A stretch of 64,000 nucleotides of DNA from an uncultured Eubacteriales bacterium (lineage in GTDB: Bacteria; Acidobacteriota; Aminicenantia; Aminicenantales; UBA8522). The notes beneath the pieces were generated by a model, which was not told where the DNA came from, searched no databases, and saw nothing but the letters and a program-made list of their open reading frames with translations. This document shows, piece by piece, positions 1 through 64,000 of this stretch (position 1 is the stretch's first letter; every line of letters starts with the position of its first letter). The position numbers were made by a program, and so were the translations under genes. Location of the stretch: NCBI GenBank assembly GCA_964580435.1, contig CAZOKP010000002.1, positions 2,919 through 66,918 on the forward strand. The letters are read 5' to 3'.

Positions 1-14
1 TCTTCAGAGCCTGG

Positions 15-1157
15 ATGCCGGAAGTGACCCTGGATGTCCACGAAAGAGGCGACAATTATTACCGAGTTGCCCTGGGCTGTGTTTCCAACGTCAATATCCA
101 TCCCCGGCTTCAGGAGTTTTCGCGCCAGAGGGTCCTTGCCGAGGTGGAAAAGAACCTCGCCAAGAGGCGGATCACCTTTCATGAATACCTCGTCACGGAT
201 GAGATCAAGAGCGATCCCACAGCCTTAATCGGCTATCGGAAGGAGGATTTAGCCGGGGTTGAGGAGACGAAGCGTTTCAGCACCACTGACCTCAATGACT
301 GCCGCAACTCCCTCGGCATTTACGAGACGCTCTCTTTCATTCAGGAGGGCGCTTCCCGCCACGACCTTGAGACCCTCGAGCAAAGGACGGGCTGGCAATA
401 TCAAGGTATTCGCTCCTTCGTGGAGGCAGTCGGCCGTTATGGAGAAGAAATCGTTGGCCTGGTCAGGGACCTCCGTTCCCGTCTTCTCGAAAAAGCCAAG
501 ATTTTCTCTGCTGATGACCCGGTTCATCTATGGATGGTGTTTGTCCAGGATGAAAAAAATCCTATCCTTACGATAAAAGCCTTTGAGCAGGTGGAAAGCC
601 CTGTCGCGGGAATCCTGAAAGTGGACAAGAAAGCAGGGGAGGCTGTGTTGGACTCCGAGTTAGAGCCCAGCCCCTATCCTTCTAAGTATAAGGTCCTCAC
701 AGAAGTTATCAAAAACTGGTTTCCCGATGTCATTCCGACTTTGAATGTATCCCGGCCGGTGGGATACCTCATCCCGGGAAAGGACCGGGACGTGATTGAA
801 AACCTGCTTGCGCATGGACTCGAAGTTGAGATATTCAGTGCGGACAAGGCTCTCGAAGTGGAAGCCTATACGGTAAGCGAGGTCATTCCCTCAAAATATG
901 ATTATCTTCCTCCGGAGAAAATCGAGGTCGAGAAAAAGATGCTCGGGATCGTGGCTAAAAAAGGGGATTATTTTGTTTCCTGCGGCCAGGCTGGAGCGAA
1001 CCTGATTCCCAATTTGCTCGAGCCTCAATCCCAGTACGGCCTGATCTGCTACCGGTTGTTCAAGCTTGGCCCGGATAAAGGAGACAACTTCGCTTTTTAT
1101 CGGATTCTTAAGCCCGAGGGTCTTCCGCTCGTCCCGTACCAGCCGTGGAAAAGGTAG
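15..1157 (+). CDS. Hypothetical protein, probably 5-prime truncated (reading frame stays open back to the window start); no recognisable catalytic motif
   Basis: Long ORF with no stop between nt 3 and 1157, converging on the MBL gene. No family recognised by eye. Confidence 0.5.
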   Translation: MPEVTLDVHERGDNYYRVALGCVSNVNIHPRLQEFSRQRVLAEVEKNLAKRRITFHEYLVTDEIKSDPTALIGYRKEDLAGVEETKRFSTTDLNDCRNSLGIYETLSFIQEGASRHDLETLEQRTGWQYQGIRSFVEAVGRYGEEIVGLVRDLRSRLLEKAKIFSADDPVHLWMVFVQDEKNPILTIKAFEQVESPVAGILKVDKKAGEAVLDSELEPSPYPSKYKVLTEVIKNWFPDVIPTLNVSRPVGYLIPGKDRDVIENLLAHGLEVEIFSADKALEVEAYTVSEVIPSKYDYLPPEKIEVEKKMLGIVAKKGDYFVSCGQAGANLIPNLLEPQSQYGLICYRLFKLGPDKGDNFAFYRILKPEGLPLVPYQPWKR

Positions 1158-1163
1158 CCCCCC

Positions 1164-2081
1164 TTATTTTTTCTCGGTCACCTCGAGGTAGACGACCTCG
1201 GGAAGGCTTAGGAAGCGAGGCCGTCCGGGCTGAGCGGGCCGGTCCTCGATATTATAGATTGTCTTTATTTCTTCCAGGGTTTTGCCTTCGCCGATCAGGG
1301 CCTTGATCTTGGCCTGCTCTTCTTCGATCAACTTGATTTCCGCTTTGATGTCGGCGCGCGTGGCTTTCTCGGCGTGGCCGGAAAGGAAGATTTCGGCGTC
1401 GAGCTCAAGCACAGCCCGGAGCACCTTGACAAGCCCGAAGGAACTTCCATTCTTGTGCCGATGGATGAGAGGGTCACGCCCGACAAAGAGCAAATCCCCG
1501 AGAACGGCCACTTTCTCTTCCGGGAAATAGATGACGGCGTCGCCGCTCGTATGGGCCGGCCCGAAGTAAAGTAGCTCGACAACATGTTCGCCGAAATAAA
1601 GGTCGAGCCTCACGGAAAAAGTGATCTGGGGGAGATAGGCCTTTTGTTCCTCCTCTTTGAAGGCCTCCATCATGTATCTTCGCGTCTCCTCCTGAGAGAT
1701 AACCTTCGTCCCTGCGGGGAAGCCGGGAAGGCCGTTGACGTGGTCGCCGTCGCTGTGGGTCAAGGCGACGTATCCAACCGGAGCAGGGGATAATTTCTTG
1801 ACCTGCTCGAGCAGTTGTCCGGCCGACTCCTCGTTCATCTTGGCATCGATGAACAAAATTTCTTTTTCGCCGATATAGACGACGGCGTTCGCTCCGCTTC
1901 CTCCTTTGACCTGATAGATATCCGCGGTTATTTTTTCAAGCGAGACGGGCGCAGGCTGCTGCTGATATTGGGCTGGCTGAGCCTGCGTCTGCTGAGTTTG
2001 TGCTGCCTGTGCGCCGGCAAAGGAAAAGAGGCTGAGAATAGAGACGAAAACAGAAACATGAAAGCAAGGTTGTTTTTTCAT
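1164..2081 (-). CDS. Secreted MBL-fold metallo-hydrolase (signal peptide, Gln-rich linker, HxHxDH zinc motif THSDGDHVNG)
   Basis: N-terminal hydrophobic signal MKKQPCFHVSVFVSILSLFSFAGAQA. Metallo-beta-lactamase HxHxDH motif is present. GGAGG Shine-Dalgarno sits upstream of the ATG at 2081. Confidence 0.8.
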   Translation of the reverse strand: MKKQPCFHVSVFVSILSLFSFAGAQAAQTQQTQAQPAQYQQQPAPVSLEKITADIYQVKGGSGANAVVYIGEKEILFIDAKMNEESAGQLLEQVKKLSPAPVGYVALTHSDGDHVNGLPGFPAGTKVISQEETRRYMMEAFKEEEQKAYLPQITFSVRLDLYFGEHVVELLYFGPAHTSGDAVIYFPEEKVAVLGDLLFVGRDPLIHRHKNGSSFGLVKVLRAVLELDAEIFLSGHAEKATRADIKAEIKLIEEEQAKIKALIGEGKTLEEIKTIYNIEDRPAQPGRPRFLSLPEVVYLEVTEKK

Positions 2082-2122
2082 CGGTCCTCCAAATAAACTG
2101 ATGCTGTTATGGTCATTACAGG

Positions 2123-2812
2123 TTATATCCTCAGATGAATCTTGAGCCGGTCTCCCAGAGCAAAATTCACGGCCACTCTCATCATCATCCCGAGGGAGAG
2201 GGGAGCGGTCACCACTTCGGCCTTTCCTCCCTTTATGGCTGCGATGATCGAAGGAATATTCTTTTCCGCTTCAACCAGGGTGTAAGTGAACCCGACCTGC
2301 CAGATGTTGTGGCAATCGGAGGAGCCGACGAGAGGCTTGTCATGCTCGCGAGCGACCTTGACCGCCCTTTTGTTGCGGTTGATCAAGCGGCTGTAGAAGA
2401 ATGAGAATTCGATGGCGTCGAACGAGGAAATATGCTCTTCGAGTTTTGACCACAAGCACTTGAACCCGGGATAGAAGGGATGGGGGGCGATGATGAGGTT
2501 GAGGTCGGTTTTTATCCTGGCCAGGTCCTCGAGCTCCCTGATTTCGGGAAGGCTGTCAAGAGCGGGGTTGATGATGACCACATGCTTGTGGGAGAGCGTG
2601 AGCTCGACCCCCGGCAAGAGAAGGATTCCGCGTTCCTCGGCGTACCTTTTGAGCTCCGGGCTGAAAGTGACGACATTATGGTTTGTAATGGCAAGGGCAT
2701 CTAATTCCAGGCTGCGAGCCTTATCGATGAGCTCCATCGAGCTGAACCCGATGTAGTCCTGGGGGTCGTCGGCCGTGTGAGTATGGAAATCGACCCTGAG
2801 TTTCTTGGCCAT
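2123..2812 (-). CDS. PHP-domain (polymerase/histidinol-phosphatase-like) metal-dependent phosphoesterase
   Basis: Sequence VDFHTHTADDP...ALAITNHN matches the first PHP His motif. I took the internal ATG at 2812 (MAKKLRV) because the longer ORF to 2965 would overlap the sucD C-terminus. Confidence 0.75.
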   Translation of the reverse strand: MAKKLRVDFHTHTADDPQDYIGFSSMELIDKARSLELDALAITNHNVVTFSPELKRYAEERGILLLPGVELTLSHKHVVIINPALDSLPEIRELEDLARIKTDLNLIIAPHPFYPGFKCLWSKLEEHISSFDAIEFSFFYSRLINRNKRAVKVAREHDKPLVGSSDCHNIWQVGFTYTLVEAEKNIPSIIAAIKGGKAEVVTAPLSLGMMMRVAVNFALGDRLKIHLRI

Positions 2813-2828
2813 CAGCAAGGGGGCCTTT

Positions 2829-3704
2829 TTAGGCTTGAGCCAACGCTTCTTTGACCTTGAGGCCGATCTCCGCCGGGCTTTTGGCCACGAAGACTCCGGC
2901 CGCTTCGAGCGCTTCCATCTTTTCCCTGGCCGTTCCTTTTCCGCCCGAGATGATGGCCCCGGCATGCCCCATGCGCCTTCCCGGAGGAGCGGTCTGGCCG
3001 GCGATGAAGCTCACCACGGGTTTGGGGAACTCTTTTCTAATGTATTCCGCGGCTTCCTCTTCGGCCGTGCCGCCGATCTCTCCGATGAGGATGACGGCCT
3101 CTGTCCCCTTGTCCTTTTTGAACAGCTTGAGCAGGTCAATGTACTTGAGGCCGACGATCGGATCGCCGCCGATGCCGATGGCGGTGGACTGGCCGAAGCC
3201 GACTTTGCTCACCTGCTGGACGGCTTCATAGGTCAGGGTCCCCGAGCGGGAAATGATCCCGATCGTCCCCGGCGTATGGATATGGCCCGGCATGATTCCA
3301 ATCTTGCACCTGCCGGGCGAGATGATTCCCGGGGTGTTGGGCCCGATAAGCGAAACAGGTTTGTCTTTGAGGTAGGCTTTGACTTTGATCATATCAAAGG
3401 TCGGGATGCCCTCGGTGATGCAGACGATGACGCTCACGCCGGCGTCTGCAGCCTCCATGATCGCATCGGCCGCAAAAAATGGCGGAACAAAGATAGCTGC
3501 GGCGTTGGCGCCGGCCTTTTCGACGGCTTCCGCCACCGTGTTGAAAATGGGGACTCCGAGATGGGTCGTGCCGCCTTTTCCCGGCGTCATTCCGGCCACG
3601 ACCTTGGTCCCGTATTCCTGCATCCGCTGCGTGTGGAAAGTCCCTTCTCCGCCCGTGATCCCTTGGACAACGACCCGCGTCTTTTTATCGACCAGGATGC
3701 TCAT
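2829..3704 (-). CDS. sucD: Succinyl-CoA synthetase alpha subunit
   Basis: [24 protein letters not shown] and the catalytic His region GHAGAI are present. A GGAGAAG ribosome-binding site precedes the start. Confidence 0.95.
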
Positions 3705-3721
3705 GGTCTTCTCCTTTTCCT

Positions 3722-4882
3722 CTACGCCTTCGCCAGGGCGACCACTTTTTCGGCCGCTTCCTTCATCGTCTGAGCGGAAGCGAAGGCCAGGCCCGATTCT
3801 TCCAAGATCTTTTTGCCCAGGTCGACGTTGGTGCCCTCGAGCCGGACGACGATCGGGATCTTGGTCCCGAGCTCTTTGGCCGCTTTGACGATCCCGCCGG
3901 CGATCATGTCGCAGCGGACGATCCCGCCGAAAATATTGATCAGCGCCGCTTTGACATCCTTATCAGCAACAAGGATCTTGAAGGCGTTGGTCACGGCTTC
4001 CTCCGTCACACCGCCGCCGACGTCCAGGAAGTTTGCCGGCATACCGCCGGAATATTTGATGATGTCCATGGTGGCCATGGCCAGTCCGGCGCCATTGACC
4101 ATGCAGCCGACATTCCCGTCGAGCTTGATGTAATTGAGGTTGTACTTGGAGGCTTCGACTTCGAGGGGTTCTTCCTCGTACAGGTCCCTCATGGCCTGGA
4201 TATCGGGATGTCGCGGCACCGCGTTGTCATCAAAATTCATCTTGGCATCGAGGGCGAGGACGTTGCCCTGCTTGGTGACGAGGAGAGGGTTGATCTCAGC
4301 GAGGGAGGCATCGCTGGCCTGGAAGGCCTTGTAGAGGCTGGTGATGAACTTGATCGCCTGCTTGTGGGTTTCGCCGCTCAGTCCGAGCTTGAAGGCGAGT
4401 TTTCTGGCCTGAAAGCTCTGGAATCCCGCGGACGGGTCCACCCATTCCTTGAAGATCAGCTCGGGATGTTCGGCGGCGACCTTCTCGATTTCGACTCCGC
4501 CCTCTGTGGATGCCATCACCACGGGCGACTCGTTGGCTCGGTCGATGACGATCCCGATGTAAAGCTCTTTGGCGATGTCCAGAGCCTCCTCGACGAGCAG
4601 CGTTTTGACTTTTTTCCCCTCGGGTCCGGTCTGATGAGTCACTAAGGTCATTCCGATCATCTGCTGGGACAGCCTTTCCGCCTCGTCGGGATTGGCGGCG
4701 AGCTTGATGCCTCCGCCCTTGCCCCGTCCACCCGCGTGAATCTGAGCCTTAAGGACGACGCGGGTGCCGATCCGCTCGGCGATTTCCCGGACTTTGGCCG
4801 GGGTTTCAGCCACATCGCCCCGGGGAATCTGGACGCCGTACTGGCTGAGGATTTTTTTGGCTTGATATTCGTGGATTTTCAC
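3722..4882 (-). CDS. sucC: Succinyl-CoA synthetase beta subunit (GTG start)
   Basis: [17 protein letters not shown] shows an ATP-grasp N-terminus. Start is GTG with a GGAGGT Shine-Dalgarno 7 nt upstream. Confidence 0.95.
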
Positions 4883-4954
4883 TGCCTTTATACCTCCGTA
4901 ACATTTCTTTCCCCTTGGTTGTCCAAGAGGGCAGGGGGATCAATATTCCCGATC

Positions 4955-4992
4955 AAAAAAACCAAAAATGCCCTTGCGAGCGCAAGCGAAGC
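4955..4992 (-). terminator. Putative rho-independent terminator downstream of the fumarase-beta gene (GC hairpin cttgcg/cgcaag followed by a U-rich tract on the minus strand)
   Basis: Reverse complement reads cttcgcttgcgctcgcaagggcatttttggttttttt. It lies inside a 253-bp gap between the fumB-beta stop and the sucC start. Confidence 0.35.
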
Positions 4993-5135
4993 AATCTCAG
5001 TTTGGCCTTCCGGCTTTGGCTTGGAATGACTCTTTCAACTCAGATCGCCGCGCCTCCTGCAGAGGCTCGCGATGACAAAACTGCAAATATGGGAACGGTT
5101 CTCTCCATATAACCGTCCCCGCCAGTTCCGCTGCG

Positions 5136-5690
5136 CTACGCGACCCGGTATTTCTTTTTGCCTTCCTCGTAGAGGTCGCCGCCGTACATGTCGTTGATCA
5201 CGATGCAGGGGAAATCTTTGACTTTGAGCCTGATGACGGCCTCCGGTCCGAGTTCCGGATAGGCGACGACTTCCGAGCCCACGATGCTCTTGGAGATCAG
5301 GGCTCCTGCCCCGCCCACTGAGGCCAGGTACACGGCCTTGTGTTTCTTCAGAGCTTCTTTGACCTCCTTGCTCCTCGAGCCCTTGCCGATCGTGCCCTTG
5401 AGGCCGAGGGCATGGAGCGTTGGAGCATAGGAATCCATCCGATAGCTCGTTGTCGGGCCGGCCGAGCCGATGGGCTTTCCCGGCCGTGCGGGCGTCGGGC
5501 CGACGTAGTAAATAAATTGGCCCTTGACATCAACGGGCAGGTCTTTTCCTTCTTTGAGCAAGTCGATTAGCTTCTTATGGGCGGCGTCTCTTCCGGTGAG
5601 AACATAGCCGGTGATAAAGACCTTGTCCCCGGCGCGCAGTTTCGCGATCACCTCATCCGAGACCGGCGTTTGAATTCTGTGTTCTGCCAT
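5136..5690 (-). CDS. Class I fumarate hydratase / L(+)-tartrate dehydratase family Fe-S hydro-lyase, beta subunit (C-terminal domain protein)
   Basis: At 184 aa, with GYVLTGRDAAHKKL and SVGGAGAL motifs, it is typical of two-subunit class I fumarase beta chains. No alpha subunit gene is adjacent. Confidence 0.8.
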   Translation of the reverse strand: MAEHRIQTPVSDEVIAKLRAGDKVFITGYVLTGRDAAHKKLIDLLKEGKDLPVDVKGQFIYYVGPTPARPGKPIGSAGPTTSYRMDSYAPTLHALGLKGTIGKGSRSKEVKEALKKHKAVYLASVGGAGALISKSIVGSEVVAYPELGPEAVIRLKVKDFPCIVINDMYGGDLYEEGKKKYRVA

Positions 5691-5741
5691 TGTCCTAATC
5701 TTTTAGGGCGTTCGGCCGATTGCTCTGCTGGATCCAGGCTT

Positions 5742-6683
5742 TTACAGCTTGGTTTCTTCGGTGGTCTTCTTTACAGAAGCGATGGTCTTCTGGAGCAGCG
5801 CATTTTCTTCATCGGTGAGTTTGATCTCGTAGATCTTCTCCAGGCCCTTCGAGGTAATCAGGCAGGGCACTCCGATGAAGAGGCCGTGGATCCCGTATTC
5901 GCCTTCGCAGAGGGCCGCGCAGGCGATGATGCGGCGCTTATCCTTGAGATAGGACTCCGCCATGGTGGCGGCGCTCCAGGCCGGGCTGAAGAAGGCAGAG
6001 CCCTTGCCGAAGAGCTTGACGATCTCTGTGCCCGCTTCGCGCGTCCGGAGAGCCAGCTTGTCGATCTGCTCCTTGGTGGCAATCTCGGCCAGGGGCACAC
6101 CGCCGACGGTCGTCAACCTTGGCAGCGGCACCATATCCGGGCCGTGTCCGCCCAGGACTGTTCCCGCAACGTCAGCCACCGATACGCCAAGCTCCATGGC
6201 GATGAAGGCGCGCCAGCGAGCCGTATCCAGCGCTCCGGCCATACCGACGACCTGGTGTTTGGGGAAACCGGTCTGCTTGTAGAACGCGTAAACCATCGCA
6301 TCGAGGGGATTGGTCAGGATGATGCAGAAGGCTTTGGGCGCATACTGCTTGACACCGTTGGCGACCTCGGTGATGATTTTGAGGTTCACATTGAGCAAGT
6401 CCTCCCGGGTCATCCCGGCCTCGCGGGGCTTGCCCGCAGTAACAATGACCACATCGGCGCCCTCGATATCTTTGTAGTTCGAGGTGCCGCTGATGTTCGC
6501 ATCGTAGTCGCCGTGCGGCGCCATTTCCATCAGGTCGAGGGCCTTGCCCTTGACTGGATTTTCATAGGCGGCGATATCAAGGATAACGATATCTCCCAGT
6601 TCTTTCTGCGAGACGAGCATGGCCAGGATCTGGCCGATCTGGCCTCCACCGATGAGCGCTATCTTTTTTCTCCGATAACTCAT
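5742..6683 (-). CDS. mdh: Malate dehydrogenase (LDH-like MDH family)
   Basis: Rossmann motif KIALIGGGQIGQ and the LDH/MDH-family catalytic region are present. A strong GGAGGAGG ribosome-binding site precedes the start. The gene sits in TCA-cycle context. Confidence 0.9.
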   Translation of the reverse strand: MSYRRKKIALIGGGQIGQILAMLVSQKELGDIVILDIAAYENPVKGKALDLMEMAPHGDYDANISGTSNYKDIEGADVVIVTAGKPREAGMTREDLLNVNLKIITEVANGVKQYAPKAFCIILTNPLDAMVYAFYKQTGFPKHQVVGMAGALDTARWRAFIAMELGVSVADVAGTVLGGHGPDMVPLPRLTTVGGVPLAEIATKEQIDKLALRTREAGTEIVKLFGKGSAFFSPAWSAATMAESYLKDKRRIIACAALCEGEYGIHGLFIGVPCLITSKGLEKIYEIKLTDEENALLQKTIASVKKTTEETKL

Positions 6684-6820
6684 TAAGACCTCCTCCGTAT
6701 TTTATGTATAAAATTGCCCGGGAACGCTCAGAGCTCCCGCAATTTTATTGCGCGCGTTGGCTTAACCACCATAATTTCTTTGTCTTCTATAAACCTATTC
6801 GTCGGTCTTGGGAAATTCAG

Positions 6821-6849
6821 AATATATTTGAATTTACCCGGCGAGTCAA
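6821..6849 (-). promoter_or_regulatory. Candidate sigma70 promoter for mdh (-35 TTGACT, 17-nt spacer, -10 TATATT on the minus strand)
   Basis: Read from the reverse complement of the icd-mdh intergenic region. Nearby 6-3-6 palindrome cgcaat-ttt-attgcg at about 6740-6755. Confidence 0.3.
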
Positions 6850-6902
6850 GCAACATGTCATCGCGAGCTCAGCGCGGTCACCTTATGCACTTAGGGGAAT
6901 CG

Positions 6903-8102
6903 TCATGCCTTGATATAGCCCTCCCACTTGCTCTTGAGCTTCGGATCTTGGAGGGTCTCCAAGAGATAATCCGTGAAGGCCGTTCCGGTCGCGCCATTGG
7001 GACGGCCGGTGATGACGAGCTTCTTTTCATACTGGCCGCAGATGTCGAGCGCCATTTCTAAGTTCTTGCCTCTTTCCGGAAAACCGATGTGGTTGAACAT
7101 CATAGCCGCTGCGCGGATCATGCTGCAAGGGTCGGCATACTGGGCTCTACCTTCCTTCACCATGCGGGGAGCGGAGCCGTGGATCGCCTCGAACATTGCG
7201 TATTGTTTGCCAATGTTGGCGCTTCCGGCCGTGCCGACGCCGCCTTGAAACTCGGCGGCTTCGTCGGTAAGGATGTCGCCGTAGAGGTTGGGGAGGACCA
7301 TAACCTGGAACTCCCGCCGGCGCTTCTCGTCGACGAGCTTGGCGGTCATAATGTCGATATACCAGTCGTCAACCTGGATATCCGGGTATTCTTTGGCGAT
7401 GCGATAAAAATTCTCCAGGAAGCGGCCGTCTGTTGTCTTGACGACGTTGGCTTTGGTGATGCAGGTCACTCGCGTGCGGCCGTTCTTTTTGGCGTGCTCG
7501 AAGGCCAGTCGGCAGATGCGGTCGGCGCCCGGCGCGCTGATCAGGCGGAAGTCGATGGCAATGTCTTGATCGACCTCAATCCCATAGGGGCCGAGAGCGT
7601 ACAGATCCTCGGTGTTTTCTCGGAAAAAGATCCAGTTGATTCCCTGCTTGGGAACCCGGACCGGCCTAACGTTGGCGAAGAGATCCAGTTCTTTCCGCAT
7701 GGCCACATTGCAGCTCTCGATATTCGGCCAGGGGTCGCCCTTTCGAGGCGTGGTCGTGGGGCCTTTGAGGGTGACATGGTATTTTTTGATCTCGGCCAGC
7801 ACGTCATCCGGGATGGGCTTTCCGCAGGCGGCGCGGTTCTCTATGGTCAGGCCCTCGATGTCGTTGATGACAACCTTCCCTTGCTTGACCTCATTCCTGA
7901 GCATGAAATCGAGGACGCGTTTGGCGTCTTTGGCGATGAAGGGGCCGATGCCGTCCCCGCCTATAACGCCGATTTTGATTGGCTTGATTTTGCTGTAGTC
8001 GATCCAATCCGGCGCGGATTTGACCTTCTCCATCCGGTTCATCTGGGCTTCTAGAATCTTGCCGAAATGCTCTTTCGCCCTTTCAATGGCGGCACGATCC
8101 AT
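6903..8102 (-). CDS. icd: Isocitrate dehydrogenase (isocitrate/isopropylmalate dehydrogenase family)
   Basis: Sequences IGVIGGDGIGP and NLYGDILTDEAAEFQGGVGTAGSANIG match the beta-decarboxylating dehydrogenase fold. TCA-cycle context. GGGAGGA ribosome-binding site. Confidence 0.85.
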   Translation of the reverse strand: MDRAAIERAKEHFGKILEAQMNRMEKVKSAPDWIDYSKIKPIKIGVIGGDGIGPFIAKDAKRVLDFMLRNEVKQGKVVINDIEGLTIENRAACGKPIPDDVLAEIKKYHVTLKGPTTTPRKGDPWPNIESCNVAMRKELDLFANVRPVRVPKQGINWIFFRENTEDLYALGPYGIEVDQDIAIDFRLISAPGADRICRLAFEHAKKNGRTRVTCITKANVVKTTDGRFLENFYRIAKEYPDIQVDDWYIDIMTAKLVDEKRRREFQVMVLPNLYGDILTDEAAEFQGGVGTAGSANIGKQYAMFEAIHGSAPRMVKEGRAQYADPCSMIRAAAMMFNHIGFPERGKNLEMALDICGQYEKKLVITGRPNGATGTAFTDYLLETLQDPKLKSKWEGYIKA

Positions 8103-8208
8103 AATTATTCCTCCCTTGAATTTATAGTTTTATCATGAAAATGAAACCCAAATTCTATACTTTTGACCAACGAAAATCAATTAAATTTCCGACGTGTGTC
8201 CGTGTCAA

Positions 8209-8238
8209 CTTGATTAAATCGCCGGAAAACAGTATGAT
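8209..8238 (+). promoter_or_regulatory. Candidate promoter for hicBA (-35 TTGATT, 18-nt spacer, -10 TATGAT)
   Basis: Lies in the AT-rich divergent intergenic region between icd and hicB. A GAGGTGG Shine-Dalgarno precedes the hicB ATG. Confidence 0.3.
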
Positions 8239-8259
8239 CTCCATCAACGAGGTGGAAAA

Positions 8260-8472
8260 ATGCCAAGGTCCTTTACTTTAGAATACTGGCAGGATGAGGG
8301 TTGGTTTGTTGGAAGATTGAAAGAAGTCCCGGGCATTTTCAGCCAGGGAGAAACCCTTGAAGACCTGAAGGTCAATATCCTTGAAGCCTACCGTTTGATG
8401 ATTGACGAAGAAAAAAAAGTCCTGTCCGCCGTCGTCAAAAACAGAATCAAAGCCATTCAGGTCGAAGTATGA
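8260..8472 (+). CDS. hicB: Type II toxin-antitoxin system HicB-family antitoxin (short form, no DNA-binding domain)
   Basis: MPRSFTLEYWQDEGWFVGRLKEVPGIFSQGETLEDLKVNILEAYRLM matches the HicB/UPF0150 N-terminal domain. Its stop overlaps the hicA start (ATGA). Confidence 0.75.
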   Translation: MPRSFTLEYWQDEGWFVGRLKEVPGIFSQGETLEDLKVNILEAYRLMIDEEKKVLSAVVKNRIKAIQVEV

Positions 8473-8648
8473 AGAGAGAAACCTTTATCAAAGAGCTCCG
8501 TGAAGCCAAGCGCTATCTGAAGCGCCAGGGAACGAATCATGATATCTTTTTTAATCCGAAAACAAGCCGCAAAGCTGCTGTGCCTCATCACCCAGAAATC
8601 AAGAATACTTTGTGCGCTTTGATCAGGAAGCAGCTGGGATTGGGATAG
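8469..8648 (+). CDS. hicA: Type II toxin-antitoxin system HicA-family mRNA interferase toxin (59 aa, below the ORF-track cutoff)
   Basis: Manual translation gives MKRETFIKELREAKRYLKRQGTNHDIFFNPKTSRKAAVPHHPEIKNTLCALIRKQLGLG. This aligns with E. coli HicA (…GSNHLKLRFHGRRSVMPRHPCDEIKEPLRKAILKQLGL). Confidence 0.8.
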   Translation: MKRETFIKELREAKRYLKRQGTNHDIFFNPKTSRKAAVPHHPEIKNTLCALIRKQLGLG

Positions 8649-8710
8649 AATCGGCCTCCCCGGAGTGAGTTCTTAAGGCGGCGAATCCTCGCCCGATTAT
8701 AACTTGGGGG

Positions 8711-9355
8711 CTATTTTCGCAGCAGCTTGAAAGCGTGATTCCAGGTGCCGGAGCGGACCCCGTAAAGGATCCAGAGCATGGCCAAAGGTTCAAGCAGCCG
8801 CGCTCCCTCGATCCCGCCGATATCGATCACTGGCCAGCCGAAGTCAGAACAAATCTCGGTCACCTTTGCCTTCGCCGCTTTGTCATTTCCACAAATGAAC
8901 ATATCCGGCGGACCGCCCGGGAATTGGGGAGTGACCATATGAGCATTGCCGATCATATTGAATACTTTAATCACTCGCGCCTCGGGCAGCCAGCGTTGGA
9001 CTTGTTCGCCCGCCGAATCCGTGTGACCAAGGGCCAGAGCGGGCGGAGCATCCGGATAGAAAATGAGGGGATTGGTAGTATCCATGACTGTTTTGCCCGC
9101 AAGATTCTTGGGGTTGGCCAACCGGATCGCATTTTCTGTCCCACTCCAGAGAGTCGCCAATACGGCGAGCTCCGCAAAAGAGGCCGCCTCTTGGAATGTC
9201 CCGGCCGATGCGCGCGGCCCGTTCTTGGCCACCCAGGCCTTAATCTTTTCGCTATTGGGGTCGCGCGTGCCCATCTTGACGTCGTGACCGAGCGCGGCGA
9301 ATTCGCTCCCCAGCTTCTGCCCGACATCTCCACTTCCTAATATGCCTATCTTCAT
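8711..9355 (-). CDS. NADPH-dependent F420 reductase-like NAD(P)-binding oxidoreductase
   Basis: MKIGILGSGDVGQKLG Rossmann motif indicates the F420_oxidored/ProC-like family. I used the internal ATG at 9355 rather than the ORF-track start at 9451. Confidence 0.75.
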   Translation of the reverse strand: MKIGILGSGDVGQKLGSEFAALGHDVKMGTRDPNSEKIKAWVAKNGPRASAGTFQEAASFAELAVLATLWSGTENAIRLANPKNLAGKTVMDTTNPLIFYPDAPPALALGHTDSAGEQVQRWLPEARVIKVFNMIGNAHMVTPQFPGGPPDMFICGNDKAAKAKVTEICSDFGWPVIDIGGIEGARLLEPLAMLWILYGVRSGTWNHAFKLLRK

Positions 9356-9387
9356 TGTCACTCTCCGCTTGAACGATCGTTTTAAGA

Positions 9388-9418
9388 AATATATTTCCGG
9401 CGAGGCTATTTTGTCAAC
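9388..9418 (-). promoter_or_regulatory. Candidate divergent promoter for the F420-reductase-like gene (-35 TTGACA, -10 TATATT on the minus strand)
   Basis: The TTGTCAA/TTGACAA inverted pair in the 152-bp divergent intergenic region supplies -35 boxes in both directions. Confidence 0.25.
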
Positions 9419-9434
9419 GGCTTGAAAAATGATT

Positions 9435-9463
9435 TTGACAAAAGTGTTCAAACATTTTATACA
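9435..9463 (+). promoter_or_regulatory. Candidate sigma70 promoter for acnB (-35 TTGACA, 17-nt spacer, -10 TATACA)
   Basis: Sequence ttgacaaaagtgttcaaacattttataca lies about 75 nt upstream of the acnB start. Confidence 0.35.
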
Positions 9464-9537
9464 GTTTAAGTTAAAGATAAGGACGGTTCGGGAAAGCGAG
9501 CCGCCCTGTGCATTATGACGTGAACGGAGTGATGGCC

Positions 9538-12090
9538 ATGTTAGAATCCTATTTTAAACAGGAAGCCGAAAGGCAAAACCAAGGGATCCCGCCTTTGCCC
9601 CTCGACCCGGACGAGACCGCCGAGGTCTGCCGGTACCTTGAAAGCCCGCCTGAAGGCAAGGAGGAGCTTCTGCTCCAGCTCTTGAAGAACCGCGTCTCGC
9701 CGGGTGTCGACCCGGCCGCGAAGGTCAAGGCCGAATGGCTGGCCAAGGTCGCCCGAGCCCAGGTTCATTCTCCCGTCGTCACCAAAAAAGAAGCCGTCAT
9801 TCTCCTGGGAACGATGCTCGGCGGATACAACATCAATCCGCTTGTTGAATGTCTCGATGGCCCTGAAGTCGCGCCGGAGGCAGCTAAAGCCTTGAAGCAT
9901 ACCATTCTTGTTTATGGCGCCTTTGATACGGTTGCTGAGAAATCGAAGGCGAATCCTTTCGCCAAAGAAGTCCTCCTATCCTGGGCCAATGGCGAATGGT
10001 TCCTTGCCAGGCCTGCACTCCCGGAAGAATTTACGCTCAAGGTGTTCAAGGTCGACGGCGAGATCAACACCGATGATTTTTCCCCGGCTAAAAATGCCTG
10101 GAGCCGGCCGGATATCCCTCTCCACGCTCTTTCTATGGGCGAGACGCGATTTCCGGGAGGGCTGGCCACGATCAAGAAATTCCGCGAGGAAGGGTACAGC
10201 GTTGTTTTCGTCGGTGACGTCGTCGGCACAGGCTCTTCAAGAAAGTCCGCCTGCAACTCCTTGATGTGGCATATCGGCGAGGACATTCCCTTCATCCCAA
10301 ATAAACGGCGGGCCGGGGTGGTCATCGGAGGTCTGATCGCGCCGATATTCTTCAACACCACGGAGGATTCCGGCGGGCTGCCGCTCCTGGCAGATGTGGG
10401 GAAATTAAAAACGGGCGATGTCATCACCATCGAGACGAAAACCGGCCTTATCAAGAGCGAGGCCGGGGAGAGGATCGCTGCATTTGAATTCAAGCCCCCG
10501 ACCATCAGGGATGAGTACCGGGCCGGGGGCCGCCTCAACCTGATCATCGGCCGCGCTCTGACCAACAAAGCCCGCACAGCCCTCGGGCTGCCAGAGGCGG
10601 AAATGTTCACCCTGCCCGAGAACCCGAAACCCAAGCGGGGGCAAGGATATTCCTTAGCCCAAAAGATAGTCGGGAAGGCCTGTGGCAGCAAAGGAATCCT
10701 GCCAGGAAGCGCCTGCGAGCCCAAGATGACGACTGTCGGTTCTCAGGATACGACGGGGCCGATGACAGCCGAAGAGCTCAAAGAGCTGGCCTGCCTTGAA
10801 TTCCAGGCCGAGATGTTCATGCAATCGTTCTGTCATACTGCGGCCTATCCGAAGGGGTCCGACGTTAAAATGCACAAGACCCTCCCGCAGTTCATTATCG
10901 ACCGCAAAGGCGTCGCTCTCAAGCCCGGCGACGGTGTTATCCATACCTGGCTGAACAGGCTCATATTGCCGGACACCATGGGCACGGGCGGCGACTCCCA
11001 CACGCGTTTTCCTCTCGGACTCAGCCTGCCTGCTGGTTCCGGGCTTGTCGCTTTTGCCGGGGCCTTAGGGTTTATGCCGCTGGATATGCCCGAGTCCGTC
11101 CTGGTTAAATTCAAAGGCAAGCTGAATCCCGGCATTACGCTGCGGGATGCCGTCAACGCTATCCCGTATTTCGCCATTAAACAAGGCCTTCTGACCGTGG
11201 CCAAGAAAGGGAAGAAAAATGTTTTCAACGGCCGGATTCTTGAGATGGAAGGGCTGGAGGACCTGACTGTCGAGCAAGCCTACGAGCTGACCAATGCGTC
11301 GGCTGAAAGGTCGGCGGCCGGAGCGGTCATCTCCCTCAACGAGGGGAGTATCGCCAGGTATTTGAGGAGCAATGTCGCCCTGATGGAAAGGATGATCGAA
11401 GAAGGCTACGAGTGCGCGGCGACGCTCAAGAAGCGAATCAAGGCCTCGAAAAAATGGCTCAAGAAGCCCAGGCTCCTCAAAAGAGACCCGAAGGCGGAGT
11501 ATGCGGCGGTCATCGAGGTCGACCTCGCCGAGATCCGGGAGCCGCTCCTGGCCTGTCCCAATGATCCCGATGACGTGAAGCCTCTTCGAGAAGTCGCCGG
11601 CGACAGGATCGACGAAGTTTTCATCGGCTCCTGCATGACCAATATCGGTCATTTCCGTGCCGCCGGCAGGATTTTTGAGGGCGCGGGCTATGCCAGGACG
11701 CGGGTTTGGCTGACGCCGCCGACGAAAATGGATGTGGCTCAATTGATGAGGGAAGGTTTCTATTCCATCTATTCTTCGATCGGGGCGCGCACGGAGATTC
11801 CCGGCTGCTCTCTCTGCATGGGAAACCAGGCCAGGGTAAGCCCCGGCGCTACGGTCATCTCCACGTCGACGCGCAATTTCGATGACCGGATGGGGGACGG
11901 AGCGAGGGTTTATCTGGGCTCCGCAGAATTGGCCGCTGTGGCCGCAATCAAGGGCCATCTCCCCAAGCCCGAGGAATACCTCTCGATTGTGACAGAAAAG
12001 CTCCTGCCTAATCAGGACAAGATCTACCGCTATCTGCAGTTCGATGAGATGGGAGATTTTACTCTCCACTACACGGGCGCCAGGTTCTGA
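9538..12090 (+). CDS. acnB: Aconitate hydratase B (bifunctional aconitase 2 / 2-methylisocitrate dehydratase)
   Basis: About 850 aa with an N-terminal HEAT-like domain and an aconitase catalytic domain ([13 protein letters not shown]). The likely start is MLESYFKQ, which has a GGAG Shine-Dalgarno. The ORF track extends to 9508. Confidence 0.9.
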
Positions 12091-12107
12091 ACGGACAAAG
12101 AGGAGGT

Positions 12108-12869
12108 ATGATGATAGATTTAACCGGAAGAAGAACACTCGTCACGGGCGGATCGCGCGGCATCGGCCGGGCGACCGCCATTTTGTTCGCCAAAGCCGGA
12201 AGCGACATCGCCATAAACTATGTGTCCAATACCTCGGCGGCTGAGGGAGTCAGGGCGGAAGTCGAGAAGCTGGGCAGAAAATGTCTGCTCTTGAAAGCGA
12301 ATATTTCTAAAGAGGAAGAAGCGAACGAGATGGTCGAGGCCCTGGTCGAGGAATTCGGCGGAGTGGATGTCCTGGTTAATAACGCCGGCGTCTGGACTTA
12401 TCTTGAGATGGGGGTTCTGGTGAGCGAAGTCCTGAAAGAGACGATGGAGGTCAACCTTGACGCCGTCTTTTATGTCACCAACGCCGCCGTCCCGCAGATG
12501 AAAAAGAAAAAGCAAGGCTGGATCATCAATGTCGCCTCGACGGCGGCGATTCGCGGAGAGGCCCTTCATTCCCACTACGCCGCTACCAAAGGCGCGGTTA
12601 ATGCCCTGACCAAGTCCTGGGCGGTGGAACTTGCGCCCTACAACATCCGGGTCAACGCTGTGGCGCCTGGCTGGGTGGATACGGACATGTGCGCCGAAGT
12701 CTTCAGCGATCCCCGGTTCAAGGAAAGCGTGCGGCAGTCCATCCCTCTGAAGAGAATTCCTCCGCCGGAAGATATCGCCGGCCCAATCCTGTTCTTGGCT
12801 TCGGACCTGTCAAGGCATATCACCGGCGCAGTCATCAACGTCAACGGCGGCTCCGTCCTTAGCGGGTAG
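12108..12869 (+). CDS. SDR-family oxidoreductase (FabG-like 3-oxoacyl-ACP reductase)
   Basis: TGGSRGIGRA glycine motif and the YAATKGAV catalytic Y-x3-K are present. GAGGAGGT ribosome-binding site. Confidence 0.85.
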   Translation: MMIDLTGRRTLVTGGSRGIGRATAILFAKAGSDIAINYVSNTSAAEGVRAEVEKLGRKCLLLKANISKEEEANEMVEALVEEFGGVDVLVNNAGVWTYLEMGVLVSEVLKETMEVNLDAVFYVTNAAVPQMKKKKQGWIINVASTAAIRGEALHSHYAATKGAVNALTKSWAVELAPYNIRVNAVAPGWVDTDMCAEVFSDPRFKESVRQSIPLKRIPPPEDIAGPILFLASDLSRHITGAVINVNGGSVLSG

Positions 12870-12973
12870 GCTCGTTCTTTGTCGAAGCATTTGCAAAAGC
12901 GTGATAATGCGGGCTTGCCAATTTTGTTTTTTTTTGGTAACTTTTGGGCATATGCACAGGAAGGAGGAACAAA

Positions 12974-13230
12974 TGGAGGAAGAAATCGGCAGGATCGCTC
13001 ATTATTTCTCCAAGATCGGCGTGGGCGTGGTCGAGTTGACCAAGGGAAGCCTCAAGGTCGGTGAGACCATTCATATCAAAGGGCACACAACGGACCTTTA
13101 CCAAAAAGTCGAATCCATGCAGGTCGAACATAACAACGTGCCTTCGGCCAAGAAGGGAGAGTCGTTCGGGCTGCGGGTGGAATCGCACGTCCGGGAACAC
13201 GACCTAGTCTTCAGAGTCACGGAGGATTGA
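12974..13230 (+). CDS. Small (85 aa) beta-barrel protein resembling EF-Tu domain 2 (translation elongation factor-like), upstream of the methylmalonyl-CoA mutase genes
   Basis: Strong AAGGAGGA Shine-Dalgarno 6 nt before the ATG. Sequence IGVGVVELTKGSLKVGETIHIKG...ESFGLRV is EF-Tu-domain-II-like. Followed by a T-rich tract. Confidence 0.5.
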
Positions 13231-13282
13231 CCGGCCCGAGCCTTGAATCTGCTGTGGGTTTTTTCTCTCTGAGTGCTTAACT

Positions 13283-14995
13283 TTGAGCTTTGTGAAAAAG
13301 AAGGAGGAGACGGGGTTGGCGAAAAGGAAGCCCAAGGCATCGAGTTTAAGAGCGTCCTATGAGAAGTGGAAGAAAACAAAATACGCCCAAGCAGGGGCGG
13401 ATGCCTGTCTGCCGAAAAAAGCCTTTACCACTATCTCAGGAAGAAGAATCAAGGAACTCTACACGCCCGCCGATATATCTGGTTTCGATTATCTCAGGGA
13501 CCTGAATTATCCCGGTGAGTATCCCTTCACCCGGGGAGTCCATCCGAACATGTACCGGGGCCGTCTCTGGACGATGCGCCAGTTCTCCGGATTCGGGACG
13601 GCCGAGGATACGAATAGACGCTACAAGTATCTTCTTTCCCATGGTCAGACCGGACTCAGCGTTGCCTTCCATCTCCCCACCCTAATGGGAATAGACTCCG
13701 ACAATCCGCTGGCCGAAGGAGAAATCGGCAAGTGCGGGGTGGCCATCGATTCCCTGGCCGATATGGAGATCCTCTTCAAGGGCATCCCGTTGGATAAGAT
13801 CACCACCTCGATGACGATCAATGCGCCGGCGGCCGTGCTCTGGGCTATGTATATTGCCGTCGCCGAGAAGCAGGGCATTTCCCCCACAGTCATCTCGGGG
13901 ACGATTCAAAATGATATCCTCAAGGAATACATTGCCCAAAAGACTTTCATCTTTCCCCCCCGGCCCTCGATGAAACTGATCGTCGACACGTTTGAATACG
14001 GGGCCAAGGAAGTCCCGCGCTGGAACACGATCTCGATCTCAGGATACCATATCCGGGAAGCGGGCGCGACCGCCGTTCAGGAATTGGCGTTCACCCTCAG
14101 GGACGGGATCGAGTATGTGGAGTGGGCGCTCGAGAGAGGCCTCAAACTCGACGATTTCGCGCCCCGCCTCTCCTTCTTCTTCAACTCGCACAATGATTTT
14201 TTTGAGGAGATCGCCAAGTTCAGGGCCGCGAGGCGGATCTGGGCCAGAGTGATGAGAGACCGGTTTGGGTCCAGGAATCCCAGGTCCTGGTGGCTACGGT
14301 TCCACACCCAGACGTCCGGAGTTTCCCTGATGGCCCAGCAGCCTTATAACAACATTGTCCGTGTGGCCATCCAGGCGCTGGCAGCCGTGCTCGGAGGAAC
14401 CCAATCCCTCCACACCAATTCCCTTGATGAAACCTATGCTTTGCCCTCGGAAGAAGCCGTCGCCATCGCCCTGCGAACACAGCAGATTATCGCCCACGAA
14501 AGCGGCGTGCCCAACTCGATCGACCCCCTGGGAGGAGCCTACTTTGTGGAGGCCCTGACCCAGGAAATGGAAAAGGAAGCTGGGGACTACATCAAGAAGA
14601 TCGACGATATGGGAGGAATGGTCAAAGCCATCGAGCTTGGATTCCCGCAAAGAGAGATTGCGGACAGCGCCTATTGGTATCAGAAGGCTGTGGACAAGAA
14701 GGAGAAAATCATCGTGGGGGTGAACGCTTTTGAGATGAAGCACGAGCGGATCCCGCTCTTGTGCATCAATGAAGCCGTCGCCCGCCAGCAGCTCGCTCGG
14801 CTGAGGGACGTCAGAAGGTCGCGCAACCAGGCCAGGGTCAAGAGATCCCTCGGTGAGTTAAAAAAGGCGGCCGTGGAAGGCCTCAATCTCATGCCTTATT
14901 TTTTGAACTGCGTCAAGACGTATGCCACCTTGGAAGAGATCATGGATTCGTTGAAAGAGGTCTTTGGAGATTACCAGGAACCCGTCATGTTTTGA
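13283..14995 (+). CDS. Methylmalonyl-CoA mutase family, catalytic (N-terminal, substrate-binding) subunit
   Basis: [51 protein letters not shown] is diagnostic. Start is non-ATG: TTG at 13283, or alternatively GTG at 13292 or TTG at 13319 after an AAGGAGGAG. Confidence 0.9.
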
Positions 14996-15023
14996 AAGGG
15001 GAGAGCCGTGCCAGGGAGGAAGC

Positions 15024-15450
15024 AATGTCAAGGAAAAAAATAAGAGTTTTGGTGGCCAAGCCCGGATTAGACGGCCATGATCGCGGCGCCAAAGTGGTCT
15101 GCCGGGCGCTGCGGGATGCCGGGATGGAAGTCATCTATACGGGTTTGCGGCGGACTCCCGAGGAGATCGTCAACGCTGCCGTGCAGGAAGACGCGGACCT
15201 CATCGGCCTGAGCATTCTTTCAGGGGCCCATCCCATTCTCTTCCCCAAGATTATCAAGCTCCTCCAGGAGAAAGGGGCCGGGGATATCCCCGTCATCGCC
15301 GGCGGGATCATCCCTGAAAAAGACATCCCTAAGATGAAAAAAGCAGGCATCCGGGAGATCTTCCTGCCCGGGACATCCACTCAGGATATCGTCAAGTGGA
15401 TCAAGGAAAATATCCCCCGGGGCCGAGAAAAAATAAAATTGACCTCTTGA
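15024..15450 (+). CDS. Methylmalonyl-CoA mutase B12-binding subunit (cobalamin-binding domain protein)
   Basis: [18 protein letters not shown] contains the DxHxxG B12-binding motif. The start at MSRKKIRV has a GGGAGG ribosome-binding site. Confidence 0.9.
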
Positions 15451-15487
15451 CTTTGATTTTTCAATCTGGTAATCAAAGGGTGGGTTT

Positions 15488-16393
15488 ATGACCAAAAAGC
15501 GGTTTTCTTTAATTATTGTCCCGCACTGTGCCAAGCGGTTCAAAACCATCACCCTGTCCCAACGAACCCTTAAGGCGCTTTTGGCCGTTTCTGTATTTTG
15601 CTTCATCGGCCTGGGGATCATTATTGTTGATTATTTCACGATGAACGTCACCCGGGGGAAATACAAGGAGTTGCTCAAGGAGACCGCTGAACAAAGTCAG
15701 CTCCTGACCGATTACGAAAATTCGGTCAAGAAATTGAGGGAGACGGTCAAGAATTATGAGAGCTATACCAAAAAGCTGAGTGTCATGGCCGGACTCAAGT
15801 CCCCTGAGGTTATGGAAGAAATGGGGATTGGAGGAGGGCCAACAGAAGGAATTGATGGTCAAACCATGCCGGCCGTTCCCCCGGCTGCTCAAGGCGTCAC
15901 GCTGCAGGATGCCAAAGAGCTTGCCCAGAAGGCTGAGGACATCGGGAAAAACCTGAGCGTGTTAGCCAGCTATTTTGAAATGCAGGCCGTTAAACTGGCT
16001 TTTACCCCGACTATCTGGCCCACCATCGGCTGGGTCAGCTCCCCATTCACTTACCGGGACGATCCTTTCACGGGAGAGAAGACTTTCCATTACGGAATAG
16101 ACATCGCCACAAATTTTGGAAACCCAGTTGTTGCTACTGCTGACGGCATCGTCCTTACCATCGGGACAGACAAGATTGCAGGTAAAAACATCGTCCTGAG
16201 CCATGGCAGCGGCGTAACCACCCACTATCTCCATCTCAGCAAGTCCCTGGTCAGGGGAGGGCAGAAGGTCAAAAGGGGAGATGTCATCGGCCTTGTCGGA
16301 AAAACGGGGAAGGCCCTGGGTCCCCATCTCCACTATGAGGTCCGGGTTAATAACCGTCCCAAGAATCCCTACGATTATATCCTCGAAGAATAG
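15488..16393 (+). CDS. M23-family metallopeptidase (murein endopeptidase-like) with N-terminal TM helix and coiled coil
   Basis: HYGIDIA (HxxxD) and HLHYEV (HxH) M23 motifs are present. N-terminal membrane anchor. Confidence 0.85.
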   Translation: MTKKRFSLIIVPHCAKRFKTITLSQRTLKALLAVSVFCFIGLGIIIVDYFTMNVTRGKYKELLKETAEQSQLLTDYENSVKKLRETVKNYESYTKKLSVMAGLKSPEVMEEMGIGGGPTEGIDGQTMPAVPPAAQGVTLQDAKELAQKAEDIGKNLSVLASYFEMQAVKLAFTPTIWPTIGWVSSPFTYRDDPFTGEKTFHYGIDIATNFGNPVVATADGIVLTIGTDKIAGKNIVLSHGSGVTTHYLHLSKSLVRGGQKVKRGDVIGLVGKTGKALGPHLHYEVRVNNRPKNPYDYILEE

Positions 16394-16411
16394 AAAGCCG
16401 CCCCTCTTTAC

Positions 16412-17344
16412 TCATTCAAAAAAATCGCCGGGCTTGATTTTCGCCCCGCGCAGGAACTCAGCCGAATCCAGGGCCTTTTTGTTTTCCTGCTGGAGACGTT
16501 CTATGACAAAGACGCCTCCATGTCCGCAGCAAACCGCAATCCCATCTTTTTTTGTCTCGAGGACCTGGCCCGGCAGGCCGCAGAGTCCTGAGTCGGCCAG
16601 GCTCCGGCCGGCATGAATAAGGATACGCTGGCCCCTTAAGAATGTAAACGCTCCGGGCCAAGGTGTCAAAGCCCGGACCATCCTGTCCACCGAGAGAGCA
16701 TCCTTGGACCAGTCCATTCGGCCTTGTTCTTTTTTCAGCCGGGGGGCGTAGGATGCTTGAGCATGATCCTGGGGGATGGGCCGGATGTCCTGGATTCCTG
16801 GGAGGAGATTGAGAAGTCGTGTCGCTCCGATATGAGCAAGCCGGGTTTCCAGCTGCCAGGAGTTCTCCCGCTCGAGGATGCTTGTTTCCTCGCTGGCCAG
16901 GATATCTCCTTCGTCCATTTTTTCATTGAGCTCGAAGATCGTCACTCCCGTTTTTTTCTCGCCACTCAGGATTGCCCACTGGACCGGTGCGGCCCCGCGG
17001 TATTTCGGCAGAAGCGAAAAGTGGACATTTATCGATTTGAACCTGGGCAGATAGATGATCGAGGCCGGGATGATCTGCCCGTACGCCACCACGATGTTGA
17101 TGTCCGGGTCGGACTTTTTAATCGTTTCCAAAACCTTTTCGTCCTGCCTGATCTTAGCCGGCTGAAGGACGGGGATCCCCCGCTTCAGGGCAAATACCTT
17201 AATGGGAGGAGCGGTCGGGGCCTTGCCCCTTCCGGAAGGCTTGTCCGGCTGGGTGATGACAAACTCGATTTTGTGTCCTGCCTCCAGGAGTCTTTCCAAG
17301 AACGGCAGAGCTGCTGCCGGACTTCCGAAAAATATGATCCTCAT
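16412..17344 (-). CDS. fmt: Methionyl-tRNA formyltransferase
   Basis: MRIIFFGSPAAALPFLERLL...VVAYGQIIP is the classic Fmt N-terminus. Overlaps def by 4 nt. Confidence 0.95.
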   Translation of the reverse strand: MRIIFFGSPAAALPFLERLLEAGHKIEFVITQPDKPSGRGKAPTAPPIKVFALKRGIPVLQPAKIRQDEKVLETIKKSDPDINIVVAYGQIIPASIIYLPRFKSINVHFSLLPKYRGAAPVQWAILSGEKKTGVTIFELNEKMDEGDILASEETSILERENSWQLETRLAHIGATRLLNLLPGIQDIRPIPQDHAQASYAPRLKKEQGRMDWSKDALSVDRMVRALTPWPGAFTFLRGQRILIHAGRSLADSGLCGLPGQVLETKKDGIAVCCGHGGVFVIERLQQENKKALDSAEFLRGAKIKPGDFFE

Positions 17345-17856
17345 TCCTTTGCGCCGGTGCCCTGCTCCCTGCTGAGCCTCTTTTTGACGAGAGCCTTTTT
17401 CAGGGGAGACAGGTTTTCTATGAACAACCTTCCATTGATGTGATCAATCTCATGGCAAAAGACACGCGCCAAGATCCCGATGGCTTCGATGATTCTCTCT
17501 TCGCCTCTGAGGCCGATCCCTTTCACGCGGACCCGAACCGGCCTTTTCACTTTCTCTTGAATCCCGGGGACGGAAAGGCAGCCTTCTTCTTGGACAATCT
17601 CTCCCTCGGCCTCGAGGAACTCGGGGTTCGCCAGGACGACCAGCTCCTCGGGATTTTCTCCTATGGAAAGGTCGATCGTTATCAGGCGCTTGCTCACGCT
17701 GACCTGCGGGGCGGCCAGCCCTATGCCGGGAGCGGCGTGCATGGTTAGAACCATATCTTGAGCCAGCTCGAGGATTTCCTTGTCGATCGTCTTAATAGGT
17801 TGGGCAAGCCGCGAGAGGATGGGATTTCCGTACTTAATGATTTCGAGGATGGGCAT
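17341..17856 (-). CDS. def: Peptide deformylase
   Basis: GIGLAAPQ, EGCLSVPG and HEIDHINGRLF motifs are all present. Confidence 0.95.
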   Translation of the reverse strand: MPILEIIKYGNPILSRLAQPIKTIDKEILELAQDMVLTMHAAPGIGLAAPQVSVSKRLITIDLSIGENPEELVVLANPEFLEAEGEIVQEEGCLSVPGIQEKVKRPVRVRVKGIGLRGEERIIEAIGILARVFCHEIDHINGRLFIENLSPLKKALVKKRLSREQGTGAKE

Positions 17857-18047
17857 TTTCGTAGCTATTATTTTAGAAAATTATCGCTTTTTCTTCAAAC
17901 TGTTTCAAATCGAATCTGGGCCCAAGGCGAAAGAGGTAAGCGTAAAGGGCCCCCGGCGCGATAAAAGTTAGAAAATGCAAAGCGCAACGGTAAGGCCAGG
18001 CAATTATAAAAAAAATCGTCAGCCCTTGAGCTCTTGCCCGAGCCCTC

Positions 18048-20072
18048 TTAGACAATCGCAGACGGGGGAGCCGGTTCGTCCGCTTTGCCCTTGTTTCTGA
18101 GCGGTATGTGGATGAGATAAACCCCTATCAGGACGAGGACTCCCAAGCCGATATAGTAGCTGGCATTTTTAAAAATTTCGGGGATGTCGAAGGTGAGCAC
18201 ATGTTGGAAAAACAAGAACTTCCAGGCCGCCCGAATCAGGCCTGTCAGGGCCTCCCCGGCGATAAGGCCGGATGCCAGAAGAATTCCGACATTTTCAACC
18301 CGTGCTTTCTGGGCGGGGTTGAGGTTTTGCCTTCCCGCCAGGCGGTCAATGATGCCCTTCATCATGCCGCCGCAGAAGATGGCGAACGTCGTTTCAAGGG
18401 GAAGATACATTCCCACGGCCACGAGCATGGGCGATTTCACCTGGACGAGAATGAAGGCAAAGCCCATGAACATGCCGACGATGACCAGAGGCCAGGCCAT
18501 CTCGCCGCCGACAATTCCTTGGGCGAGAGCGGCCATCAGTCCGGCCTGCGGGGCAGAGAGTTCCCTGCTCCCGAAGGTGAAGGCTCCATGGAGAATCAGC
18601 AAGGGAAAGAAAAGAACGAGGGAAGCCACCAAGATACCGAAGATGTCTCCGACCTGCATCTTCCAGGGGGTTCCGCCAAGGATGTGCCCCACCTTGAGGT
18701 CCTGGAGCATTTCGCCGGCCACGGCCGACGAGACACAAACAACGGCCGCAACTCCCAAAACAGCTGCCACTCCGCTTATGCCTGTGGCCCCGACAAGAAC
18801 CATAAGAAGGGCGGCGATGATGAGCGTGGAAAGAGTAAGGCCCGATATGGGATTATTGGAGGAGCCAATCTGACCGACGAGATTTCCTGAAACAGCGGCA
18901 AAAAAGAAGCCGGCGACCGCCATGACGGCAGCCGCGACAACGGCTGTTCCAAAAGTCCCGGCAAAAATTTTATAAATGAAGATCATCAGGACAAACGTGG
19001 CCACAAGACCCGCCAGAACAAGCCTCATGTTGAGGTCCTGCTCCACTCGGGAGGTGGCCTCAACGTGACCCGCTGCCTTCTTCACGTCTCCGATCGACCT
19101 TTTGATTCCCGCCGCAAGATTCTTTCTCATTCTGAAAAGAGTGTAGCCGGCTCCGACCAGCATCGCGCCTACGGCAATCGGCCGGATGATGAACTTCCAG
19201 ACGTCGAGCATCATGACATCCCAGCCGACCTCGGCCAGGGCCACTGAAGGTCCGTAAAATTTTTCGACCAATTGCGGACCGAGGAAGAACATAAGCAGGG
19301 GAGCGAACAGTCCCCAGGCCAGGACCCCGCCGGCAAAATTGAGTGATGCCAGACGTGGACCGATGATGTAGCCGACGCCGATATAGGCAGGATAAATCCC
19401 CGGGCCGGCGACAGCCACTGTCCCGCCCGCATCGACTTTCGGGGCCGCCTTATCTGTGCCCAGCCTCACGAGGCTGGCGCCGATGTTGCCGACTTTGATG
19501 ATGAAGTCCTTCGTAGCCGCAAAGATTCGTATAACTCCCAGCGCGTAGATCAATGCTCCCATGCCCATCGCTTGAAAAAGGAACTTAGCTCCCTGGCTGC
19601 CTTTCTGGCCCGCCTTATGGATCTCGGAAGCGGCCACAGATTCGGGGAAGGCGAGCTCGGGGTCCGTAACCATGACCCTTCTCAAGAAGGTCACAAAGAG
19701 AATCCCGAGCAGACCGCCCACAAACATCAGCGCCGTCGACTTGAGATAGGCTTCGAGGGAATTAAACTTCGTCCAAGCCCCGGCAATAACAAACGCCGGG
19801 ATGGTAAAGATGGCCCCGGCGGCAACCGATTCTCCGATCGACCCGACCGTCCTGGCCAGGTTTTCCTCCAGAATGGAGCCTCTCAAGATTTTGAGAACGG
19901 CCATCCCGATGACAGCGGCAGGATAGGTGGCGGCGATCGTCATGCCCGCCCGGAGCCCCAGGTAAGCATTGGCGGCGCCAAGAATGACGGTCAAAACAAT
20001 GCCGATGATCAGGGCTTTCAGGGTGAATTCTCTCAGGTTGGTTTTTTCGGGAACATATGGTTGATAGCTCAT
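18048..20072 (-). CDS. OPT-family oligopeptide transporter
   Basis: 674-aa polytopic membrane protein. N-terminus LKALIIGIVLTVILGAANAYLGLRAGMTIAATYPAAVIG is characteristic of the OPT superfamily. Confidence 0.9.
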   Translation of the reverse strand: MSYQPYVPEKTNLREFTLKALIIGIVLTVILGAANAYLGLRAGMTIAATYPAAVIGMAVLKILRGSILEENLARTVGSIGESVAAGAIFTIPAFVIAGAWTKFNSLEAYLKSTALMFVGGLLGILFVTFLRRVMVTDPELAFPESVAASEIHKAGQKGSQGAKFLFQAMGMGALIYALGVIRIFAATKDFIIKVGNIGASLVRLGTDKAAPKVDAGGTVAVAGPGIYPAYIGVGYIIGPRLASLNFAGGVLAWGLFAPLLMFFLGPQLVEKFYGPSVALAEVGWDVMMLDVWKFIIRPIAVGAMLVGAGYTLFRMRKNLAAGIKRSIGDVKKAAGHVEATSRVEQDLNMRLVLAGLVATFVLMIFIYKIFAGTFGTAVVAAAVMAVAGFFFAAVSGNLVGQIGSSNNPISGLTLSTLIIAALLMVLVGATGISGVAAVLGVAAVVCVSSAVAGEMLQDLKVGHILGGTPWKMQVGDIFGILVASLVLFFPLLILHGAFTFGSRELSAPQAGLMAALAQGIVGGEMAWPLVIVGMFMGFAFILVQVKSPMLVAVGMYLPLETTFAIFCGGMMKGIIDRLAGRQNLNPAQKARVENVGILLASGLIAGEALTGLIRAAWKFLFFQHVLTFDIPEIFKNASYYIGLGVLVLIGVYLIHIPLRNKGKADEPAPPSAIV

Positions 20073-20205
20073 CCCTCACTCCTTTAAACGTGCATTGCCT
20101 TAATGTATATTAAAATGTATCTCTCTAAGTCAAGAAATTAGATTGTTTGTTTGCCTTGCAAAGAAGAATGCTCTAGAATAAAATAAGTTAGGTTATAGGA
20201 AAACA

Positions 20206-21237
20206 ATGAGTATGCTCAGCTGGTTCAAGGAAAGGCTCTTTTGTGACCTGGCCATAGACTTGGGAACGGCGAACACGCTCGTCTTCCTCAAAGGGAGGGG
20301 CATCATCGTCCAGGAACCTTCCATTGTCGTCGTCAATAAGACAACCGGGAAAGTCGAAGCCGTCGGGAGTCGGGCCAAGGAAATGCTGGGGAAAACGCCG
20401 GCTTCCGTCTCGGCGATCAAGCCAATGCGCGATGGAGTGATCGCCGACTTCGAGATTGCCGAGAAAATGCTCGACTATTTCATCAAAAAGGCGACCAACA
20501 ATCGAGGCTTTTGGCTGCGGCCGAGGATCGTCATCGGCATTCCCACGGGCATCACCCAGGTCGAGCGGCGGGCCGTGAAAGACGTGGCGATGAGGGCCAA
20601 AGCTTCGGAGGTCTATCTCGTGGAGCAGCCAATAACGGCAGCGGTGGGAGCGGACCTCCCGATTTCTGACCCGACAGGGAACATGATCGTCGACGTCGGC
20701 GGCGGCACCACCGATATCGCCATCATATCTCTCGACGGGATCGTCTTCAATCATTCCATCAGGATCGCCGGAAACGAGATGGACGAGGAGATCATCCAAT
20801 ACCTGAAGAAAAAGTACAACCTGCTGATCGGCGAGAAGAGCGCCGAATTTGTCAAGATCCAGATCGGGTCGGCCTATCCTTTGGATGAGCCCTTGACCAT
20901 GGAGATCAAAGGACGTGATCTTCGCGAGGGGATACCCAAGACCATCGTTATTGACGATCAGGAAATACGAGAGGCCCTCGAGGACGTCGTCGCCGCCATC
21001 GTCAATGCCGTCAGGATTGCCTTGGAGAAGACCCCTCCCGAGCTTTCTGCCGATATCATCGACCGCGGCATTGTCTTGACCGGCGGCGGGGCCCTTCTCA
21101 AGAACCTTGACAAACGCTTGCGCGAGGAAACTCAGTTGCCTGTTTTCGTCACCGATGACCCTCTGACCAGCGTCGTGCTCGGAGCGGGCAGGCTCTTGGA
21201 TGACCTCGATCTCCTAAAAAAGATTGCTCTCGATTAG
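20206..21237 (+). CDS. mreB: Rod shape-determining protein MreB
   Basis: DLAIDLGTANTLVF actin-fold phosphate-1 motif is present. Confidence 0.95.
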   Translation: MSMLSWFKERLFCDLAIDLGTANTLVFLKGRGIIVQEPSIVVVNKTTGKVEAVGSRAKEMLGKTPASVSAIKPMRDGVIADFEIAEKMLDYFIKKATNNRGFWLRPRIVIGIPTGITQVERRAVKDVAMRAKASEVYLVEQPITAAVGADLPISDPTGNMIVDVGGGTTDIAIISLDGIVFNHSIRIAGNEMDEEIIQYLKKKYNLLIGEKSAEFVKIQIGSAYPLDEPLTMEIKGRDLREGIPKTIVIDDQEIREALEDVVAAIVNAVRIALEKTPPELSADIIDRGIVLTGGGALLKNLDKRLREETQLPVFVTDDPLTSVVLGAGRLLDDLDLLKKIALD

Positions 21238-21263
21238 AGAGGCGCGGGTTGAACTGAATCTTC

Positions 21264-22100
21264 ATGCCTTTTTCCCTGAAAGAGAGAAGAAAATTCGCCC
21301 TCTTTGCCGGGTTGATTTTTTTCCATCTGACCTTGATCTCTCTCCAGGTCCCCAAAGGAAACCAGCCGACATATTTTGAGCGCGCTTTTTTTGCCGTGTT
21401 TACCCCTGTCCAGCACGGGGTGGTCTCCTTCTTTCAGGGTGTGGGCAGGTTCTGGAAGGACTATTTTTATTTCCGCCACGTCCAGCGGCAGAATCAGGAA
21501 ATGCGGGATGAAATTTTTCTGCTTCGACAGGAGAACCAGGCCTTCCGAAATATGTTGCTGAAGTTCAAGAGCGAGAAAGAGATCCAGGAACGGCTGGCGA
21601 CGATTTCTCGCTCCATCCTTGTCTGTTCTGTGATCGGGTTTAATTCGAGCGAGATCTATAAATCTGTCGTTTTGAATAGAGGCTCGCTCGATGGCCTGAA
21701 GAAGGATATGGTTGTCCTGGATAAGAAAGGCCGTCTTGTCGGACGCGTGATTGACCCGGTCTCTTTAAAGCAGGCGAGGGTCCAGCTCATTACCGATAAG
21801 GAAAGCGGAGTCGGGGTCCTCTCCGAACGCCAGAGGGTTGTCGGCGTCCTGACGGGCTACGCCGAAGGAAAATGTTTGATGAAGTATGTCCTCAGGACCA
21901 ACAAAGGCATCGAGGAGGGTGAGGAGGTCCGCACCTCAGGGTTTGAGGGCATCTACCCTGCAGAAATTCCGGTGGGGAAGATCATCTCCGTTACCGAGGA
22001 TGCCACCCTGTTCAAAAAAATCATCGTGGAACCGTATTTCGATTTTTCTGACCTGGATGAGGTGGCCGTTTTCACCATCGACCTGAGAGAATTATCGTAA
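21264..22100 (+). CDS. mreC: Rod shape-determining protein MreC
   Basis: N-terminal TM helix, coiled coil and C-terminal beta domain. Position immediately after mreB. Confidence 0.85.
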   Translation: MPFSLKERRKFALFAGLIFFHLTLISLQVPKGNQPTYFERAFFAVFTPVQHGVVSFFQGVGRFWKDYFYFRHVQRQNQEMRDEIFLLRQENQAFRNMLLKFKSEKEIQERLATISRSILVCSVIGFNSSEIYKSVVLNRGSLDGLKKDMVVLDKKGRLVGRVIDPVSLKQARVQLITDKESGVGVLSERQRVVGVLTGYAEGKCLMKYVLRTNKGIEEGEEVRTSGFEGIYPAEIPVGKIISVTEDATLFKKIIVEPYFDFSDLDEVAVFTIDLRELS

Positions 22101-22112
22101 AAGACAGGACGC

Positions 22113-22592
22113 ATGAAAGGTCTTTTTGAAGCCGTTGTGGGGATCATTCTTGCCGTTATCCTCGAGACCGTTCTCGGCAAGATCTCGGCGCCGCTCCTCT
22201 TTTTGTTCAATGCCTTTTCTTGGGTCGTTCTTTATTTCAGCCTGACCAAACACGAAGTCTTTGGGGCAGTCATGGGAACGGTCTGCGGGCTTCTCCAAGA
22301 TTCTTTTTCCCTGGGGATATTCGGCGTGGGCGGATTGACCAAGACCCTGCTGGGTTTCACGGCAGGGTTCGTTTCTCGAAAAATCAATGTGATCCCCGTG
22401 ACCCGCAATTTTGTTTTTCTTCTGATTGTTTCCTCCATCGAACTCGCGTTATGGAAATTCTTGGTCTTTTTTCTTTTCGGGGAGCGCTTTGCGCTGGGAG
22501 GCGGGCTCGCTTTGCTCCAGCCTCTAGTCACGGCGTTTTTCGTCACTCTCGTGTTCCAGATCGTGCGGAGGAAGAGGGGAGAGAGTTTATAA
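22113..22592 (+). CDS. mreD: Rod shape-determining protein MreD
   Basis: 159-aa polytopic membrane protein directly after mreC. Confidence 0.75.
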   Translation: MKGLFEAVVGIILAVILETVLGKISAPLLFLFNAFSWVVLYFSLTKHEVFGAVMGTVCGLLQDSFSLGIFGVGGLTKTLLGFTAGFVSRKINVIPVTRNFVFLLIVSSIELALWKFLVFFLFGERFALGGGLALLQPLVTAFFVTLVFQIVRRKRGESL

Positions 22593-22595
22593 GCC

Positions 22596-24398
22596 GTGAA
22601 AATAGAAAAAAATAGGTTCTACGAAGACCTCTCCCTCATCGTGCTGAGGGCGAGGCAGGTCTACTTTGCCGTGGGCGGTCTCTTTCTCCTCCTGCTTTTC
22701 TTTTTCTGGAAAGTCCAGGTCCTTGATTTCAAGAAATATTGGTCTCTTTCGGAAGCGAACCGCACCCGCGAGAGCGTCATCTCCGCTCCCCGCGGCCTGA
22801 TTACTGACCGGAATGACGTCATCCTCGCCGATAACGCCGGCTCTTTCAAAGCGTCATTTATCCGGGAGAACTGCCAGGATTTCGGGCGCTCCCTAGAAAA
22901 CATCAGCCGTCTTTTGCAGATCGAGGAAACCGACCTGCAAGCGAGGATCGCCAAGTACGCGTCTTTTCCTCTTTTCAAGCCGATTATTGTCAAGGACAAC
23001 TTGGACCTGCGGGAAGTCTCGCGGATCGAATCTAGGAAGCTGGAGTTCCCCGAGCTGGTGGTAGAAACCGACCCCAGACGATTCTATCCGTTTTCCACCG
23101 TGGCGGCTCATGTGATCGGCTATATGCAGGAGCTGACTCCCGAGGAGATGAAGTCGGATTTTTACAAAGGGAGAAATCTTGGTGATCTCGTGGGCCAAAC
23201 GGGTGTGGAGAAAGAATATGAATCTGTGCTGATTGGAGCCGACGGCAGATTGACCGAAGTCGTTGACAGTGTCGGACGAAGCCGCGGCGAAGTGGCGAGA
23301 GTCGATCCTGCACCGGGACACAACATCCAGCTCACGCTCGATTTCGACCTCCAGCGGAAAGCGACGGAATTGCTGGAGGGAAGGGAAGGGGCCATTGTCA
23401 TTCTGGACCCGCGCACCGGCGAGGTCTTGGCTCTGGCCAGCTTTCCGACGTATGATCCCAATAAGTTCATTGCCCGCTTTACTCCCAAGGAATGGATGGA
23501 CCTCATCAACCGGCCCGACGATCCTTTGGAGAATCGCGCCATTCGCGGCCTCTACGCGCCCGGGTCTGTTTTTAAGCCGACGATCGCCTTGGGTGCCCTG
23601 AGCAGCGGGCAGATTACCGAGCAGACGACTTTCTTCTGCGGGGGCACCACTCATTTTTACGGGCGCCCTTTTTCGTGCTGGTTTGCCGGAGGACACGGGG
23701 TCCAGAATTTGACCCAGGCCATCCAGCACTCCTGCAATATTTATTTTTACAACGCCGGCCGCAGATTGGGAGTCGAGAGGATCGCTGAATACGCCAAAAC
23801 CCTTGGCTTGGGCAGTCTCACGGGGATTGATCTGCCGGGTGAAAAAGAAGGCTTTGTCCCGACAGAAGAATGGAGTCGAAACGTCAGAAAAACAGACTGG
23901 TATCCGGGAGAGACGATTTCCCTATCCATCGGCCAGGGACCATTGCTTGTCACCCCGCTCCAAGTAGCCTTCCTTACTGCGATCTTGGCCAACCGCGGAA
24001 GAAAAGTCGTCCCCCATCTACTCAAGTTTCCGTCCCAGGCTCTGAAACAGGCGGAGGAGATATCGGATTCCCCCGCCAGAATAATCAGTGTCGGGACCTT
24101 CGAGAAAGTCATCAAAGGTATGTGGAAGTCTGTGAATGAGGGAGGCACGGGCCATTTCGCTATGGTTGAAGAATTTGATGTCTGCGGAAAGACAGGCTCG
24201 ACCCAACTCATCAGTAGAGAAAGAGCGGCGAAGCTGGGCAAGGAAATCAAACCCCATTCCTGGTTCACTGGTTTTGCTCCGCGGGACAATCCTCAGGTTG
24301 TGGTCACAGTCTTAGTCGAGTACGGGGGAATGGGGGGTACCACAGCGGCTCCACTCGCCAAGGAATTATTCAACCTGTACAAGAACAAATATGATTGA
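22596..24398 (+). CDS. mrdA: Penicillin-binding protein 2 (peptidoglycan D,D-transpeptidase), GTG start
   Basis: SVFKP (SxxK), HSCN (SxN) and KTGST (KTG) motifs are present. N-terminal TM helix. Confidence 0.9.
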   Translation: MKIEKNRFYEDLSLIVLRARQVYFAVGGLFLLLLFFFWKVQVLDFKKYWSLSEANRTRESVISAPRGLITDRNDVILADNAGSFKASFIRENCQDFGRSLENISRLLQIEETDLQARIAKYASFPLFKPIIVKDNLDLREVSRIESRKLEFPELVVETDPRRFYPFSTVAAHVIGYMQELTPEEMKSDFYKGRNLGDLVGQTGVEKEYESVLIGADGRLTEVVDSVGRSRGEVARVDPAPGHNIQLTLDFDLQRKATELLEGREGAIVILDPRTGEVLALASFPTYDPNKFIARFTPKEWMDLINRPDDPLENRAIRGLYAPGSVFKPTIALGALSSGQITEQTTFFCGGTTHFYGRPFSCWFAGGHGVQNLTQAIQHSCNIYFYNAGRRLGVERIAEYAKTLGLGSLTGIDLPGEKEGFVPTEEWSRNVRKTDWYPGETISLSIGQGPLLVTPLQVAFLTAILANRGRKVVPHLLKFPSQALKQAEEISDSPARIISVGTFEKVIKGMWKSVNEGGTGHFAMVEEFDVCGKTGSTQLISRERAAKLGKEIKPHSWFTGFAPRDNPQVVVTVLVEYGGMGGTTAAPLAKELFNLYKNKYD

Positions 24399-25479
24399 CC
24401 GGCGGCACATCGAGAACATTGACTGGTTCCTGATTATCCTTCTTGTCTTGATCTCTCTTGTCGGGGTCCTGGTCGTTTACAGTTCCTCTCATTACCTGCC
24501 GGGGAAGTATTATCTCAAACAGATGCTCTTTATCGGCGTTGGCCTGCTGCTTCTTTTCCTTTTTCTCGCCGTGGATTACAAGGTTTTAACGACCTATTCC
24601 TTTTATTTTTACGGCCTGATCGTGCTGGTCCTCGCGGGAATGCTGTTGTTCAGTCAACTCACGGCGAAGGAGAGCTGGATCAAGCTCAAGTATTTTCAGG
24701 TTCAGCCTTCCGAGCTGGCCAAGATCGCCCTCATTCTTGTCCTGGCCCAGATGTTTTCCGAATACAAGAGGAATTACGTCTCCCTGGGCGCCGTCCTGGC
24801 TAGCGGCGGACTCGCAGCCGCTTTTTTCATCTTGGTCGCTTTGCAGCCGGACCTGGGGACGGCGGTGAGCTTTCTCCCGCTGCTCTTGGGCGCCTTGATA
24901 CTTGCCGGATTAAAACGGAGAGCCCTGGTATTGATTCTTGTTTTATCGGTCTTGCTCGGCGTTGCCGGCTGGGATTTCTTCCTCAAGGATTATCAGAAAA
25001 AGAGGTTGACAACGGTTGTTTTTCCTGGGAAGGATCCCCGGGGATCCGGCTACCAAATCCTCCAGTCGAAAATCGCCATTGGCTCGGGAGGTTTTTCCGG
25101 AAAGGGGTTCAAAAAGGGGACGCAGAGCCAGCTGAGATTTCTGCCCGCCCGGCATACAGATTTTATCCTCTCCGTGGTCGGGGAAGAATTTGGGTTTCTC
25201 GGCGTGGCGGGGGTCTTGATGCTGTATTTTTTGTTTATTGCCAGGCTTTTCCATTCCGCCGCACAATCCAGGGACAGAACGGGCGTTTATATCATCTTCA
25301 TGGTCAGTTTGATGTTTAGTTTTCAGACTCTCGTGAATGTCGCCATGGTCATCGGGCTCTTCCCGATCGTCGGGATCCCCCTCCCCCTGCTCAGCTACGG
25401 AGGTTCCTCCCTTCTGACGAGCTTCCTGGCGGTCAGCCTTGTTTTGAATGTCAAAATGAGAAGGTTCGTCAATATTTAG
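24391..25479 (+). CDS. rodA: Rod shape-determining protein RodA (SEDS family peptidoglycan polymerase)
   Basis: FtsW/RodA/SpoVE family membrane protein. Overlaps mrdA by 8 nt. Confidence 0.9.
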   Translation: MIDRRHIENIDWFLIILLVLISLVGVLVVYSSSHYLPGKYYLKQMLFIGVGLLLLFLFLAVDYKVLTTYSFYFYGLIVLVLAGMLLFSQLTAKESWIKLKYFQVQPSELAKIALILVLAQMFSEYKRNYVSLGAVLASGGLAAAFFILVALQPDLGTAVSFLPLLLGALILAGLKRRALVLILVLSVLLGVAGWDFFLKDYQKKRLTTVVFPGKDPRGSGYQILQSKIAIGSGGFSGKGFKKGTQSQLRFLPARHTDFILSVVGEEFGFLGVAGVLMLYFLFIARLFHSAAQSRDRTGVYIIFMVSLMFSFQTLVNVAMVIGLFPIVGIPLPLLSYGGSSLLTSFLAVSLVLNVKMRRFVNI

Positions 25480-25482
25480 GGA

Positions 25483-28053
25483 ATGGGTCACGAACAAGAC
25501 CTCAAGGATATTCTCAAGCACGTCGAGAAGCCTGGCCGGTATATCGGCGGCGAGTGGAACGAAACAAGGAAGGATCCGGGGACCGTCGCGGCCAAGATCG
25601 CTCTTGTCTTTCCTGACGTCTATGAGATCGGCATGTCCTATTTGGGGCAGAAGATTCTCTATGACGTTCTCAACTCGCGCTCTTCGTTCTTAGCCGAGAG
25701 GGTTTTTACTCCCTGGCCCGACCTGGAGGAAAAACTCCGCTCTCGAAAGATGCCGCTCGTCTCCTTGGAGAACAAGATTCCGCTGCGCGACTTTGATATC
25801 CTCGGGTTTTCTCTGCTCTACGAGCTCAACTATTCTAACATTTTGACGATCTTGGACCTCGGGGGCATCCCTTTCTTAGCGGAAGAACGCGAGGATGACG
25901 GCCCTTTGATTATCGCCGGGGGACCGGCCGCATTCAATCCCGAGCCGGTGTCGGATATCTTTGACGCTTTTTTCCTGGGAGACGGGGAAGAGGGATTTCC
26001 CGAAATCGCCGAAAAATATGTTTTCTTGCGAAAAAGTGGAGCCAGAAAAGACGAGATCTTGAACAACCTGGCCAAGATCCGTGGCGTCTATGTTCCCCGT
26101 TTGTACGGCTGTTTTGAGCCTCCTTGTTCTTCGCTCCTGGCGCGGTGGCCCAAAAACAGAGCACCTGACCGGATCAAAAAAAGGGTCATTGCTCCGCTGG
26201 GAAAAGTTCCCTTCCCGGAGAAGATCGTGGTCCCGGACGTTCAAGTCGTTTTTGACCGTGTGGCCGTTGAGGCGAGCAGAGGATGTCCGCAGAGATGCCG
26301 ATTCTGCCAGGCCACCCAGGTCTATTTTCCTTTCAGGATCCGCAGCCCTTCTTCTCTGCTAGAAAGCGTCTGCGGCAGCCTGCGTTCCACGGGCTATGAG
26401 GATGTTTCTCTGTCCGCTCTCTCGGTCAGCGATTACCCTTACCTGGAAGGAACTGTCGAGGCTCTTATGGAAAGATTGGCCGGGCGGAGAATCGCTCTCT
26501 CCTTATCCTCGCTCCGGCCCCAGGGGTTGACTTCCGCCCTGGCAGATAACATCCTCAGAGTGAGAAAGACCGGGTTCACCCTGGTGCCCGAAGCCGGGAC
26601 AGATAGGCTCCGTCGGGTCATTAACAAAAACCTTAAAAACCAGGACATCCTCGATGCGGCGGCCCATGCGTTCAACCGCGGCTGGCAGCTTCTCAAGCTC
26701 TATTTCATGGTCGGCCTTCCTACCGAGACGCAGGAAGATTTAGAAGGAATCGTCCGGTTGTGCGGAGAGATCATCCGGATGGGGAAGACCATGATGAAGT
26801 CGCCTCCTCGAATAAACCTCAGCCTTTCTTCTTTTATTCCCAAGCCGCACACACCCTTCCAGTGGCTGGCCATGGAGACTGGGGAGAGCCTCGAGGAGAA
26901 ACAAAAATTCGTCCGCTCCCGGCTCCGTCAGTTCCGGTCAATCAAGATAAAGGACCATCCGACTCATACCTCCATCCTGGAGGGAGTTTTTTCCAGAGGA
27001 GACAGGAGGCTTGGACCCGCGCTTGTCCAGGCCTGGAAAAAGGGCGCCCGGTTCGACAGCTGGAAAGACTGGTTTTCCTTTTCTCCTTGGGAGGAATCGT
27101 TCAGGGCAGAGAATTTGGACTACAGAATCTATCTTGGCCCTCTTGACACGGCCGCCCCCCTTCCCTGGGACCACATCGATACGGGGATCAAAAAGAGCTT
27201 CCTTCTGGCCGAGCTCGAAAAAGCTTTGGCGGCAGAGACAACACCTTCCTGCCTTGAAGCCAGTTGCAGCCAATGCCAGGCCTGCGATGCGGAGCTCCGC
27301 CCCCCCAAAAAGTTTCCCCGGGAGCGCGAGTCAAGAGCCCGAAAATTTTCTTTTTTTGGAGAGCGCGCCGATCGAGTCCTGCGCTATGAGCTGACTTATT
27401 CCAAGTCCGGCTGGGCCCGGTACTTGTCCCATCTCGACCTCGCCAACCGCCTCCAGAGGACTCTACGCCGGGCAGGAATCGAGCTCGCTTTTTCTCAAGG
27501 TTTTCACCCCAAAATGCTCGTCTCCTATGGACCGGCGCTTCCGCTGGGCACGGAAGGAAAGGCCGAGTGCTTCGAGTTCAAGTCGGCGTATCATTTTGAT
27601 GAAATGGGATTCATCCGGCGCCTCAATAGATATGCCGGGCAGGGGATCAGGTTCTCCTTGCTGAGAAAGATGCCGGAGTCTGCTCGGACCTTGAATGAAA
27701 GGATCAAGGGGATGATCTACTCCGTGGACCTCGGGGATCCCGACATAGGGAAAGCGCTCGAAACCAGAAAGCGAGAGAAGGACAGAGTGCGAGTCGGCGA
27801 TGCTGAGTTCGTCAGGGAAGAAATGGCCGAGCTTTGGACGCAGACTCCCGAAGCCCTGAAGAGCTTTTGGGTGGACAAAAAGAAGCAGCGGATCTTCCTG
27901 TGCCTGCCTTATATATCTTACCGCGGTCTCCGCTCCCAGGATATCGTCGCAAAAGTTTTTGGCTTGTCCTCTCCCGCATTCTATCTGAAGCGGGAACGGT
28001 TTGTTTTCGAGGGAGAGGAAAAAATTGACTTTAAGCAATCTTCCAGTATATAA
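25483..28053 (+). CDS. Fusion protein: B12-binding-domain radical SAM protein (TIGR03960-like) fused to a radical-SAM-associated DUF2344 domain (TIGR03936-like)
   Basis: PGRYIGGEWN N-terminus and CPQRCRFC (CxxxCxxC) cluster motif are present. The C-terminal ~250 aa (YELTYSKSGWARYLSHLDLANRLQRTLRRAGIELAFSQGFHPK) is DUF2344-like. One uninterrupted 856-codon ORF. Confidence 0.85.
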   Translation: MGHEQDLKDILKHVEKPGRYIGGEWNETRKDPGTVAAKIALVFPDVYEIGMSYLGQKILYDVLNSRSSFLAERVFTPWPDLEEKLRSRKMPLVSLENKIPLRDFDILGFSLLYELNYSNILTILDLGGIPFLAEEREDDGPLIIAGGPAAFNPEPVSDIFDAFFLGDGEEGFPEIAEKYVFLRKSGARKDEILNNLAKIRGVYVPRLYGCFEPPCSSLLARWPKNRAPDRIKKRVIAPLGKVPFPEKIVVPDVQVVFDRVAVEASRGCPQRCRFCQATQVYFPFRIRSPSSLLESVCGSLRSTGYEDVSLSALSVSDYPYLEGTVEALMERLAGRRIALSLSSLRPQGLTSALADNILRVRKTGFTLVPEAGTDRLRRVINKNLKNQDILDAAAHAFNRGWQLLKLYFMVGLPTETQEDLEGIVRLCGEIIRMGKTMMKSPPRINLSLSSFIPKPHTPFQWLAMETGESLEEKQKFVRSRLRQFRSIKIKDHPTHTSILEGVFSRGDRRLGPALVQAWKKGARFDSWKDWFSFSPWEESFRAENLDYRIYLGPLDTAAPLPWDHIDTGIKKSFLLAELEKALAAETTPSCLEASCSQCQACDAELRPPKKFPRERESRARKFSFFGERADRVLRYELTYSKSGWARYLSHLDLANRLQRTLRRAGIELAFSQGFHPKMLVSYGPALPLGTEGKAECFEFKSAYHFDEMGFIRRLNRYAGQGIRFSLLRKMPESARTLNERIKGMIYSVDLGDPDIGKALETRKREKDRVRVGDAEFVREEMAELWTQTPEALKSFWVDKKKQRIFLCLPYISYRGLRSQDIVAKVFGLSSPAFYLKRERFVFEGEEKIDFKQSSSI

Positions 28054-28081
28054 GGGAAAGAAATTAAAGGAGGAGGATACC

Positions 28082-29236
28082 GTGATCGATTTCAGCTTGA
28101 GTGAGGAGCAGCTGGCCCTTCAAGAAATGGCCCGGGAGTTCGCCCAGAAGGAAATGAAGCCCAATGCGGCCAAGTACGACAAAGGAGGGGAATTTCCTGA
28201 AGAGGTCATGAAGAAGGCTTTTGAAGCGGGATTTATCACCTGCAATATTCCCCAGGAATATGAAGGGGGAGGACTGAAGGAGCTTGAGATTGCCATCATC
28301 TCCGAGGAACTGGCCGCCGGCTGCGCGGGAATGTTCACGACCATCATGGCCAGCTCGCTCGCCTTCACGCCCATCATCCTATTCGGCACCGATGAGCAGA
28401 AAAAGCAATTCCTGACGCCGTTCACCAAAAGGATGTCGTTTTCCTCTTTTTGCCTGACGGAAAGAGAAGCGGGCTCGGACGCCTCATCGCTCAAAACCAC
28501 GGCTAGGAAGGTCGGCTCGGAATACGTCATCAACGGTTCCAAGTGTTTCATCACCAACGGCGGGATTGCCAGCCTCTACGTTGTTTTCGCCAACTCCGCC
28601 CCTGAAAGAGGCCCGCGTGGCGTCAGTGCCTTCCTGGTGCCCAGGGAAACTCCGGGCATCACTGTAGGTAAAGAGGAAGACAAAATGGGGCATCGGGCTT
28701 CTAATACCACGGAGCTCTTCTTCGAGGACGTCAAAATTCCTGAGGCCAATCTTCTGGCGAAAGAAGGGCTGGGTTTTCTCGTCGCCATGAGAACCCTGGA
28801 CAAGACACGGGCTTCGGTCGGTGCCGCTGGTGTCGGCGTGGCCCGGACAGCTCTCGAATACGCTATCGAATATGCCAAGACGAGAGTCCAGTTCGGCAAA
28901 CCCATCGCCCTTTTTCAGAATACAGCCTTCAAGATCGCTCAGATGGCCATGGAGGTCAATGCCGCGCGCCATCTCGTTTGGCATTCAGCCTGGCTGATGG
29001 ATCAGGGCAAGCCGTGTGGAAAAGAGTCCGCTATGGCCAAATGCTTTGGCTCGGATGTCGCCATGCGCACGACCGTCGAGGCGGTGCAGCTTTTCGGCGG
29101 CTATGGCTATATGAAGGATTATCCTGTCGAGAAGCTGATGCGTGATGCCAAGCTGCTGCAGATCTATGAAGGGACCAATGAGATTCAGCGTTTGGTGATT
29201 TCTCGCGAGGTCATCGGCCCGATCAAAGAGAAATAA
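28082..29236 (+). CDS. Acyl-CoA dehydrogenase (short/branched-chain type)
   Basis: ACAD N-terminus (DFSLSEEQ), middle and C-terminal (QIYEGTNEIQR) signatures are present. Start is GTG, preceded by AAAGGAGGAGG. Confidence 0.9.
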   Translation: MIDFSLSEEQLALQEMAREFAQKEMKPNAAKYDKGGEFPEEVMKKAFEAGFITCNIPQEYEGGGLKELEIAIISEELAAGCAGMFTTIMASSLAFTPIILFGTDEQKKQFLTPFTKRMSFSSFCLTEREAGSDASSLKTTARKVGSEYVINGSKCFITNGGIASLYVVFANSAPERGPRGVSAFLVPRETPGITVGKEEDKMGHRASNTTELFFEDVKIPEANLLAKEGLGFLVAMRTLDKTRASVGAAGVGVARTALEYAIEYAKTRVQFGKPIALFQNTAFKIAQMAMEVNAARHLVWHSAWLMDQGKPCGKESAMAKCFGSDVAMRTTVEAVQLFGGYGYMKDYPVEKLMRDAKLLQIYEGTNEIQRLVISREVIGPIKEK

Positions 29237-29245
29237 AAAGCGCGG

Positions 29246-29722
29246 TCAGATTTTGCCCTGAATGATCTTCAACAGGTCCTCTTCCACAGAGGTCTGGGGC
29301 GTTTCGATGATGCGGCCGGCTTCCTGGCCCCGGATGGTTACGATAAAAGTCGGTATCCTCTGAATGCCTTTTCCCTGGATGTATTTGGCCCGGTCTTCCT
29401 TTTTTTGAGGAAGCCCGACATAGGTTGGCCGGATCAGCGGATTCTGGACCATGTCCATGATCTTGAAATACGCGCTCACGTTCTGCTTGCTATCAGGGCA
29501 CCACGTCCCGAGGAAGACCTCGATTAGGATTTCTTCGTTGACGGCCTGCAGCCTGCTGATGATTTCAAGGTTAGGGGAATAAGACTCGACCACAGTCTTC
29601 CAGTCGGGGAGATTCTGAAGAATTTCATCCTGGGTGAGCTCACCCAGAAGTTCGACTTGACCGGAGAGAAGTGCAGCCAGAAGGGCTATGGCAAAGGCTG
29701 AGAAAACGAATTTTCTGGGCAT
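29246..29722 (-). CDS. Secreted thioredoxin-fold protein (WCPDS active-site-like motif)
   Basis: Signal peptide MPRKFVFSAFAIALLAALLSG, then FLGTWCPDSKQ. Confidence 0.7.
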   Translation of the reverse strand: MPRKFVFSAFAIALLAALLSGQVELLGELTQDEILQNLPDWKTVVESYSPNLEIISRLQAVNEEILIEVFLGTWCPDSKQNVSAYFKIMDMVQNPLIRPTYVGLPQKKEDRAKYIQGKGIQRIPTFIVTIRGQEAGRIIETPQTSVEEDLLKIIQGKI

Positions 29723-29757
29723 CGTCTAGGGCGGAGAAAGCGAGAAGGGGGAGAGAA

Positions 29758-30153
29758 CTAGGATGTTTCTTCGGTAAAATATTCCGGTATGATTCCCAGG
29801 ACCTCCACTCCTGCTCCCTTGGCGATATCAATCAGTTCGACGACCTGGCTGTAGGGGACTTTGGCATCAGCTCTGATGAAGATTGTCTTATCCTGGCGCG
29901 CGGAGTAAATGGCTCTGAGCCGGTCCGGGAGCATTTTAAGGTCGATCTGCTCCTGGTTGATCAGGACACTCATGTCTTTCTTCAGGGTTAGAACGATCAG
30001 TCCCGTGGGCATTCCTCCGCCCGTCTCAGCTGTGGTCTCCGGGAGTTTGACATCGATCCCTTTTTGGACGATGGGGGTTATCACCATGAAAATAATAAGC
30101 AGAACGAGCAAGACATCGCACAGCGGCACGACATTGGGTTCAGCTCTTGCCAT
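29758..30153 (-). CDS. exbD: Biopolymer transport protein ExbD/TolR (orphan; no exbB/tolQ partner adjacent)
   Basis: NVVPLCDVLLVLLIIFMV is the ExbD TM signature. I used the internal ATG (MARAEPN) preceded by AAGGAGGT. The ORF track extends to 30189. Confidence 0.85.
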   Translation of the reverse strand: MARAEPNVVPLCDVLLVLLIIFMVITPIVQKGIDVKLPETTAETGGGMPTGLIVLTLKKDMSVLINQEQIDLKMLPDRLRAIYSARQDKTIFIRADAKVPYSQVVELIDIAKGAGVEVLGIIPEYFTEETS

Positions 30154-30187
30154 ATTGACCTCCTTATGGTTTACTCTCTGGACGTTC

Positions 30188-30217
30188 ATTGTATGATAAA
30201 GATTTTTGCTTTGTCAA
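30188..30217 (-). promoter_or_regulatory. Candidate promoter for exbD (-35 TTGACA, 18-nt spacer, -10 TACAAT on the minus strand)
   Basis: Read from the reverse complement of the divergent intergenic region. Confidence 0.3.
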
Positions 30218-30257
30218 TGACCAAATGGGATCGGAGACTTCCGGCGCAAAGTGCAGG

Positions 30258-30286
30258 GCGTTGCAATTTTTCCCGGGTGCGAGTAT
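30258..30286 (+). promoter_or_regulatory. Candidate promoter for the TIGR04076-like gene (-35 TTGCAA, 17-nt spacer, -10 TATAGT)
   Basis: Sequence ttgcaatttttcccgggtgcgagtatagt is followed by AGGAGGAGGG and the ATG. Confidence 0.35.
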
Positions 30287-30309
30287 AGTGGATTGAGAAA
30301 GGAGGAGGG

Positions 30310-30582
30310 ATGAGAGATTTAAAAATCGAAGTTGTCAAAGTCAAGGAGCGTTGTGGGGCCAAGCACAAGCCCGGCGATACGTTTTTCATCAGAGGAGCCG
30401 GGACGATTGAGATCCCCGCGGGCAAGAAAGTTTGCATCTTCGCCCTCAATAGCCTTTTCCCCTTCTTGACGACCAAGCAGAGAGAAGAGGAACTTCCTGG
30501 AGACGATTGGATCTCCGAGACGGAACTCTTGACTTGCCCTGACCCGAAGGGCGTGATTTTCAAAGTCATTCCGCTCGCTTAG
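30310..30582 (+). CDS. TIGR04076-family small Cys-containing protein (90 aa)
   Basis: MRDLKIEVVKVKERCGAKHKPGDTF...CIFAL...FPFL...LTCPDPKGVIFKVI matches the TIGR04076 pattern. Strong ribosome-binding site. Confidence 0.7.
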   Translation: MRDLKIEVVKVKERCGAKHKPGDTFFIRGAGTIEIPAGKKVCIFALNSLFPFLTTKQREEELPGDDWISETELLTCPDPKGVIFKVIPLA

Positions 30583-30668
30583 AGAATCTCCCAGCGAAAT
30601 CGCCAAGATTCAGGCGCAGAAAGAAGCGAAGGGTCAGTTCTTTTTACTGGATTTGTCGGGACGCCGGT

Positions 30669-31064
30669 CTATTGGAGCGTTTCCAGCGCTTTTTTTGGAT
30701 TGCTCGTCCTGAAAACCAGAAGGGCTCTGCCTAACCCGGCGGACGTGCCATAGCAATAGTCGATATCGATCACGGCGTTGCCGAGCAAGGCTCCGATCTC
30801 AGCCCCGGCACCAATCCGGTCCCCGATCTCGATCGTGACCACCTTGTTCGTTTTAACTTTATAGCCCAAGGACTTGAGAGCTTTCTCCGCTTTTTTGTTG
30901 TCGGCTGTGATCAGCAGGAAATGGCCCTTGTCTTTATCAGAATAAGCGCTCAGGGCTTTGAGATTCACTCCGGCGTTGGCCAGGGTTCCCAGAACGCGGC
31001 CCAGAATTCCGGGCTCATTGGGCGTGATGACATGCAGCTGTGTTTCGATCTCGACTTTGTGCAC
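30669..31064 (-). CDS. ACT-domain protein (tandem ACT regulatory domains)
   Basis: Two ~65-aa segments beginning ITPNEPGILGRVLGTLANAGVNL and TIEIGDRIGAGAEIGALLGNAVIDI are ACT-like. Confidence 0.7.
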   Translation of the reverse strand: MHKVEIETQLHVITPNEPGILGRVLGTLANAGVNLKALSAYSDKDKGHFLLITADNKKAEKALKSLGYKVKTNKVVTIEIGDRIGAGAEIGALLGNAVIDIDYCYGTSAGLGRALLVFRTSNPKKALETLQ

Positions 31065-31165
31065 GGCTCAACCTCCTTGTTGGAGAAAGGATTATACCAA
31101 AATCCGAGGGCAAAAGACAAAAAAACAAAAAAAATGTCTTCTTGTTTTCAGGTGGAGCGGATATA

Positions 31166-31894
31166 ATGAGGCATCTCTGCCGAGTTAGAAAAATGACGAG
31201 AGAAGGTGCGCGGGTCGCGATCATTGACAACTCTATTGACCCGGCGGTCTACAAGCCTATCGACCACTGGAGGGAGTTTCTCGGCGTTCCTTGGGAGGCC
31301 TTCCGCGCGGCCGAGAGCTGCTTTCCCAACCTGGATAAAAAATACACGCACCTTATCCTGACCGGTTCGGAAGCGTCCATTCTGGAAAGAGAAAACTGGG
31401 TGCATGAAGAGGTGGAGGTTGTCCAAGAGGCCCTCGATCGTGGGATTCCCATCTTGGGAAGCTGCTATGGCCACCAGCTCCTGGCCCTGGCGCTGCGCGG
31501 CCCGGCCCATGTCCGGCGCTGCCCCCAGCCTGAGGTGGGCTGGATTCCGGTCATGATCGAGAAAAATAACGACCTCCTGGGTGACGAGGGTGAAGCCTAT
31601 ACTTTTGCCCTGCATTTCGATGAGGTCATCGGCCTGGATGATGACTTTGTTGTCCTGGCTTCAACTCCCGCCTGCCGCGTGCAGGCCTTCGCGCTCAGGA
31701 CTCAGCCCGCCTGGGGAATTCAACCCCACCCGGAAATCAACGTTTCCGCGGCCAGAGAGCTTCTCCAAAATCTTATCCGTCTCGAGCTCAAGACTTCGTT
31801 TTTATATGAGGAGGCCCTGACAATGAGGCCCTGGGATTCGGGGCTCATCCGCAGGATTGTCCACCATTTTCTAGCCTCGTGCGAGAGGCTTTGA
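31166..31894 (+). CDS. Class I (type 1) glutamine amidotransferase-like protein
   Basis: GSCYGHQLLALAL carries the nucleophile Cys elbow; a His follows later in the chain. Start is uncertain (ATG 31166 or 31193). Confidence 0.8.
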   Translation: MRHLCRVRKMTREGARVAIIDNSIDPAVYKPIDHWREFLGVPWEAFRAAESCFPNLDKKYTHLILTGSEASILERENWVHEEVEVVQEALDRGIPILGSCYGHQLLALALRGPAHVRRCPQPEVGWIPVMIEKNNDLLGDEGEAYTFALHFDEVIGLDDDFVVLASTPACRVQAFALRTQPAWGIQPHPEINVSAARELLQNLIRLELKTSFLYEEALTMRPWDSGLIRRIVHHFLASCERL

Positions 31895-31939
31895 AATTAG
31901 GGCGCGTCTCGAGAAAAAAAAGTAAAAACAGGGGGCAAT

Positions 31940-32101
31940 GTTTTTTCTTGACAAAAGTGCTTTTTTTTATTATCTAACATAGAGAAACCTAAGGGATTAT
32001 GTCTCTAATTGTATCGGACCAAAGTCCAGCTAACCTTTCGATTTCCTTTTTATGGAAAGGGAAATATTACTGCATAATAATCATCTAAAAAGGAGGCGCC
32101 G
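31940..32101 (+). promoter_or_regulatory. AT-rich promoter / 5-prime UTR island upstream of the PKD-barrel gene (TTGACA -35 at about 31948; long leader with hairpin ttccttttt..aaagggaa)
   Basis: About 30% GC over 200 bp in a 58-60% GC genome. AAAGGAGG Shine-Dalgarno before a GTG start. Confidence 0.3.
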
Positions 32102-33568
32102 GTGAAAAACCATAAGTTTGCATTTTTTGTCATTTTCATTCTTGTCGTTTTTTCCTTGAACATCTTCGCTGAAACAAAGCTCACGACCATCGGAAGGTAC
32201 ACTTTTGTGCGGATCAAAGGGAAGATCCCCACGCAGGACGTCATGAAGATGCTGATCGACAGGTATGCCGCCGACATCAAGTATGGTTTTGATCAGGCGG
32301 GGTACGGGGACCTGTATCTTCCTTTCCTGGACCAGTTGAAAGCGGCGCCATTCGAAGAAAGATCATTGCCCGTGGGCGACAAGCTCATGTGGATGCTCTT
32401 CCGCTCTCAGGGAAAAGTCAAGGTCGCCCGGGACATCGAGTGGGCCGGCAAGGCGCCCCTGGAGGTCTTCGTTTTCAACGTGAAGAAGGATGATAAAAAT
32501 TACGAATTTGTCATGCCGAGGCCGTGCGGCAACATTGCTCTCCGCGGCATAACACAGCTGGAGATGGAGAAGCCCGCGGCCGTCTGCGCCATCACCGTGA
32601 CTCCTGCCAAGGTCAACTTGAAAGACCCGGTGACAGTGGACATGAGCGGATCCCAGAACGCTGTATCGATGGAAGTAGCAGTCATGGGACCGGACGGGGC
32701 CAAGATTGCCACTCACGCCTTCACGCCTGAATCTTCCAAATGGCAGACAAGCTTTGACCAACCGGGAAATTATACCTTCAAAGCCCAGGCCACAAACGAG
32801 GACGGCAAGGCTTCAACAAATCCCTGTGAAGCCAAGGTTTTTGTCAACGCTCCGCCGACCTGCCAGCTGAAAACATCCTGCCTGCCTTGCAAGAATTTTG
32901 TCGGGAAGCCTATGACCATCGACGCCTCCGGCTCGACGGACCCCGACGGCAAAGTGGTCAAGGCGGATTTCGCCATCACCGACACGGCCGGCAATCCCGT
33001 CGACAAGTTCATTGACAACGAACCTCCTCTCACCTGGGAATATATTTTCAAGAAGCCCGGCTCCTATGCCGTGACGGTTGTTGTGACCGATGATTTTGGG
33101 GCCGTCTCCGAACCTTGCCGTGTTGTCCTTGATGTTACCCAGAAGCGGCTGTTCTTCCTGGTGGAAGGCGGCCCGGGTCTTCTGCGGGGGACCTACACCA
33201 CCATGCTCTGGGCCCGTCTCGGCCTGCTCTACAAGATCGTCCCCGACACCCTCGACCTGATCCTGTCCTTCGGACCCGGCATCCCGCTCAGGGGTGAGCC
33301 CTGGAAGACCTTCGTCATGGGCAATGTCCTTCTGAACGTCCATGCCGGTCCGGCTTTCCTGGCTGGCGGTTTGGGCTTCAGCACCAAGGAACAGGAAACC
33401 CGCAAGGGCGGCATCGACCTGGTCTTCCAGGTTGGCGTCGACCTGTTCAAGTCCGGCAGTTCCTCGGTCGGGTCGATTTTCGGCGAGCTGCGCGCTCCGG
33501 TCATCACCGAGAATCGTTCTTTCGACGAGCATCACAAACTGCTCCTTGGTTTCCGGTACATCTTCTGA
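32102..33568 (+). CDS. Secreted protein with two PKD-like Ig repeats and a C-terminal outer-membrane beta-barrel-like domain ending in Phe
   Basis: Signal peptide MKNHKFAFFVIFILVVFSLNIFA. PKD repeats: MTIDASGSTDPDGKVV...YAVTVVVTDDFGAVSEP. C-terminal alternating amphipathic strands end in RYIF. Confidence 0.7.
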   Translation: MKNHKFAFFVIFILVVFSLNIFAETKLTTIGRYTFVRIKGKIPTQDVMKMLIDRYAADIKYGFDQAGYGDLYLPFLDQLKAAPFEERSLPVGDKLMWMLFRSQGKVKVARDIEWAGKAPLEVFVFNVKKDDKNYEFVMPRPCGNIALRGITQLEMEKPAAVCAITVTPAKVNLKDPVTVDMSGSQNAVSMEVAVMGPDGAKIATHAFTPESSKWQTSFDQPGNYTFKAQATNEDGKASTNPCEAKVFVNAPPTCQLKTSCLPCKNFVGKPMTIDASGSTDPDGKVVKADFAITDTAGNPVDKFIDNEPPLTWEYIFKKPGSYAVTVVVTDDFGAVSEPCRVVLDVTQKRLFFLVEGGPGLLRGTYTTMLWARLGLLYKIVPDTLDLILSFGPGIPLRGEPWKTFVMGNVLLNVHAGPAFLAGGLGFSTKEQETRKGGIDLVFQVGVDLFKSGSSSVGSIFGELRAPVITENRSFDEHHKLLLGFRYIF

Positions 33569-33604
33569 GGCGGCAAGCGCCGGTCTTTTTTGTTTTGAAT
33601 CGGA

Positions 33605-33638
33605 TGGGGCCAGGGTTCCGACCTAGCCCCTTTTTTTT
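33605..33638 (+). terminator. Rho-independent terminator (GC-rich hairpin ggggccagggttccgacctagcccc followed by T8)
   Basis: Perfect-arm hairpin followed by tttttttt, about 40 nt after the stop at 33568. Confidence 0.6.
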
Positions 33639-33704
33639 CGCCCGGGAAACGGCTCCTCGGCGCGTGAGAAATCGAGTACAACAAGGCTTGGAGTTCGGAC
33701 TTCG

Positions 33705-34565
33705 ATGCGTATCGCCCTGATCGGCGCAGACGGACAGTTGGGTTCTGACCTGGTCAAAACTTTGAAGCAGGATGAAATCATTCCTCTCTATTATCCCGAG
33801 TTCGATATTACCCAGCCCCAGAAAACAAAAGAAGCCCTTCGCCGGCTCGCCCCTGAAATCGTCATCAACACCGCAGCCTATCATCGTGTCGATGAGTGCG
33901 AGGACAATCCGCGGGAGTCGTTCCTTGTCAACGCCATTGCTGTCAGAGACCTGGCCCTGACGGCCCGAGAGCTCGGTTTTGTCCTCGTCCATTTCAGCAC
34001 CGATTATGTTTTTGACGGCCGGAAAAGGAGCCCGTATGTCGAGGAGGACACGCCTTATCCGTTGAGCGTGTATGCCGTTTCCAAACTGGCCGGCGAGTTT
34101 TTTGTTCGGGCGTTCGCTGAGAGATACTTTCTTATCCGCACCTGCGGCCTTTATGGCGAAGCGAGTTCCCGGGAGAAGGGATACAACTTCGTCGACCGGA
34201 TAATCTCATGGGACAGGGAGGGAAAGCCTTTGCGTGTCGTCAATGACCAATGGGTTACGCCAACAGCGTCGGCAGAGCTGGCCGAAAAAATCAGCCAGCT
34301 CATCCGCACATCGCACTTTGGCCTCTTCCATATGACCAACGAAGGCGAATGCACCTGGTATCAATTCGCCCGGGAAATCTTCTCGCTTCTCAGAAAGGAG
34401 CCGCGCCTTGAAGGCGTGGATTCGCGGACATTCGCCACCAGGGCCAGGAGGCCGCTCTATTCGGTCCTGGATAACAAGCGGGCCAGGGACATCGGGTTAA
34501 GTCCATTCTCGCCCTGGCCGAAGGCCTTGAGTTCCTATCTCAGGAAGAAGGGTTATCTGACCTGA
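33705..34565 (+). CDS. rfbD: dTDP-4-dehydrorhamnose reductase
   Basis: MRIALIGADGQLG and the YxxxK region (YAVSKLAGE) are present. RmlD-family length. Confidence 0.9.
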   Translation: MRIALIGADGQLGSDLVKTLKQDEIIPLYYPEFDITQPQKTKEALRRLAPEIVINTAAYHRVDECEDNPRESFLVNAIAVRDLALTARELGFVLVHFSTDYVFDGRKRSPYVEEDTPYPLSVYAVSKLAGEFFVRAFAERYFLIRTCGLYGEASSREKGYNFVDRIISWDREGKPLRVVNDQWVTPTASAELAEKISQLIRTSHFGLFHMTNEGECTWYQFAREIFSLLRKEPRLEGVDSRTFATRARRPLYSVLDNKRARDIGLSPFSPWPKALSSYLRKKGYLT

Positions 34566-34583
34566 TCAGCTCTTGAGGGAGGC

Positions 34584-34994
34584 TTATTCCCCACCTATTC
34601 TCTTCAATAACTGCTCGGGCATGGACGATACTTCCGCTTTTGCGTTGGTCACGATATGAACCGTATAACCGGAGGCGATGAGCCTTCGTCCATCCTTGGT
34701 CAGGAGTCCGTAATCGAATACCACTTTTTTGGGCGTTATCTCGCGGAGGGAGACACGAATCACAAAAACGTCATCATAGCGGAGCGGTCTTCTGTACTTG
34801 CAGAAGGCCTCAACGACCACAAGATAGAATCCCAGGGTTTCGATTTCCTCATAGGGGACTCCTCTGTGGCGGCAGAACTCGGTGCGGCCGATCTCGAACC
34901 ATTCAAAATAGCTCTTGTTATGGGCCACTCCCATCTGGTCTGTTTCCGAATAGCGGACCCTCTCTTCAATCTCGATCACAGGGTTCATGGACAC
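34584..34994 (-). CDS. Acyl-CoA thioesterase (YbgC/4HBT hotdog fold)
   Basis: YSETDQMGVAHNKSYFEWFEIGRTEF is the 4HBT-family N-terminus. Confidence 0.85.
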   Translation of the reverse strand: MSMNPVIEIEERVRYSETDQMGVAHNKSYFEWFEIGRTEFCRHRGVPYEEIETLGFYLVVVEAFCKYRRPLRYDDVFVIRVSLREITPKKVVFDYGLLTKDGRRLIASGYTVHIVTNAKAEVSSMPEQLLKRIGGE

Positions 34995-35007
34995 CAGGGG
35001 AGGCGGA

Positions 35008-35298
35008 TCACTCCGTCAGTTTGCCGAGCTTGTTTAGCTCCTCGTTATAATACTTGCGGTAAAGGATCTCCCACTCCCGGCTTCCTTCCTCGATCGACTT
35101 TTTCTGCGACTGGATTTTTTCCACGGCTTTTTTGTCTAAACTCTCGTAGAGTTTCATTTCTTCCTCGATGGCCTTGACGATGCTCAGGCGGATCTCATTG
35201 GGGTCGTCCAGGAATTCGACCTGGTCGTTCTTGTTCAGGGCATTGAGGATCTGGCGGGAGAGAAAATTGGTTTTTTCACGGGAGATCCTGTTGCTCAT
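35008..35298 (-). CDS. DUF507-family protein
   Basis: ~95-aa charged helical protein. It forms a tandem pair with the next gene, which is typical for DUF507. Confidence 0.7.
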   Translation of the reverse strand: MSNRISREKTNFLSRQILNALNKNDQVEFLDDPNEIRLSIVKAIEEEMKLYESLDKKAVEKIQSQKKSIEEGSREWEILYRKYYNEELNKLGKLTE

Positions 35299-35573
35299 AG
35301 CACGATGTTCCTTTCTCTGGCCAGTTTCGTCTTGATCATCCGGAACATGGTCTGGTATTCGATGTTCTCTTTTCTGATCTTTTCCATGTGCTTGCTTAGA
35401 ATTTCTCTAACTTCTTGGTCGAGCTGGTCCTCTTTTTGAAATTCTTCGGTGATGAGATTGGTGACTTGGTCGATGATTTTGTTCTTGTCCTCGAGGATCA
35501 CTTTGCCTTCTTTGTTGAGATTTCTGACAATGATGAAGGCCATGTGCTCGATCTGGCTCTTGTTCAGCCTCAT
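35295..35573 (-). CDS. DUF507-family protein (tandem paralog)
   Basis: FIIVRNLNKEGKVILEDKNKIIDQVTNLITEEF. I used the internal ATG; the ORF-track TTG start at 35603 would add 10 aa. Confidence 0.65.
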   Translation of the reverse strand: MRLNKSQIEHMAFIIVRNLNKEGKVILEDKNKIIDQVTNLITEEFQKEDQLDQEVREILSKHMEKIRKENIEYQTMFRMIKTKLARERNIVL

Positions 35574-35637
35574 AACTTTCCTAAAATACACCACCTCGGG
35601 CAAAAATTCAAGGATTCATTGAGGGAAACGAGGCCTT

Positions 35638-36564
35638 TTAGGACAGACGCAGGAAAGGGAGGAGCCCCTTTTGCTTCTCGCCCTTTTTGGCCAGGGCGAG
35701 GAACTTGCCCTCCAGGCTGAAAAGCCGGTAGATCTCGTCGCCCTCCTTGTCGGCAGGTCCGAGATCGGGCCGTGGTCCGAGCACCTTGAGGATGTGTTCG
35801 GTCGGCAGGATTTTTCCTTTTTGAAGTTCACGCCTGCCGGACTCTTTGAGGATCACCTTGGGGAATTCTTGAAGTATCGTTTCGAGAGGCAGGACAAAGC
35901 CTGCCGTCTGCCCCTCTTCGGCAAGCCTTTTCACCTGCTCGAGAGAGCAGGCGGCGGAGATATCATATCCGCCCACGGCCAGGCGGCGGAGTTCGGCCAG
36001 ATGGGCGCCACAGCCCAAGCATTGCCCGAGATCATGGGCCAAAGAGCGAACATATGTTCCCGCGCTGCATCTCGATTCGAAATCGAGAAATGGTGGGGAG
36101 TAGGCATTTAAGTCAAAGGAATAGACCATGACAGAACTGGGCTCAAGATGGATCATCCTCTTCGCGCGGGCCCATTTATAGAGCGGTTTCCCGTCGAGTT
36201 TTTTGGCTGAGTAGGGCGGAGGGACCTGCTTTATTTTTCCGACAAATGTGTTCATCGCTTTCGCCAGCGTCTGCCGGTCGGGATATCCCGCTTGTTCTTC
36301 AGACATGGGCTTTCCGAGGGCGTCATAGGTGTCTGTAGAAAAGCCGAGCCTGATCTTGCCCCTGTAAACCTTGTCTTCTTTTGAAAAAAAGGGGAAAAGC
36401 CTCGTGGCTTTGCCCACAGCCAAGAGAAGAAGTCCTGTGGCCAGAGGGTCCAACGTCCCAAAATGGCCGACCTTCTCGAGAGCGAGAATTTTTCTGATTC
36501 TTAAGACGATATCGTGGGACGTCGCGCCCAGAGGCTTGTCGACGAGAATCAAGCCGTCCATCAA
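35638..36564 (-). CDS. truB: tRNA pseudouridine(55) synthase
   Basis: GLILVDKPLGATSHDIV...GHFGTLDPLATGLL carries the catalytic Asp motif. Confidence 0.95.
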   Translation of the reverse strand: MMDGLILVDKPLGATSHDIVLRIRKILALEKVGHFGTLDPLATGLLLLAVGKATRLFPFFSKEDKVYRGKIRLGFSTDTYDALGKPMSEEQAGYPDRQTLAKAMNTFVGKIKQVPPPYSAKKLDGKPLYKWARAKRMIHLEPSSVMVYSFDLNAYSPPFLDFESRCSAGTYVRSLAHDLGQCLGCGAHLAELRRLAVGGYDISAACSLEQVKRLAEEGQTAGFVLPLETILQEFPKVILKESGRRELQKGKILPTEHILKVLGPRPDLGPADKEGDEIYRLFSLEGKFLALAKKGEKQKGLLPFLRLS

Positions 36565-37571
36565 TCGGTCTTGGCGGGCAGGTTTTTCCGTCGCCGGGCT
36601 GGGATGGTCTTCTTCCGCAAGAGGTTCTCGATCCGACTGGGAATATCTTTGATCAAGCGCTCATACGGGCCGACTGCCGTGAAACCGGCGGCGTGGACAT
36701 GGCCCCCTCCGCCGAAATATTCGGCGATGGCGGCCGCGTTGGCGTCCCCCCTGGAGCGCAGACTGACCCGGAAGGTATCCTTGGCCATCTCTTTAAAGAA
36801 AAGAACCATCTCCACATCGCGGATCGAGCGGGCCAGGGTGGTGATGTCTTCGGTGTCTATTTCTCTAAGGTGAAGAGCTTCGAGGAACTTTTTGAACAGA
36901 GTAATGGAGGCGATATTGCCTTTTTTGTTCATGATGAGCGTGGAGAGGACCTGCCCGAGCAGCTTGATCTTTTCCGGCGGGTTGGTGTTGAAGAGGAACT
37001 CGGTGATTTTTGTCGGGTTCGCCCCAGACTTGACCAGCTTATGGCAGACTTCAAAAGATTTCGCCGTCGTGTTGGAAAATTGAAAACAGCCTGTATCCGA
37101 GACGATAGCGCAGTAGAGATGGTCGGCGATCTGGGGGGTCAAGCGCAGGCCCATTTTTTCTGCCAGGATGAAGCCCATCTCTCCGACAGCAGAAGCGCCG
37201 GGGTCGACCCAGTTGATATCCGCATAGGTGTCATTAGAATAGTGATGGTCGATATTGATCTTGAAATAGCCATCCAGGTTTTCCTGCCCGGAGCGGGAGA
37301 CGTTGGCACATTCCAGGAGAATCACAAGGTCAAACACGCGCGGCGGTATCTGGCCGATCGTGATCCTTTTCACCTCCGGCATCTGGTTGAAGGGGAGAGG
37401 TGTCGGGTCGTTGTTGATAATGCGGACGTCCTTGCTCAGAAGCCTTCCCATCCCGGCTAAGGCAAGGCTTGTGCAGATGGAATCGCCGTCCGGCCGGAGA
37501 TGGCTGGTGACGACGATGCGCCGGCTCGCAAGAATTTTTTTCTGGATGAGTCGAATAGGATCATTTTTCAT
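36561..37571 (-). CDS. nrnA: DHH/DHHA1 family phosphoesterase (NrnA-like oligoribonuclease/pAp phosphatase)
   Basis: HLRPDGDSICTSLAL DHH motif and the GGGH of DHHA1 are present. Confidence 0.85.
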   Translation of the reverse strand: MKNDPIRLIQKKILASRRIVVTSHLRPDGDSICTSLALAGMGRLLSKDVRIINNDPTPLPFNQMPEVKRITIGQIPPRVFDLVILLECANVSRSGQENLDGYFKINIDHHYSNDTYADINWVDPGASAVGEMGFILAEKMGLRLTPQIADHLYCAIVSDTGCFQFSNTTAKSFEVCHKLVKSGANPTKITEFLFNTNPPEKIKLLGQVLSTLIMNKKGNIASITLFKKFLEALHLREIDTEDITTLARSIRDVEMVLFFKEMAKDTFRVSLRSRGDANAAAIAEYFGGGGHVHAAGFTAVGPYERLIKDIPSRIENLLRKKTIPARRRKNLPAKTD

Positions 37572-37911
37572 CTTTTCTCAGCTGCTCGATCAACCGGTCA
37601 ATTCGGCTTTCATATTCTGGAGTCGGGTCCAGACAAAAAATGAGGTCGGGATTATACTTGAGTTTGACCTCAGAGGCAACATATTTTCGGAGATGGCCTT
37701 TCCTTTTCTCGAGCATGGCCAGGAGCGCGTCTCTGTCGACTTCGCCAAAAATGCTTAAATAAATATGCGCTGTTTTCAGGTCTGGGCTTGTCTCTACTCG
37801 GGTCAGAGTGATGATTCCCGAGGAGGAATCCTGGATCTCCCGGACAAGAACCCGGCTGAGACTTTCTTTGATCATGCTGTTGACTCTTTTTTGTCTTCGG
37901 CTAAAGTCCAT
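37561..37911 (-). CDS. rbfA: Ribosome-binding factor A
   Basis: RRQKRVNSMIKESLSRVL...TLTRVETSPDLKTAHIY is RbfA-like. Confidence 0.95.
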   Translation of the reverse strand: MDFSRRQKRVNSMIKESLSRVLVREIQDSSSGIITLTRVETSPDLKTAHIYLSIFGEVDRDALLAMLEKRKGHLRKYVASEVKLKYNPDLIFCLDPTPEYESRIDRLIEQLRKDEK

Positions 37912-37950
37912 TGTCTTTCTCCGAGAGGGGACCTCGATGAGACCTGCCAG

Positions 37951-38232
37951 CTAGAAGTAGCAGATATCCGACCGCAGGATTTCCCCTTCCAGGTTTTGCG
38001 CGGCTTCGGCGAGGATTTTTTGCAGGAGTTGGTCCACGCACAATTTTTGGCTGTTCAAAGTGATGATGCCGACTTTTGCTCTCTGCCACTTGTCCTGGAA
38101 ATCGAGCTCGGCAAAGGCGATATTGTATTTTTTTTTGAACCTGTCGCGGAAGGCATTCAGGACTTTTCTTTTTTCCTTAAGAGAATGGGAATAGGGAAGA
38201 AAAATCTCGAGGGAGAGAAGACCGATGACCAT
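37951..38232 (-). CDS. DUF503-family protein
   Basis: 93 aa, LEIFLPYSHSLKEKRKVLNAFRDR. DUF503 characteristically sits between infB and rbfA. Confidence 0.8.
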   Translation of the reverse strand: MVIGLLSLEIFLPYSHSLKEKRKVLNAFRDRFKKKYNIAFAELDFQDKWQRAKVGIITLNSQKLCVDQLLQKILAEAAQNLEGEILRSDICYF

Positions 38233-38247
38233 AGAAACGCTAGCCCC

Positions 38248-40065
38248 CTAAACCGGTTTTCCCTTTTCTATGACGAAGGCGACGACGACATCACCTTCCT
38301 GAATGTCCTTGAATCCTTCTAGGGAGATGCCGCATTCCATTTCCTTCCGCACCTCAGTGACGTTTTCTTTGACGCGTCTGAGGGAGGAGATGCGGCCTTC
38401 GTGGACCACGTCTCGACCGCGCATCACTCTGACCCGGGCACTGCGGGTGATCCTCCCGTCGACGACATAACAGCCAGCCACCGCCCCGACCCTGGGAATC
38501 TGAAAGATTTTCCTGATCTCTGCCCGGCCTAGGTAGACCTCTTTTTCGACAGGTTCAAGCATCCCGACCAGGGCATTGCGGATGTCCTCGGTCAGCTGAT
38601 AGATGATGTTATAGCTCCTGATTTCCACGTTTTCCTTCTTGGCCAGGTCGAGGATTTTCTGGCTCGGCCTGACGTTGTAGCCGATGATAATGGCGTTCGA
38701 GGCCGAGGCCAAGATCACGTCCGACTCCGTAATATTCCCTGTGCCTGTATGAATGATTTTTATTTTGATCTTCTCCGAGCTGAGAGGCGGGAGGATATCG
38801 CGAAGGACTTCCACCGAACCCTGGACATCGGCCCTGATGATGAGCGGAAGCTCCTTAGCTTCCCCCTGCTCAATCTTCTTGAACAACTCATCCAGAGTAA
38901 TGTGTTCGGGTCTTGGAGGCTCCTCTTTTTTAACCTTGGACAGGCGGTGGGTGACAATTCGCTTGGCTGTCTCAATGTCAGGGACAACCTGGAAGTAATC
39001 CCCCGCTGTGGGCACAGCGGAGAACCCGAGCACCGCCGCGGGCATGGAAGGCTCGGCTTTTTTCATCGCTTTTCCGTGTTCATCAAAAAGAGCCTTCACT
39101 TTTCCCGAGGTCATCCCGCAGATGAAGGCCATTCCCAGAGAAAGCACGCCGTGCTGGATGATCACCGTTCCGATAGGACCCCTTTTGGGGTCCAATTGAG
39201 CTTCGAGAACCACCCCCTGGGCCTCGACCTTAGGATTGCCTTTGACCTCGATGACGTCGGCCAGGAGAAGGATCATTTCCAGGAGTTCCTTCAGATTGGT
39301 CTTTTCTTTGGCCGAGACCTCGACGCTGATCGTGTTCCCGCCCCAGTCCTCGACGAGAAGGCCCTCTTTGGAGAGTTGCTGTTTGACGCGGTCGCGGTTG
39401 GCTTCGGGTTTGTCGACCTTATTAATGGCCACGATGATCGGCACACCCGCCGCTTTGGCATGACTAATAGCTTCCCTGGTCTGAGGCATTACGCCGTCGT
39501 CTGCCGCGACCACGAGGACGACGATATCCGTGATCTTGGCTCCTCTTGCTCGGAGCTGGGTGAAGGCCTCGTGACCGGGAGTATCGACAAAGGTGATGGC
39601 CCTGTTGTTGAAGAAGACGCGGTAGGCACCAATGTGCTGAGTGATCCCGCCTGACTCTTTATCGACAAGATGCGATGACCGGATGGCATCCAGCAACGTC
39701 GTTTTGCCATGGTCGACATGGCCCATGATCGTGACCACAGGAGGCCGGGCCAGCAGATCCTTCGCCTTGGCCTCAGCCCGCCGGCGGATCTCTTTTTCGT
39801 AGCTTAAAAATTGGATATCGGCATCGACAACCTGGGCAATTATAGCGGCAGTGGCTTCGTCCATCGGGTCGTTGAATTCCAGGAGCTTTCCTTTGGAGGC
39901 AAGTTTATCCAAGAGGGCTTTTGGCTTCAGGGCCATTTTTTCAGCCGCCTCTCCGAGAGTCATCCCTTCATAAAGATAAAACTTCGGCCGAGGCTTGGGA
40001 GCTTCTTCCGCTGCTTTGAGCTTTTTCTTTGGTTTGGGTTTGGCCGTCTCTTTTTTCATATTCAC
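38248..40065 (-). CDS. infB: Translation initiation factor IF-2 (short N-terminus form, 605 aa)
   Basis: GHVDHGKTTLLD G1 motif, DTPGHEAF G3 motif and NKVD G4 motif are present. Confidence 0.95.
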   Translation of the reverse strand: MNMKKETAKPKPKKKLKAAEEAPKPRPKFYLYEGMTLGEAAEKMALKPKALLDKLASKGKLLEFNDPMDEATAAIIAQVVDADIQFLSYEKEIRRRAEAKAKDLLARPPVVTIMGHVDHGKTTLLDAIRSSHLVDKESGGITQHIGAYRVFFNNRAITFVDTPGHEAFTQLRARGAKITDIVVLVVAADDGVMPQTREAISHAKAAGVPIIVAINKVDKPEANRDRVKQQLSKEGLLVEDWGGNTISVEVSAKEKTNLKELLEMILLLADVIEVKGNPKVEAQGVVLEAQLDPKRGPIGTVIIQHGVLSLGMAFICGMTSGKVKALFDEHGKAMKKAEPSMPAAVLGFSAVPTAGDYFQVVPDIETAKRIVTHRLSKVKKEEPPRPEHITLDELFKKIEQGEAKELPLIIRADVQGSVEVLRDILPPLSSEKIKIKIIHTGTGNITESDVILASASNAIIIGYNVRPSQKILDLAKKENVEIRSYNIIYQLTEDIRNALVGMLEPVEKEVYLGRAEIRKIFQIPRVGAVAGCYVVDGRITRSARVRVMRGRDVVHEGRISSLRRVKENVTEVRKEMECGISLEGFKDIQEGDVVVAFVIEKGKPV

Positions 40066-41087
40066 TCTTGTTTGATTTCAATTTTCCAGCCGACAAGCCG
40101 TGAGGCTAACTTGACATTGATGCCCTTCTTTCCGATGGCCAGGGAGAGCTGGTCTTTCGGGACGATCGCCTGCATGATTTTTTCCTGTTTGTCAAGCAGG
40201 AGGATTCTGCCTATCCGGGCCGGGCTGAGGGCGGCCTTCGCGTAAGCCGGAGCGTGGGGGGACCACTCGATGATGTCGATCTTCTCTCCCTGCAGCTCCT
40301 TGCTGATGGCGAGAATTCGATTCCCTTTGACGCCGATGCACGCGCCCACCGGGTCGATGTCTTTCTCTTTGGAAAGGACGGCGACTTTGGCCCTCTCGCC
40401 GGCCTGACGGACGAGGTCTTTGATCTCAATATTTCCGTTGGCGATCTCGGGGATCTCCAGCTCCAGCAATTTCGCCAGGAACTTGGGGTGGGACCGGGAG
40501 ACAAACACTTGGGGGCCCTTGGTGGTTTTTTGGACTTGAGTGATTAAAGCTTTGACCGTGTCACCCCTGCTGAAGTCTTCATTGGGGAGCTTTTCTCGAG
40601 CCGGAAAAAAGGCCTCGGTTTTGGTGACTTCAAGAATAATATTGCCGTCTTCAACCCTCCGGACCGTTCCAGTGACGATCTCGCCGACGCGGGGAGCGAA
40701 CTGGAAGTAAATCTTCTCCTGTTCGGCGTCCCTGACTTTCTGGAAAATGACCTGCTTGGCTGCTTGCGCTGAGATGCGTCCCAGCGTGTCTGCCGGCAGG
40801 TCGATCTCGATGCTCTCACCCAGGGTTATTGTTGCTTTTATTTTTTTTGCCTCATCCAAGGAAATCTCGGCAGCGGGGTCCTGAGGTTTCTCTGCCACCT
40901 TTTTGGTGGCAAAAACCCTAAGCTCGCCCTTTTCCGGCCGAAAGGAGATGTTGATCTTCTCGTTATGGTTGAAATACTTGGTCGAGGCGACCCTAAGAGA
41001 TTCTTCGATGGCGTTGATGATGATCGAAGGCTCGACGCCTCGCTCTTTGCTGAGCTGCAAGATAGTATTCCACACATTAACCTTCAT
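40062..41087 (-). CDS. nusA: Transcription termination/antitermination factor NusA
   Basis: S1 domain followed by two KH domains (GACIGVKGNRI). Overlaps the infB start by 4 nt. Confidence 0.95.
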   Translation of the reverse strand: MKVNVWNTILQLSKERGVEPSIIINAIEESLRVASTKYFNHNEKINISFRPEKGELRVFATKKVAEKPQDPAAEISLDEAKKIKATITLGESIEIDLPADTLGRISAQAAKQVIFQKVRDAEQEKIYFQFAPRVGEIVTGTVRRVEDGNIILEVTKTEAFFPAREKLPNEDFSRGDTVKALITQVQKTTKGPQVFVSRSHPKFLAKLLELEIPEIANGNIEIKDLVRQAGERAKVAVLSKEKDIDPVGACIGVKGNRILAISKELQGEKIDIIEWSPHAPAYAKAALSPARIGRILLLDKQEKIMQAIVPKDQLSLAIGKKGINVKLASRLVGWKIEIKQE

Positions 41088-41306
41088 CTTCTTTGCCTCA
41101 ACCAGGATGAGGACGAATAAGGGAGCGAATTATAACTAAAACAGGAGAGAATAGCAACCAAGAATGGGGCCTGTCACGCATCTCTTTTTCCGTGATGATC
41201 GAGGGAGATCTTGGAAAAGGGCTTTGCTCTCCGCTCCGATCGGCGGCCTGAGAGAACCGTCTTTCTCGGCTCCTCCGGCCCAAGGCTCCAGGCTTGATCA
41301 TTCTTA

Positions 41307-41336
41307 TTTTGGGGACAAAAAAACTCGTCCCCAAAA
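41307..41336 (-). terminator. Stable hairpin (ttttggggac / gtccccaaaa arms, 10-nt loop) in the 407-bp hppA-nusA intergenic region; possible hppA terminator or nusA leader element
   Basis: Perfect 10-bp inverted repeat visible in the sequence. Flanked by A/T-rich sequence on both sides. Confidence 0.3.
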
Positions 41337-41494
41337 TCATTTATGTTACCCATCCTCGGAGGCCTGCGGCTGCCCTCGAAAGACAGGCTCTCAGGCTGAT
41401 CTCCGCGTGATGGTCGTGGCAGCCCTTTTCCAAGCCCTTCTTACTACAGAATTAGAATTGCCTCCGGGATTCTATTTTGACGCGTCCCTGTCTT

Positions 41495-43783
41495 TTATTC
41501 TTTGGGGCCGGGAGCGATTGCCTCCTCAACCTGATGGAACTCTTTCTCGCCTGAGCGCTTGGAATACCAAATAGCGATGATGGAAACAATGAGGGCTGCC
41601 GCAACGAATATCGCCACTCCCCAGCTCAATTTGCGGTACTGGATGATGATGGGCGCGGCAAGCACGGAGACGAGGTTGATGACCTTGATCATAGGATTGA
41701 GGGCCGGGCCGGACGTGTCTTTGAGCGGGTCGCCCACGGTGTCTCCCACAACGGCCGCTTTATGGCTGTCAGAGCCTTTTCCCCCATAGAGCCCGTCTTC
41801 GATAGTTTTTTTGGCGTTGTCCCAGGCGCCTCCCGAGTTGGCCATGAAGACGGCCAGAAGCTGGCCGCTGAGGATGACGCCGGCCAGGAACCCGCCCAGC
41901 GCTTCCACCTGAAGTGTCAGGCCGACGATGAGGGGCGTGAGCACGGCCAGGAGGGCCAGGCCCACCAGTTCTTTTTGAGCCGCAACCGTGCAGATGCTGA
42001 CCGCTTTCTTGTAGTCAGGCTTGACTTTCCCTTCCATGAGTCCCGGGATCTTAAACTGACGGCGGACCTCCATGACGATGAGAGAAGCGGCGCGCGAGAC
42101 GGCGTTGATGGTGAGGGAGGAGAAAAGCCAGGGAATAGCTCCGCCGATGAGCATCCCGATGAGGACCATAGGCATCGAGACGCGGATTCCGGTGTTGAGG
42201 AGTTGCATGGCCTCAGGAATGTTGAGTTGCGCTTGGACTTTAGTGACATCAGTCATAAAGGAGCCGAAGAGCGAAACCGCGGCGATGACGGCCGACCCGA
42301 TCGCCACGCCCTTGGTGATCGCCTTCGTCGTGTTGCCAACAGCATCCAGGTCGGCCATGATCTGGCGGGCGTTTTTATCCAAACCGGCCATCTCCCCGAT
42401 GCCGTTGGCATTGTCCGAGATCGGGCCGAAGGAATCCATGGCCACGTTATTGCCTGTCAGCGTCAGCATTCCGATTCCCGTCATGGCAACGCCGTAGAGG
42501 ACGTAGGCAACGGGCTGACCCCAATAGATGAGAACGGCAGAAAGGATAGTGGCCGCAATAGTCAGGATGGCCCAGACTGTCGATTCCATCCCAACCGATA
42601 GGCCTGTTAGGATTACCGTGGCAGGGCCGGTGCGGGAGGACCTGGCGATTTCTTTGACCGGCGCGTGATGCGTGTCTGTGAAATGCTTGGTCAGCTCATC
42701 GATGGCGATGGCCAAGATGATCCCCGCGCCGACGGAAAGAAAGGCCCGCCATTCGTTCATATAAAAATGGGCTAAAAAGGCGAAGGCGATGAAACAGAGG
42801 GCTGCCGAAGTGTAGAAACCTCTGTTGATGCCGGCCATGGCGTTGCCTCTTTTTTCGTCTTTCTTGCCTCGGACTTGATAGGTCCCGATGATCGAGGAAA
42901 AAACCCCGATTCCCCTGACGAGCAAGGGGAAAATAATCCACTTGATTTGGCCTGTAATCTGGACGAGCGCCAACCCCAGGATCAATCCCGAAACGATGGT
43001 GACCTCATAGCTTTCGAAAATATCGGCGGCCATCCCCGCGCAGTCGCCGACATTGTCGCCGACGAGGTCAGCAATGACGGCCGCATTCCTCGGATCATCC
43101 TCTGGAATGCCAGCTTCCACCTTACCGACGAGGTCGGCTCCTACATCGGCCGCTTTTGTATAGATGCCTCCGCCAACACGCATGAACAAGGCGAGCAGAG
43201 TGCCTCCAAACCCAAACCCGAGGAGGGCATCGGGCGCAGCCTTCTGGAAGAGCATAAAAATAGCCGTGCCTCCGAGGAGGCCGAGGCCGTCTGTCAGCAT
43301 TCCGGTGATCGTGCCGGCTCTGTAAGCGATCTTGAGGGCTTTGTCAAAGCTTGTCCGGGCTGCCGCCGCTACCCTGACATTCCCTTGGATGGCCATGCGC
43401 ATCCCGAACTGGCCGACCATCAAGGAAAAGAGGGCTCCCAGGACGAACGCGGCGGCCCTTCCAAAGCCGATGACCAGTTTAACCTGGTTGGAACCTAGTT
43501 TGGAAAAACGTTCGAGCGCCTCGGCGGAGGGCGGGACGATATATACGCTAAAGAATAGCGCAGCAGTCAGCAGGATGATCAACGGCAAAATGGTTCTGAG
43601 CTGCCTGGTGAGGTAGGCCTCGGCTCCCTGTTTAATTGCTTCCCAGACTTCGATCATTTTCTGGTTCCCCTTGTCTTCGGACATGATCTGATGTCTGAGG
43701 AACAGGGCGTAAGCCAATCCCAGAAGCGCAATTCCTAAGACGGCCCATAGGGCAATGATCTCAAAAGAAGTAGCTCCTAACAT
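41495..43783 (-). CDS. hppA: Membrane-bound proton-translocating pyrophosphatase (K+-independent type, Lys in GNTTKA)
   Basis: GDTVGDPLKDTSGPALN, AVGNTTKA and multiple TM helices are present. 762 aa. Confidence 0.95.
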   Translation of the reverse strand: MLGATSFEIIALWAVLGIALLGLAYALFLRHQIMSEDKGNQKMIEVWEAIKQGAEAYLTRQLRTILPLIILLTAALFFSVYIVPPSAEALERFSKLGSNQVKLVIGFGRAAAFVLGALFSLMVGQFGMRMAIQGNVRVAAAARTSFDKALKIAYRAGTITGMLTDGLGLLGGTAIFMLFQKAAPDALLGFGFGGTLLALFMRVGGGIYTKAADVGADLVGKVEAGIPEDDPRNAAVIADLVGDNVGDCAGMAADIFESYEVTIVSGLILGLALVQITGQIKWIIFPLLVRGIGVFSSIIGTYQVRGKKDEKRGNAMAGINRGFYTSAALCFIAFAFLAHFYMNEWRAFLSVGAGIILAIAIDELTKHFTDTHHAPVKEIARSSRTGPATVILTGLSVGMESTVWAILTIAATILSAVLIYWGQPVAYVLYGVAMTGIGMLTLTGNNVAMDSFGPISDNANGIGEMAGLDKNARQIMADLDAVGNTTKAITKGVAIGSAVIAAVSLFGSFMTDVTKVQAQLNIPEAMQLLNTGIRVSMPMVLIGMLIGGAIPWLFSSLTINAVSRAASLIVMEVRRQFKIPGLMEGKVKPDYKKAVSICTVAAQKELVGLALLAVLTPLIVGLTLQVEALGGFLAGVILSGQLLAVFMANSGGAWDNAKKTIEDGLYGGKGSDSHKAAVVGDTVGDPLKDTSGPALNPMIKVINLVSVLAAPIIIQYRKLSWGVAIFVAAALIVSIIAIWYSKRSGEKEFHQVEEAIAPGPKE

Positions 43784-44352
43784 CTACCAACTCCTTATGT
43801 CGTACGTATTACTATAAGCCTTTCGGCCAAGCGCGATAGAGTGTAAAGGTTTTTCCCTTTTCCGGGAAATTTTGAACAGCTTGTATACCATAAAACGGGC
43901 CAAATTGCAAAGGCTCTGAGCCAGGATGTCCTCAGAGATGCGGTCCTTGAAATCCTGAGGGGAGGCGCAGAGGTGAGAAAATAGGGCGGCCTGAAGCGTT
44001 GAAACTAAAGAAGGTCAATCAAAGGCCATGAGAACGATTCGCCCAGGAAGGCCTGAGGGGCTGAGCTCAGAGCAAGCTCTCTTCCTCGCTTTGGAAGACC
44101 CCCAGACAGCCCATTTCTTGAGGACGGCGTTTGGGATCCCCGAGCAGAGGCCTGAAATTGTGACGAAGCGGAGGTTGACCAAAGCCAGGCCCTGCTCTTC
44201 CTGGCACGTGGCCATCATTGAGAAACCGCGGCCTTCGCTCAGAGCATGCCCGCCGCTCCTCAATATCGCCCATATCATGGTGGATGCCCTTGATGGTCAG
44301 ATCCTGCAAAGATGGTTTCTGAAAAGCGTATTCTATGAGGAATACAGAGCCT

Positions 44353-45681
44353 TCATGAGACAGGTATTCTCTCTCCGTGAAGGCTGTAAGCACCAAAGCC
44401 GGTGATCCGGACATCGACGAATGTTCCCACGCGGTCGTCCGGAGATGAGAAATTAACCACTTCATATCCTTCGTTCCGGCCGGAATACAGATGGGGCGTC
44501 CTCTTGGCCAAGCCCAAACATAGGACTTTTATAACGCTGCCCACTCGGCGGCCGTGATCTTCGAGTTGAATTTGTTTTTGGAGCGCCTGGACCTCAGCGA
44601 GCCTTTTTCTTTTTTCTTCAGGGGGAATATCGTCTTTAAGCTCTGACGCCCGGGTCAGAGGCCGGGGAGAGTAGCGGAAGGAAAAAATATTGGCAAAGCG
44701 GACCTGACGCAGGACGGCGAGACTCTCCTCGAAGTCCTTTTCTGACTCACCGGGGAATCCGACGATAATGTCCGTGCTTAAGCTGATCTCCGGAATGAGT
44801 CGGCGGAGAAAGGCGATTTTTCCCAGGTATTCTTCCTGGGTATAATCTCTTTTCATTCTCTTCAAAACAGATGTCGCCCCGGACTGAAGCGGAAGATGCA
44901 GCTGGCGGCAGATTTTTTTTGCTGCCTGCATCGTCTCGGCGATCTCAAGAGTGAAATTTTTCGGATGAGATGTCAGAAAACGGATCCACTCGATCCCCTC
45001 CACACGGCTCGTCTCCCGGAGCAGCTCAGGAAAGCTCCTGCCGGATTGCGGGTCCCTGTAGGAGTTGACGTTCTGGCCCAGGAGCTGAATCTCCTTGAAC
45101 CCTTTTCTGCAGAGATCTGCGATCTCCTCAATAATCGAGGGAAGCGGGCGGTATTTTTCACGTCCCCGAGTAAAGGGGACGATACAGTAAGCGCAGAAGT
45201 TATCACAGCCTTCCATGACAGGGACAAAAGCGCTGAGGTTGCTTTCGCGGAGGACGAGGTCCGACGGCGTTTCATGCCACCCCGCTGACCAGGTGGTCGA
45301 GATGTGCTTCTCGGCCGGGCTTTTCCGGAGAATGTCGGGAAGCTCTCCGTAGTTGTCCGGACCGAGGACAAAATCTACGCTATACTTTTTTTCCAGGAGC
45401 TCAAGTCCTCGAAGTTGAGCCACGCAGCCCACGACCCCCACCTGAACGGGCTTCTTTTTTTTGATCTGGGTCAGCCTTCCGATATAGGAAAAGAGCTTTT
45501 CTTCGGCTTTTTTCCGGACGGCGCAGGTGTTGACGATGATGAGGTCGCTGTCTTCAGGCCGGGCGGCTTTTGTCGCCCCGGCCCGACAGAGGATACCGGC
45601 GATGCGTTCGGAGTCGCTCTCGTTCATCTGGCAGCCGAATGTCTGAACGAAAAAAGTTAGGTTCTTAAGCTCGCCGGACAT
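44353..45681 (-). CDS. miaB: tRNA (N6-isopentenyl adenosine37-C2)-methylthiotransferase MiaB
   Basis: UPF0004 N-terminal domain (FVQTFGCQMNESDSE), radical SAM motif CDNFCAYC, VPFTRGRE and a TRAM C-terminus. Confidence 0.9.
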   Translation of the reverse strand: MSGELKNLTFFVQTFGCQMNESDSERIAGILCRAGATKAARPEDSDLIIVNTCAVRKKAEEKLFSYIGRLTQIKKKKPVQVGVVGCVAQLRGLELLEKKYSVDFVLGPDNYGELPDILRKSPAEKHISTTWSAGWHETPSDLVLRESNLSAFVPVMEGCDNFCAYCIVPFTRGREKYRPLPSIIEEIADLCRKGFKEIQLLGQNVNSYRDPQSGRSFPELLRETSRVEGIEWIRFLTSHPKNFTLEIAETMQAAKKICRQLHLPLQSGATSVLKRMKRDYTQEEYLGKIAFLRRLIPEISLSTDIIVGFPGESEKDFEESLAVLRQVRFANIFSFRYSPRPLTRASELKDDIPPEEKRKRLAEVQALQKQIQLEDHGRRVGSVIKVLCLGLAKRTPHLYSGRNEGYEVVNFSSPDDRVGTFVDVRITGFGAYSLHGERIPVS

Positions 45682-46116
45682 TTATAGAATTTGCTCCAAT
45701 ATTTCGACGGCATCCTGGACATACTTGGAGCAGAGGTTCTCAAAGACGCCGCGCTCGACAGCTTGTTTGTGCCCCTCGGCCGTGCCGAGGTCGACGCCGA
45801 TGAGCTCGCGGCAGACGATGGACCCGTAGCGGGCTTTGAACTCACGGATAAAATCGTGGACGAGGGCGTATGTTTTCTCTCTGGCCTCTTCGTCTTCGGG
45901 CCGTGTCCTTCCATACTTGAGTCCGATCGCTAGGAAGGCGCCCGTGACGGCTCCGCAAGTCAATCCCATCCGGGCGATTCCCCCTCCGAAGGGCTGGGCG
46001 ATCTTGAGAGCTTTTTGCGGGTCGAGCTCAAGAACTTCGCTGAAGGCGGAAAAAACAGCCTGGGAACAGCTGAATCCTTGTTTAAACCTTGCTGCGGCGA
46101 GCTGAGCTCGGCTCAT
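45682..46116 (-). CDS. C_GCAxxG_C_C family putative redox-active protein
   Basis: FSCSQAV and MGLTCGAVTGA match the CGxxxG pattern. 144 aa. Abuts the miaB start with zero gap. Confidence 0.75.
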   Translation of the reverse strand: MSRAQLAAARFKQGFSCSQAVFSAFSEVLELDPQKALKIAQPFGGGIARMGLTCGAVTGAFLAIGLKYGRTRPEDEEAREKTYALVHDFIREFKARYGSIVCRELIGVDLGTAEGHKQAVERGVFENLCSKYVQDAVEILEQIL

Positions 46117-47812
46117 TTGACGTCTTTCCTTTCTCCCCTTTTAAATTATGGAGAAGCATCTCCCTGGCATTCTGGAGCGACGTGGGGGTGATGCGGCTTC
46201 CCGAGAGGAGACGGGAGATCTCTTGGACTCTCTCCTCGAACTCCAGCTCCTTGACCGTTGTGTACGTTCTCCCTTTGCCCATCATCTTATCGATCCTGTA
46301 TTGATGCGGGGCGAAAGAGGCGATCTGGGGCAAATGCGTGATGCAGATGACCTGATGCCGCTTGGAGAGTCCACGGAGTTTTTCGGCGATGCACTCCGCC
46401 GTCTTCCCCCCGATACCGGAATCGATCTCATCGAAGATGAGGGTTCTCGATCCGCCCTTTTCCTTGTCGATGGTTTTCAGGGCAAGCATGATCCTGGAGA
46501 GCTCACCTCCGGAAGCGATTTTTCGCAAAGGCCTGAGTTCCTCACCCGGGTTGGGGCTGATCAGAAACTCGACATCATCCAACCCGGAATCCCGGGCCTT
46601 TTCTATTTCGAGCAGCGCCGGCGACTCGGTCTCAATCTTGACGCGAAACCGCGCTTTTTTCATTCCAAGGAGCGCGATCTCCTTTTCCAGCTGCGTCTCC
46701 AAATGTCTTGCGCCTTCCGTGCGCAACCGGCTGAGCGTCTCCGCTTTTGTCCGGTACTCGGAAAAGGTTTGACTTATCTCTTTGGCAAGGTCAGCCAGTT
46801 TCTCCTCGCTTTGGAGAAGGTCGGCGTGCTCATTTTTGATTTTGGCCAGGTAAAGGAGAACGTCCTCGACGCTTTGGCCGTATTTTCTTCTCAGCTTTTC
46901 GATCAGGCTAAGCCTTCCCTCGAGCTCCTCCAGCCTTTCCGGTCCAAGATTCTGTTTTTCCTTGAACTTGATCAGGGAATCAGAGAGCTCCCGGACGGCA
47001 ATGGCAGATTGATTTATCGACTCATCAAAAGCCTGAAATCCGGGGTCAAAGCGGCTGAGCTCGCGGACGGCTTCTCCGAGTTTCAGGAGAAGGGCCGAGA
47101 TGGAATATTCCTGAATGTAGGATAAATCCAGGGCTTTTTCGACGAGACCCGCGATCTTCTCGGCGTTTCTGAGCATGTTCCTCTCGGCCAGGAGTTCCTC
47201 CCATTCTCCTGGCCTGAGGTTGCTGTTTTGGATCTCCTTGATCTGGAAGCTCAGGAAATCGAGGCGCTGCTCTCTTTCCCTTTTTCTCGTCTCCAGCTCG
47301 TTTTTTTGCCGGAGGAGATAGCGGAGTTTTTGAGCCAGGCCGGCTGTTTCCTCTCTCGTCTCGACCAGGCCGAGATACTGGTCGAGATATTGGAGATGAG
47401 TTTCGAGCTGCAGAAGAAAGACATGGTCGTTCTGACCGTAGATATCGATAAGGGACGGGCTGATCTCTTTCAATCGCTTTATAGGGACGAGCACGCCGTT
47501 AATATAAGCCTTCCCGGAGCCTTCCTGAGAGACCTGCCTCTGGAGGAGGATTTCGCCTTCATCAAGGAAGGCGGATTCTCCTGATGTCCGCTTTTCCTGG
47601 GGGACGCGGAAGATAGCTTCGATGACGGCCTCCCGCATTCCCGTTCGGATCATCTCCGGCGATGCTTTTTCCCCGAGGACAAGCTTGATCCCGTCGATGA
47701 TGACCGATTTTCCCGCTCCAGTCTCCCCGGTGAGGATAGAAAACCCTTCTTTAAAGTCCAACTCCATGTTTTCTATAGTGGCCAGGTTTTTGATGCGGAG
47801 AGAATGGATCAT
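46082..47812 (-). CDS. recN: DNA repair protein RecN
   Basis: LTGETGAGKS Walker A, long coiled coils and a C-terminal signature/Walker B are present. I used the internal ATG (MIHSLRIKNL) rather than the ORF-track start at 47845. Confidence 0.9.
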   Translation of the reverse strand: MIHSLRIKNLATIENMELDFKEGFSILTGETGAGKSVIIDGIKLVLGEKASPEMIRTGMREAVIEAIFRVPQEKRTSGESAFLDEGEILLQRQVSQEGSGKAYINGVLVPIKRLKEISPSLIDIYGQNDHVFLLQLETHLQYLDQYLGLVETREETAGLAQKLRYLLRQKNELETRKREREQRLDFLSFQIKEIQNSNLRPGEWEELLAERNMLRNAEKIAGLVEKALDLSYIQEYSISALLLKLGEAVRELSRFDPGFQAFDESINQSAIAVRELSDSLIKFKEKQNLGPERLEELEGRLSLIEKLRRKYGQSVEDVLLYLAKIKNEHADLLQSEEKLADLAKEISQTFSEYRTKAETLSRLRTEGARHLETQLEKEIALLGMKKARFRVKIETESPALLEIEKARDSGLDDVEFLISPNPGEELRPLRKIASGGELSRIMLALKTIDKEKGGSRTLIFDEIDSGIGGKTAECIAEKLRGLSKRHQVICITHLPQIASFAPHQYRIDKMMGKGRTYTTVKELEFEERVQEISRLLSGSRITPTSLQNAREMLLHNLKGEKGKTSNEPSSARRSKV

Positions 47813-47819
47813 TCCCTTT

Positions 47820-49190
47820 TCATTTGGATATCTTGATCGGGACAAGAGCTTTTTCCATGTTGATCCGGCCGTACCCGATAAAATCGTCTTTCCCTTTATT
47901 CTCGGCGGAGTTCACGTCATCCGCCGTATAGCGGATAATATCCATGACTTGGTCGGCCGTCAACCAAGGTTTGACACTCTTGAGCAATGCCGCCATCCCG
48001 GCGATATGAGGGGCGGAAGCGGATGTCCCCGAGCCCAAGGCATAAGGGATTTCTCCAGGGTACCCTTGGCTTGGCCAAAACCAGGTCGGCACAAGACCGA
48101 TGACGTTCTCGCCCGGCGCAGCGACGTCCACCTCTGGACCGGAATTCGACCAGGACATCCGGACATCATTATAATCCGTTGCCGCCACAGCCAGGCAATA
48201 CTCGTCATAGGCGGCGGGATAAAGAACGGAGTCCCCCTCATTTCCGGCAGAAGCGGCGATGACGATGCCTTTGTCATGGGCGTACTGCAGGGCATCCCGC
48301 AGGGAATCTGAGGAATCCTCACCTCCCAGGCTGATACTGATCACATCAGCGCCGTTGTCCGCCGCCCAGATGATGGCCTCGACGAGCCAGCTGTAGTCGC
48401 CCTCGCCATTCTCGTCGATGACCTTAATTGGAAGGATCCTGCAATTCCAGGCCACTCCCGCCACTCCCTCGTTATTATCGGTGTCGGCTGCTGCGATCCC
48501 GGCCACGAATGTTCCATGGCCGACGTCATCTGTGGCATCAAAATCGTTGTTGACGAAATCGCGGCCACGGGAGACGACCTTGTTTCTCAAGTCAGGATGG
48601 GAGAAATCGACGCCCGAATCGATCGAGGCGATAATGTCATCGGCGCTTCCCTTGGTCTCCACCCAGGCGGTCGTGGCTTTGATATCGGCGCCGGCCTTTC
48701 CCCCGGGTGCGCCCGGAATCCCGAGCTCCTGTCCGGTGTTCAGGAGGGCATACTGGACTCTGAAAAGCGGATCGTTGGGGGGTAGGGCGATACGGGCGAT
48801 GAAATTGGGCTCAGCGTATTCGACGTCCGGATTTTGATTCAACGCATAGACCATCTCTTCCACCGTGATATTTTTGGGAATCCTGAGCTGATAGACCTCG
48901 AGCCGCGGTATTTTCTTGATCTTTTTCGAGGAATAGGCCGCTACGGCGGCATCAATGAGCTGGTTCTGAAGGGTTGGCTTGAACTTGACCAGGACTTGCC
49001 CGGGAACGTAGCGGGGCCCTTGGATATGAAAAGGCCGGCCTCCGTTGAGACTCCGTATTTCCCGAGGCCGGAAGCGAGTCTCCCTTTGCCGACCTCTCTC
49101 CACCTTCTGTCTTTGGAAACTGAAGGCCGTAACAATCAGGCATAAGAGAAGCAGAAAAAAAGCTATTTTCTTTGTTGTTAAGATTTTCAT
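47820..49190 (-). CDS. Secreted S8-family subtilisin-like serine peptidase
   Basis: Catalytic triad motifs DSGVDFSHPDL, HGTFVAGI and GTSASAPHIAG are present. Signal peptide MKILTTKKIAFFLLLLCLIV after a GGAGGA ribosome-binding site. The ORF track extends to 49460. Confidence 0.9.
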   Translation of the reverse strand: MKILTTKKIAFFLLLLCLIVTAFSFQRQKVERGRQRETRFRPREIRSLNGGRPFHIQGPRYVPGQVLVKFKPTLQNQLIDAAVAAYSSKKIKKIPRLEVYQLRIPKNITVEEMVYALNQNPDVEYAEPNFIARIALPPNDPLFRVQYALLNTGQELGIPGAPGGKAGADIKATTAWVETKGSADDIIASIDSGVDFSHPDLRNKVVSRGRDFVNNDFDATDDVGHGTFVAGIAAADTDNNEGVAGVAWNCRILPIKVIDENGEGDYSWLVEAIIWAADNGADVISISLGGEDSSDSLRDALQYAHDKGIVIAASAGNEGDSVLYPAAYDEYCLAVAATDYNDVRMSWSNSGPEVDVAAPGENVIGLVPTWFWPSQGYPGEIPYALGSGTSASAPHIAGMAALLKSVKPWLTADQVMDIIRYTADDVNSAENKGKDDFIGYGRINMEKALVPIKISK

Positions 49191-49207
49191 CCTATCCTCC
49201 GCCGCCC

Positions 49208-49990
49208 TTAAAAAGAGATGAGCGCTTTGACCATGGCCGAATAATCGACACCGCCCTGGTAGGGATAAAAGCCTGCCTCGCCTTTGATTTGGAACTTGGC
49301 GGAGACGTCGATAATGGCTCCGAGAGCCATCCCGAAGAGGCTTTTTCCCCGGAGATCTTTTTTCTCTTCTCCGCTGAGAGTCTGGATCGTCTCTTTCATG
49401 GTAAACGTCCCCCAGAGATAATCCAAACTTGGATAAAGATAAGGGCTGAAACCCTTCCACCCTCTATAAATAAATTGCGGTCCTATGGAGGCGTGCATCC
49501 AAGTCGGTTTTCCTTCGACTGTGCCGGAAACGACCAGCCCGGGGACGTTCCATTTTTTATTGGCCCCCAGGCAAGCCAGAAATTGACCAACGATATCGAT
49601 GCCGAAATGCAGTCCGGAAAGGAGACGTCCGTTGAACTCGCCTCCCAAAACATAGCCGTTGATCCCTCCGCCTTCAAAGTCGATAGAAATAGGGAGCTTG
49701 TTGAACGCCACGTTATCGAACGCCGAGGAGGAATAGCCGAGGATGGCGGCCAGGGAGAAGCCCGGCCGGAATTCGATTTCCAGGACGAGGCTGCCGGTAG
49801 AAGACGTGAGTTTGGAGGTCGTTTCGTCATTAGACCAGCTAACGGTCCGGGAAAAATAATCAAAACGCAGTCCCGGCTTGAAATGGGCTGATGACGCGGT
49901 CTTGGGGCGAGTCTGAGCGATGGCTAGCGGGGCAGTGAATAGATAGAGGACGAGGAAAAAAACGGTCAGCCAGCGCGGACTTTTTTTCAT
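49208..49990 (-). CDS. Outer-membrane beta-barrel protein (small porin-like OMP)
   Basis: Signal peptide MKKSPRWLTVFFLVLYLFTAPLAIAQ. Alternating amphipathic strands end in aromatic ...LISF. GGAGG ribosome-binding site. Confidence 0.6.
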   Translation of the reverse strand: MKKSPRWLTVFFLVLYLFTAPLAIAQTRPKTASSAHFKPGLRFDYFSRTVSWSNDETTSKLTSSTGSLVLEIEFRPGFSLAAILGYSSSAFDNVAFNKLPISIDFEGGGINGYVLGGEFNGRLLSGLHFGIDIVGQFLACLGANKKWNVPGLVVSGTVEGKPTWMHASIGPQFIYRGWKGFSPYLYPSLDYLWGTFTMKETIQTLSGEEKKDLRGKSLFGMALGAIIDVSAKFQIKGEAGFYPYQGGVDYSAMVKALISF

Positions 49991-50000
49991 GAAAACCTCC

Positions 50001-50801
50001 CTATTCCTTTGGCTTGGGGGTGTTTTTTTCGATCTCACGCAGTCTCTCCTGGGCTTTCTTGGCATATTTGCTGGTCGGATAATCTGAGACGAGTTTCATA
50101 AAATAGGGGACGCTCTCGCTTGTTTTTCCCCATTTATAGTAGGAATCAGCCAAATAGAAATAGACCTCATCCATCTTGGCGTAGGTGGGATAATTAGTCA
50201 GGATCTCCGTTAATCGGCTCGTGGACGCCTTAAAAGCATAGCTCTTGTAATAGAATAGGCCGATCAGGAAATCTTGAGTGGACAACCTTTCCTCACATTC
50301 GTTGATTTTTTCCTGGGCCAGCTTAGCTTCTTCGCTCAGCGGATAGTTAGTGACGACCTTTTTGAATTCTGCGAGAGCCTGGTTCGTCTTGGTCTGGTCC
50401 CGGCCAGGCTTCAGGGCATTCTTGAAGGAAGCCATGCCGATCTGGTACTGAGCGTACGAAGCGGAGGGGCTGTAGGGATAAAGGGTGATAAACTCTCTGT
50501 ATTCTGAGGCAGCAAGAATCATGCTGCCTTCATCCTTTTTTTGAAAATAGGAATCGGCGATGGCCAGCTTGGCCCTCTGAGCATAGAAACTCTTGGGAAA
50601 AGAATCGATCACCTGACGAAAATAAAGAAGCGCTTTTTCAGGGTCTTTTTTCATATAGGACTGACCGGCTTTGAAAAGAGCTTCGTCCGAGGATGCGATC
50701 GCAGGGTCGATGGCGACCTTTTTTGCCTTACAGTTCCAGAGGGAGAGGCCGCAAAGAAAGGCGATAAGAACGACGAAGACGACTTTTTTCATAGCGCTCA
50801 T
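50001..50801 (-). CDS. bamD: Outer membrane protein assembly factor BamD-like TPR protein
   Basis: Signal peptide with Cys (LCGLSLWNC). TPR repeats FYAQRAKLAIADSYFQ and YPYSPSASYAQYQIGMASF are typical of BamD/YfiO. Confidence 0.75.
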   Translation of the reverse strand: MSAMKKVVFVVLIAFLCGLSLWNCKAKKVAIDPAIASSDEALFKAGQSYMKKDPEKALLYFRQVIDSFPKSFYAQRAKLAIADSYFQKKDEGSMILAASEYREFITLYPYSPSASYAQYQIGMASFKNALKPGRDQTKTNQALAEFKKVVTNYPLSEEAKLAQEKINECEERLSTQDFLIGLFYYKSYAFKASTSRLTEILTNYPTYAKMDEVYFYLADSYYKWGKTSESVPYFMKLVSDYPTSKYAKKAQERLREIEKNTPKPKE

Positions 50802-50817
50802 TCCTGTCCTCGTTAGG

Positions 50818-51762
50818 TTAAGAAATATACAGCTCCCGTATCCAATCCCATTCTTTCTTGAGGCCTTCCCCGAGGACGGCCCGGGGGGCGTAGCGGAGGT
50901 CTTTCTTGGCCTTTTCGATATCGGCAAGGGTGTGGAGCACGTCTCCTTTTTGCTCTTCAGCCCGGCGAATCTCCACCTTCTTTTGGCAGATATCCTCAAG
51001 AAGGGGAAAAATGTCCTCCAATTTCTCCCTGTGCCCTCCGCCCACATTATAGGTTTCGCCCGTTCTTCCCTGGAGAAGGGCTGCGAGACAGGCCGTGACG
51101 ATGTCATCGATATAGGTAAAGTCTCTGGTCTGCTTTCCGTCTCCGAATATCGTGACGGGCTTATCTTCGGCGATCGACTTGAAAAACTTGTGAAAGGCCA
51201 TGTCCGGCCGCTGGCCAGGCCCGTAAACGGTGAAAAATCGGAGGGAGATCGTGGGAACATTGTAATTTTTATAGTACAAGAAGCAGAGTTGTTCAGCCGC
51301 CAGCTTGGTCACTCCGTAGGGGGAGAGGGGGCGGAGAAGATTCATTTCTGACATCGGAAGTGTCGGAGTAAGGCCATAGACGGAAGAGGAAGAGGCATAG
51401 ATGAATTTCTGGATGGAGCGGGCCTTCGCCGCTTCCAGGAGCCTTTGGGTCGCCAGGATATTGTTGTGGATGTAGACAGAAAAGTTCTCCCCCCAGCTCG
51501 TTCGCACGCCGGCTTGTGCGGCCAGATGGAAGACCGCATCTGTTTGTCGGAGGATCCTGTCCAGGTCGGCCTCGAGAATATCCTCCGGCAGAAACTCGAA
51601 ATTTTTGTTCTTCAGGAGAGGGCCGAGGTTGCTTTCTTTGATCCAGCGGGGATAGAAATCGGTGAAACAATCCAGTCCGACGACATGATGGCCCGCTTCG
51701 AGCAGCCTCAGGCAGAGATGAGACCCGATAAATCCGGCTGCTCCAGTCACTAGACAGTTCAT
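50818..51762 (-). CDS. NAD-dependent epimerase/dehydratase (UDP-sugar 4-epimerase-like)
   Basis: VTGAAGFIGSHL Rossmann motif and YxxxK (YGVTKLAAE) are present. Confidence 0.85.
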   Translation of the reverse strand: MNCLVTGAAGFIGSHLCLRLLEAGHHVVGLDCFTDFYPRWIKESNLGPLLKNKNFEFLPEDILEADLDRILRQTDAVFHLAAQAGVRTSWGENFSVYIHNNILATQRLLEAAKARSIQKFIYASSSSVYGLTPTLPMSEMNLLRPLSPYGVTKLAAEQLCFLYYKNYNVPTISLRFFTVYGPGQRPDMAFHKFFKSIAEDKPVTIFGDGKQTRDFTYIDDIVTACLAALLQGRTGETYNVGGGHREKLEDIFPLLEDICQKKVEIRRAEEQKGDVLHTLADIEKAKKDLRYAPRAVLGEGLKKEWDWIRELYIS

Positions 51763-52427
51763 GCGGGATTGTACTTGTCGATGACCTTTTTCATCTCCCT
51801 GATCACCTGGGGAGGATTCGCGCTGGCAAAAATGGCCGCGCCGGCGACCAATATCTCCACTCCGTCCTGGATGAGGGCCTCCATATTATGGAGGTTCACC
51901 CCCCCGTCCACTTCGATGGAGATAACCAAATTCTGGCCTTTGATTAGGTCATTGAGATGCCTGATTTTCTTGTGCGTGGCCTTGACAAATGTCTGTCCCC
52001 CGAACCCGGGGTTGACCGACATCACCAGAATGAAATCCAGGTCAGGGAGAATTTCGTCGAGAGAACGGATCGGAGTCGCCGGATTTAGGGCCAGTCCAGC
52101 TTTCATCCCCAGGTCTTTGATCAACCCGATCTCCCGATGGAGATGACGAGAGGCCTCGACATGGATGGAGATCCAATCGGCGCCCGCCTCATGGAAGAGG
52201 GGAATGAAAAATCCCGGATTCTCGACCATCAAATGGACGTCGAGGGGAAGCGAAGAGGTGCGCTTGAGCGCGGAGACGACTTGAGGGCCCAAGGTCAGAT
52301 TGGGGACGAAATGGCCGTCCATGATATCGACGTGGACGAGGTCAGCTCCGGCCTGCTCAACCAACTTGACCTCTTCGCCGATCTTGGAAAAATCTGCTGA
52401 AAGGATGGAGGGTGCGAGTCGGATCAT
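51759..52427 (-). CDS. rpe: Ribulose-phosphate 3-epimerase
   Basis: APSILSADF...HVDIMDGHFVPN...DVHLMV motifs are present. Confidence 0.95.
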   Translation of the reverse strand: MIRLAPSILSADFSKIGEEVKLVEQAGADLVHVDIMDGHFVPNLTLGPQVVSALKRTSSLPLDVHLMVENPGFFIPLFHEAGADWISIHVEASRHLHREIGLIKDLGMKAGLALNPATPIRSLDEILPDLDFILVMSVNPGFGGQTFVKATHKKIRHLNDLIKGQNLVISIEVDGGVNLHNMEALIQDGVEILVAGAAIFASANPPQVIREMKKVIDKYNPA

Positions 52428-53143
52428 CTGCTCACCTCCAGGGTTATGAGGTTTCTTTTGGCGATTCCATAGCCTTGGGGAGGAAACTGCTTGATGATAA
52501 TGCCGGATTCGAGGCCGGGATAAAAAGAATAGCGAATGTCGGCCACCTGGAATCCCAATTCTTTGAGCCTGGCGACGGTCTCGCCGGCCTTGCGGCCGAT
52601 CAGGTCGGGCATGACGTATTTCGGCTCAACGTCTCCCTGGCTAACGAGGAGATTGATGGGAGTATTCCTCTTCACCTTCTGCGGAGAAGGAGAAGGCTCC
52701 TGGGCAATGATTCGGCCGGCCGCGTATTCCGGGGTATGAATCTGCGATACTTTGCCTTTGCCGAGGCCGATCTCGATGAGCATCTTTGTGGCCGCCTCCA
52801 GGCTTTTTCCTGTCAGTTTGGGCACTTCGACCATTTCACTGCCGCTACTCAGGACCACTTTGACTATTTTGCTGACTCTGATTTTTGAACCGGCTGAAGG
52901 CTCCTGATGGACAATCCGGCCTTTTTCCCAGCGGTCACTTAATTCCACGCCTTTTTCAAACAGGGATAGCTTGCGCTTGGCCAGGTCGCCCTTCGCTTCA
53001 GTCAGCGTCTTGCCCGCGAGGTCGGGCACAGAGACCATCTCCCCTTTTTGGATGATCCGGGAAAAAAGGATGGCGCTGAGGAAAAAAACTATGAAGAAGA
53101 GAAGCGGGAGATGGCTATACGCAAAGATCTTTTTCGCCGGCAT
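52424..53143 (-). CDS. PASTA-domain protein (N-terminal TM anchor plus three PASTA repeats, no kinase or transpeptidase domain)
   Basis: Three ~65-aa repeats beginning VPDLAGKTL, VPKLTGKSL and MPDLIGRKAGE. Overlaps the rpe start. Confidence 0.8.
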   Translation of the reverse strand: MPAKKIFAYSHLPLLFFIVFFLSAILFSRIIQKGEMVSVPDLAGKTLTEAKGDLAKRKLSLFEKGVELSDRWEKGRIVHQEPSAGSKIRVSKIVKVVLSSGSEMVEVPKLTGKSLEAATKMLIEIGLGKGKVSQIHTPEYAAGRIIAQEPSPSPQKVKRNTPINLLVSQGDVEPKYVMPDLIGRKAGETVARLKELGFQVADIRYSFYPGLESGIIIKQFPPQGYGIAKRNLITLEVSR

Positions 53144-53264
53144 GCCTCACGCACAACGCTTTCGGTCACTCTTTGAAGTGATTTACAAAATTAAGATACC
53201 ATAGAATATGAACGAAGTAAACATCAAAAAAGTTTCAATGTCTCCGTCTGATGAAGTGCGCTCC

Positions 53265-53295
53265 GTTTGCTGCGGCCCAGATTTTTATCTATAAT
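53265..53295 (+). promoter_or_regulatory. Candidate promoter for ltaE (-35 TTGCTG, 18-nt spacer, -10 TATAAT)
   Basis: Sequence tttatctataat contains a perfect -10 hexamer, about 40 nt upstream of the GAGGAGGA ribosome-binding site. Confidence 0.3.
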
Positions 53296-53332
53296 GAGTT
53301 CTCATTTGGGCGTGAGAGAGGAGGACCGGACG

Positions 53333-54370
53333 ATGAGCGAGATTTCCGATTTCCGCAGTGATACCGTCACCAGACCCACGGAGAAGATGCGAAGGGCGAT
53401 GGCGGAGGCCGTCGTCGGGGATGATGTCCTCGGCGATGACCCGACCGTCCAAAAGCTTGAAGGCCTAGCGGCTGCGATCATGGGAAAAGACGCGGCCCTG
53501 TATGTTCCTTCGGGAACCATGGGCAATTCCATCGCCGTCAAGGTGTGGACTCGGGAACTCGAAGAGGTGATTCTCGAGGCAAGGTCTCATATTTATAATA
53601 TGGAATCGACGCACCTGACTTTCATCTCGAGAGTCACGCCCCGTCCCCTTCCTTCGATGCGGGGCGCCATGGACCCGGACGAGGTTGAACGGAATATCCG
53701 GAAACCCTCAGTCCACAGCCCGCGGACATCGCTTATCTGCGTGGAAAATACCCACAACAACTGGAGCGGCGCCGTCGTCCCGGTCGAGAACTTGAAGGCG
53801 TTGCGGCGAGTCGCCGATAAACATGAGATCAAGCTTCATCTGGATGGGGCGCGCATTTTCAACGCCAGCGCGGCTTCCGGCCTGCCGGCCAAGGAGTACG
53901 CGGGTTTTGCCGACTCGATGATGTTCTGCCTATCTAAAGGACTATCAGCTCCCGTTGGCTCGATGCTCGTGGGGCCGGCTGATTTCATCGCTTCTGCTCG
54001 GAGAGTCCGGAAGGCTCTGGGGGGAGGAATGAGGCAGGTGGGAGTTCTCGCGGCGCCCGGGATTATCGCTCTTACGGAAATGACGGGCCGTCTTCACGAG
54101 GACCATGAAAGAGCGAAAAAACTGGCTTCGGCCATAGCCGGCCTTCCCGGGGTTCTGCTCGATCCCGATGAGATCCAATCCAATATCATCATCTTTGGGT
54201 TTTCCCACCCCAAGATTTCCATCGCCGATTTCCTCGTGGAACTCCAAAAAAGGAGGATTTTGGGCCTGGCTTCACCCGGCGGCAGCGGGATCCGATTTGT
54301 CACCCACAAGGACATCGACGATGAGGATGTCGCGCGGGCAACGGCCGCCTTCCGAGAAATTCTGAAGTAA
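53333..54370 (+). CDS. ltaE: Low-specificity L-threonine aldolase
   Basis: FRSDTVTRPT and SGTMGN motifs are present; PLP-dependent aldolase fold. Start is MSEISDF after GAGGAGGA. The ORF track begins at 53267. Confidence 0.85.
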   Translation: MSEISDFRSDTVTRPTEKMRRAMAEAVVGDDVLGDDPTVQKLEGLAAAIMGKDAALYVPSGTMGNSIAVKVWTRELEEVILEARSHIYNMESTHLTFISRVTPRPLPSMRGAMDPDEVERNIRKPSVHSPRTSLICVENTHNNWSGAVVPVENLKALRRVADKHEIKLHLDGARIFNASAASGLPAKEYAGFADSMMFCLSKGLSAPVGSMLVGPADFIASARRVRKALGGGMRQVGVLAAPGIIALTEMTGRLHEDHERAKKLASAIAGLPGVLLDPDEIQSNIIIFGFSHPKISIADFLVELQKRRILGLASPGGSGIRFVTHKDIDDEDVARATAAFREILK

Positions 54371-54403
54371 CCCTCTTGCCTTTGTTCGTTCGGCGCCAGA
54401 ATT

Positions 54404-56422
54404 CTATCCTTCGAGCGATTCGGCCAGGAGCTGGGCGATGTCCTTAACCGCAATTTCGGTTTTTCCCCTGTCTTTTAGACCGTCCTTGAGCATATTCAAG
54501 CAGAACGGACAAGACGTTGCGGCGACCTTTGCCCCGGAGTGGATGACCTCATCCGTCCTCAGATGATTAATGCGCTGGCCCAGGCTCTCCTCGGTCCACA
54601 TCAGCCCTCCTCCGGCCCCGCAGCAGAAGCTGTGCTCGCGGCTTCGTCCGAGCTCGATGAATTTTTCCGGAGAAAGCCGCGACAGAATGTCCCGGGGCTC
54701 TTCGATAATACGATTATGCCGGCCAAGATAGCAGGAATCGTGATAGGTCAGGCTGCCGGCCAGATTCGCTTTGATGGGGAGCCGACCCTGTTTGACCAAT
54801 CGGTCGAGGAAGACGATGTGGGGCACGACTTCGATCTTGGCCAGCGTGGCTCGGTCGGTTTTAGACAACGAAGAGAGAAGACCGAGAAGCCGGGGGTATT
54901 CGTTCTTGAAGGTGTTATACCCGTGCGGGCAGAAGGTGATGATTCTTTTGACGTTGTATTTGAGGAAAAGGCTCAAATTTTCGCCGGCCAGCGTCTGGAA
55001 AAGGTATTCCTGGCCCAGGCGCCGGGCTGAATCGCCGCAGCATTTCTCTTCTGTCCCCAGGATGGCAAAATCGACCCCCGATTTTTTAAGCAGAGAGACC
55101 ATCGCCGCCGCAATTTTGGTGCCCTCCTCGTCATAGGAACCGGCACATCCCACCCAAAGGAGGTACTCCGCCGATTTCCGGTCAGCCATCAAGGGAACCT
55201 CAAGAGAAGCCGCCCAGTCCGCTCTCTTGGCGAACCCGATCCCCCAGGGGTTGGCGTTTGTTTCCATATTGCGGAAAAAGGCATTCAACTCCTGCGGGAA
55301 CTTGCTCTGCATCAAGACTTCGCTCCGGCGGATGCCGACGATCTTGCGGATATGCTCGATTTCAACCGGGCAGACATGCTGACAGGATCCGCAGGTCGTG
55401 CACGTCCAGATTTCTCCTTCGCTGTAAACACCGGGAAGAAGGGAGGGCAGGTCTTCCCGTTTGCCTTTTAGCAGTTTTACTTTCTCGCCGAGGAGGTGCC
55501 GTTCAAGGTTGAAAACGATCATCTTCGGCGAAAGCGGCTTGCCGCTGAGGAAGGCGGGACAGGCATCCTGGCAACGGCCGCATTCCATGCAGGCGAATGC
55601 GTCCAGGAGGTCCTTCCAGGAGAGGTCGCTCGCTTTTTCGACTCCAAAAACTTCAGACTTCTCGATATCCAGCGGCTGGATTTCTCCGCTCGGCCGCTCG
55701 GACCGGAAGAATACGTTCAGGGGCCCTGTGAACATGTGCAGGTACTTGGAGTGGGGAACATAGACGATGAACCCGAAGACCAGCAGAATGTGGAGCCACC
55801 AGGAGAGGCGGAAATGGGCGGCGATGACGTCCGGGCTCAAGCCCAAGCTCTGGACGCTGTCGGCCAGATAATTTCCCAAGAAGGCAAGGCGGGCGCTTTC
55901 GGGATGCCTGGCGATGGCGAAAGCTTCAAAGTAAAGATAGCTCAGGGTGACGGCGATGATGAAAAAATAGATCAACCCGGAATCGAGCAGAGTTGTCTTA
56001 TAGGCCTTCGGTCTGACGATGAACCGGCGGACGATGAAGAAGAGAATCCCGGCAAGAACAAGAAGTGCGAAGACGTCCACGATCAGAGAGAAAAAGAGTC
56101 CGACCCCGGTCTGCCCGAAGAGATAGAACTTGTTGACGTAACCTTCCAGGGTATGGTTGACCGTCATGGTGTCAAACGTCAGGGCGCCGTAGAAAATGAA
56201 AACATGCGCGAGTCCGGTAAAGATGCGCTCGTTTTTTAAGGTGCATTTCTGGAGGAGGACCTTAGACAAGGTGTCTCCGACCCTTCGGGCCAGGCCGGAG
56301 AAGCGCATCTCCGGGTTGCCTCTACGGATGATCCGGTAGCGGAGGTAGATCGGAAAAGCAAAACCCAGAAAAGTCGCGAGAATGATGAGAGAAAAAACAA
56401 CCTTTTCCCACGCTTGCAGCAT
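54404..56422 (-). CDS. Fused HdrE/HdrD-like (DsrMK/HmeCD-like) membrane oxidoreductase: N-terminal polytopic heme-b-type domain, two 4Fe-4S ferredoxin motifs, two Cys-rich CCG domains
   Basis: Five to six TM helices with conserved His residues. CMECGRCQDACP and CTTCGSCQHVCP ferredoxin motifs. CCGDSARR and FCCGAGGG CCG motifs. Confidence 0.8.
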   Translation of the reverse strand: MLQAWEKVVFSLIILATFLGFAFPIYLRYRIIRRGNPEMRFSGLARRVGDTLSKVLLQKCTLKNERIFTGLAHVFIFYGALTFDTMTVNHTLEGYVNKFYLFGQTGVGLFFSLIVDVFALLVLAGILFFIVRRFIVRPKAYKTTLLDSGLIYFFIIAVTLSYLYFEAFAIARHPESARLAFLGNYLADSVQSLGLSPDVIAAHFRLSWWLHILLVFGFIVYVPHSKYLHMFTGPLNVFFRSERPSGEIQPLDIEKSEVFGVEKASDLSWKDLLDAFACMECGRCQDACPAFLSGKPLSPKMIVFNLERHLLGEKVKLLKGKREDLPSLLPGVYSEGEIWTCTTCGSCQHVCPVEIEHIRKIVGIRRSEVLMQSKFPQELNAFFRNMETNANPWGIGFAKRADWAASLEVPLMADRKSAEYLLWVGCAGSYDEEGTKIAAAMVSLLKKSGVDFAILGTEEKCCGDSARRLGQEYLFQTLAGENLSLFLKYNVKRIITFCPHGYNTFKNEYPRLLGLLSSLSKTDRATLAKIEVVPHIVFLDRLVKQGRLPIKANLAGSLTYHDSCYLGRHNRIIEEPRDILSRLSPEKFIELGRSREHSFCCGAGGGLMWTEESLGQRINHLRTDEVIHSGAKVAATSCPFCLNMLKDGLKDRGKTEIAVKDIAQLLAESLEG

Positions 56423-56435
56423 TTTCTCTCCTTTC

Positions 56436-57260
56436 TTAAAAGAGAATGGCCATCCCCCAGATCAATTTCGAGTGGGATCGCCTGTTTCCCAGGGGGCTTG
56501 TTTCCGTGTCCGCCCAGATGCCTGTTCCCGCAGCGAGCTGGAGCCATTCCGTCAGGTTGAACCGGAAAATCAAGTCGGCGATCAATGTCTGTCCTATATT
56601 GAACACCGTGTCAGACTGGACAATAACCTGCAAGCTCGCCGTGACGTTTTTCCCCAATTGAGCGCCGGCGCGCAATCCGTATTCCTGCCTGACCTTGCCC
56701 CCGGAGAGGTCGAGATGGGTTCGCTGGTTGGTATGATGGAAGAACCAGGCAAAAGGCTCAATCACATAGTCCTTGCCTTGAAAAGGTACGCTGAACCCGA
56801 TGTAGTTCCGGTTCGTGTAATAGGGCTTTCCATTCAGATAGCTGGTGTGGTCGGCGTCATGGTCAGAATCATGCCCGAGAATCAGCGTGAGATGCTCGAA
56901 GATCTCCTGATGAAACGAGAAGTGCCAGTCGAATTTTGTCCTTTGACCACCGTCGTCGTGCGTAAGAAGCTGGAAATCTAAGGCGGTGGTGCGAGTCAAG
57001 AATATGAAGGTGCGAAACCCGAAGTTCCAGCGGTCTTCCGGCCCGGTGAGGTCATTATAGCTGGGGTACGTGGACGGGAGCTGCAACTGGCCGAAGAATT
57101 CGCCATGGACCAGGACTTTTTTGTCCGGACCAAGCGGAAATTTCTGTTCGAAAGGGCGGTAAAGAAAGAGCTCATAGCCGGGAAGTGCCGGCGGCAGAAG
57201 CGCCGCGGCCAGCCAGAAGAATAGTAAACCTATCGATTTAATAAAATATTTAGAATTCAT
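56436..57260 (-). CDS. His-rich outer-membrane beta-barrel protein (hypothetical)
   Basis: Signal peptide MNSKYFIKSIGLLFFWLAAALLP. HDSDHDADH and FFHH clusters. C-terminal ...MAILF. Confidence 0.55.
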   Translation of the reverse strand: MNSKYFIKSIGLLFFWLAAALLPPALPGYELFLYRPFEQKFPLGPDKKVLVHGEFFGQLQLPSTYPSYNDLTGPEDRWNFGFRTFIFLTRTTALDFQLLTHDDGGQRTKFDWHFSFHQEIFEHLTLILGHDSDHDADHTSYLNGKPYYTNRNYIGFSVPFQGKDYVIEPFAWFFHHTNQRTHLDLSGGKVRQEYGLRAGAQLGKNVTASLQVIVQSDTVFNIGQTLIADLIFRFNLTEWLQLAAGTGIWADTETSPLGNRRSHSKLIWGMAILF

Positions 57261-60108
57261 AGGAGAAACCTAAGCGGAAGACCCGCGGTGACTCGATCTC
57301 CGTGGCGTTACGCAACGGAAACTCCGGTCCTGTCCATTCGGACTCCTTGGCCGCAGAGGCAGAGTTGAAGATGTTGTATCCGTCCAGGAATATTTTTCCT
57401 CTCGCCTTGCCCAGGTCGAAGACTTTTTCTAGGCGCACGTCCACGGTCATGTTGAATTCATAGCGGGTCTTTCCGCGGGCAGAGGCTTGAACATAGAAAG
57501 GACCCTGGTTCATGCCGGTGACGATGATCTTCCGGGCAAAGGGCTGGCCGTCGTAATAGGTGATTAACGTTGAGAGCCGGAAGCCAAGGGGAACAGCGAC
57601 GCCCGCGCCAAGCCTGGCCGTGTAGGCCCGGTCAAAACGCAACCGGCCGCGAGCGAAGATTGAGGCGTTCGGGTTATCGTACAGAGTCCCTACGACGCCG
57701 TCGTCATTTTCCCATTCTGTGTTTCCCGGGCTTGTCGTCCCGGTGGCTTCGGTGGCTGTGGCGGAAAAAAAGAGGACCAGGCTCGGGCTGAATTTCTTGG
57801 CCAGGGTCAAGTCAAGGCCGCGATAGTATGAAACTCTTGCGCCGGCCTCGGGATTAGTCAGGAGGAAAAAATCCTGGCCCAACGTGTCCTTCCATTGGTT
57901 GTAAACGGTCAAATAGAGTTCGTCCCCGGTCCCCGGGATATAATCATCGCCGAGATCGAAGATCTCGACCGGGTCGTAGGAGGATAGGGGAACGCCAACG
58001 TTTATGGTTTCGACAAGATTTTCCGTTTTCCGATAAAAACCGGCCAGCGATAAGTAAAAATTTTTTGGGAACACCCGCGATAGGACCGCTGAAAGCTCGT
58101 CGGTGTACGGCCTTTTGATGTTCGGGTCGATGCGGGCATAATGAGGTCCTTCTCTCCGCAAGAGCCTGCCGGCCTCGCCCTCCTGGAACCTGAGGTCATG
58201 ATTGGCATCCGTCCAGTGATAAACCAGCCCGGCCAAGGCATAGGGATTTCCGTAGGCCAAGTACCAGAGGGGGAGCTCGAAATAATAGCGCGAGGCCGAC
58301 ACTCTGAGCCAGGTATTTTTGCGTGAGGTGAAGGGGAAGGCAAAGACCAGGCGGGGAGAAAGATTCTGCCAGGTGACGCATCCGCCCCGGCTCTGGAAAA
58401 TCGGACTTGGCGGGTCCTGGGTTGGCCCAGAATGGCCGGACGATGTCCAGCCCCGCGTGGAAATGAAATTCAGGCCCAGAGATAGGGAGGCGAGATTAGA
58501 AAAGGTCAGAGTCTCCTGAACAAAAAAATTGACATTGAGGGCCTTTTCTCCGTGTTGGAGCGGAGTATTGTACCGGACGATCTCCAAGGGGCGTTCTCCA
58601 AGAAAATGAAGATGGTAGTTATCGAGAACGGCAAGTTCAGAAGATGAGGAGGAATACTTGAGAGAAAATCCGTAATCCAGGCGATGATGAAAACGGGACA
58701 GGTTTCCCAGCAGGGCCTGCCCCAGGCCTTCCAAAACTAGAGCGGTCCGGCCGTCCTGGCCCGCTGCTGCTGCGGCTCCGGAAGGTATTTCTGTAAAGAT
58801 TTCAAGCCCGTGCGGTTCGGTCGCTCCTTCTTGAAAATCAGAATGGAAATTTCCCCGTCTGAACCCGGCGCCGACCTCGAGCGTGTGGTCCGGCCTAATC
58901 TTCGTCCTCCAGGTGACTTGAAGGACATGGAAAAAGTTTTTTCTGTCCAGGGTCGCGGAATAAGGAACCAGCCTGTCCGCTCCATAAGAGAACTGGCGGA
59001 CGACTTGTCCGGTCCAGAACATCTGGAGCGAACTTCGGGACATGAGGTATGTCAGGTTGACCAATCCCGAGTAGACAGAGGCGTTATCATCCGGAGAGAA
59101 TTGGGCGATATCACGCGAAAGGCCGAGGCCGGTGAAGGAGGCGAAGAAAAGAAGCCGGCTGGAAAGAATTGGCCCAGAAACCTGAGCGTTATAGTTTTGG
59201 AAGGAATTCAGGCGGTTGGTTTCATATAGCCCTTCCGTCTCCAGGGCTGGAGTGATGTTGGAGGTCGTCATCGCCCGGGTTGTTAAAAAAGCCGTGAGGG
59301 CGCCGTGAAACTGCGAGGTCCCCTGCTTGGGGATGAGGTCGAAATATCCGCCGGGCGCGATGTAAGGGATGGGATGCTGGCCGTTGCTGTGCCGCGTGTA
59401 GTCCAGGCTGTAGAGGTCAGGATAATAAAGCGGGGCGCCGGCGAGGTAGGGGTCGGTGACATCCATCCCGTTAATGAGATAGCTCGTCTGGGTCCAGGAG
59501 ACGCTGCCTCGGGAGCTGAAAAGCGCGGGCTCGCTGGCCCATATCCCCCCGATATCGAATCGATTTGTCGTCGCCGAAAAATCCTGGTTTTGAATAAGCG
59601 ACCAGACGTTGTTGCCCGAGGGGAAAGCCTCGATTTGATTCTCGTTGATGATGGTTTGGGCCGAATCGTTGGTGAGATCGGCCCAAAGCGGTTGGAGGGA
59701 AGGAGAGTCGGACTTCTCTGCCCCCCTAAGACTGATTCTGACATAGAGAATCCGGCCGGGCTCGATAACGACTCTTGGCGCTTTATAAGATAGATATCCT
59801 TCCCGTTCGAAAAGCACGGCGAGTACCCCGGGAGGGATCCCGTTGAGTTCGAAAAACCCATTCTTATCCGAATAGGCAGATTCCTGATAAAGAGCCTCTT
59901 GGGACCTTAGAGTGACCCGCACGTTCTCAAGAGGTTTCTTATATTGGTCCCTGACATGTCCTAGAAGAATTCCAGAATTTTCAGCGAAAAGAAATGGACG
60001 TCCGGATAAGAAATGGCCAAAGAATAGCAAAAAAAACAACGGGAGATTAAGAATTTTCTTCCGCGCGTTGTCCCTCAGCTTTCTTATCTCCCGCAGGTAA
60101 GTCTCCAT
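57250..60108 (-). CDS. Large outer-membrane beta-barrel protein with N-terminal carboxypeptidase-regulatory-like domain (plug-less TonB-dependent-receptor-like / Oar-like)
   Basis: VRVTLRSQEALYQESAYSDKNGFFELNGIPPGVLAVLFEREGY is a CarboxypepD_reg fold. Followed by ~800 aa of beta-strand repeats ending RLGFSYEF. Start is uncertain; the ORF track extends to 60138. Confidence 0.7.
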   Translation of the reverse strand: METYLREIRKLRDNARKKILNLPLFFLLFFGHFLSGRPFLFAENSGILLGHVRDQYKKPLENVRVTLRSQEALYQESAYSDKNGFFELNGIPPGVLAVLFEREGYLSYKAPRVVIEPGRILYVRISLRGAEKSDSPSLQPLWADLTNDSAQTIINENQIEAFPSGNNVWSLIQNQDFSATTNRFDIGGIWASEPALFSSRGSVSWTQTSYLINGMDVTDPYLAGAPLYYPDLYSLDYTRHSNGQHPIPYIAPGGYFDLIPKQGTSQFHGALTAFLTTRAMTTSNITPALETEGLYETNRLNSFQNYNAQVSGPILSSRLLFFASFTGLGLSRDIAQFSPDDNASVYSGLVNLTYLMSRSSLQMFWTGQVVRQFSYGADRLVPYSATLDRKNFFHVLQVTWRTKIRPDHTLEVGAGFRRGNFHSDFQEGATEPHGLEIFTEIPSGAAAAAGQDGRTALVLEGLGQALLGNLSRFHHRLDYGFSLKYSSSSSELAVLDNYHLHFLGERPLEIVRYNTPLQHGEKALNVNFFVQETLTFSNLASLSLGLNFISTRGWTSSGHSGPTQDPPSPIFQSRGGCVTWQNLSPRLVFAFPFTSRKNTWLRVSASRYYFELPLWYLAYGNPYALAGLVYHWTDANHDLRFQEGEAGRLLRREGPHYARIDPNIKRPYTDELSAVLSRVFPKNFYLSLAGFYRKTENLVETINVGVPLSSYDPVEIFDLGDDYIPGTGDELYLTVYNQWKDTLGQDFFLLTNPEAGARVSYYRGLDLTLAKKFSPSLVLFFSATATEATGTTSPGNTEWENDDGVVGTLYDNPNASIFARGRLRFDRAYTARLGAGVAVPLGFRLSTLITYYDGQPFARKIIVTGMNQGPFYVQASARGKTRYEFNMTVDVRLEKVFDLGKARGKIFLDGYNIFNSASAAKESEWTGPEFPLRNATEIESPRVFRLGFSYEF

Positions 60109-60260
60109 ATATTTCCCATTTTTGACTGGCGCTGTCAAGAATTTCTATGACGAAAGCGGCATCGCGTTTCGGCGGCTTTCAATATTTAAGAAAAGAAATT
60201 ATAATGAGCCCTTGCCAAGTAGTGAAAAAAAGGCATGCCTTTCTTGTGAAGGAGGGAGCC

Positions 60261-61661
60261 ATGCTGGAGAGACGAGACCTAGTTATTATCGGAGGAGGGC
60301 CGGGCGGATATGTGGCTGCCCTGAGAGCAGCTCAGCTCAAGAAAAAAGTCACAGTCATCGAGGAGGACCGGATCGGCGGAACATGCATGAACTACGGCTG
60401 CATCCCCACGAAGTTCCTTCTTCACCAGAGCCAGATATTCTCCCAGTTGAAGCGAAGCCAGGGGATCGAAGGATGTTCAGAGACCGCGCGCCTGAACTGG
60501 AAGTGGGTTCAAGAGGAAAAAAAGAACGTGGTGGACAGACTGGTCAAGGGGACGGAATTCCTCCTCAGGAGAAACGGTGTCGAGGTCCTCAACGGAAGAG
60601 GCGCGCTCAAAGGAAATAGGGAAGTCCTTTTCTATGGCCCCAACGGAGAAAAACCACTTGAAGCGGAGAACATCATCCTGGCCATGGGAAGCCGCTCTTC
60701 CGATCTGCCCTTCTTGAAGCCCAATGGAGAAGAGGTCATAACTCACCGCGAAGCCTTGGACCTCGAGGCGGTCCCCCGGACGATGATCGTCGTCGGCGCC
60801 GGAGCGATCGGGCTCGAAATCGGCGCGATTTTTTCGCGGGCGGGAACAGAAGTGACCGTGTTGGAAATCATGCCGGCCATTCTTCCAGGAATGGACAAAC
60901 AGATGGCTGTGCGTCTGGAACGAATGCTCAAAAAGCAGGGGCTCAAGATCTTCACAGAAATGCGTATTGAGGAAGCTATGCTGGAAAGGGGAAAGGTCAC
61001 GCTCAAAGGTACGAATCTTAAGACCAAATCGGGTTTTGAGCACAGCGCCGAGAAAGTCCTACTGGCCACCGGCAGGAAGCCTCGTTCGGAGATCCTGGCG
61101 AAGGATTTCGGAAGTCTGCTCGGTTCGGCGGGGTTCGTCGAGGTCAATTCCCGCCTGGAGTCGAGAATGCCCGGAATCTATGCCATCGGAGACCTCATCG
61201 GCGGAAAACTTCTGGCCCACAAAGCCGAACATGAAGGCATTATCGCGGCTGAGAATGCCGCCGGGCTTTTCAAAGAGATGGATTATCTGGCCCTGCCCAT
61301 GGCCGTATTCACCGAACCGGAGTTCGCCTCGGTGGGTTTGACGGAGGAGGAAGCAAAGGCTGGGGGAATTCAAACCCAGATCGGCCTCTTTTCTCTCCAG
61401 GCTAATGGAAGGGCCCTAACCCTGGAAAGCCCGGAGGGGATGGTCAAGCTTATTGCTTCAACGGATGACCGCGTCATCGGCGCCCACATCTTGGCTCCTC
61501 AGGCCAGCGAGCTTATCGCCGAAATGACTCTGGCCGTCAAACACGGGCTGACGGTCAAGGATGTCTCCTCCACGATTCATGTCCATCCCACTTTGTCTGA
61601 AGCCATAATGGAGGCGGCGTTGAAGGTCAAAGGGATAGCGCTTCATGCCTTGAACGATTAG
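60261..61661 (+). CDS. lpdA: Dihydrolipoyl dehydrogenase
   Basis: IIGGGPGGYVAA FAD motif, GGTCMNYGCIPTK redox disulfide and a C-terminal HAHPTLSE-like motif are present. Start has a GAAGGAGGGA ribosome-binding site. Confidence 0.9.
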   Translation: MLERRDLVIIGGGPGGYVAALRAAQLKKKVTVIEEDRIGGTCMNYGCIPTKFLLHQSQIFSQLKRSQGIEGCSETARLNWKWVQEEKKNVVDRLVKGTEFLLRRNGVEVLNGRGALKGNREVLFYGPNGEKPLEAENIILAMGSRSSDLPFLKPNGEEVITHREALDLEAVPRTMIVVGAGAIGLEIGAIFSRAGTEVTVLEIMPAILPGMDKQMAVRLERMLKKQGLKIFTEMRIEEAMLERGKVTLKGTNLKTKSGFEHSAEKVLLATGRKPRSEILAKDFGSLLGSAGFVEVNSRLESRMPGIYAIGDLIGGKLLAHKAEHEGIIAAENAAGLFKEMDYLALPMAVFTEPEFASVGLTEEEAKAGGIQTQIGLFSLQANGRALTLESPEGMVKLIASTDDRVIGAHILAPQASELIAEMTLAVKHGLTVKDVSSTIHVHPTLSEAIMEAALKVKGIALHALND

Positions 61662-61673
61662 CCGGGAGCACGC

Positions 61674-63272
61674 CTACCGAATATAGCCAAGGGCCCTGAG
61701 CATCTCCTTGGTTTTTTCGTCGATCTTTATTTCTCCTTTTCCGCTTAGCGCTTCCCGGGAATAGGCTTCAAGCTTCAGTTTAAGCGGCAAGAGATCTTCC
61801 GAGACCTCCTGGCCTGAGCTGATATCGGTCATTTCCTGCGGGTCTTTTTTGAGGTTGAAAACCTCGAGCTTGTTATCCTCGGGCGTGAAGATGAGATGCC
61901 AGGGGAAGCTGATGATTCCGAAACGGTCTCTCACAGATTCGGGTTTGTATGTTTCTTCAAAAAGGGTCGCCTTTTCATCTGTTTTGAGCTGGGAGAGGTC
62001 TCTTCCTTGGAAAGAGGAAAAAGGATTTAAACCCATCATTTTTATGATGGTGGGAGCGATGTCCAGCAGATTAACGAATTCTTCGCGGACAATCCCTTTT
62101 TTTGGCTGGCTAGGATTCCAGATTATGAGCGGGACTTTCATATAGAGGTCATAAAGAAAATGAATATGGCCGAAGTGGGGATCAGACTCATAGTGATATT
62201 CGCCCAAACCTTCGCCGTGGTCCCCGACGAGAAGGATGGCCGTCTTGTCAAAGAGCCGGAGCTCACGGAGTTTTTCCCAGAGCTTGCCGATTGCCCCGTC
62301 CATATACTCAACCTCTCTCCCGTAGCATACTCGGGCCGCTTGCCTAGAAAGCCAAGGCTTTCCTTGAAAGGTGAATTGGACCTGCTTCTGCTTGGAGTTA
62401 TTGGTGATGTCGATAAAACTCTTGCCCTTGAAGAAGATATTTTCAGGGCGGAGGAAAAACCAGCCGCTGACGAAATTCGTCTTCAGCTCCTTTTGATCAG
62501 GGACGGGAGAAAATTCCAGCCTGTCCAGGAAGCCCAGATAATGGTTCGCGTTACGGTCGAACTCGTTCTTGAACTCGATCCGGACCCGGTTTTTTCCAGG
62601 CTTCAAGTCGAGCGTGACCTGGTTGAGAGTGTATTTTTGTAGGCTTGTCTCGTAGATCAACCGGTCGTTCAGATAGAGCTTAAAGTCCAAAGGAACATAG
62701 GGAGGGGCATAGGGATCATGGGGATCTGAATAATGAACCCACAAGAAGAAGGGTCGGTCCTTGTTTTTCTCCAGCCAGGAAAAGACTCTTTCATTGACCT
62801 CTCCGGCCGAAAGATACCAGCGGTCCCGGGGAAAGCTGTCTTGGTAGAGGTCAAAACCCTGGTCAAGGCCAAATTGCGCTTCAACGATGCCCAGAGAGAC
62901 AAAAGCAGCCGTGGCGAAGCCTTTTTGCCGAAACAGGTTGACGAACGAGGGCATCGACCTTTTGGCGATGACCTTCTGGCCGTTGTTATAGCATTTGATT
63001 TTATGAGGCCGTTCGGAAAAGAAGATGCTGCCATGCGAAGGCAGCGTCATCGGGATCAGGCTGTATGCGTTCTTGAAGAGGGTCCCCTCCCGAGCCAGAA
63101 AATCGATATTGGGAGTGGAGGCGTTGGACGGATTATAGGCGCTGATATAGTCGGCACGCTGCGTATCGAGCGTGACCAGGATAAAGTTTTCCGATTTTCT
63201 ACTTCTCTGACACCCGAGGAAAAAAAGAACAAAGACAAATCCCAGGAGGACTTTGGAGAATCGCTTTTTCAT
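61674..63272 (-). CDS. Sulfatase-family (alkaline phosphatase superfamily) lipoprotein
   Basis: VTLDTQRADYISAY and GDHGEGLGEYHYESDPHFGH are sulfatase motifs. Lipoprotein signal MKKRFSKVLLGFVFVLFFLGC. An alternative upstream ATG at 63380 would leave only 36 bp to nuoA. Confidence 0.8.
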   Translation of the reverse strand: MKKRFSKVLLGFVFVLFFLGCQRSRKSENFILVTLDTQRADYISAYNPSNASTPNIDFLAREGTLFKNAYSLIPMTLPSHGSIFFSERPHKIKCYNNGQKVIAKRSMPSFVNLFRQKGFATAAFVSLGIVEAQFGLDQGFDLYQDSFPRDRWYLSAGEVNERVFSWLEKNKDRPFFLWVHYSDPHDPYAPPYVPLDFKLYLNDRLIYETSLQKYTLNQVTLDLKPGKNRVRIEFKNEFDRNANHYLGFLDRLEFSPVPDQKELKTNFVSGWFFLRPENIFFKGKSFIDITNNSKQKQVQFTFQGKPWLSRQAARVCYGREVEYMDGAIGKLWEKLRELRLFDKTAILLVGDHGEGLGEYHYESDPHFGHIHFLYDLYMKVPLIIWNPSQPKKGIVREEFVNLLDIAPTIIKMMGLNPFSSFQGRDLSQLKTDEKATLFEETYKPESVRDRFGIISFPWHLIFTPEDNKLEVFNLKKDPQEMTDISSGQEVSEDLLPLKLKLEAYSREALSGKGEIKIDEKTKEMLRALGYIR

Positions 63273-63416
63273 TTTTTCTTGGACGGAAAGCGAGACACGG
63301 CCTGCAGCCGCCTGCTTGTGACAGCCTATTATGAGAAATATTAGAAAAATTGTCAAAATGTTTGCAAAATTCGATCTCATTTTATAAAATATTTGCCGTT
63401 ATTCGGAAAAAACGAC

Positions 63417-63761
63417 GTGGTCGAAACCTTTTTGGTCTTTGCGGTCTTCGGTTTGCTGGGTCTTGTCCTGATTTTCATGAATAGGATCCTGGGGCCTTCT
63501 CGGCCAAACCCGACCAAAGACAAACCCTTTGAGTGCGGCAGCCCTTACCTGAGGGAGGACATCAACCCTTTCCCGATCAAGTTCTATCTGGTCGCCTTCA
63601 TTTTCCTGCTTTTTGATATCGAGGTCGTCTTCTTTTTCCCCTGGGCCCTTATTTTTAGGGAGATGATTACGAGCGCCCTCATCATCATGGCGGCCTATAT
63701 TTTTGTGTTGGTAATCGGGTTTGTCTACGCCTGGAAGAAGGGCGCTTTCGAGTGGGAATGA
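63417..63761 (+). CDS. nuoA: NADH-quinone oxidoreductase subunit A
   Basis: Three TM helices and PFECGSPYL motif. Probable GTG start; the ORF track begins at 63393. Confidence 0.85.
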
Positions 63762-63774
63762 AAAAAGGTCAGCC

Positions 63775-64000
63775 ATGTCGGAGATGAAGAAAAAGCACCG
63801 GCCGCCGGCCCAGTTCATCACGACCCAGTTCAATACCATGCTCGGCTGGGCCAGGAAATATTCCTTGTTCCAATATCCTTTTATCACGGCGTGCTGCGGC
63901 ATGGAGTACATGTCGGCCGCCTGCGCCCATTTTGACCTCGACCGTTTCGGCGCGGGTTGGACCCGCTTTTCTCCGCGGCAGGCGGATATGCTTCTTGTGG
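63775..64000 (+). CDS. nuoB: NADH-quinone oxidoreductase subunit B (3-prime partial, runs off the window)
   Basis: Translation gives [14 protein letters not shown]...[26 protein letters not shown], the NuoB Fe-S N2 region. AAAAGG ribosome-binding site. Confidence 0.85.

Follow-up and report, generated by a model that had tools for sequence, protein, structure and literature searches.

A probable Class 2 hicBA toxin-antitoxin module inserted between icd and acnB in a clade of Candidatus Aminicenantes

The window analysed here, a 64,000-nucleotide stretch of DNA from a Candidatus Aminicenantes bacterium, carries a small hicB-hicA cassette, most probably a type II toxin-antitoxin module of Class 2 (hicBA) that is functional and has been inherited vertically. 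Comparison with related genomes showed that hicBA entered the gap between the divergent genes icd and acnB once, in the ancestor of a clade of four lineages, and that the insertion is old. Purifying selection on hicBA since the insertion is as strong as that on icd. The cassette exists as had been predicted and is probably active.

Organization of the hicBA locus

The first gene, hicB (8260-8472, plus strand), encodes a protein of 70 amino acids that is predicted to consist of the HicB N-terminal domain alone (partial RNase H-like/UPF0150), and the second, hicA (8469-8648, plus strand), encodes a predicted HicA-family toxin of 59 amino acids with a dsRBD-like RNase fold. The original prediction of a hicB-hicA cassette at 8206-8648 was borne out by the open reading frames found at these coordinates, by the Pfam match of HicA (29.7 bits to HicA_toxin) and by the recurrent pairing of the two genes at other loci. 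The stop codon of hicB and the start codon of hicA share the sequence ATGA (8469-8472), the overlap that had been predicted, and hicA had indeed been passed over by the 60-residue threshold of the open reading frame list, which it misses by a single residue. A ribosome-binding site (GAGGTGG, 8249-8255, plus strand) was read from the sequence 4 nt 5' of the hicB ATG, and a consensus scan placed a sigma-70-like promoter-like site for hicBA at 8210-8238 on the plus strand (TTGATT-17 nt-TATGAT). The scan also returned a terminator-like hairpin between hicA and the convergent reductase gene (8692-8708, plus strand), which is weak and doubtful; such sites were no commoner than in shuffled sequences, and the region folded no better than shuffled sequence (z 0.93).

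On the 5' side of the cassette lies a gene for an Iso_dh-family dehydrogenase (6903-8102, minus strand), whose product scored below every NCBIfam equivalog cut-off despite a Pfam Iso_dh match of 4e-68. The gene is probably icd, a name that is supported by its location within a cluster of TCA cycle genes (sucCD-fumarate hydratase-mdh-icd). Its promoter-like site, found in the consensus scan (TTGATT-17 nt-TAGAAT, 8152-8180, minus strand), stands back to back with that of hicBA, the two -35 hexamers being 29 bp apart. On the 3' side and convergent with hicA is a gene for an F420_oxidored-family NADP oxidoreductase (8711-9355, minus strand; 214 amino acids according to the gene callers), which matched its Pfam family at 2e-14 and scored 58 bits for npdG against a cut-off of 150. 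The reductase gene adjoins acnB (9508-12090, plus strand). A promoter-like site of acnB (TTGACA-17 nt-TATACA, 9435-9463, plus strand) was read from the sequence; the scan tool missed it because its -10 hexamer ends in A.

The syntenic orthologues L005, L010 and L014 have kept the -35 and -10 hexamers of the putative hicBA promoter and a spacer motif (CGGAAAAC), and the ribosome-binding motif GAGGTG is invariant across the four hicBA lineages. A similar promoter (cTTGnnn...aaacagTATGATtt) precedes the closest non-syntenic homologues (L102, L105 and L107-L109). These patterns support the earlier proposal that the cassette has its own promoter-like TTGATT/TATGAT, and we infer promoter function for the site from matches to a simple consensus, in a phylum whose promoters are uncharacterised. 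An operator search between 8090 and 8275 returned only two weak 9-nt inverted repeats (89%) and one 12-nt direct repeat, and none of these repeats near the hicBA promoter is regarded as evidence for an operator. The direct repeat (ATTAAATTTCCG at 8180-8191 and ATTAAATCGCCG at 8213-8224) extends over most of the hicBA -35 hexamer and into the edge of that of icd, and it is poorly conserved in L005.

HicA belongs to a family of characterised toxins

HicA scored 29.7 bits on Pfam HicA_toxin (PF07927), for which the cut-off is 27 (E 7e-7, 54 of the 59 residues covered), and matched PHROG 353, annotated "toxin", at 3e-14; neither HicA nor HicB matched any NCBIfam model. HMMER detected 114 relatives of HicA at E≤1e-3 when the complete set of 1.84 billion representative proteins was scanned. 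Single sequences were too weak to use in searches of the PDB and profiles were required. The HicA family profile, which was made from 38 relatives and included no PDB sequence, had four solved HicA toxins as its first PDB matches (6hpb_A at 2.9e-4, 4c26 at 8.4e-4, 6g26_E at 2e-3 and 5yrz_B at 0.03). The AF2 model of HicA had a pLDDT of 94 and comprised the elements H3-12, E16-20, E24-29, E34-39 and H46-55. Its best seven Foldseek matches in the PDB were six chains of characterised HicA toxins and TTHA1913 (1whz), and it superimposed on 6hpb_A and 6g26 with TM scores of 0.79-0.85 and an rmsd of 1.3-1.4 Å.

Gly21, His24, Pro39 and His41 are each conserved to at least 90%, a figure that for Gly21 and His24 refers to 38 homologues. 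Gly21 and His24 lie in the beta1-beta2 loop and are nearly invariant in the family. His24 aligned with the His of the G-S-N-H motif of Escherichia coli HicA and with the position of the H24A substitution in Burkholderia pseudomallei 4c26; toxicity of the B. pseudomallei protein requires His24 and Gly22 (PMC3969222). The resemblance to E. coli HicA that had been described from the sequence (G-S/T-N-H and P-H-H-P...KQLGL) could be seen in the alignment to 6hpb_A. Absence of the catalytic His from such an alignment had been named in advance as an argument against an active mRNA interferase, and the residue is present in the window and kept in all four hicBA lineages (window, L005, L010 and L014).

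HicB represents a divergent subfamily without a DNA-binding domain

Two Pfam families were tested for HicB (PF15919 and PF21748), and the window protein alone scored below threshold for both (UPF0150, 20.6 against 27.3; HicB_lk, 17.8 against 27), so that the Pfam search suggested in the original prediction supported HicA and fell short for HicB. The family as a whole was recognized: in an alignment of 54 sequences with 18 invariant columns, 53 members matched UPF0150 and 52 matched HicB_lk at E≤0.01, the best at 5.9e-7. The sub-threshold score of the single protein, taken with the matches of its family, marks HicB as part of a divergent subfamily of the clan rather than a clean Pfam member. 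More than 570 homologues were found, nearly all of 67-70 amino acids; several are labelled HicB-family antitoxin by NCBI or JGI and several carry a precomputed PF21748 match. The N-terminal 47 residues of HicB are almost unchanged across proteins labelled Patescibacteria, Aminicenantes, Blastocatellia and Nitrososphaera (loci L100-L179).

Searched against the PDB, the HicB family profile had TTHA0281 (2dsy; E 8e-4) and B. pseudomallei HicB (E 0.05) among its matches. The AF2 model of HicB was a beta-beta-beta-alpha fold with an overall pLDDT of 70; the modelled part reached 72-87, and the C-terminal 16 residues (55-70) were below 50, with the last strand unmodelled. Its top Foldseek matches in the PDB were mostly HicB N-domains (6g1c, 6g26, 4p78 and 6hpb_B) or UPF0150 proteins, TTHA0281 included, with probabilities of 0.9-1.0 but weak E-values (0.03-1), as expected for a query of 70 residues. 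The model fitted 6g1c_B and 6g26_A with an rmsd of 0.9-1.7 Å over 51 columns. No RHH or HTH domain of HicB was detected in Pfam at E≤1, and the AF2 model is a single domain with a short tail, in agreement with the earlier description of a bare HicB/UPF0150 domain. On the basis of its family, its predicted fold and its frequent HicA partner, HicB is grouped with HicB N-terminal domains.

The partner was identified in a survey of 80 metagenome loci (L100-L179) retrieved with the HicB family alignment, 73 of which had room downstream of hicB. An open reading frame matching the HicA profile followed hicB immediately on the same strand at 58 of these 73 loci, and the 4-nt overlap of the window recurred at 44 of the 58, all unrelated metagenome loci. 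The lengths of the HicB proteins at the metagenome loci cluster at 67-72 amino acids. In the syntenic orthologues hicA stands beside hicB, co-oriented, without exception. Downstream of the other 15 of the 73 HicB-like genes no co-oriented HicA could be detected, which shows that members of the family do not always come with HicA. One of these 15 loci, L151, has a HicA gene that directly adjoins hicB but lies on the opposite strand.

Comparison with known hicBA systems

Gerdes (2024; PMC10865869, mBio 15:e03293-23) sorted the genetic contexts of HicA into 14 classes. Class 2 hicBA loci encode a HicB of 60-90 amino acids with no identifiable DNA-binding domain, and their genes usually overlap; together with Class 1, they are the most prevalent, their regulation was flagged as an open question and, up to 2024, none of them had been put to an experimental test (Gerdes, 2024). 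The window cassette has every structural feature by which Class 2 is defined: hicB precedes and overlaps hicA, and the 70-residue HicB falls within the range of 60-90 and has no DNA-binding domain. The short HicB, which the original prediction had treated as unusual, is thus a defining trait of an already described and prevalent class and no oddity. HicBs without a DNA-binding domain have also been called common in a 2024 review. The window differs from the class description in that HicA, at 59 residues, is one residue under the quoted range of 60-85, and in that the N-terminal half of HicB is unusually conserved in its subfamily (FTLEYWxDEGWFVGRLKEVPGVFSQGETL). As far as we could find, the Aminicenantes host and the icd/acnB site are undescribed for Class 2 hicBA.

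With the characterised HicAB systems of E. coli K-12 (6HPB) and B. pseudomallei (6G26, 4C26), the window HicA has in common its fold, a catalytic loop of the form G-x-(x)-H and KQLGL at the C terminus; the beta-beta-beta-alpha part modelled for HicB resembles their HicB N-domains. In both of them, however, the gene order is hicA-hicB (Classes 3 and 4 of Gerdes), the reverse of that in the window, and HicB has about 140 amino acids, with a C-terminal HTH or RHH domain that represses the operon and is absent from the window HicB. The hallmark of Classes 3 and 4, an HTH or RHH domain of HicB acting on palindromic operators, accordingly finds no counterpart among the domains of the window HicB. 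Stand-alone HicB-type domains of about 70-87 amino acids are known from Thermus thermophilus, namely the UPF0150 proteins TTHA0281 (2DSY), which is the best PDB match of the HicB family profile, and TTHA1013 (1WV8). These proteins are among the top fold matches, although sequence identity to them is only about 20-27%. The HicBA system of Streptococcus pneumoniae (5YRZ) resembles the window in having the antitoxin gene first and in its HicA, which the HicA profile matches at E 0.03; it differs in that its HicB binds DNA through an RHH domain and in the greater length of its HicA chain (89 residues in the PDB entry).

Predicted function of the module

The hicB and hicA genes would be transcribed as one bicistronic mRNA from the cassette promoter at 8210-8238, and hicB would be translated from its strong ribosome-binding site. 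The ATGA overlap would couple translation of hicA to that of hicB, so that the toxin would not be made without the antitoxin. HicA is predicted to be a small ribonuclease of dsRBD fold that uses His24, as do the HicA proteins of E. coli and B. pseudomallei, and to stop growth through RNA cleavage. As seen in the HicAB complexes that have been solved, HicB would attach to HicA so as to shield the active face of the toxin. Since HicB has neither an RHH nor an HTH domain, the classical circuit of autorepression that excess toxin relieves should not be available, and expression would most likely be set by the strength of a constitutive promoter, by translational coupling and by the relative stability of the two proteins.

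The main purpose of a module of this kind might be abortive infection against phages, in which infected cells are killed or arrested. Such a role is compatible with the predicted mechanism. Gerdes (2024; PMC10865869) argued from genetic contexts for a defence role of HicA domains, and the match of HicA to PHROG 353 is a match to a phage-protein family. No PADLOC defence model was matched, however, the neighbours are housekeeping TCA genes rather than a defence island, and the HicB family alignment found no matches among viral contigs, a search that was also negative with regard to a phage origin of the genes. Abortive infection as the main task of the pair is therefore unlikely, and a Class 2 toxin-antitoxin module remains the favoured description of the cassette.

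Insertion history and selection

The history of the locus was reconstructed from a scan of genomes with the icd protein, which yielded 80 species representatives, mostly Candidatus Aminicenantes, and from a survey of their icd-acnB junctions by tblastn of the window proteins on all loci and by measurement of the gap. In 44 species icd and acnB were adjacent and divergent. They were direct divergent neighbours, 113-449 bp apart, in 41 of the 44, and neither hicBA nor the reductase was detected by tblastn at any of the 80 species-representative loci. The contigs that encode the window hicBA proteins and their close variants share the window's neighbourhood. In a neighbour-joining tree of icd, acnB and mdh, the four hicBA-bearing lineages (window, L005, L010 and L014; concatenated identity to the window, 85-93%) formed one clade, and this monophyly indicates a single acquisition. 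Insertion, as had been proposed, was thus supported by the empty junctions of related species, but its site was not the icd-reductase junction of the original prediction: the reductase is missing from all genomes with an empty site, so that the ancestral junction was that of icd and acnB. The stretch from the icd -35 block to the hicBA -35 hexamer, where the boundary of the insertion was sought, does not align with empty sites.

Purifying selection has acted on both genes. The dN/dS values were 0.04-0.075 for hicB and 0.03-0.25 for hicA, compared with 0.04-0.066 for icd; synonymous sites were close to saturation. The clade offers a natural series for the regulation question raised by Gerdes, since it combines four diverged orthologues and a conserved promoter with relatives whose site is empty.

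A foreign origin of hicBA is indicated by its base composition and by the promoter that it has in common with non-syntenic homologues. The GC content of the cassette is 0.45-0.46 and its GC3 is 0.53, compared with a GC of 0.57 and a GC3 of 0.70-0.75 in the flanking genes; each of the four lineages shows a lower GC in the cassette than in icd and acnB, and each except L005 and L014 a lower GC3 as well. The putative promoter is conserved in the orthologues and resembles that of homologues in unrelated contexts, and it therefore most likely arrived with the genes. The possibility that the hicBA promoter is the displaced ancestral promoter of acnB was considered and rejected for the window, where acnB keeps a TTGACA/TATACA promoter of the ancestral type and the hicBA promoter resembles those of the non-syntenic homologues.

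The icd-acnB gap and the TCA cycle genes

The placement of the cassette beside TCA genes raises the question of whether it acts on them. As a domesticated regulator, HicA and its partner would control the flanking genes, for example by cutting the icd or acnB transcripts or by sharing the transcription of acnB. Consistent with such a role, hicBA has been held at one locus in four lineages under selection as strong as that on icd, and the -35 hexamers of hicBA and icd are close together. The L014-L017 genomes, moreover, have neither the reductase nor a recognisable acnB promoter. In L014, 103 nt separate hicA from acnB (4090-4194), and a simple consensus scan found no promoter-like or terminator-like site in them, which suggests that transcription of acnB may start at the hicBA promoter in this lineage.

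Most of the comparative evidence points the other way. The window acnB has a promoter-like site of its own that resembles TTTTGACAAA...TTATACAC of the empty-site species L021 and L022, and a convergent gene lies between hicA and acnB. The icd promoter block (ATTxTAT...AAAATCAA) is invariant in ten of ten aligned species, genomes with an empty site included, and so is unchanged whether the gap is empty or occupied. The cassette also occurs with a similar promoter in unrelated contexts, and resistance to loss is expected of an addictive module even if it has no host function. The apparent absence of an acnB promoter from the L014-type genomes, for its part, comes from the same simple consensus scan in a phylum whose promoters are uncharacterised. 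Sister species, finally, hold unrelated toxin-antitoxin families at the junction. Control of the flanking TCA genes by hicBA is thus very unlikely, and the earlier suggestion that toxin expression could be coupled to the promoter context of icd finds no support, given the unchanged icd block and the other toxin-antitoxin pairs at this site.

Inserts of about 3-3.8 kb were found in three of the 44 junctions (L023, L024 and L025). The L023 insert contains a GDSL-lipase-like gene. In the L024 insert a Phd/YefM and PIN (VapC-like) pair lies directly upstream of icd (6234-6913), and the L025 insert contains an MNT nucleotidyltransferase and HepT pair (2640-3480); both pairs were confirmed with Pfam. 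A Phd/YefM and PIN pair also stands directly upstream of icd in L029 (310-989), a contig that stops short of acnB and is outside the 44. The presence of three unrelated toxin-antitoxin families in one gap suggests a permissive, insertion-prone site rather than a tie to the TCA cycle, and the icd-acnB gap does look permissive for insertion. It also suggests that the gaps between divergent core genes are recurrent landing sites. Common to the inserts of L024 and L025 is a gene whose product is a protein of 455-460 amino acids with an N-terminal HTH-like motif and FG-GAP repeats (L024, 3580-4962; L025, 1276-2643), of which L025 has a second, partial copy (3635-4465).

We give very little credence to the stronger readings, in which hicBA has been recruited at the TCA locus to serve the host, or the icd-acnB gap is a hot spot to which toxin-antitoxin capture is specifically directed by an unspecified targeting mechanism. 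Had such recruitment taken place, a TCA-cycle operon in the L014-type lineage, where the hicBA promoter appears to be the only recognisable one 5' of acnB, would begin with the genes of a toxin RNase and its antitoxin, and expression of aconitase and isocitrate dehydrogenase would be tied to toxin-antitoxin dynamics. Insertion of a Class 2 module into a permissive gap is the reading that we prefer.

Loss of the reductase and persistence of hicBA

The reductase gene is a second, separate accessory gene in the junction and is decaying or deleted in two of the lineages. The copies of the window and L005 are intact. The L010 copy (6498-7142) is without its start and GxGxxG motif, those of L011-L012 (6498-7142) and L013 (3620-4264) have two in-frame stops, and L014-L017 have no copy at all; hicBA is intact in all lineages, L010-L017 included. 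The tree and this distribution place the reductase in the ancestor of the clade and indicate that it is now being lost while hicBA is kept. The durability of hicBA beside a decaying reductase shows how far an addictive module can outlast an ordinary accessory gene.

That the pair is an inactive remnant with a truncated hicB, as might be supposed from the sub-threshold Pfam scores of HicB, from its lack of a domain for DNA binding and from the report that some short HicBs are products of truncation (Gerdes, 2024; PMC10865869), is scarcely credible given the more than 570 homologues of 67-70 amino acids, the 18 invariant columns of the 54-sequence alignment, the strong purifying selection on both genes, the catalytic His of all four lineages and the adjacent reductase, which shows what decay looks like at this locus.

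The reductase gene of the window is bracketed by an imperfect 24-nt direct repeat (20 of 24 positions; 8709-8732 and 9404-9427). L005 has one copy only, and the repeat is therefore probably due to chance.

Follow-up and report, generated by a model that had tools for sequence, protein, structure and literature searches.

The closest described relatives of the protein studied here are those matched by the NCBIfam models TIGR03960 ('rSAM_fuse_unch') and TIGR03936/DUF2344. Hundreds of database proteins share the same fused architecture, and JGI names them 'radical SAM family uncharacterized protein/radical SAM-linked protein'. The fusion is already known, given that the NCBIfam model names record both fusion and adjacency, and the present locus is a further member of that family rather than a new arrangement. 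We found no characterised member or substrate of TIGR03960, TIGR03936 or DUF2344 in the literature, in keeping with the initial annotation, and a PDB sequence search returned remote radical-SAM cores only and no solved structure of the family. The radical-SAM protein in a C. difficile essential-gene paper proved to be a different one. Among other radical-SAM enzymes, the methylthiotransferases hold an auxiliary cluster in their N-terminal (UPF0004) domain with three cysteines. For the genomic setting, the reference case is the E. coli mre operon, which reads mreB-mreC-mreD-yhdE-rng (PMC4319933).

We analysed a 64-kb stretch of DNA, referred to as the window, in which positions 20206-28053 hold mreB, mreC, mreD, mrdA, rodA and then one 856-codon ORF, all on the plus strand. 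The first gene of this putative operon is mreB (20206..21237, 343 aa; NF010539 498.9 bits, PF06723 471 bits), followed by mreC (21264..22100, 278 aa; TIGR00219 97.4 bits against a cut-off of 92.75, PF04085 129 bits). The mreD gene (22113..22592, 159 aa) is called mainly by position, as its TIGR03426 match of 29.6 bits lies under the 34.85 cut-off; an ORF is conserved in that slot in Aminicenantes loci. Next come mrdA, encoding the PBP2 transpeptidase with PBP_dimer and Transpeptidase domains (22596..24398, 600 aa; TIGR03423 618.6 bits, cut-off 455), and rodA (24391..25479, 362 aa; TIGR02210 360.9 bits, cut-off 336.7), which overlap by 8 nt. The fused TIGR03960/TIGR03936 radical-SAM protein is encoded at 25483..28053 including the stop codon, as identified from the ORF list, NCBIfam and Pfam. 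Upstream of mreB, a divergent OPT transporter gene (18048-20072, minus strand) leaves a spacer of 133 nt, where the promoter-like hexamers at 20083-20184 are consensus matches only.

The gaps from mreB to the radical-SAM gene are, in order, 26, 12, 3, -8 and 3 nt. The rodA stop codon TAG occupies 25477-25479 and is followed by 'gga' and then by the ATG at 25483, so the start falls on the fourth base past the stop, exactly where it had been placed before. All of these gaps are too short for a terminator, the 3 nt behind rodA included, and the spacing fits the earlier proposal of co-transcription with mreBCD-mrdA-rodA; judging from this geometry, the radical-SAM gene and the elongasome genes probably share a transcript. 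Downstream, an acyl-CoA dehydrogenase gene (28082..29236, plus strand, 384 aa; PF00441, PF02771 and PF02770 matches) starts 28 nt past the radical-SAM stop behind a strong GGAGG ribosome-binding site. It probably closes the mreB-to-radical-SAM transcription unit, and the gene after it (29246-29722) is convergent. No terminator was found in either the rodA/radical-SAM gap or the radical-SAM/dehydrogenase gap; terminator-like matches sit inside genes, with 29 found against 19.9 +/- 5.1 expected by chance. Across the whole window there was no Rfam match at gathering score to a riboswitch or other RNA element, and tblastn found no RNase E/G gene.

The radical-SAM ORF is one uninterrupted frame without an internal stop. 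TIGR03960 matches residues 8-601 at 667.3 bits (cut-off 462.3), covering model positions 1-598 of 605, and TIGR03936 matches residues 634-825 at 120.7 bits (cut-off 71.9), which bears out the fusion that the initial annotation had described. The 32-residue linker between these regions, residues 602-633, agrees with its estimate of a boundary near residue 600. Both motifs it quoted are present, PGRYIGGEWN at residues 17-26 and CPQRCRFC within GCPQRCRFC at residues 267-275. Alignments with homologues cover 98-100% of the length and give no hint of the frameshift that had been named as a possible objection. In Pfam terms, the protein comprises Radical_SAM_N2 (55-205), Radical_SAM (263-426; PF04055, 63.5 bits against 29.5) and DUF2344 (634-763; PF10105, 105.6 bits against a threshold of 23.8). 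The N-terminal domain (25645..26097, plus strand, residues 55-205) is Rossmann-like and putatively of the cobalamin-binding type, and lies in an acidic part of the protein (residues 1-230, pI 5.1). The radical-SAM core (26269..26760, plus strand, residues 263-426) carries the CX3CX2C motif C268/C272/C275 (26284-26307, plus strand), kept in 149, 149 and 148 of 149 diverse sequences, respectively; in this superfamily the motif is the one that binds the [4Fe-4S] cluster. Judged by this motif in its PF04055 core, the ORF is a genuine, intact member of the radical SAM superfamily. The core was badly predicted in our model of the N-terminal part (pLDDT <50 at residues 239-363). A second motif, CX4CX2CX2C, lies at the end of the TIGR03960 region (27250..27285, plus strand); its cysteines C590, C595, C598 and C601 are kept in 141, 143, 143 and 128 of the 149 sequences and are invariant within A1. 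These cysteines may coordinate zinc or an auxiliary Fe-S cluster.

The protein shows no structural departure from TIGR03960/TIGR03936 proteins in general; its lineage-specific trait is the genomic slot between rodA and acyl-CoA dehydrogenase, rather than before RNase G. Membership among the methylthiotransferases (MiaB/RimO/MtaB) was rejected, as residues 1-260 contain no cysteine conserved at 95% or above and there is no TRAM match, a pseudouridine-synthase-like domain standing in place of TRAM. Scores are also far under the cut-offs of those families, such as 32.7 bits against 357 for TIGR01579. Among the cobalamin-dependent (class B) methylases, none of MgmA, TsrM, TokK and CysS has a pseudouridine-synthase-like domain, and for the putative cobalamin domain here the Pfam B12-binding match is 20.6 bits, below the 32.1 threshold. 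MgmA was the best structural neighbour; both it and RimO act on proteins, not RNA, which speaks against an RNA substrate.

The C-terminal DUF2344/TIGR03936 domain (27382..27957, plus strand, residues 634-825) was modelled at pLDDT 91, and Foldseek matched it to the TruA-type fold with an E of 3e-7 and a probability of 1.00. In this model, DUF2344 has the fold of a TruA-type tRNA pseudouridine synthase catalytic domain, and Pfam has already placed it in the pseudouridine-synthase domain grouping (PMC7955657). None of 29 diverse members matched a Pfam pseudouridine-synthase model, even with E allowed to reach 10; the link as modelled comes from the fold comparison and the Pfam clan assignment only. 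The domain is basic (pI 9.64, against 5.08 for the N-terminal domain), and its conserved motifs are RxR..K, SHL[DE], RRA and G[FY][HNS]P..LP[VL]G..E.

Pseudouridine synthases have an absolutely conserved catalytic aspartate (PMC4075521). Relative to TruA, Pus1 and Pus3, DUF2344 has 10-16% sequence identity, and the GRTD catalytic loop (beta2-beta3 in TruA) is replaced by [PA]L[PAS][VL]G, with no Asp. An hhalign alignment puts TruA D60 opposite P687; its probability is only 5%, while its secondary-structure order agrees with the model. In that column, the four commonest residues are all non-acidic (P 93, A 21, S 21 and G 6, or 141/149). As aligned, DUF2344 appears to lack the catalytic aspartate of pseudouridine synthases. 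It could be argued from the TruA fold that the domain has kept isomerase activity through non-canonical residues such as H650, D/E652 or E695, and that the product would be a doubly modified nucleotide, with pseudouridine made first and a radical methylation or other radical step following. Several of these positions are indeed well conserved: H650 in 137/149, D/E652 in 144/149, R663 in 137/149, and position 695 is acidic in 147/149 (Glu 141, Asp 6). Given the apparent lack of the aspartate, the Pro/Ala/Ser/Gly found at the aligned loop position and the failure of every Pfam pseudouridine-synthase model in the 29 members, we consider retained catalysis improbable. The closest functional analogy for DUF2344 is to the catalytically inactive TruA-like mitoribosome assembly factors that sit on small-subunit rRNA (6sga_FC, 9hny_FB).

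A search of representative sequences at E <1e-30 put the family at 3,421 clusters at 50% identity, with named members in Aminicenantes, Bacillota, Chloroflexi, Deltaproteobacteria, Myxococcota, Armatimonadota and Zixibacteria. The relatives of the 856-aa protein include one that is 100% identical (P0001) and full-length homologues at 55-87% identity. Both domains occur in 120/120 of the nearest homologues, and the fused form is near-universal among the top 270. Of the top 150 representatives at 50% clustering, ~148 have a length of 780-1000 aa. A scan of close-relative contigs yielded Aminicenantes-type MAGs only and is no test of generality; wider sampling drew on 50%-identity representatives, looked-up contigs and metagenomes queried with a family consensus. 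In the broad metagenome sample, 42/71 loci were split and 29/71 fused, and split radical-SAM and DUF2344 gene pairs were read directly in L089-L092, confirming that two-gene versions exist elsewhere.

The neighbouring genes were found to depend strongly on lineage. In Aminicenantes, the radical-SAM gene directly follows a same-strand rodA in 70/70 loci and has a same-strand acyl-CoA dehydrogenase gene downstream in 68/70, while no RNase E/G was found by tblastn within 10 kb of the radical-SAM gene in 80/80 loci (L001-L080). In other lineages, the gene immediately before it is rodA in just 2/12 looked-up loci and 3/59 metagenome loci. There, an RNase E/G gene comes next on the same strand in 9/12 looked-up loci, with gaps of 0-587 nt, and in 23/50 metagenome loci with enough flank (19/44 clusters at 70% identity), an adjacent rng being absent in about half of the metagenome loci. 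The usual partner of the radical-SAM gene is the RNase E/G gene immediately downstream, and the rodA link is a lineage-specific placement. The lack of RNase E/G near the gene in Aminicenantes shows that the RNase G coupling is not obligatory. In the Firmicutes-type order, mreCD-PBP-minCDE-(rodA)-M23/M50-rSAM-DUF2344-RNase G-L21-Prp-L27-Obg, the block appears in gene names as the radical-SAM and DUF2344 genes followed by rng-rplU-rpmA-obg. The enzyme might instead modify a protein, for example RNase G, L21 or L27, or Obg, much as RimO acts on S12 and MgmA on methyl-coenzyme M reductase, with DUF2344 as a protein-docking scaffold; we regard this as unlikely.

The initial annotation had moved from the rodA adjacency to a role in cell-wall elongation or envelope biogenesis. 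On such a view, the target of the enzyme would be a precursor of peptidoglycan or lipid, or else a protein of the elongasome, and its gene would belong to the operon for that reason. The view can draw on the start 3 nt after rodA with no terminator room, on the complete rodA adjacency in Aminicenantes (rodA is also directly upstream in L081, L083, L114, L142 and L164) and on the mre/min/PBP/rodA genes that precede the radical-SAM gene in the same orientation in 7/28 metagenome loci (those with 6 kb of flank or more), as well as in Firmicutes-type loci. The adjacency is complete only within Aminicenantes, however, and is not conserved across distant lineages, where RNase E/G is the far more frequent neighbour. 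In Firmicutes-type loci, the M23/M50 peptidase genes separate the radical-SAM gene from rodA while RNase G is contiguous, and in some Aminicenantes members an MFS transporter gene lies between rodA and the radical-SAM gene. (In L056, an apparent 440-aa in-frame N-terminal extension of the radical-SAM ORF, without a Pfam match, was discarded; the true inserted gene is the MFS transporter, in another frame.) Acyl-CoA dehydrogenase is an almost equally conserved neighbour in Aminicenantes, the family searches gave cytoplasmic enzyme domains only and no envelope-associated domain, and the fold of the C-terminal domain is that of a tRNA enzyme. The linkage to mre/rod genes that the earlier survey proposal anticipated is non-random, but it is explained by the old, well-known mre-rng linkage. 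The order of shape genes and then RNA/nucleotide housekeeping genes in one transcription unit is like that of E. coli (PMC4319933) and is shared by the window, L081 and L083, with the radical-SAM gene in the slot between shape genes and rng; unlike the window, E. coli joins mre to rng without any TIGR03960/TIGR03936 gene, and the window has no rng. Overall, a cell-wall role seems to us a poor prospect.

The dehydrogenase itself could be taken as the true partner here, which would make the protein a radical-SAM enzyme for a small molecule, cofactor or lipid. The dehydrogenase gene follows closely behind its strong ribosome-binding site, and it is downstream in L142 as well as in nearly all Aminicenantes loci. 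Yet L142 has an Aminicenantes-type gene order, the other surveyed loci do not have the dehydrogenase downstream (in L096 a homologue lies ~5.5 kb upstream instead), and both the fold of DUF2344 and its charge favour nucleic acid. We therefore rate this explanation as highly improbable.

Our preferred reading, to which we give about an even chance, is of an RNA-directed radical-SAM enzyme that the Aminicenantes lineage has placed in its elongasome operon. We infer RNA as the substrate solely from fold, charge and neighbourhood, and action on RNA is more likely than action on the cell wall. Under this proposal, the DUF2344 module would bind a structured RNA (tRNA, rRNA or an RNase G substrate) and bring a nucleotide into the radical-SAM active site; there, a modification, possibly a cobalamin-dependent methylation, would be started by the 5'-deoxyadenosyl radical. 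Classically, a block for RNA and ribosome maturation (the radical-SAM gene, rng and, in Firmicutes-type genomes, rplU-rpmA-obg) lies downstream of the mre/min/rodA cluster; in Aminicenantes, with no RNase E/G within 10 kb, the radical-SAM gene stands directly between rodA and acyl-CoA dehydrogenase. Co-transcription with the elongasome would tie its expression to growth and need not imply cell-wall chemistry.

For a very large family, this offers a concrete, testable lead in three parts: RNA as the substrate, a recognition module resembling pseudouridine synthases, and RNase G as the partner. Meanwhile, the close coupling to rodA in one operon is lineage-specific and gives no basis for annotating the gene as a cell-wall factor. 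More tentatively, and with less than even confidence, the family may be a very large and so far overlooked group of radical-SAM enzymes that act on RNA, combining a cobalamin-type core with a catalytically dead TruA-like RNA-recognition domain and adding an as yet unassigned modification to rRNA, tRNA or an RNase G substrate during ribosome and RNA maturation. If this is true, the Aminicenantes enzyme is wired into the elongasome operon, and its expression would follow cell elongation.

The radical-SAM (rSAM) gene, at 25483-28053 on the + strand, was found to be a single uninterrupted frame of 856 codons joining TIGR03960 and TIGR03936, as the initial annotation had described. Both NCBIfam models score above their curated cut-offs, TIGR03960 over residues 8-601 (667 bits, cut-off 462) and TIGR03936 over residues 634-825 (121 bits, cut-off 72), and the Pfam domains Radical_SAM_N2, Radical_SAM, and DUF2344 fall at 55-205, 263-426, and 634-763. 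The motifs PGRYIGGEWN (17-26) and CPQRCRFC (268-275) are present as quoted in that annotation. Alignment to the two models also bore out the proposed fusion boundary near residue 600, which is a 32-residue linker (602-633) whose length varies from 17 to 128 residues among 149 diverse relatives. Database homologues, one of them 100% identical, cover 98-100% of the protein length, and these full-length alignments gave no sign of a frameshift in the ORF.

The locus belongs to a known, uncharacterised family. A search of the literature and structure databases found no paper or structure characterising TIGR03960/TIGR03936, in agreement with the earlier statement that no substrate is known. Fusion is the norm in this family and no oddity: both Pfam domains occur in all 120 nearest proteins, of about 850 residues each, and all but two of the 150 best representatives of 50%-identity clusters have 780-1000 aa. 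The fusion and the pairing are already in the databases, encoded in the NCBIfam model names 'rSAM_fuse_unch' and 'radical SAM-associated protein', and JGI names these proteins 'radical SAM family uncharacterized protein/radical SAM-linked protein'. Split two-gene forms do occur elsewhere, as had been claimed, a broadly drawn metagenome sample containing 42 split and 29 fused loci; direct reading of four distant loci (L089-L092) showed pairs of about 618 aa plus 213-240 aa. The supposedly obligatory pairing of TIGR03960 with DUF2344 has exceptions. Loci L114, L123, L126, L151, L158, L163, and L164 carry TIGR03960-type genes of 610-683 aa, and neither tblastn nor HMM searches found a DUF2344 gene in their flanks. 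Such a gene directly follows rodA in L114 and L164, while L123 and L126 have a gyrA-like gene downstream, in opposite orientation.

The ORF listing shows seven closely packed genes on the + strand at 20206-29236. mreB (20206-21237), mreC (21264-22100), the PBP2/MrdA gene (22596-24398), and rodA (24391-25479) were identified with NCBIfam and Pfam, and mreD (22113-22592), at 29.6 bits against a cut-off of 34.85, was called mainly by position. The rSAM gene follows, and 28 nt after it, behind a GGAGG ribosome-binding site, comes an acyl-CoA dehydrogenase gene (28082-29236) whose best NCBIfam matches, acryloyl-CoA reductase and cyclohexane-carbonyl-CoA dehydrogenase, are both under their cut-offs. 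The block is bordered upstream by a divergent OPT transporter gene (18048-20072) and beyond the dehydrogenase by a convergent gene (29246-29722). As noted initially, the rSAM ORF starts close behind rodA, with only the three bases 'gga' between the TAG stop ending at 25479 and the ATG at 25483. From mreB to the dehydrogenase, the intergenic gaps are 26, 12, 3, -8, 3, and 28 nt, which leaves no room for a terminator, and terminator-like matches were intragenic, their count near chance expectation. Since the gaps are short and the matches only intragenic, mreB through the rSAM gene likely form one transcript, probably extending through the dehydrogenase gene; the proposed co-transcription with the elongasome genes fits this spacing and stands as a prediction from sequence. 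Across the whole 64-kb window (1-64000), no Rfam family scored as high as its gathering threshold.

Scanning one genome per species gave 80 loci at 50-77% identity, nearly all labelled as Aminicenantes-type MAGs, and this assigns the window to an Aminicenantes-like bacterium (Acidobacteriota). In the 70 loci with sufficient flank, the gene immediately upstream, in the same orientation, was always rodA, and an acyl-CoA dehydrogenase gene lay downstream in 68, so that as a neighbour it is no less conserved than rodA. Synteny inside a single class cannot tell partners apart. We consider a small-molecule or lipid role connected with the dehydrogenase highly improbable. The cluster is not rigid and tolerates insertions: an MFS transporter gene separates rodA from the rSAM gene in L056 (8631-9854), L067, L069, and L076, and in L063 (12584-15733) and L062 the rSAM gene is separated from the dehydrogenase by a Ser/Thr-kinase-TPR gene in the opposite orientation.

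Outside Aminicenantes, the neighbourhood differs, and adjacency to RNase G dominates. We looked up the contigs of 12 distant relatives, four of them split forms and the others fused representatives at 40-45% identity, and found an RNase_E_G gene immediately next on the same strand in nine (gaps of 0-587 nt), whereas rodA was the immediate upstream gene in two (L081, L083). A metagenome scan led by the family consensus, so as to draw taxonomically mixed matches, yielded 80 loci, which fall into 57 clusters at 70% identity. Of the 50 whose flank was long enough, 23 have RNase G as the next downstream gene (19 of 44 clusters). The immediate upstream neighbour is rodA in 3 of 59 loci, and in 5 of 59 rodA lies farther upstream. 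Among the 28 metagenome loci with 6 kb or more of flank, 7 carry some mre, min, PBP, or rodA gene upstream in the same orientation. From these counts, the family is non-randomly placed relative to cell-shape loci, as the initial annotation expected, yet its tight partner is RNase G, and the rodA adjacency is lineage-specific.

Three Firmicutes-type loci have the order mreCD-PBP-minCDE-(rodA)-(mgsA)-M23-M50-rSAM-DUF2344-RNase G, followed by L21-Prp-L27-Obg in L089 and L091 and by L19, signal peptidase, and a GTPase in L092. The M23 and M50 peptidase genes are thus directly 5' of the rSAM gene there; in the window, an M23 peptidase gene (15488-16393, +) adjoins a minus-strand fmt-def pair (16412-17344, 17341-17856). 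In L090 (1001-4148), an Anaerolineales MAG, the split pair comes after ndk and before a 766-aa ORF without a Pfam match, with obg and mreB nearby on the opposite strand and no RNase E/G homologue found by tblastn anywhere in the locus. In E. coli, mreB-mreC-mreD-yhdE-rng has been described as one mre operon (PMC4319933), and K-12 has this order with the TIGR03960/TIGR03936 family absent at the locus. We attribute the proximity of rSAM to mre/rod genes to this old linkage of the cell-shape cluster and rng. In the Aminicenantes lineage, with no RNase E/G homologue in the window or in any flank, the rSAM gene has been left with rodA as its direct neighbour on one side and the dehydrogenase on the other. 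A true cell-wall role, which the initial annotation drew from the position behind mreBCD-mrdA-rodA, found little support and appears quite unlikely, given that rodA is so seldom adjacent in other lineages and that both the cross-phylum neighbourhoods and the fold of DUF2344 point elsewhere.

The structure predicted for residues 615-856 from a 50-sequence alignment (pLDDT 91) matched 1dj0 in Foldseek (E 3e-7, probability 1.00), and the top 26 matches were all TruA/Pus1/Pus3/Pus10-type proteins. The matches include TruA-like non-catalytic assembly factors on mitoribosomal small subunits. Pfam counts DUF2344 as part of a pseudouridine-synthase domain (PMC7955657), so this kinship was already known at the database level, although the Pfam pseudouridine-synthase models matched none of 29 diverse members. 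Pseudouridine synthases require an Asp that is absolutely conserved (PMC4075521). When the domain was aligned with E. coli TruA by hhalign, at a probability of only 5%, 'RTD60AGVH' fell opposite 'ALPLGTE', with P687 at the Asp position; this alignment is consistent with the sequence in which secondary-structure elements follow one another in the model. Among 149 diverse sequences, that column holds P in 93, A in 21, S in 21, and G in 6 (141 itemised). An isomerase that is still active, so that a double modification is made, seems distinctly improbable to us. The domain, with its predicted TruA-like fold, has a basic pI of 9.64, whereas that of the N-terminal domain is 5.08, and Arg, Lys, and His predominate among its conserved residues, alongside one acidic position (R659, R662, R663, K641, H650, E695).

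The cysteines of the radical-SAM cluster motif CX3CX2C (C268, C272, C275) are conserved in 149, 149, and 148 of 149 diverse sequences. Structural neighbours of the N-terminal radical-SAM part included RimO (14.4), CysS (13.2), MiaB (13.2), TsrM (12.7), and TokK (11.4), and it has the two-domain Rossmann-plus-barrel layout common to class-B methylases and methylthiotransferases. In the N-terminal domain, a methylthiotransferase-type auxiliary cluster is unlikely, because none of the Cys positions there is as much as 95% conserved. The TIGR03960 region ends in a second Cys motif, CX4CX2CX2C (C590, C595, C598, C601; window 27250-27285), which is conserved across phyla in 128-143 of 149 sequences, and is described as a separate feature by none of the library models used; it could be a site for a second Fe-S cluster or zinc. 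At 13283-15450 (+), the large chain of a methylmalonyl-CoA mutase is encoded together with a separate B12-binding subunit. The organism therefore makes use of cobalamin, in keeping with a B12-dependent radical-SAM enzyme, though this is no proof of one.

MiaB and RimO consist of a Rossmann domain, a barrel, and a substrate-recognition domain; the rSAM protein would parallel them, with a pseudouridine-synthase fold replacing TRAM. A protein substrate is unlikely in our judgement. We lean, with middling confidence, to an RNA-modifying radical-SAM enzyme acting on structured RNA linked with RNase G and ribosome maturation. DUF2344 would serve as an RNA-binding, base-presenting module that has lost its isomerase chemistry, and the radical-SAM core, which may also employ cobalamin and another metal site, would modify a nucleotide in an RNA tied to RNase G and ribosome maturation. 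In this organism, joint expression with the elongasome genes is probable and would couple the gene to growth, not necessarily to wall chemistry.

Follow-up and report, generated by a model that had tools for sequence, protein, structure and literature searches.

An exbD paralogue paired with a Thioredoxin_9 gene in a conserved core segment of the Candidatus Aminicenantes chromosome

What might an ExbD do when its gene stands apart from any motor gene and directly precedes that of a thioredoxin-fold protein? To our knowledge, diderm bacteria have no means of supplying their periplasm and outer membrane with energy other than the ExbB-ExbD and TolQ-TolR motors, and which partners fit the motor pentamer is an active research question. 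The present case is a block of five small genes in a 64,000-nucleotide stretch of genomic DNA (the window), which an initial annotation had described as an accessory patch and which we find to be a set of separate transcription units in a conserved core segment of the Candidatus Aminicenantes chromosome. The explanation that we favour, with a probability of roughly 0.6, is that exbD2 and trx9 form an operon within this core segment of separate units and that ExbD2 shares the ExbB of a distant operon.

The five gene identities first proposed (Thioredoxin_9, ExbD, TIGR04076, ACT and GATase1) all hold, with open reading frames at their coordinates and matches to the corresponding profiles. On the minus strand lie trx9 (29246-29722; 158 aa), which matches PF14595, Thioredoxin_9, with 38 bits against a cut-off of 25, and exbD2, a second ExbD/TolR paralogue (29758-30153, in an ORF extending to 30189; 131 aa; PF02472). 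The two are co-directional with 35 nt between them, exbD2 being the first gene of a predicted exbD2-trx9 operon. They are followed by the gene of a TIGR04076-family small protein on the plus strand (30310-30582; 90 aa; 58.5 bits against the NCBIfam cut-off of 33, positions 1-86 of 91), that of a stand-alone ACT domain pair protein on the minus strand (30669-31064; 131 aa, GTG start; PF19571 at 50 bits, cut-off 23.5) and that of a stand-alone class-I glutamine amidotransferase, GATase1, on the plus strand (31193-31894; PF00117 at 57.2 bits, cut-off 22.8). The GATase1 ORF spans 31040-31894 (plus strand) at its full extent, and its start is most likely the ATG at 31193, which gives 233 aa as in relatives, or else the alternative start at 31167. 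The GSCYGHQ cysteine and the HPE motif are present in its translation, and the protein falls below all equivalog cut-offs, with the PRK09065 and GuaA-N-like matches under theirs. The order of strands is thus minus, minus, plus, minus, plus, and the alternation described earlier breaks down only for trx9 and exbD2, which share a strand. The flank (20206-29236, plus strand) carries mreB, mreC, mreD, PBP2, rodA, a fused TIGR03960/TIGR03936 radical SAM gene and an acyl-CoA dehydrogenase gene, the last of which is convergent with trx9.

Both promoters quoted at the outset, for exbD and for the TIGR04076 gene, were located and are conserved in 29 related species. The exbD2 promoter (TTGACA-18-TACAAT; 30217-30188, minus strand) matches the consensus at 11 of 12 positions and is followed by a 5' untranslated region with AAGGAGG. 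Since the first ATG of the ORF coincides with the end of this promoter's -10 hexamer, the true start is the ATG at 30153, and the protein read from there (MARAEPNV..., with AAGGAGG before it) has 131 aa, the length called on a relative's contig (L002). The TIGR04076 promoter (TTGCAA-17-TATAGT; 30261-30289, plus strand), with 9 of 12 matches, is followed by AGGAGGAGGG; after its -10 element come AAGGAGGAGGG and the ATG. For the ACT gene a promoter is predicted at 31120-31091 on the minus strand (TTGTCT-18-(TG)TATAAT), followed by AAGGAGGT and the GTG. The total of promoter-like sites is not significant, with 5 found against 2.5 +/- 1.5 expected. Across 29 orthologous intergenic regions, the hexamers and ribosome-binding sites of exbD2 and TIGR04076 are kept in register: TTGACA of the exbD2 promoter is present in 29/29 and TA(C/A)AAT in nearly all, and relatives retain the TTG.. 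-35 element, the TATA(G/T) -10 element and the AAGGAGG site of the TIGR04076 gene. An Rfam scan of 28500-32500 gave no match at E <= 1.

The ERCGAKH and CPDP motifs noted for the TIGR04076 protein are both found in its translation, and C15, H19, C42 and C76 are invariant. A relaxed Pfam scan of 27 family members returned neither XdhC nor any other family, and comparison with PDB chains by sequence gave noise only. A resemblance to XdhC/CoxF-type cofactor-insertion proteins (PDB 2we7, 3on5), at 12% identity and with no sequence-level similarity, is a lead only. In the literature the family is uncharacterised, with incidental mentions only. Members are also known from an archaeon and from the neighbourhood of a glycyl-radical enzyme cluster.

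The standing of the block as a whole can be read from 45 Aminicenantes species-level loci. A shared gene order runs from mreBCD-PBP2-rodA through the radical SAM and acyl-CoA dehydrogenase genes and trx9-exbD to ACT/GATase, PKD and rmlD, and can be followed through the phylum to loci whose Trx9 identity is as low as 39%. Within it exbD2 lies directly upstream of trx9 in 45/45 loci, so the exbD-trx pairing that had been singled out as unusual recurs throughout. ACT is a constant upstream neighbour of exbD2 across a variable insertion slot, on the same strand in all 36 loci with enough flank and at a distance of 70 bp to 6.9 kb. The co-occurrence of TIGR04076 with exbD and trx9 does recur, but in only 27 of 43 loci, the gene being missing from the other 16. 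GATase is found in 27 of 31 loci and missing from L016, L022, L027 and L036; it is the divergent neighbour of ACT in 27/31, and four species have ACT without GATase. In several lineages, TIGR04076 and ACT are separated by inserted transporter genes (CstA, OPT) that are unrelated to them. Both TIGR04076 and GATase are optional neighbours, each with a promoter of its own.

These counts largely refute the explanation closest to the initial annotation, to which we now give a very slight chance. On that account the five genes make up one accessory patch: an ExbD that is truly an orphan would couple the proton-motive force to Trx9 thiol redox, the module would also take in TIGR04076 and an amidotransferase regulated by ACT, and plug-less TonB-dependent-like barrels would perhaps be energised. 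Although the tight exbD-trx9 linkage, the lack of exbB and tonB nearby and a 962-aa protein at 57250-60138 with CarboxypepD_reg as its only domain would fit such a patch, the block belongs to a core region, keeps its synteny throughout the phylum and sits among housekeeping genes. Its GC of 0.52-0.53 in 2-kb windows is unremarkable within the 64-kb range of 0.50 to 0.58, and there are no mobile-element genes at the block, so that variable presence, atypical composition and mobility genes, by which a genomic island would be recognised, do not describe it. Nor is it a five-gene functional unit, given the dispensability of TIGR04076 and GATase and the transporter genes that lie inside the supposed patch in some lineages; the wider occurrence of the TIGR04076 family and the tonB-exbB-exbD1 operon found elsewhere in relatives (below) weigh against it as well. 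For annotation purposes, it would be a mistake to treat the five genes as an island or as one module. A defence island was rejected because PADLOC, applied to the five proteins, gave no match.

The ExbD2 protein matches PF02472 with 90.5 bits (cut-off 25.4, E 1e-25, profile positions 5-123 of 128). Its best NCBIfam model is that of TolR, TIGR02801, at 95.9 bits and under the equivalog cut-off of 127.3, and it is likewise under the equivalog cut-offs of the TonB-system ExbD models (PRK11267, 77.1 against 216; TIGR02803, 75.6 against 153; TIGR02804, 45.9 against 123). A single N-terminal transmembrane helix bears the essential Asp (PLCDVLLVLLIIFM), and this helix, AEPNVVPLCDVLLVLLIIFM.ITP, with the proton-binding Asp included, reaches a conservation of at least 90% in 47 orthologues; we take the Asp to align with D23 of TolR and D25 of ExbD from E. 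coli.

No ExbB/TolQ partner is encoded beside ExbD2. The 64-kb window holds no ExbB, TolQ or TonB, and within +/-10 kb of exbD2 in 45 related species there is no ExbB (PF01618 included) or TonB; phmmer with E. coli TolQ and ExbB gave no match, and nor did Pfam-verified Aminicenantes ExbB and TonB as queries. The view of this ExbD as an orphan therefore stands locally and fails genome-wide in two relatives, which carry exbD-trx9 and, elsewhere, a canonical tonB (PF03544)-exbB (PF01618)-exbD1 operon. On a complete chromosome of 4,283,307 bp (OY970261.1), exbD2-trx9 (L027) is found at 1.59 Mb and the motor operon (L088), which follows yajC-secDF, at 2.21 Mb, and GCA_049697115.1 contains the equivalent pair of loci (L042 and L091). 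The "orphan" ExbD here should accordingly not be taken for a broken Ton system. Further ExbB/TolQ genes, for instance one without an ExbD of its own, could supply the true partner of ExbD2. A YbgC/FadM thioesterase gene at 34584-34994 was rejected as a Tol-Pal remnant because it matched a subfamily model only and did not reach the tol-pal equivalog. Our literature search found no paper linking Aminicenantes with ExbD.

ExbD2 and ExbD1 share 41-43% identity overall, with about 30 of 37 positions in the N-terminal and membrane segment and about 28% in the periplasmic part. By its sequence ExbD2 is a duplicated ExbD, and a near-identical helix combined with a diverged head suggests that it is an additional ExbD fitting the ExbB that ExbD1 uses. 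Conserved positions of its own, and an acidic PEYFTEE tail that is likewise conserved, set the periplasmic head apart from that of ExbD1 and argue for a distinct ExbD2 function under selection. We tentatively propose that ExbD2, keeping the pore-fitting helix and proton-binding Asp of ExbD1 with a changed periplasmic head, would enter the ExbB pentamer supplied by the distant tonB-exbB-exbD1 operon, either as a homodimer or paired with ExbD1 in a heterodimer; its place as a motor subunit inside the pentamer is what we infer from the near-identity of the two helices. ExbD2 could thereby provide a second output for one proton-driven motor, and Trx9 would be co-transcribed with exbD2 and exported to the periplasm. 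With its pore helix kept, its head changed and its gene outside the motor operon, ExbD2 offers a natural case in which to ask whether one motor can serve several outputs.

The pairing of exbD2 with trx9 is Aminicenantes-specific and phylum-wide, and its adjacency may partly mirror rigid regional synteny, because the flanking genes are conserved almost equally. It is conceivable, if unlikely, that no functional coupling exists at all: exbD2 would have come to lie upstream of trx9 in the ancestor of the Aminicenantes, the pair would have been kept by co-transcription and slow rearrangement, and ExbD2 would be a redundant spare of ExbD1. The acyl-CoA dehydrogenase, radical SAM and rodA genes, which have no obvious functional link, are indeed conserved nearly as strictly (41/43, 39/40 and 31/32 in L003-L052), and the pairing is absent in every other phylum sampled. 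Against this stand the distinctive conservation of the ExbD2 head and tail and the insertions, which gather just upstream of exbD2 and never split it from trx9.

The N terminus of Trx9 forms a signal-peptide-like helix, as the initial annotation had supposed, a feature recognised from the sequence alone. The active site, TWCPDS (residues 73-78), is monothiol and does not have the CxxC dithiol of the classical thioredoxin/DsbA type; among orthologues the site reads CPDS in 46, CPDC in 40, CPDT in 14, CSDT in 13 and CSDS in 6. W74, C75, D77 and P124-T125-F126, the putative cis-Pro motif PTF, are invariant in 28 sequences. An AlphaFold model (pLDDT 84) has the Trx fold with a beta-alpha-beta core and finds its best PDB match in 1z6n (PA1234), and a sequence search against PDB chains gave marginal thioredoxin matches only. 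As the nucleophilic Cys is invariant and the resolving Cys dispensable (C, S or T), Trx9 probably uses single-Cys chemistry or acts as a periplasmic binding protein. ExbD2 has no periplasmic Cys and is therefore not itself a Trx9 substrate.

Outside Aminicenantes, none of the closest Trx9 homologues (35 loci) adjoins ExbD, and the Trx9 family therefore does not need ExbD. In 15 of these 35 loci the homologue lies directly after RodZ on the same strand, in two contexts, Maf-RodZ-Trx9-Mur ligase-R3H and RecJ-RodZ-Trx9-GGT. Linkage to RodZ is seen for Trx9 in KSB1, Calditrichota and related phyla; in Aminicenantes, Trx9 is linked to ExbD2 and the rod cluster. An explanation in terms of the envelope and cell shape, improbable in our estimate, builds on the RodZ neighbourhood: the Trx9 clade would be an accessory of the elongation machinery, and ExbD2 a TolR-like, peptidoglycan-facing bitopic partner at the genomic position that RodZ takes in other phyla. 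The Aminicenantes operon is 3.7 kb from mreBCD-PBP2-rodA, neither the window nor the related loci, within +/-10 kb, showed a RodZ, and TolR is the best NCBIfam match of ExbD2; the TolR score is nonetheless under its equivalog cut-off, the ExbD2 helix matches that of the Ton-operon ExbD1, other Trx9 homologues adjoin TatC, proteases, kinases or cytochromes, and the link to rod genes may be plain synteny. More of a long shot is the reading in which ExbD2 would be a TonB-independent output of ExbB with exported Trx9 as its client, the Trx9 clade again being an elongation-machinery accessory; if true, a proton-driven process would be coupled to thiol chemistry in the periplasm at the elongasome.

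The sharing of one ExbB by two ExbDs, which we prefer, can be set beside several known systems. Extra exbD paralogues are known from the exbB-exbD1-exbD2 genes of Xanthomonas campestris (PMC3551730) and multiple Ton sets from Helicobacter pylori (PMC13367063), and additional ExbD paralogues accompany the Ton motors of Stenotrophomonas and Riemerella as well. As in these motors, the second copy in Aminicenantes keeps the transpore helix and Asp beside a canonical TonB-ExbB-ExbD set, but exbD2 is detached, 0.6 Mb from the motor operon (OY970261.1), and has its own conserved sigma-70-type promoter and a phylum-wide predicted operon with trx9. With TolQ-TolR of the Tol-Pal system, ExbD2 shares topology, Asp and its best-scoring model, TIGR02801; that score, however, does not reach the cut-off (95.9 < 127.3), no tolQ, tolA, tolB or pal is nearby, and the ExbD2 helix matches the ExbD of the tonB-exbB operon. 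Trx9 belongs to the same family (PF14595) as PA1234 of Pseudomonas aeruginosa (1z6n) and shares its fold, including a helical extension at the N terminus, but differs in its putative signal peptide and CPDS monothiol site; PA1234 has no assigned function, and so none can be transferred to Trx9. ExbD and TolR dimers dock via a transpore helix bearing the essential Asp, and TPH-vWA proteins dock into TolQ-like pentamers that have no syntenic TolR/ExbD (PMC12204202). The TPH-vWA case resembles ours in that 5:2 motors accept alternative Asp-helix partners in atypical gene arrangements. Whereas motor genes there have no ExbD neighbour, here it is an ExbD, with an ordinary ExbD head, that has no motor neighbour. 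We regard exbD2-trx9 as a lineage-specific variant of a known system.

The five small genes named in the initial annotation are present, and open reading frame (ORF) listing with profile searches placed them in the families it gave: trx9 (29246-29722, - strand; PF14595, with a TWCPDS site), exbD (ORF 29758-30189, -; PF02472 at E 1e-25, the best NCBIfam match being TolR at 95.9 bits, below its cut-off of 127.3), a TIGR04076 gene (30310-30582, +; 58.5 bits against a cut-off of 33), an ACT pair (30669-31064, -; PF19571) and a GATase1 gene (31040-31894, +; PF00117, with GSCYGHQ and HPE motifs). No Rfam family was matched in the region and no PADLOC family by the five proteins. As the -10 hexamer of the exbD promoter abuts the first ATG of the ORF, we read the true start as the ATG at 30153, behind AAGGAGG, which gives a protein of 131 aa, the same length as the gene call on a relative's contig (L002). 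For the GATase the most likely start is 31193, which yields the 233-aa length found in relatives. The alternating orientation first described fails for trx9 and exbD, which are co-directional with a gap of 35 nt and are therefore taken to form an operon.

A consensus scan recovered both promoters originally quoted, for exbD and TIGR04076, and a third upstream of ACT. The divergent exbD/TIGR04076 intergenic region can be aligned across 29 species, and because both ribosome-binding sites stay in register along with the -35 and -10 hexamers, these two promoter predictions rise from consensus matches to phylogenetic footprints.

Named homologues of Trx9 and of the TIGR04076 protein belong to Candidatus Aminicenantes. 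Exact-protein look-ups and a Trx9-alignment scan of one genome per species together yielded 80 loci, which were scored with the window proteins; 45 species-level loci are from Aminicenantes, with Trx9 identity from 80% down to 39%. Here exbD lies directly upstream of trx9 on the same strand in 45/45 loci, and ACT lies upstream of exbD, also co-directional, in 36/36. A convergent acyl-CoA dehydrogenase (41/43), TIGR03960 radical SAM (39/40) and rodA (31/32) complete the order, while TIGR04076 is found in 27/43 loci and GATase in 27/31. ACT and exbD are separated by a variable slot of 70 bp to 6.9 kb (30154-30668 in the window; 4197-9559, 3734-9585 and 9439-9540 in loci L004, L006 and L016, respectively), holding nothing, TIGR04076 alone, or TIGR04076 with CstA, OPT and a PYNP-like (PYNP_C-domain) gene. 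The region, proposed to be an accessory patch, is therefore core; nor is it a five-gene unit, exbD-trx9 being the sole invariant pair. GC content is flat along the window, and the remainder is housekeeping, including sucC, aconitase, fmt/def, mreBCD-PBP2-rodA, infB/nusA/truB, a proton-pumping pyrophosphatase, recN, BamD and nuoA.

Several further observations concern this setting. A fused TIGR03960 (B12-binding radical SAM)/TIGR03936 protein (25483-28053) follows rodA directly, a position kept in 39/40 loci. The window ends on the right with nuoA and the beginning of nuoB (63399-64000, +), which a longer, spurious - strand ORF overlaps. Full Aminicenantes synteny, with Trx9 identity of 46-80%, is carried by MAGs (L008-L011, L018, L020, L023, L024, L028, L029, L034, L037, L049) labelled 'uncultured Eubacteriales bacterium', a label that looks wrong.

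Across the phylum, TIGR04076 proteins share 73-98% identity, and C15, H19, C42 and C76 are invariant. The literature mentions the family only in passing, including in an archaeon and next to a glycyl-radical enzyme cluster, so ExbD is not a requirement for it. The divergent arrangement of neighbouring ACT and GATase is conserved, but ACT occurs without GATase in four species; regulation of the amidotransferase by ACT is conjectural.

The observation behind the initial annotation is confirmed and its interpretation partly supported: each of the five genes is an ordinary representative of a known family, the region they occupy is conserved core, and the single notable feature is a phylum-specific operon that joins a detached ExbD paralogue to an exported, often monothiol, thioredoxin-fold protein.

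The description of this ExbD as an orphan holds locally in every species and fails genome-wide, at least in relatives. Profile searches found no MotA/ExbB or TonB domain throughout the 64-kb window, nor did phmmer with Pfam-verified Aminicenantes ExbB and TonB queries. An exhaustive ExbD search of representatives returned a compact orthologue group followed, at 40-50% identity, by ordinary ExbD/TolR proteins, among which P0263 has almost exactly the membrane helix of the window protein. A member of its family, P0411, is encoded on a 4,283,307-bp chromosome (OY970261.1) that also bears exbD-trx9 at 1.59 Mb (L027). At 2.21 Mb (L088), yajC-secD-secF is followed by a TonB of 259 aa that matches PF03544 at 9e-18 and contains a membrane helix and a poly-Pro stretch, then by ExbB (PF01618) and a paralogue, ExbD1. 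Assembly GCA_049697115.1 likewise carries both exbD-trx9 (L042) and tonB-exbB-exbD1 (L091). Within the window, a 962-aa protein (57250-60138, -) has an N-terminal CarboxypepD_reg as its sole domain, with no Plug, TonB_dep_Rec or NCBIfam match, and is probably one of the plug-less barrels mentioned initially; a 274-aa protein (56436-57260) matches no family at all.

Trx9 is modelled as a confident thioredoxin fold (pLDDT 84), its nearest solved relative being PA1234 (1z6n), of unassigned function. Orthologues share the nucleophilic Cys, Asp77 and the PTF loop without exception; at the second active-site position they have C, S or T, so a dithiol cycle is not required. The window ExbD, hereafter ExbD2, has no periplasmic Cys and is therefore not itself a Trx9 substrate. 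ExbD never occurs within 10 kb of the 35 closest non-Aminicenantes Trx9 homologues (30-41% identity). In 15 of these loci (L054, L056-L058, L060, L062, L064-L066, L072, L074, L075, L081, L086, L087; Trx9 match at ~10001 in full-length loci) a RodZ with HTH_25 and RodZ_C directly precedes the homologue on the same strand. The hosts are KSB1, Calditrichota, Zhuqueibacterota and MAGs labelled 'Cytophagia', and the flanks are of two kinds, Maf-RodZ-Trx9-Mur ligase-R3H and RecJ-RodZ-Trx9-GGT; the pair is conserved through rearrangement. No description of it was found in the literature searched. Other homologues follow TatC, M23 peptidase and rhomboid, cyclophilin, a kinase or a cytochrome. Together with the rod-shape genes nearby in Aminicenantes, the RodZ linkage hints at an envelope role for Trx9, a lead rather than a result.

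ExbD2 and ExbD1 are 41-43% identical overall, with ~30/37 residues matching in the N-terminal and membrane segment, as against ~28% identity in the periplasmic part. Across the 47 ExbD2 orthologues, AEPNVVPLCDVLLVLLIIFM.ITP is at least 90% conserved, and the periplasmic head shows conserved positions of its own, together with an acidic PEYFTEE tail. In both paralogues a Cys directly precedes the essential membrane Asp (PLCDV; ExbD2 residues 11-13, L-C-D, at 30115-30123, and ExbD1 of L088), where E. coli TolR and ExbD have Leu or Ile. Two odd proteins, P0254 (737 aa, on an 18.4-kb Logan contig) and P0284 (389 aa, partial; MCK4825955.1), lack the ExbD membrane helices and fuse an ExbD1-like periplasmic part, an ExbD2-like one with the PEYF tail, and a YbbR domain; P0254 additionally has the C-terminal domain of an Aminicenantes-type TonB, and its N terminus resembles Zn phospholipase C at a score below the Pfam cut-off. 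These could be a 'Rosetta-stone' hint at joint action of both ExbD heads with TonB, or an artefact.

The mechanism of the exbD2-trx9 operon we can only infer. ExbD/TolR dimers are seated in the pentamer pore via their membrane helix and Asp (PMC12204202); ExbD2 may be a second plug that works in the same ExbB while its output in the periplasm differs.

Follow-up and report, generated by a model that had tools for sequence, protein, structure and literature searches.

A conserved Aminicenantes gene trio encoding a predicted outer-membrane transporter-barrel pair and an EMO/EtfD-type membrane oxidoreductase

Three closely packed genes in the 64,000-nt stretch of DNA analysed here (the window) probably encode two functionally distinct units that are co-transcribed in this lineage and do not form an electron conduit, namely, an outer-membrane uptake pair and an ordinary EMO/EtfD-type oxidoreductase (EMO). 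The uptake pair would consist of a CarboxypepD_reg-type TonB-dependent transporter and a coupled, Aminicenantes-specific barrel. The EMO would take up electrons at the cytoplasmic side, where the donor in characterised homologues is reduced electron-transferring flavoprotein (ETF), and would pass them from the distal to the proximal non-cubane cluster, through two cubane [4Fe-4S] clusters and haem b, and on to menaquinone; it may also operate in reverse, as in Syntrophus. The lack of a periplasmic electron carrier in the window argues against an electron conduit made of the outer-membrane pair and the EMO, and any coupling between the two units would take place at the level of co-expression or metabolism. 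Such a metabolic link among the trio may exist, since a barrel-EMO spacer of 10-19 nt across at least 35 species looks like a selected operon.

The preliminary description of this DNA had reported three packed minus-strand genes, overlapping by 11 nt at one junction and 13 nt apart at the other, and both the open reading frames and the junction sequences bear this out (positions 54404-60138; Table 1). The overlap between the transporter and barrel genes reads ATGAATTCTAA, by which the transporter appears to be translationally coupled to the small barrel. The gap between the barrel and EMO genes reads TAA-GAAAGGAGAGAAA-ATG and contains the Shine-Dalgarno motif AGGAG. This packing is not attributable to chance, since dozens of species, with small barrels only 44-82% identical to that of the window, have the same spacings, and the trio is presumably co-transcribed. 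A sigma-70-like promoter match precedes the transporter gene, in the intergenic region that this gene shares with the divergent lpdA; it is weak evidence, since shuffled sequence would give as many such sites as the region contains.

Table 1. Positions of the trio and of adjacent features in the window
Feature	Position	Strand	Basis
EMO/EtfD-type membrane oxidoreductase, 672 aa	54404..56422	-	Pfam, full-length alignment to 9OJN, invariant ligands
Intergenic spacer, 13 nt, with EMO-gene Shine-Dalgarno (GAAAGGAGAGAAA)	56423..56435	-	Direct sequence reading
Clade-restricted 12-stranded outer-membrane beta-barrel (predicted), 274 aa	56436..57260	-	AlphaFold2 model, alignment columns, clustering search
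Outer-membrane protein of predicted TonB-dependent-transporter fold, N-terminal CarboxypepD_reg	57250..60138	-	Pfam PF13620, AlphaFold2, Foldseek
Sigma-70-like promoter match TTCACT-17-TATAAT, 10/12	60198..60226	-	Consensus scan only
Divergent dihydrolipoyl dehydrogenase gene lpdA	60147..61661	+	TIGR01350, 489 bits

The three-gene arrangement, including its overlap and spacers, recurs in relatives, as was assessed in 72 related loci with each count taken over the loci in which it could be measured or evaluated. The transporter-barrel overlap is exactly 11 nt in 16/16 measurable loci, i.e., wherever the transporter is present and measurable the barrel appears translationally coupled to it, a pairing that is not known to have been described. 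The barrel-EMO spacer is 10-19 nt in 35 of the 37 measurable loci, representing at least 35 species. The barrel is followed directly by the EMO gene in 47 loci, while in 18 loci an inserted module of ~7 kb, which encodes multihaem cytochromes, NrfD, an FeS protein, and a Tat-exported molybdoenzyme, separates the barrel from an EMO-like gene. Of the complete Aminicenantes chromosomes, OY969696.1 and OY969586.1 have the direct type and CP070825.1 has the inserted-module type. The EMO gene is separable from the outer-membrane genes: the transporter is missing in 15 of the 54 evaluable loci, the EMO gene has been lost in two loci that retain a remnant alone, and in three others the barrel gene stands divergent from a Moco-riboswitch-modABC-moeA-moaA operon without an EMO. 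Direct and inserted-module types interleave in a neighbour-joining tree of the barrels. The 18 loci with cytochromes, NrfD, FeS protein, and Tat-exported molybdoenzyme in the same slot are a partial echo of an earlier idea on this locus, that of a trans-envelope system.

By its sequence and ligands, the 672-aa protein is homologous over its full length to mycobacterial EtfD/EMO, of the ETF:menaquinone oxidoreductase family. Pfam profiles place Nitrate_red_gam at residues 117-241 (25.1 bits vs. a cut-off of 22.9), a 4Fe-4S dicluster (Fer4_8) at residues ~270-355, and two CCG stretches (99 bits) in the protein; these domains agree with the fused NarI-like haem-b, 2x[4Fe-4S], and 2xCCG module read earlier from the sequence, and the haem-b domain excludes a soluble GlpC/LutA homologue. 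Alignment to M. smegmatis EtfD (PDB 9OJN) covers query residues 7-671 (E 1.6e-108). [quoted passage not shown] The architecture of the fused protein is thus a described one and has been solved by cryo-EM, in 9OJN (PMC13083937) and in SaEMO (bioRxiv 10.64898/2026.08.18.745454).

The haem and Fe-S ligands are all retained: the proximal haem His pair, the third His, the cubane Cys, and the ligands of the proximal non-cubane cluster match those of the known EtfD/EMO proteins, and the distal Cys set is incomplete as in these. In the alignment, haem ligands H73 and H229 stand at Ms His78 and His241 (Sa His87 and His251), and H211, the third conserved His of the family, at Ms H223 and Sa H233; all three are invariant in 41 window-type relatives and 10 inserted-module-type relatives. 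The D3/D4 cubane cysteines correspond to C278, C281, C284, C288, C341, C344, C347, and C351, all eight of which are invariant in the 41 relatives, and the D2 ligands of the proximal non-cubane cluster to C564, C600, C601, C638, C641, and H500, which are invariant as well. Nine of the ten CCG cysteines are present and invariant in the 41 relatives; the distal cluster site has four (C426, C461, C462, and C498), with G501 at the fifth position. Distal clusters are described as variable and lacking one Cys in the EMO papers (PMC13083937; bioRxiv 10.64898/2026.08.18.745454). In its first CCG motif the EMO of the window keeps CC (CT in mycobacteria) but lacks the last Cys (CPHG vs. CPHC). It also lacks the disordered C-terminal tail of ~265 residues found in mycobacterial EtfD. 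Four further membrane-domain histidines are invariant in the EMO subtype of the window (H90, H173, H203, and H224) and suggest, by analogy with SaEMO and HdrDE, that more than one haem may be bound.

A NarI-like cytochrome b, two [4Fe-4S] clusters, and two CCG motifs are also shared with HdrDE, DsrMK, HmcEF, and TmcBC, but the EMO of the window is fused in one chain, its gene context is neither methanogenic nor sulfate-reducing, and its first CCG motif has no counterpart of HdrB Cys81. When it is aligned with HdrB (5ODC_B), C498-P-H-G501 stands opposite C78-N-G-C81, with Gly in the place of Cys81, and the second CCG motif is complete. A heterodisulfide reductase catalytic module of the HdrD/HdrB type, which needs both CX(n)CCX(n)CXXC motifs to be complete (10 Cys, with bridging Cys81 and Cys234), was therefore rejected, and disulfide chemistry is disfavoured because Cys81 is a catalytic bridging residue. 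NCBIfam similarity to DsrK, HmcF, TmcB, and TfrB is weak, and all equivalog scores are far under the cut-offs (TfrB 154 vs. 385, DsrK 63 vs. 400, HmcF 60 vs. 750, TmcB 73 vs. 735, and GlpC 61 vs. 278). In EtfD/EMO, the CCG clusters are regarded as a non-catalytic electron relay from ETF to menaquinone that does not reduce disulfides (PMC13083937; bioRxiv 10.64898/2026.08.18.745454). No etfAB genes are present among the window genes examined (~33.7-64 kb), and the EMO gene follows two outer-membrane protein genes instead of standing beside etfAB, unlike EtfD/EMO of known systems; by analogy with these homologues, ETF is assumed to be the electron partner.

The large outer-membrane protein is predicted to have the fold of a TonB-dependent transporter, with a 22-strand barrel and an N-terminal plug. 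Its domain and fold agree with the 950-aa CarboxypepD_reg outer-membrane barrel proposed earlier, of which the length was approximate: the open reading frame gives 962 aa from a TTG, and a database protein that is 100% identical across the shared region (P0259) has 952 aa, matching a start at the ATG at 60108, which is the more probable start. CarboxypepD_reg (Pfam PF13620) occupies residues 59-137 of the 962-aa protein. The AlphaFold2 model has a pLDDT of 81.5, with a plug region (~residues 140-290) of partly low confidence, and its best Foldseek matches in the PDB are FusA (1.9e-26), YddB, SusC, RagA, and PqqU, with alignments of 850-1080 columns. CarboxypepD_reg followed by a large barrel with a C-terminal Phe is shared with SusC-like and Oar-like transporters. 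These differ from the transporter of the window, which gave no match to PF07715 (Plug) or PF00593 (TonB_dep_Rec) even at E 10 and in which no TonB box was found by eye; in addition, it has no SusD-like lipoprotein partner, and the gene of the 12-strand barrel overlaps its 3' end. Some relatives of the transporter are named TonB-dependent receptor, and distant ones carry PF00593, PF07715, or PF25183.

The 274-aa protein, previously described as a His-rich outer-membrane barrel, was modelled by AlphaFold2 as a 12-strand barrel (pLDDT 87.7) and has a signal peptide, a C-terminal Phe, and the motifs GHDSDHDADH (residues 129-138) and WFFHH (residues 172-176). In the family alignment, H101, D102, D111, H113, H130, D131, S132, H134, D135, N150, R151, and N152 are invariant, and H175 and H176 are kept in at least 90% of sequences. 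This His/Ser/Asn/Asp cluster is a putative catalytic or metal site, predicted to lie where strands 3-7 end on the extracellular side. By sequence searches the family appears to be restricted to Aminicenantes: a phmmer search of 1.84 billion representatives found a single full-length cluster (at 50% identity) and thus no distant relatives, none of the 43 aligned members matched a Pfam or NCBIfam family even at E 10, and the family profile retrieved only noise from PDB sequences (E up to 10), OMPLA not being among the hits. Sequence-family membership of OMPLA (phospholipase A1, PF02253) was accordingly rejected. Predicted strand number and size are shared with OMPLA (PldA) and PcoB/CopB, H-x-S plus Asn on what would be adjacent strands with OMPLA, and His/Asp richness with the PcoB/CopB metal channels; the HDSNG oxyanion and Ca-site residues of OMPLA are not retained, and unlike either, the barrel has no detectable sequence-family membership and occurs in Aminicenantes only.

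The divergent, stand-alone lpdA noted earlier is real (TIGR01350, above the cut-off of 409 bits), with its true start probably near 60258. It forms the neighbouring context of the trio. Its position is kept in most of the related loci, as is a flanking sulfatase gene, and nuo genes are in the same synteny in the window and in the two loci that extend that far; this co-occurrence makes the lpdA adjacency part of a class-wide synteny. Ten neighbouring genes checked on the other side (~33.7-54.4 kb) are mostly housekeeping genes, together with a subtilase-like protease gene and one whose product has no family match; etfAB is not among them. The window encodes neither a periplasmic nor an outer-membrane redox protein, and tblastn of the inserted-module proteins of relatives against the window found no cytochrome c homologue. 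A porin-cytochrome or Mtr-type conduit, i.e., a barrel of ~20-26 strands with periplasmic and outer-membrane multihaem cytochromes c, was rejected on account of the 12-strand barrel, the plugged transporter, and the lack of a cytochrome homologue in the window. A Moco riboswitch as regulator of the barrel was also rejected, since the Moco riboswitches detected, in three loci, all lie on the modA strand, and the window has none.

Two other roles for the outer-membrane pair were considered. The genes may constitute an operon for scavenging lipids or other hydrophobic substrates, in which the barrel, as an OMPLA- or PagL-like acyl hydrolase, would act at the outer leaflet to free fatty acids, with the transporter assisting in import, and beta-oxidation of the products would feed ETF and, via the EMO, menaquinone; this is considered unlikely. 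The invariant H130-x-S132 (strand 5) and N150/N152 (strand 6) take the topological place of OMPLA H142-x-S144 and N156 and, by hydrophobicity parity, would face the lipid at the outer rim, an orientation derived from sequence and not from coordinates. The pairing of HDS with HDS and of NRxY with NRxY by hhalign (E 0.021) comes with a probability of only 2% and used an OMPLA sequence that may be inexact; moreover, HMMER with the family profile misses both Pfam PLA1 and the PDB OMPLA, and Foldseek does not favour OMPLA. That characterised EMO/EtfD members link beta-oxidation to quinone and that the operon spacing is kept would suit such an operon, but the barrel is also found beside modABC or upstream of the molybdoenzyme module. 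Import of a metal or metal chelate (Fe/haem, Zn, Cu, or Mo/W), with the pair kept beside metal-rich respiratory enzymes for co-regulation and the His/Asp cluster serving as a PcoB/CopB-like metal site or selectivity filter, seems quite unlikely as well. TonB-dependent transporters are classical importers of metal chelates. The fold matches of the large protein belong to this group, the family alignment contains invariant H/D-rich motifs (GHDSDHDSDH, THDD, and FFHH), and the lumen-parity residues of the barrel are highly charged; the barrel further heads the molybdoenzyme-multihaem module in 18 loci and is divergent from the Moco-riboswitch-modABC-moeA-moaA operon in three. However, the riboswitch is on the modA strand and not on that of the barrel, Rfam found no family at gathering score, and thus no metal-responsive element, in the upstream region of the transporter gene of the window, His/Asp clusters are not the means by which molybdate and other oxyanions are bound, and the fold searches do not single out any 12-strand barrel.

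Two further readings connect the outer-membrane pair to the EMO. The preliminary description had proposed a trans-envelope redox or electron-handling system of all three proteins, in which the CCG module might have a dithiol (e.g., lipoamide, via LpdA) as its cytoplasmic partner, and this is now highly improbable. The conserved operon-like packing, the divergent lpdA kept in most loci, and the 18 relatives in which the barrel and the EMO-like gene flank periplasmic multihaem cytochromes, NrfD, and a Tat-exported molybdoenzyme would agree with it; for the window it is largely refuted by the lack of any periplasmic carrier. The lack of an outer-membrane redox protein, the separability of the parts in relatives, and the lack of redox cofactor motifs in the 12-strand barrel and the plugged transporter also speak against it. 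Its dithiol part is weakened by the missing bridging Cys in the first CCG motif, by the non-catalytic relay role of the clusters in solved EMOs, and by the co-occurrence of lpdA with the whole syntenic block. It is also doubtful, to about the same degree as metal import, that in Aminicenantia the slot flanked by lpdA and the threonine aldolase gene holds a modular 'envelope respiration' cassette, with the outer-membrane pair first and the EMO-type quinone reductase last, which the window would carry in minimal form and the 18 inserted-module relatives in full (a Tat-exported molybdoenzyme, two multihaem cytochromes, NrfD, and FeS). The pair and the EMO would then be functionally coupled, the pair acquiring a substrate or cofactor needed by the EMO-centred chain, and the barrel would represent a new family with a catalytic or metal site at its outer rim.

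The preferred reading of an uptake pair beside a separate EMO does not overturn current understanding. The 274-aa barrel constitutes a well-defined, clade-restricted outer-membrane family with a strongly conserved polar site. With the 2026 structures, thousands of entries named 'Fe-S oxidoreductase / nitrate reductase gamma' or 'heterodisulfide reductase-related', in Aminicenantes and beyond, may be read as EMO/EtfD-type proteins that feed menaquinone. Literature searches on Aminicenantes with Hdr, molybdopterin, ETF, or TonB returned nothing specific. Lastly, Aminicenantes have two EMO subtypes at one locus, one with extra conserved membrane His and the other inside the molybdoenzyme-multihaem operon, which bears on the respiration of these abundant uncultured anaerobes.

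Three packed minus-strand genes, claimed in the preliminary description, are present as described, with a 13-nt gap and an overlap, according to the ORF listing and a reading of the sequence. The TAA of the small-barrel gene is followed by GAAAGGAGAGAAA and then by the ATG of the fused gene, so that the gap holds a good ribosome-binding site, and the final codons of the large gene overlap the start of the small-barrel gene in ATGAATTCTAA. The large protein matches, with 100% identity across the shared region, a database protein of 952 aa, which fits an ATG start at 60108. The convergent threonine aldolase gene lies 33 nt from the end of the fused gene. The divergent lpdA ORF is listed with 504 aa from 60147; its Rossmann motif starts, as do its alignments to relatives, near residue 35-44, and the ORF is probably over-extended, with a start near 60258 that would leave a divergent promoter region of about 150 nt in common with the large gene. 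A consensus scan gave a promoter-like element, of a kind that is no commoner here than after shuffling of the sequence.

Features of the window and loci of the two other types (Lnnn, related genome loci)
Feature	Location	Strand	Basis or remark
Fused EMO/EtfD-type gene	54404-56422	minus	ORF, 672 aa
Small-barrel gene	56436-57260	minus	ORF, 274 aa
Large outer-membrane protein gene	57250-60138	minus	ORF, 962 aa from TTG
Promoter-like TTCACT-17-TATAAT	60226-60198	minus	consensus scan
Inserted module	L027:11036-19793 (CP070825.1)		related locus
Inserted module, also	L014, L020, L025, L030, L033, L044, L051, L057, L071		
Inserted module, in part	L022, L023, L038, L055, L058, L072		
Mod-operon type	L040:5034-10819, L035:1-5341, L047:3-4267		

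That the fused protein combines a NarI-type membrane domain (Nitrate_red_gam), a 4Fe-4S dicluster, and two CCG stretches was borne out by Pfam; similarity to TfrB, LdhH, TmcB, DsrK, HmcF, and GlpC in NCBIfam was sub-threshold in all cases. One PDB sequence matched very strongly, namely, 9OJN chain A (“iron-sulfur-binding reductase”, E 1.6e-108, query residues 7-671), the cryo-EM structure of Mycobacterium smegmatis EtfD (Ms), in which electrons travel from cytoplasmic ETF via two unusual CCG-domain clusters, two cubane clusters, and haem b to menaquinone (PMC13083937). The ETF:menaquinone oxidoreductase (EMO) of Syntrophus aciditrophicus (Sa) shares this three-domain design and carries three haems, and EMO and HdrDE are placed as widely distributed sister groups (2026 preprint, bioRxiv 10.64898/2026.08.18.745454). 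Published ligands were transferred through HMMER alignment, which gave the haem ligands H73/H229 (Ms His78/His241), the family-wide third His H211 (Ms H223, Sa H233), the cubane Cys C278, C281, C284, C288, C341, C344, C347, and C351, the proximal non-cubane cluster ligands C564, C600, C601, C638, and C641 plus H500, and the distal cluster Cys C426, C461, C462, and C498. Forty-one close relatives and 10 members of a second Aminicenantes subtype share the mapped haem, cubane, proximal, and distal ligands without exception. By sequence, the fused protein is classed as a new member of the known, structurally solved EMO/EtfD family, and ETF is, by analogy with the homologues, its probable electron donor; etfAB was not found among the window genes examined. 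In the alignment with HdrB (5ODC), the bridging catalytic Cys81 of C78-N-G-C81 corresponds to G501 of C498-P-H-G501. This leaves the Hdr catalytic signature incomplete, a trait shared with the two EMOs of solved structure, in which the distal clusters serve as electron relays.

Four further membrane-domain His (H90, H173, H203, H224) show little or no variation across 41 relatives of the window's EMO subtype; in the subtype of the inserted-module loci, Q, I, L, and Y/F take their place. They hint at a multi-haem membrane domain resembling SaEMO/HdrDE rather than the mono-haem mycobacterial form, and may mark additional haem sites, as in the tri-haem Syntrophus EMO.

CarboxypepD_reg is the only domain found by sequence in the large protein. 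Its AlphaFold2 model (pLDDT 81.5, pTM 0.83) matches TonB-dependent transporters across 850-1080 alignment columns (FusA at 1.9e-26, YddB, SusC, RagA, PqqU, and FecA); the annotation of some relatives is TonB-dependent receptor or includes PF00593, PF07715, or PF25183, and the C-terminal Phe is invariant. The small barrel has 333 relatives in a large protein collection, none of them informatively named. Exhaustive phmmer against 1.84 billion cluster representatives returned one full-length 50%-identity cluster plus fragments; the small-barrel family is thus confined to one clade, and 69/69 of its species-representative genome loci are from Aminicenantes-type MAGs. It matches no Pfam or NCBIfam model and no PDB sequence. 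In its confident AlphaFold2 model (pLDDT 87.7), a signal helix is followed by 12 strands, and the predicted fold is a generic 12-strand outer-membrane barrel, since Foldseek ranks PcoB first and OMPLA about 20th. Its distinctive feature is a set of invariant polar residues: H101, D102, R107, T108, D111, W112, H113, G129, H130, D131, S132, H134, D135, N150, R151, N152, E168, N178, D184, S186, and E193.

Based on strand-by-strand hydrophobicity parity, H130/S132/H134 and N150/N152 lie at the extracellular rim, on the lipid-facing side of strands 5 and 6, in the same arrangement as H142-x-S144/N156 of OMPLA, and the opposite parity holds a charged network (R107, K109, D111, H113, D131, D133, D135, R151, E193, R197, D229, R233). 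The polar cluster is possibly a hydrolase-like outer-rim site, or else a His/Asp metal site. The rim placement speaks for an operon for lipid scavenging and beta-oxidation whose barrel is OMPLA-like, but the matching register that hhalign gave against E. coli OMPLA is weak (E 0.021, probability 2%, with a possibly inexact OMPLA sequence), and this explanation is considered unlikely. A metal-uptake pair serving metal-rich enzymes is regarded as slightly less probable again.

The trans-envelope redox system with a dithiol partner, as originally proposed, is highly improbable. The window has no gene for a redox protein of the periplasm or outer membrane (gene listing, and tblastn with proteins of relatives), so that a trans-envelope electron path is not available, and the lipoamide-like partner suggested via lpdA has no specific support, because the lpdA adjacency is general synteny and the CCG site has no Hdr catalytic Cys. 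The best-supported reading, for which we have somewhat better than even confidence, is that the transporter and the small barrel form a predicted outer-membrane uptake pair, co-transcribed with an EMO-type enzyme that would connect the menaquinone pool to a donor in the cytoplasm, probably ETF. Literature searches found no description of a conserved transporter-barrel-EMO gene order.

Reference proteins were mapped by tblastn onto 72 related loci, revealing one chromosomal slot, from divergent lpdA to the convergent threonine aldolase gene, with three kinds of content. The direct type, to which the window's kind belongs (47 loci), has the order (transporter)-barrel-EMO, with a barrel-to-EMO gap of 10-19 nt in 35/37 measurable cases and a transporter-to-barrel overlap of exactly 11 nt in 16/16. 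The transporter is missing in 15 of the 54 evaluable loci. Two loci (L019:3723-4097, L060:11028-11177) retain transporter and barrel with the EMO gene reduced to a short fragment before the threonine aldolase gene, i.e., the outer-membrane pair is maintained without EMO. In a neighbour-joining tree of the small barrel, sequences from direct and inserted-module loci are intermingled. From these spacings, types, and losses, the transporter-barrel pair is the tightest unit, the predicted co-transcription of barrel and EMO is a conserved trait of the direct type, and the outer-membrane genes and EMO are non-obligate partners.

In the inserted-module type (18 loci), a spacer of 162-272 nt separates the barrel gene from a run of six genes, behind which lies a second EMO subtype; it is 38-41% identical to the window's EMO and matches 9OJN even better (8.7e-121). 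The products of the six genes are a C-terminally anchored cytochrome c with 6-7 haems, a Fer4_11-type FeS protein, NrfD, a 758-aa molybdopterin oxidoreductase carrying a Tat signal, a 439-aa PD40-like propeller without a Pfam match, and a NapC-like cytochrome with 6 haems. No description of an EMO closing a periplasmic molybdoenzyme/multihaem cytochrome operon was found in literature searches. In the mod-operon type (3 loci), the barrel gene is monocistronic and divergent from modA-modB-modC-moeA-moaA, whose leader carries the Moco/tungsten riboswitch RF01055 on the modA strand (65-74 bits) in all three; EMO, lpdA, and transporter are all absent nearby.

A sulfatase gene adjoins lpdA in the window and in many related loci. 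Behind it the complex I operon starts, both in the window (sulfatase to nuo genes, 61674-64000; nuoA at 63393) and in L001:1-8451 and L003:1-4855, the two loci reaching that far. With lpdA and sulfatase beside it in most loci, and nuo genes where the sequence reaches them, the EMO locus is in a respiratory neighbourhood that is syntenic across the class. Names on relatives identify the organism as Aminicenantes (Acidobacteriota). Within L004-L066, the public records of many GTDB species-representative MAGs with this Aminicenantes-specific locus bear the title “uncultured Eubacteriales bacterium” or “Clostridiales bacterium”; these MAGs have the gene order of Aminicenantes genomes (sulfatase-lpdA-barrel-EMO-threonine aldolase-PASTA), and hence the titles are probably wrong. 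Elsewhere in the window, directly downstream of a BamD/YfiO-like gene, 49208-50065 (minus strand) encodes a 285-aa protein with an N-terminal signal-like segment, the ending ...LISF, and no Pfam match, possibly a further outer-membrane barrel of uncharacterised type; the related locus L002 has it in the same position.
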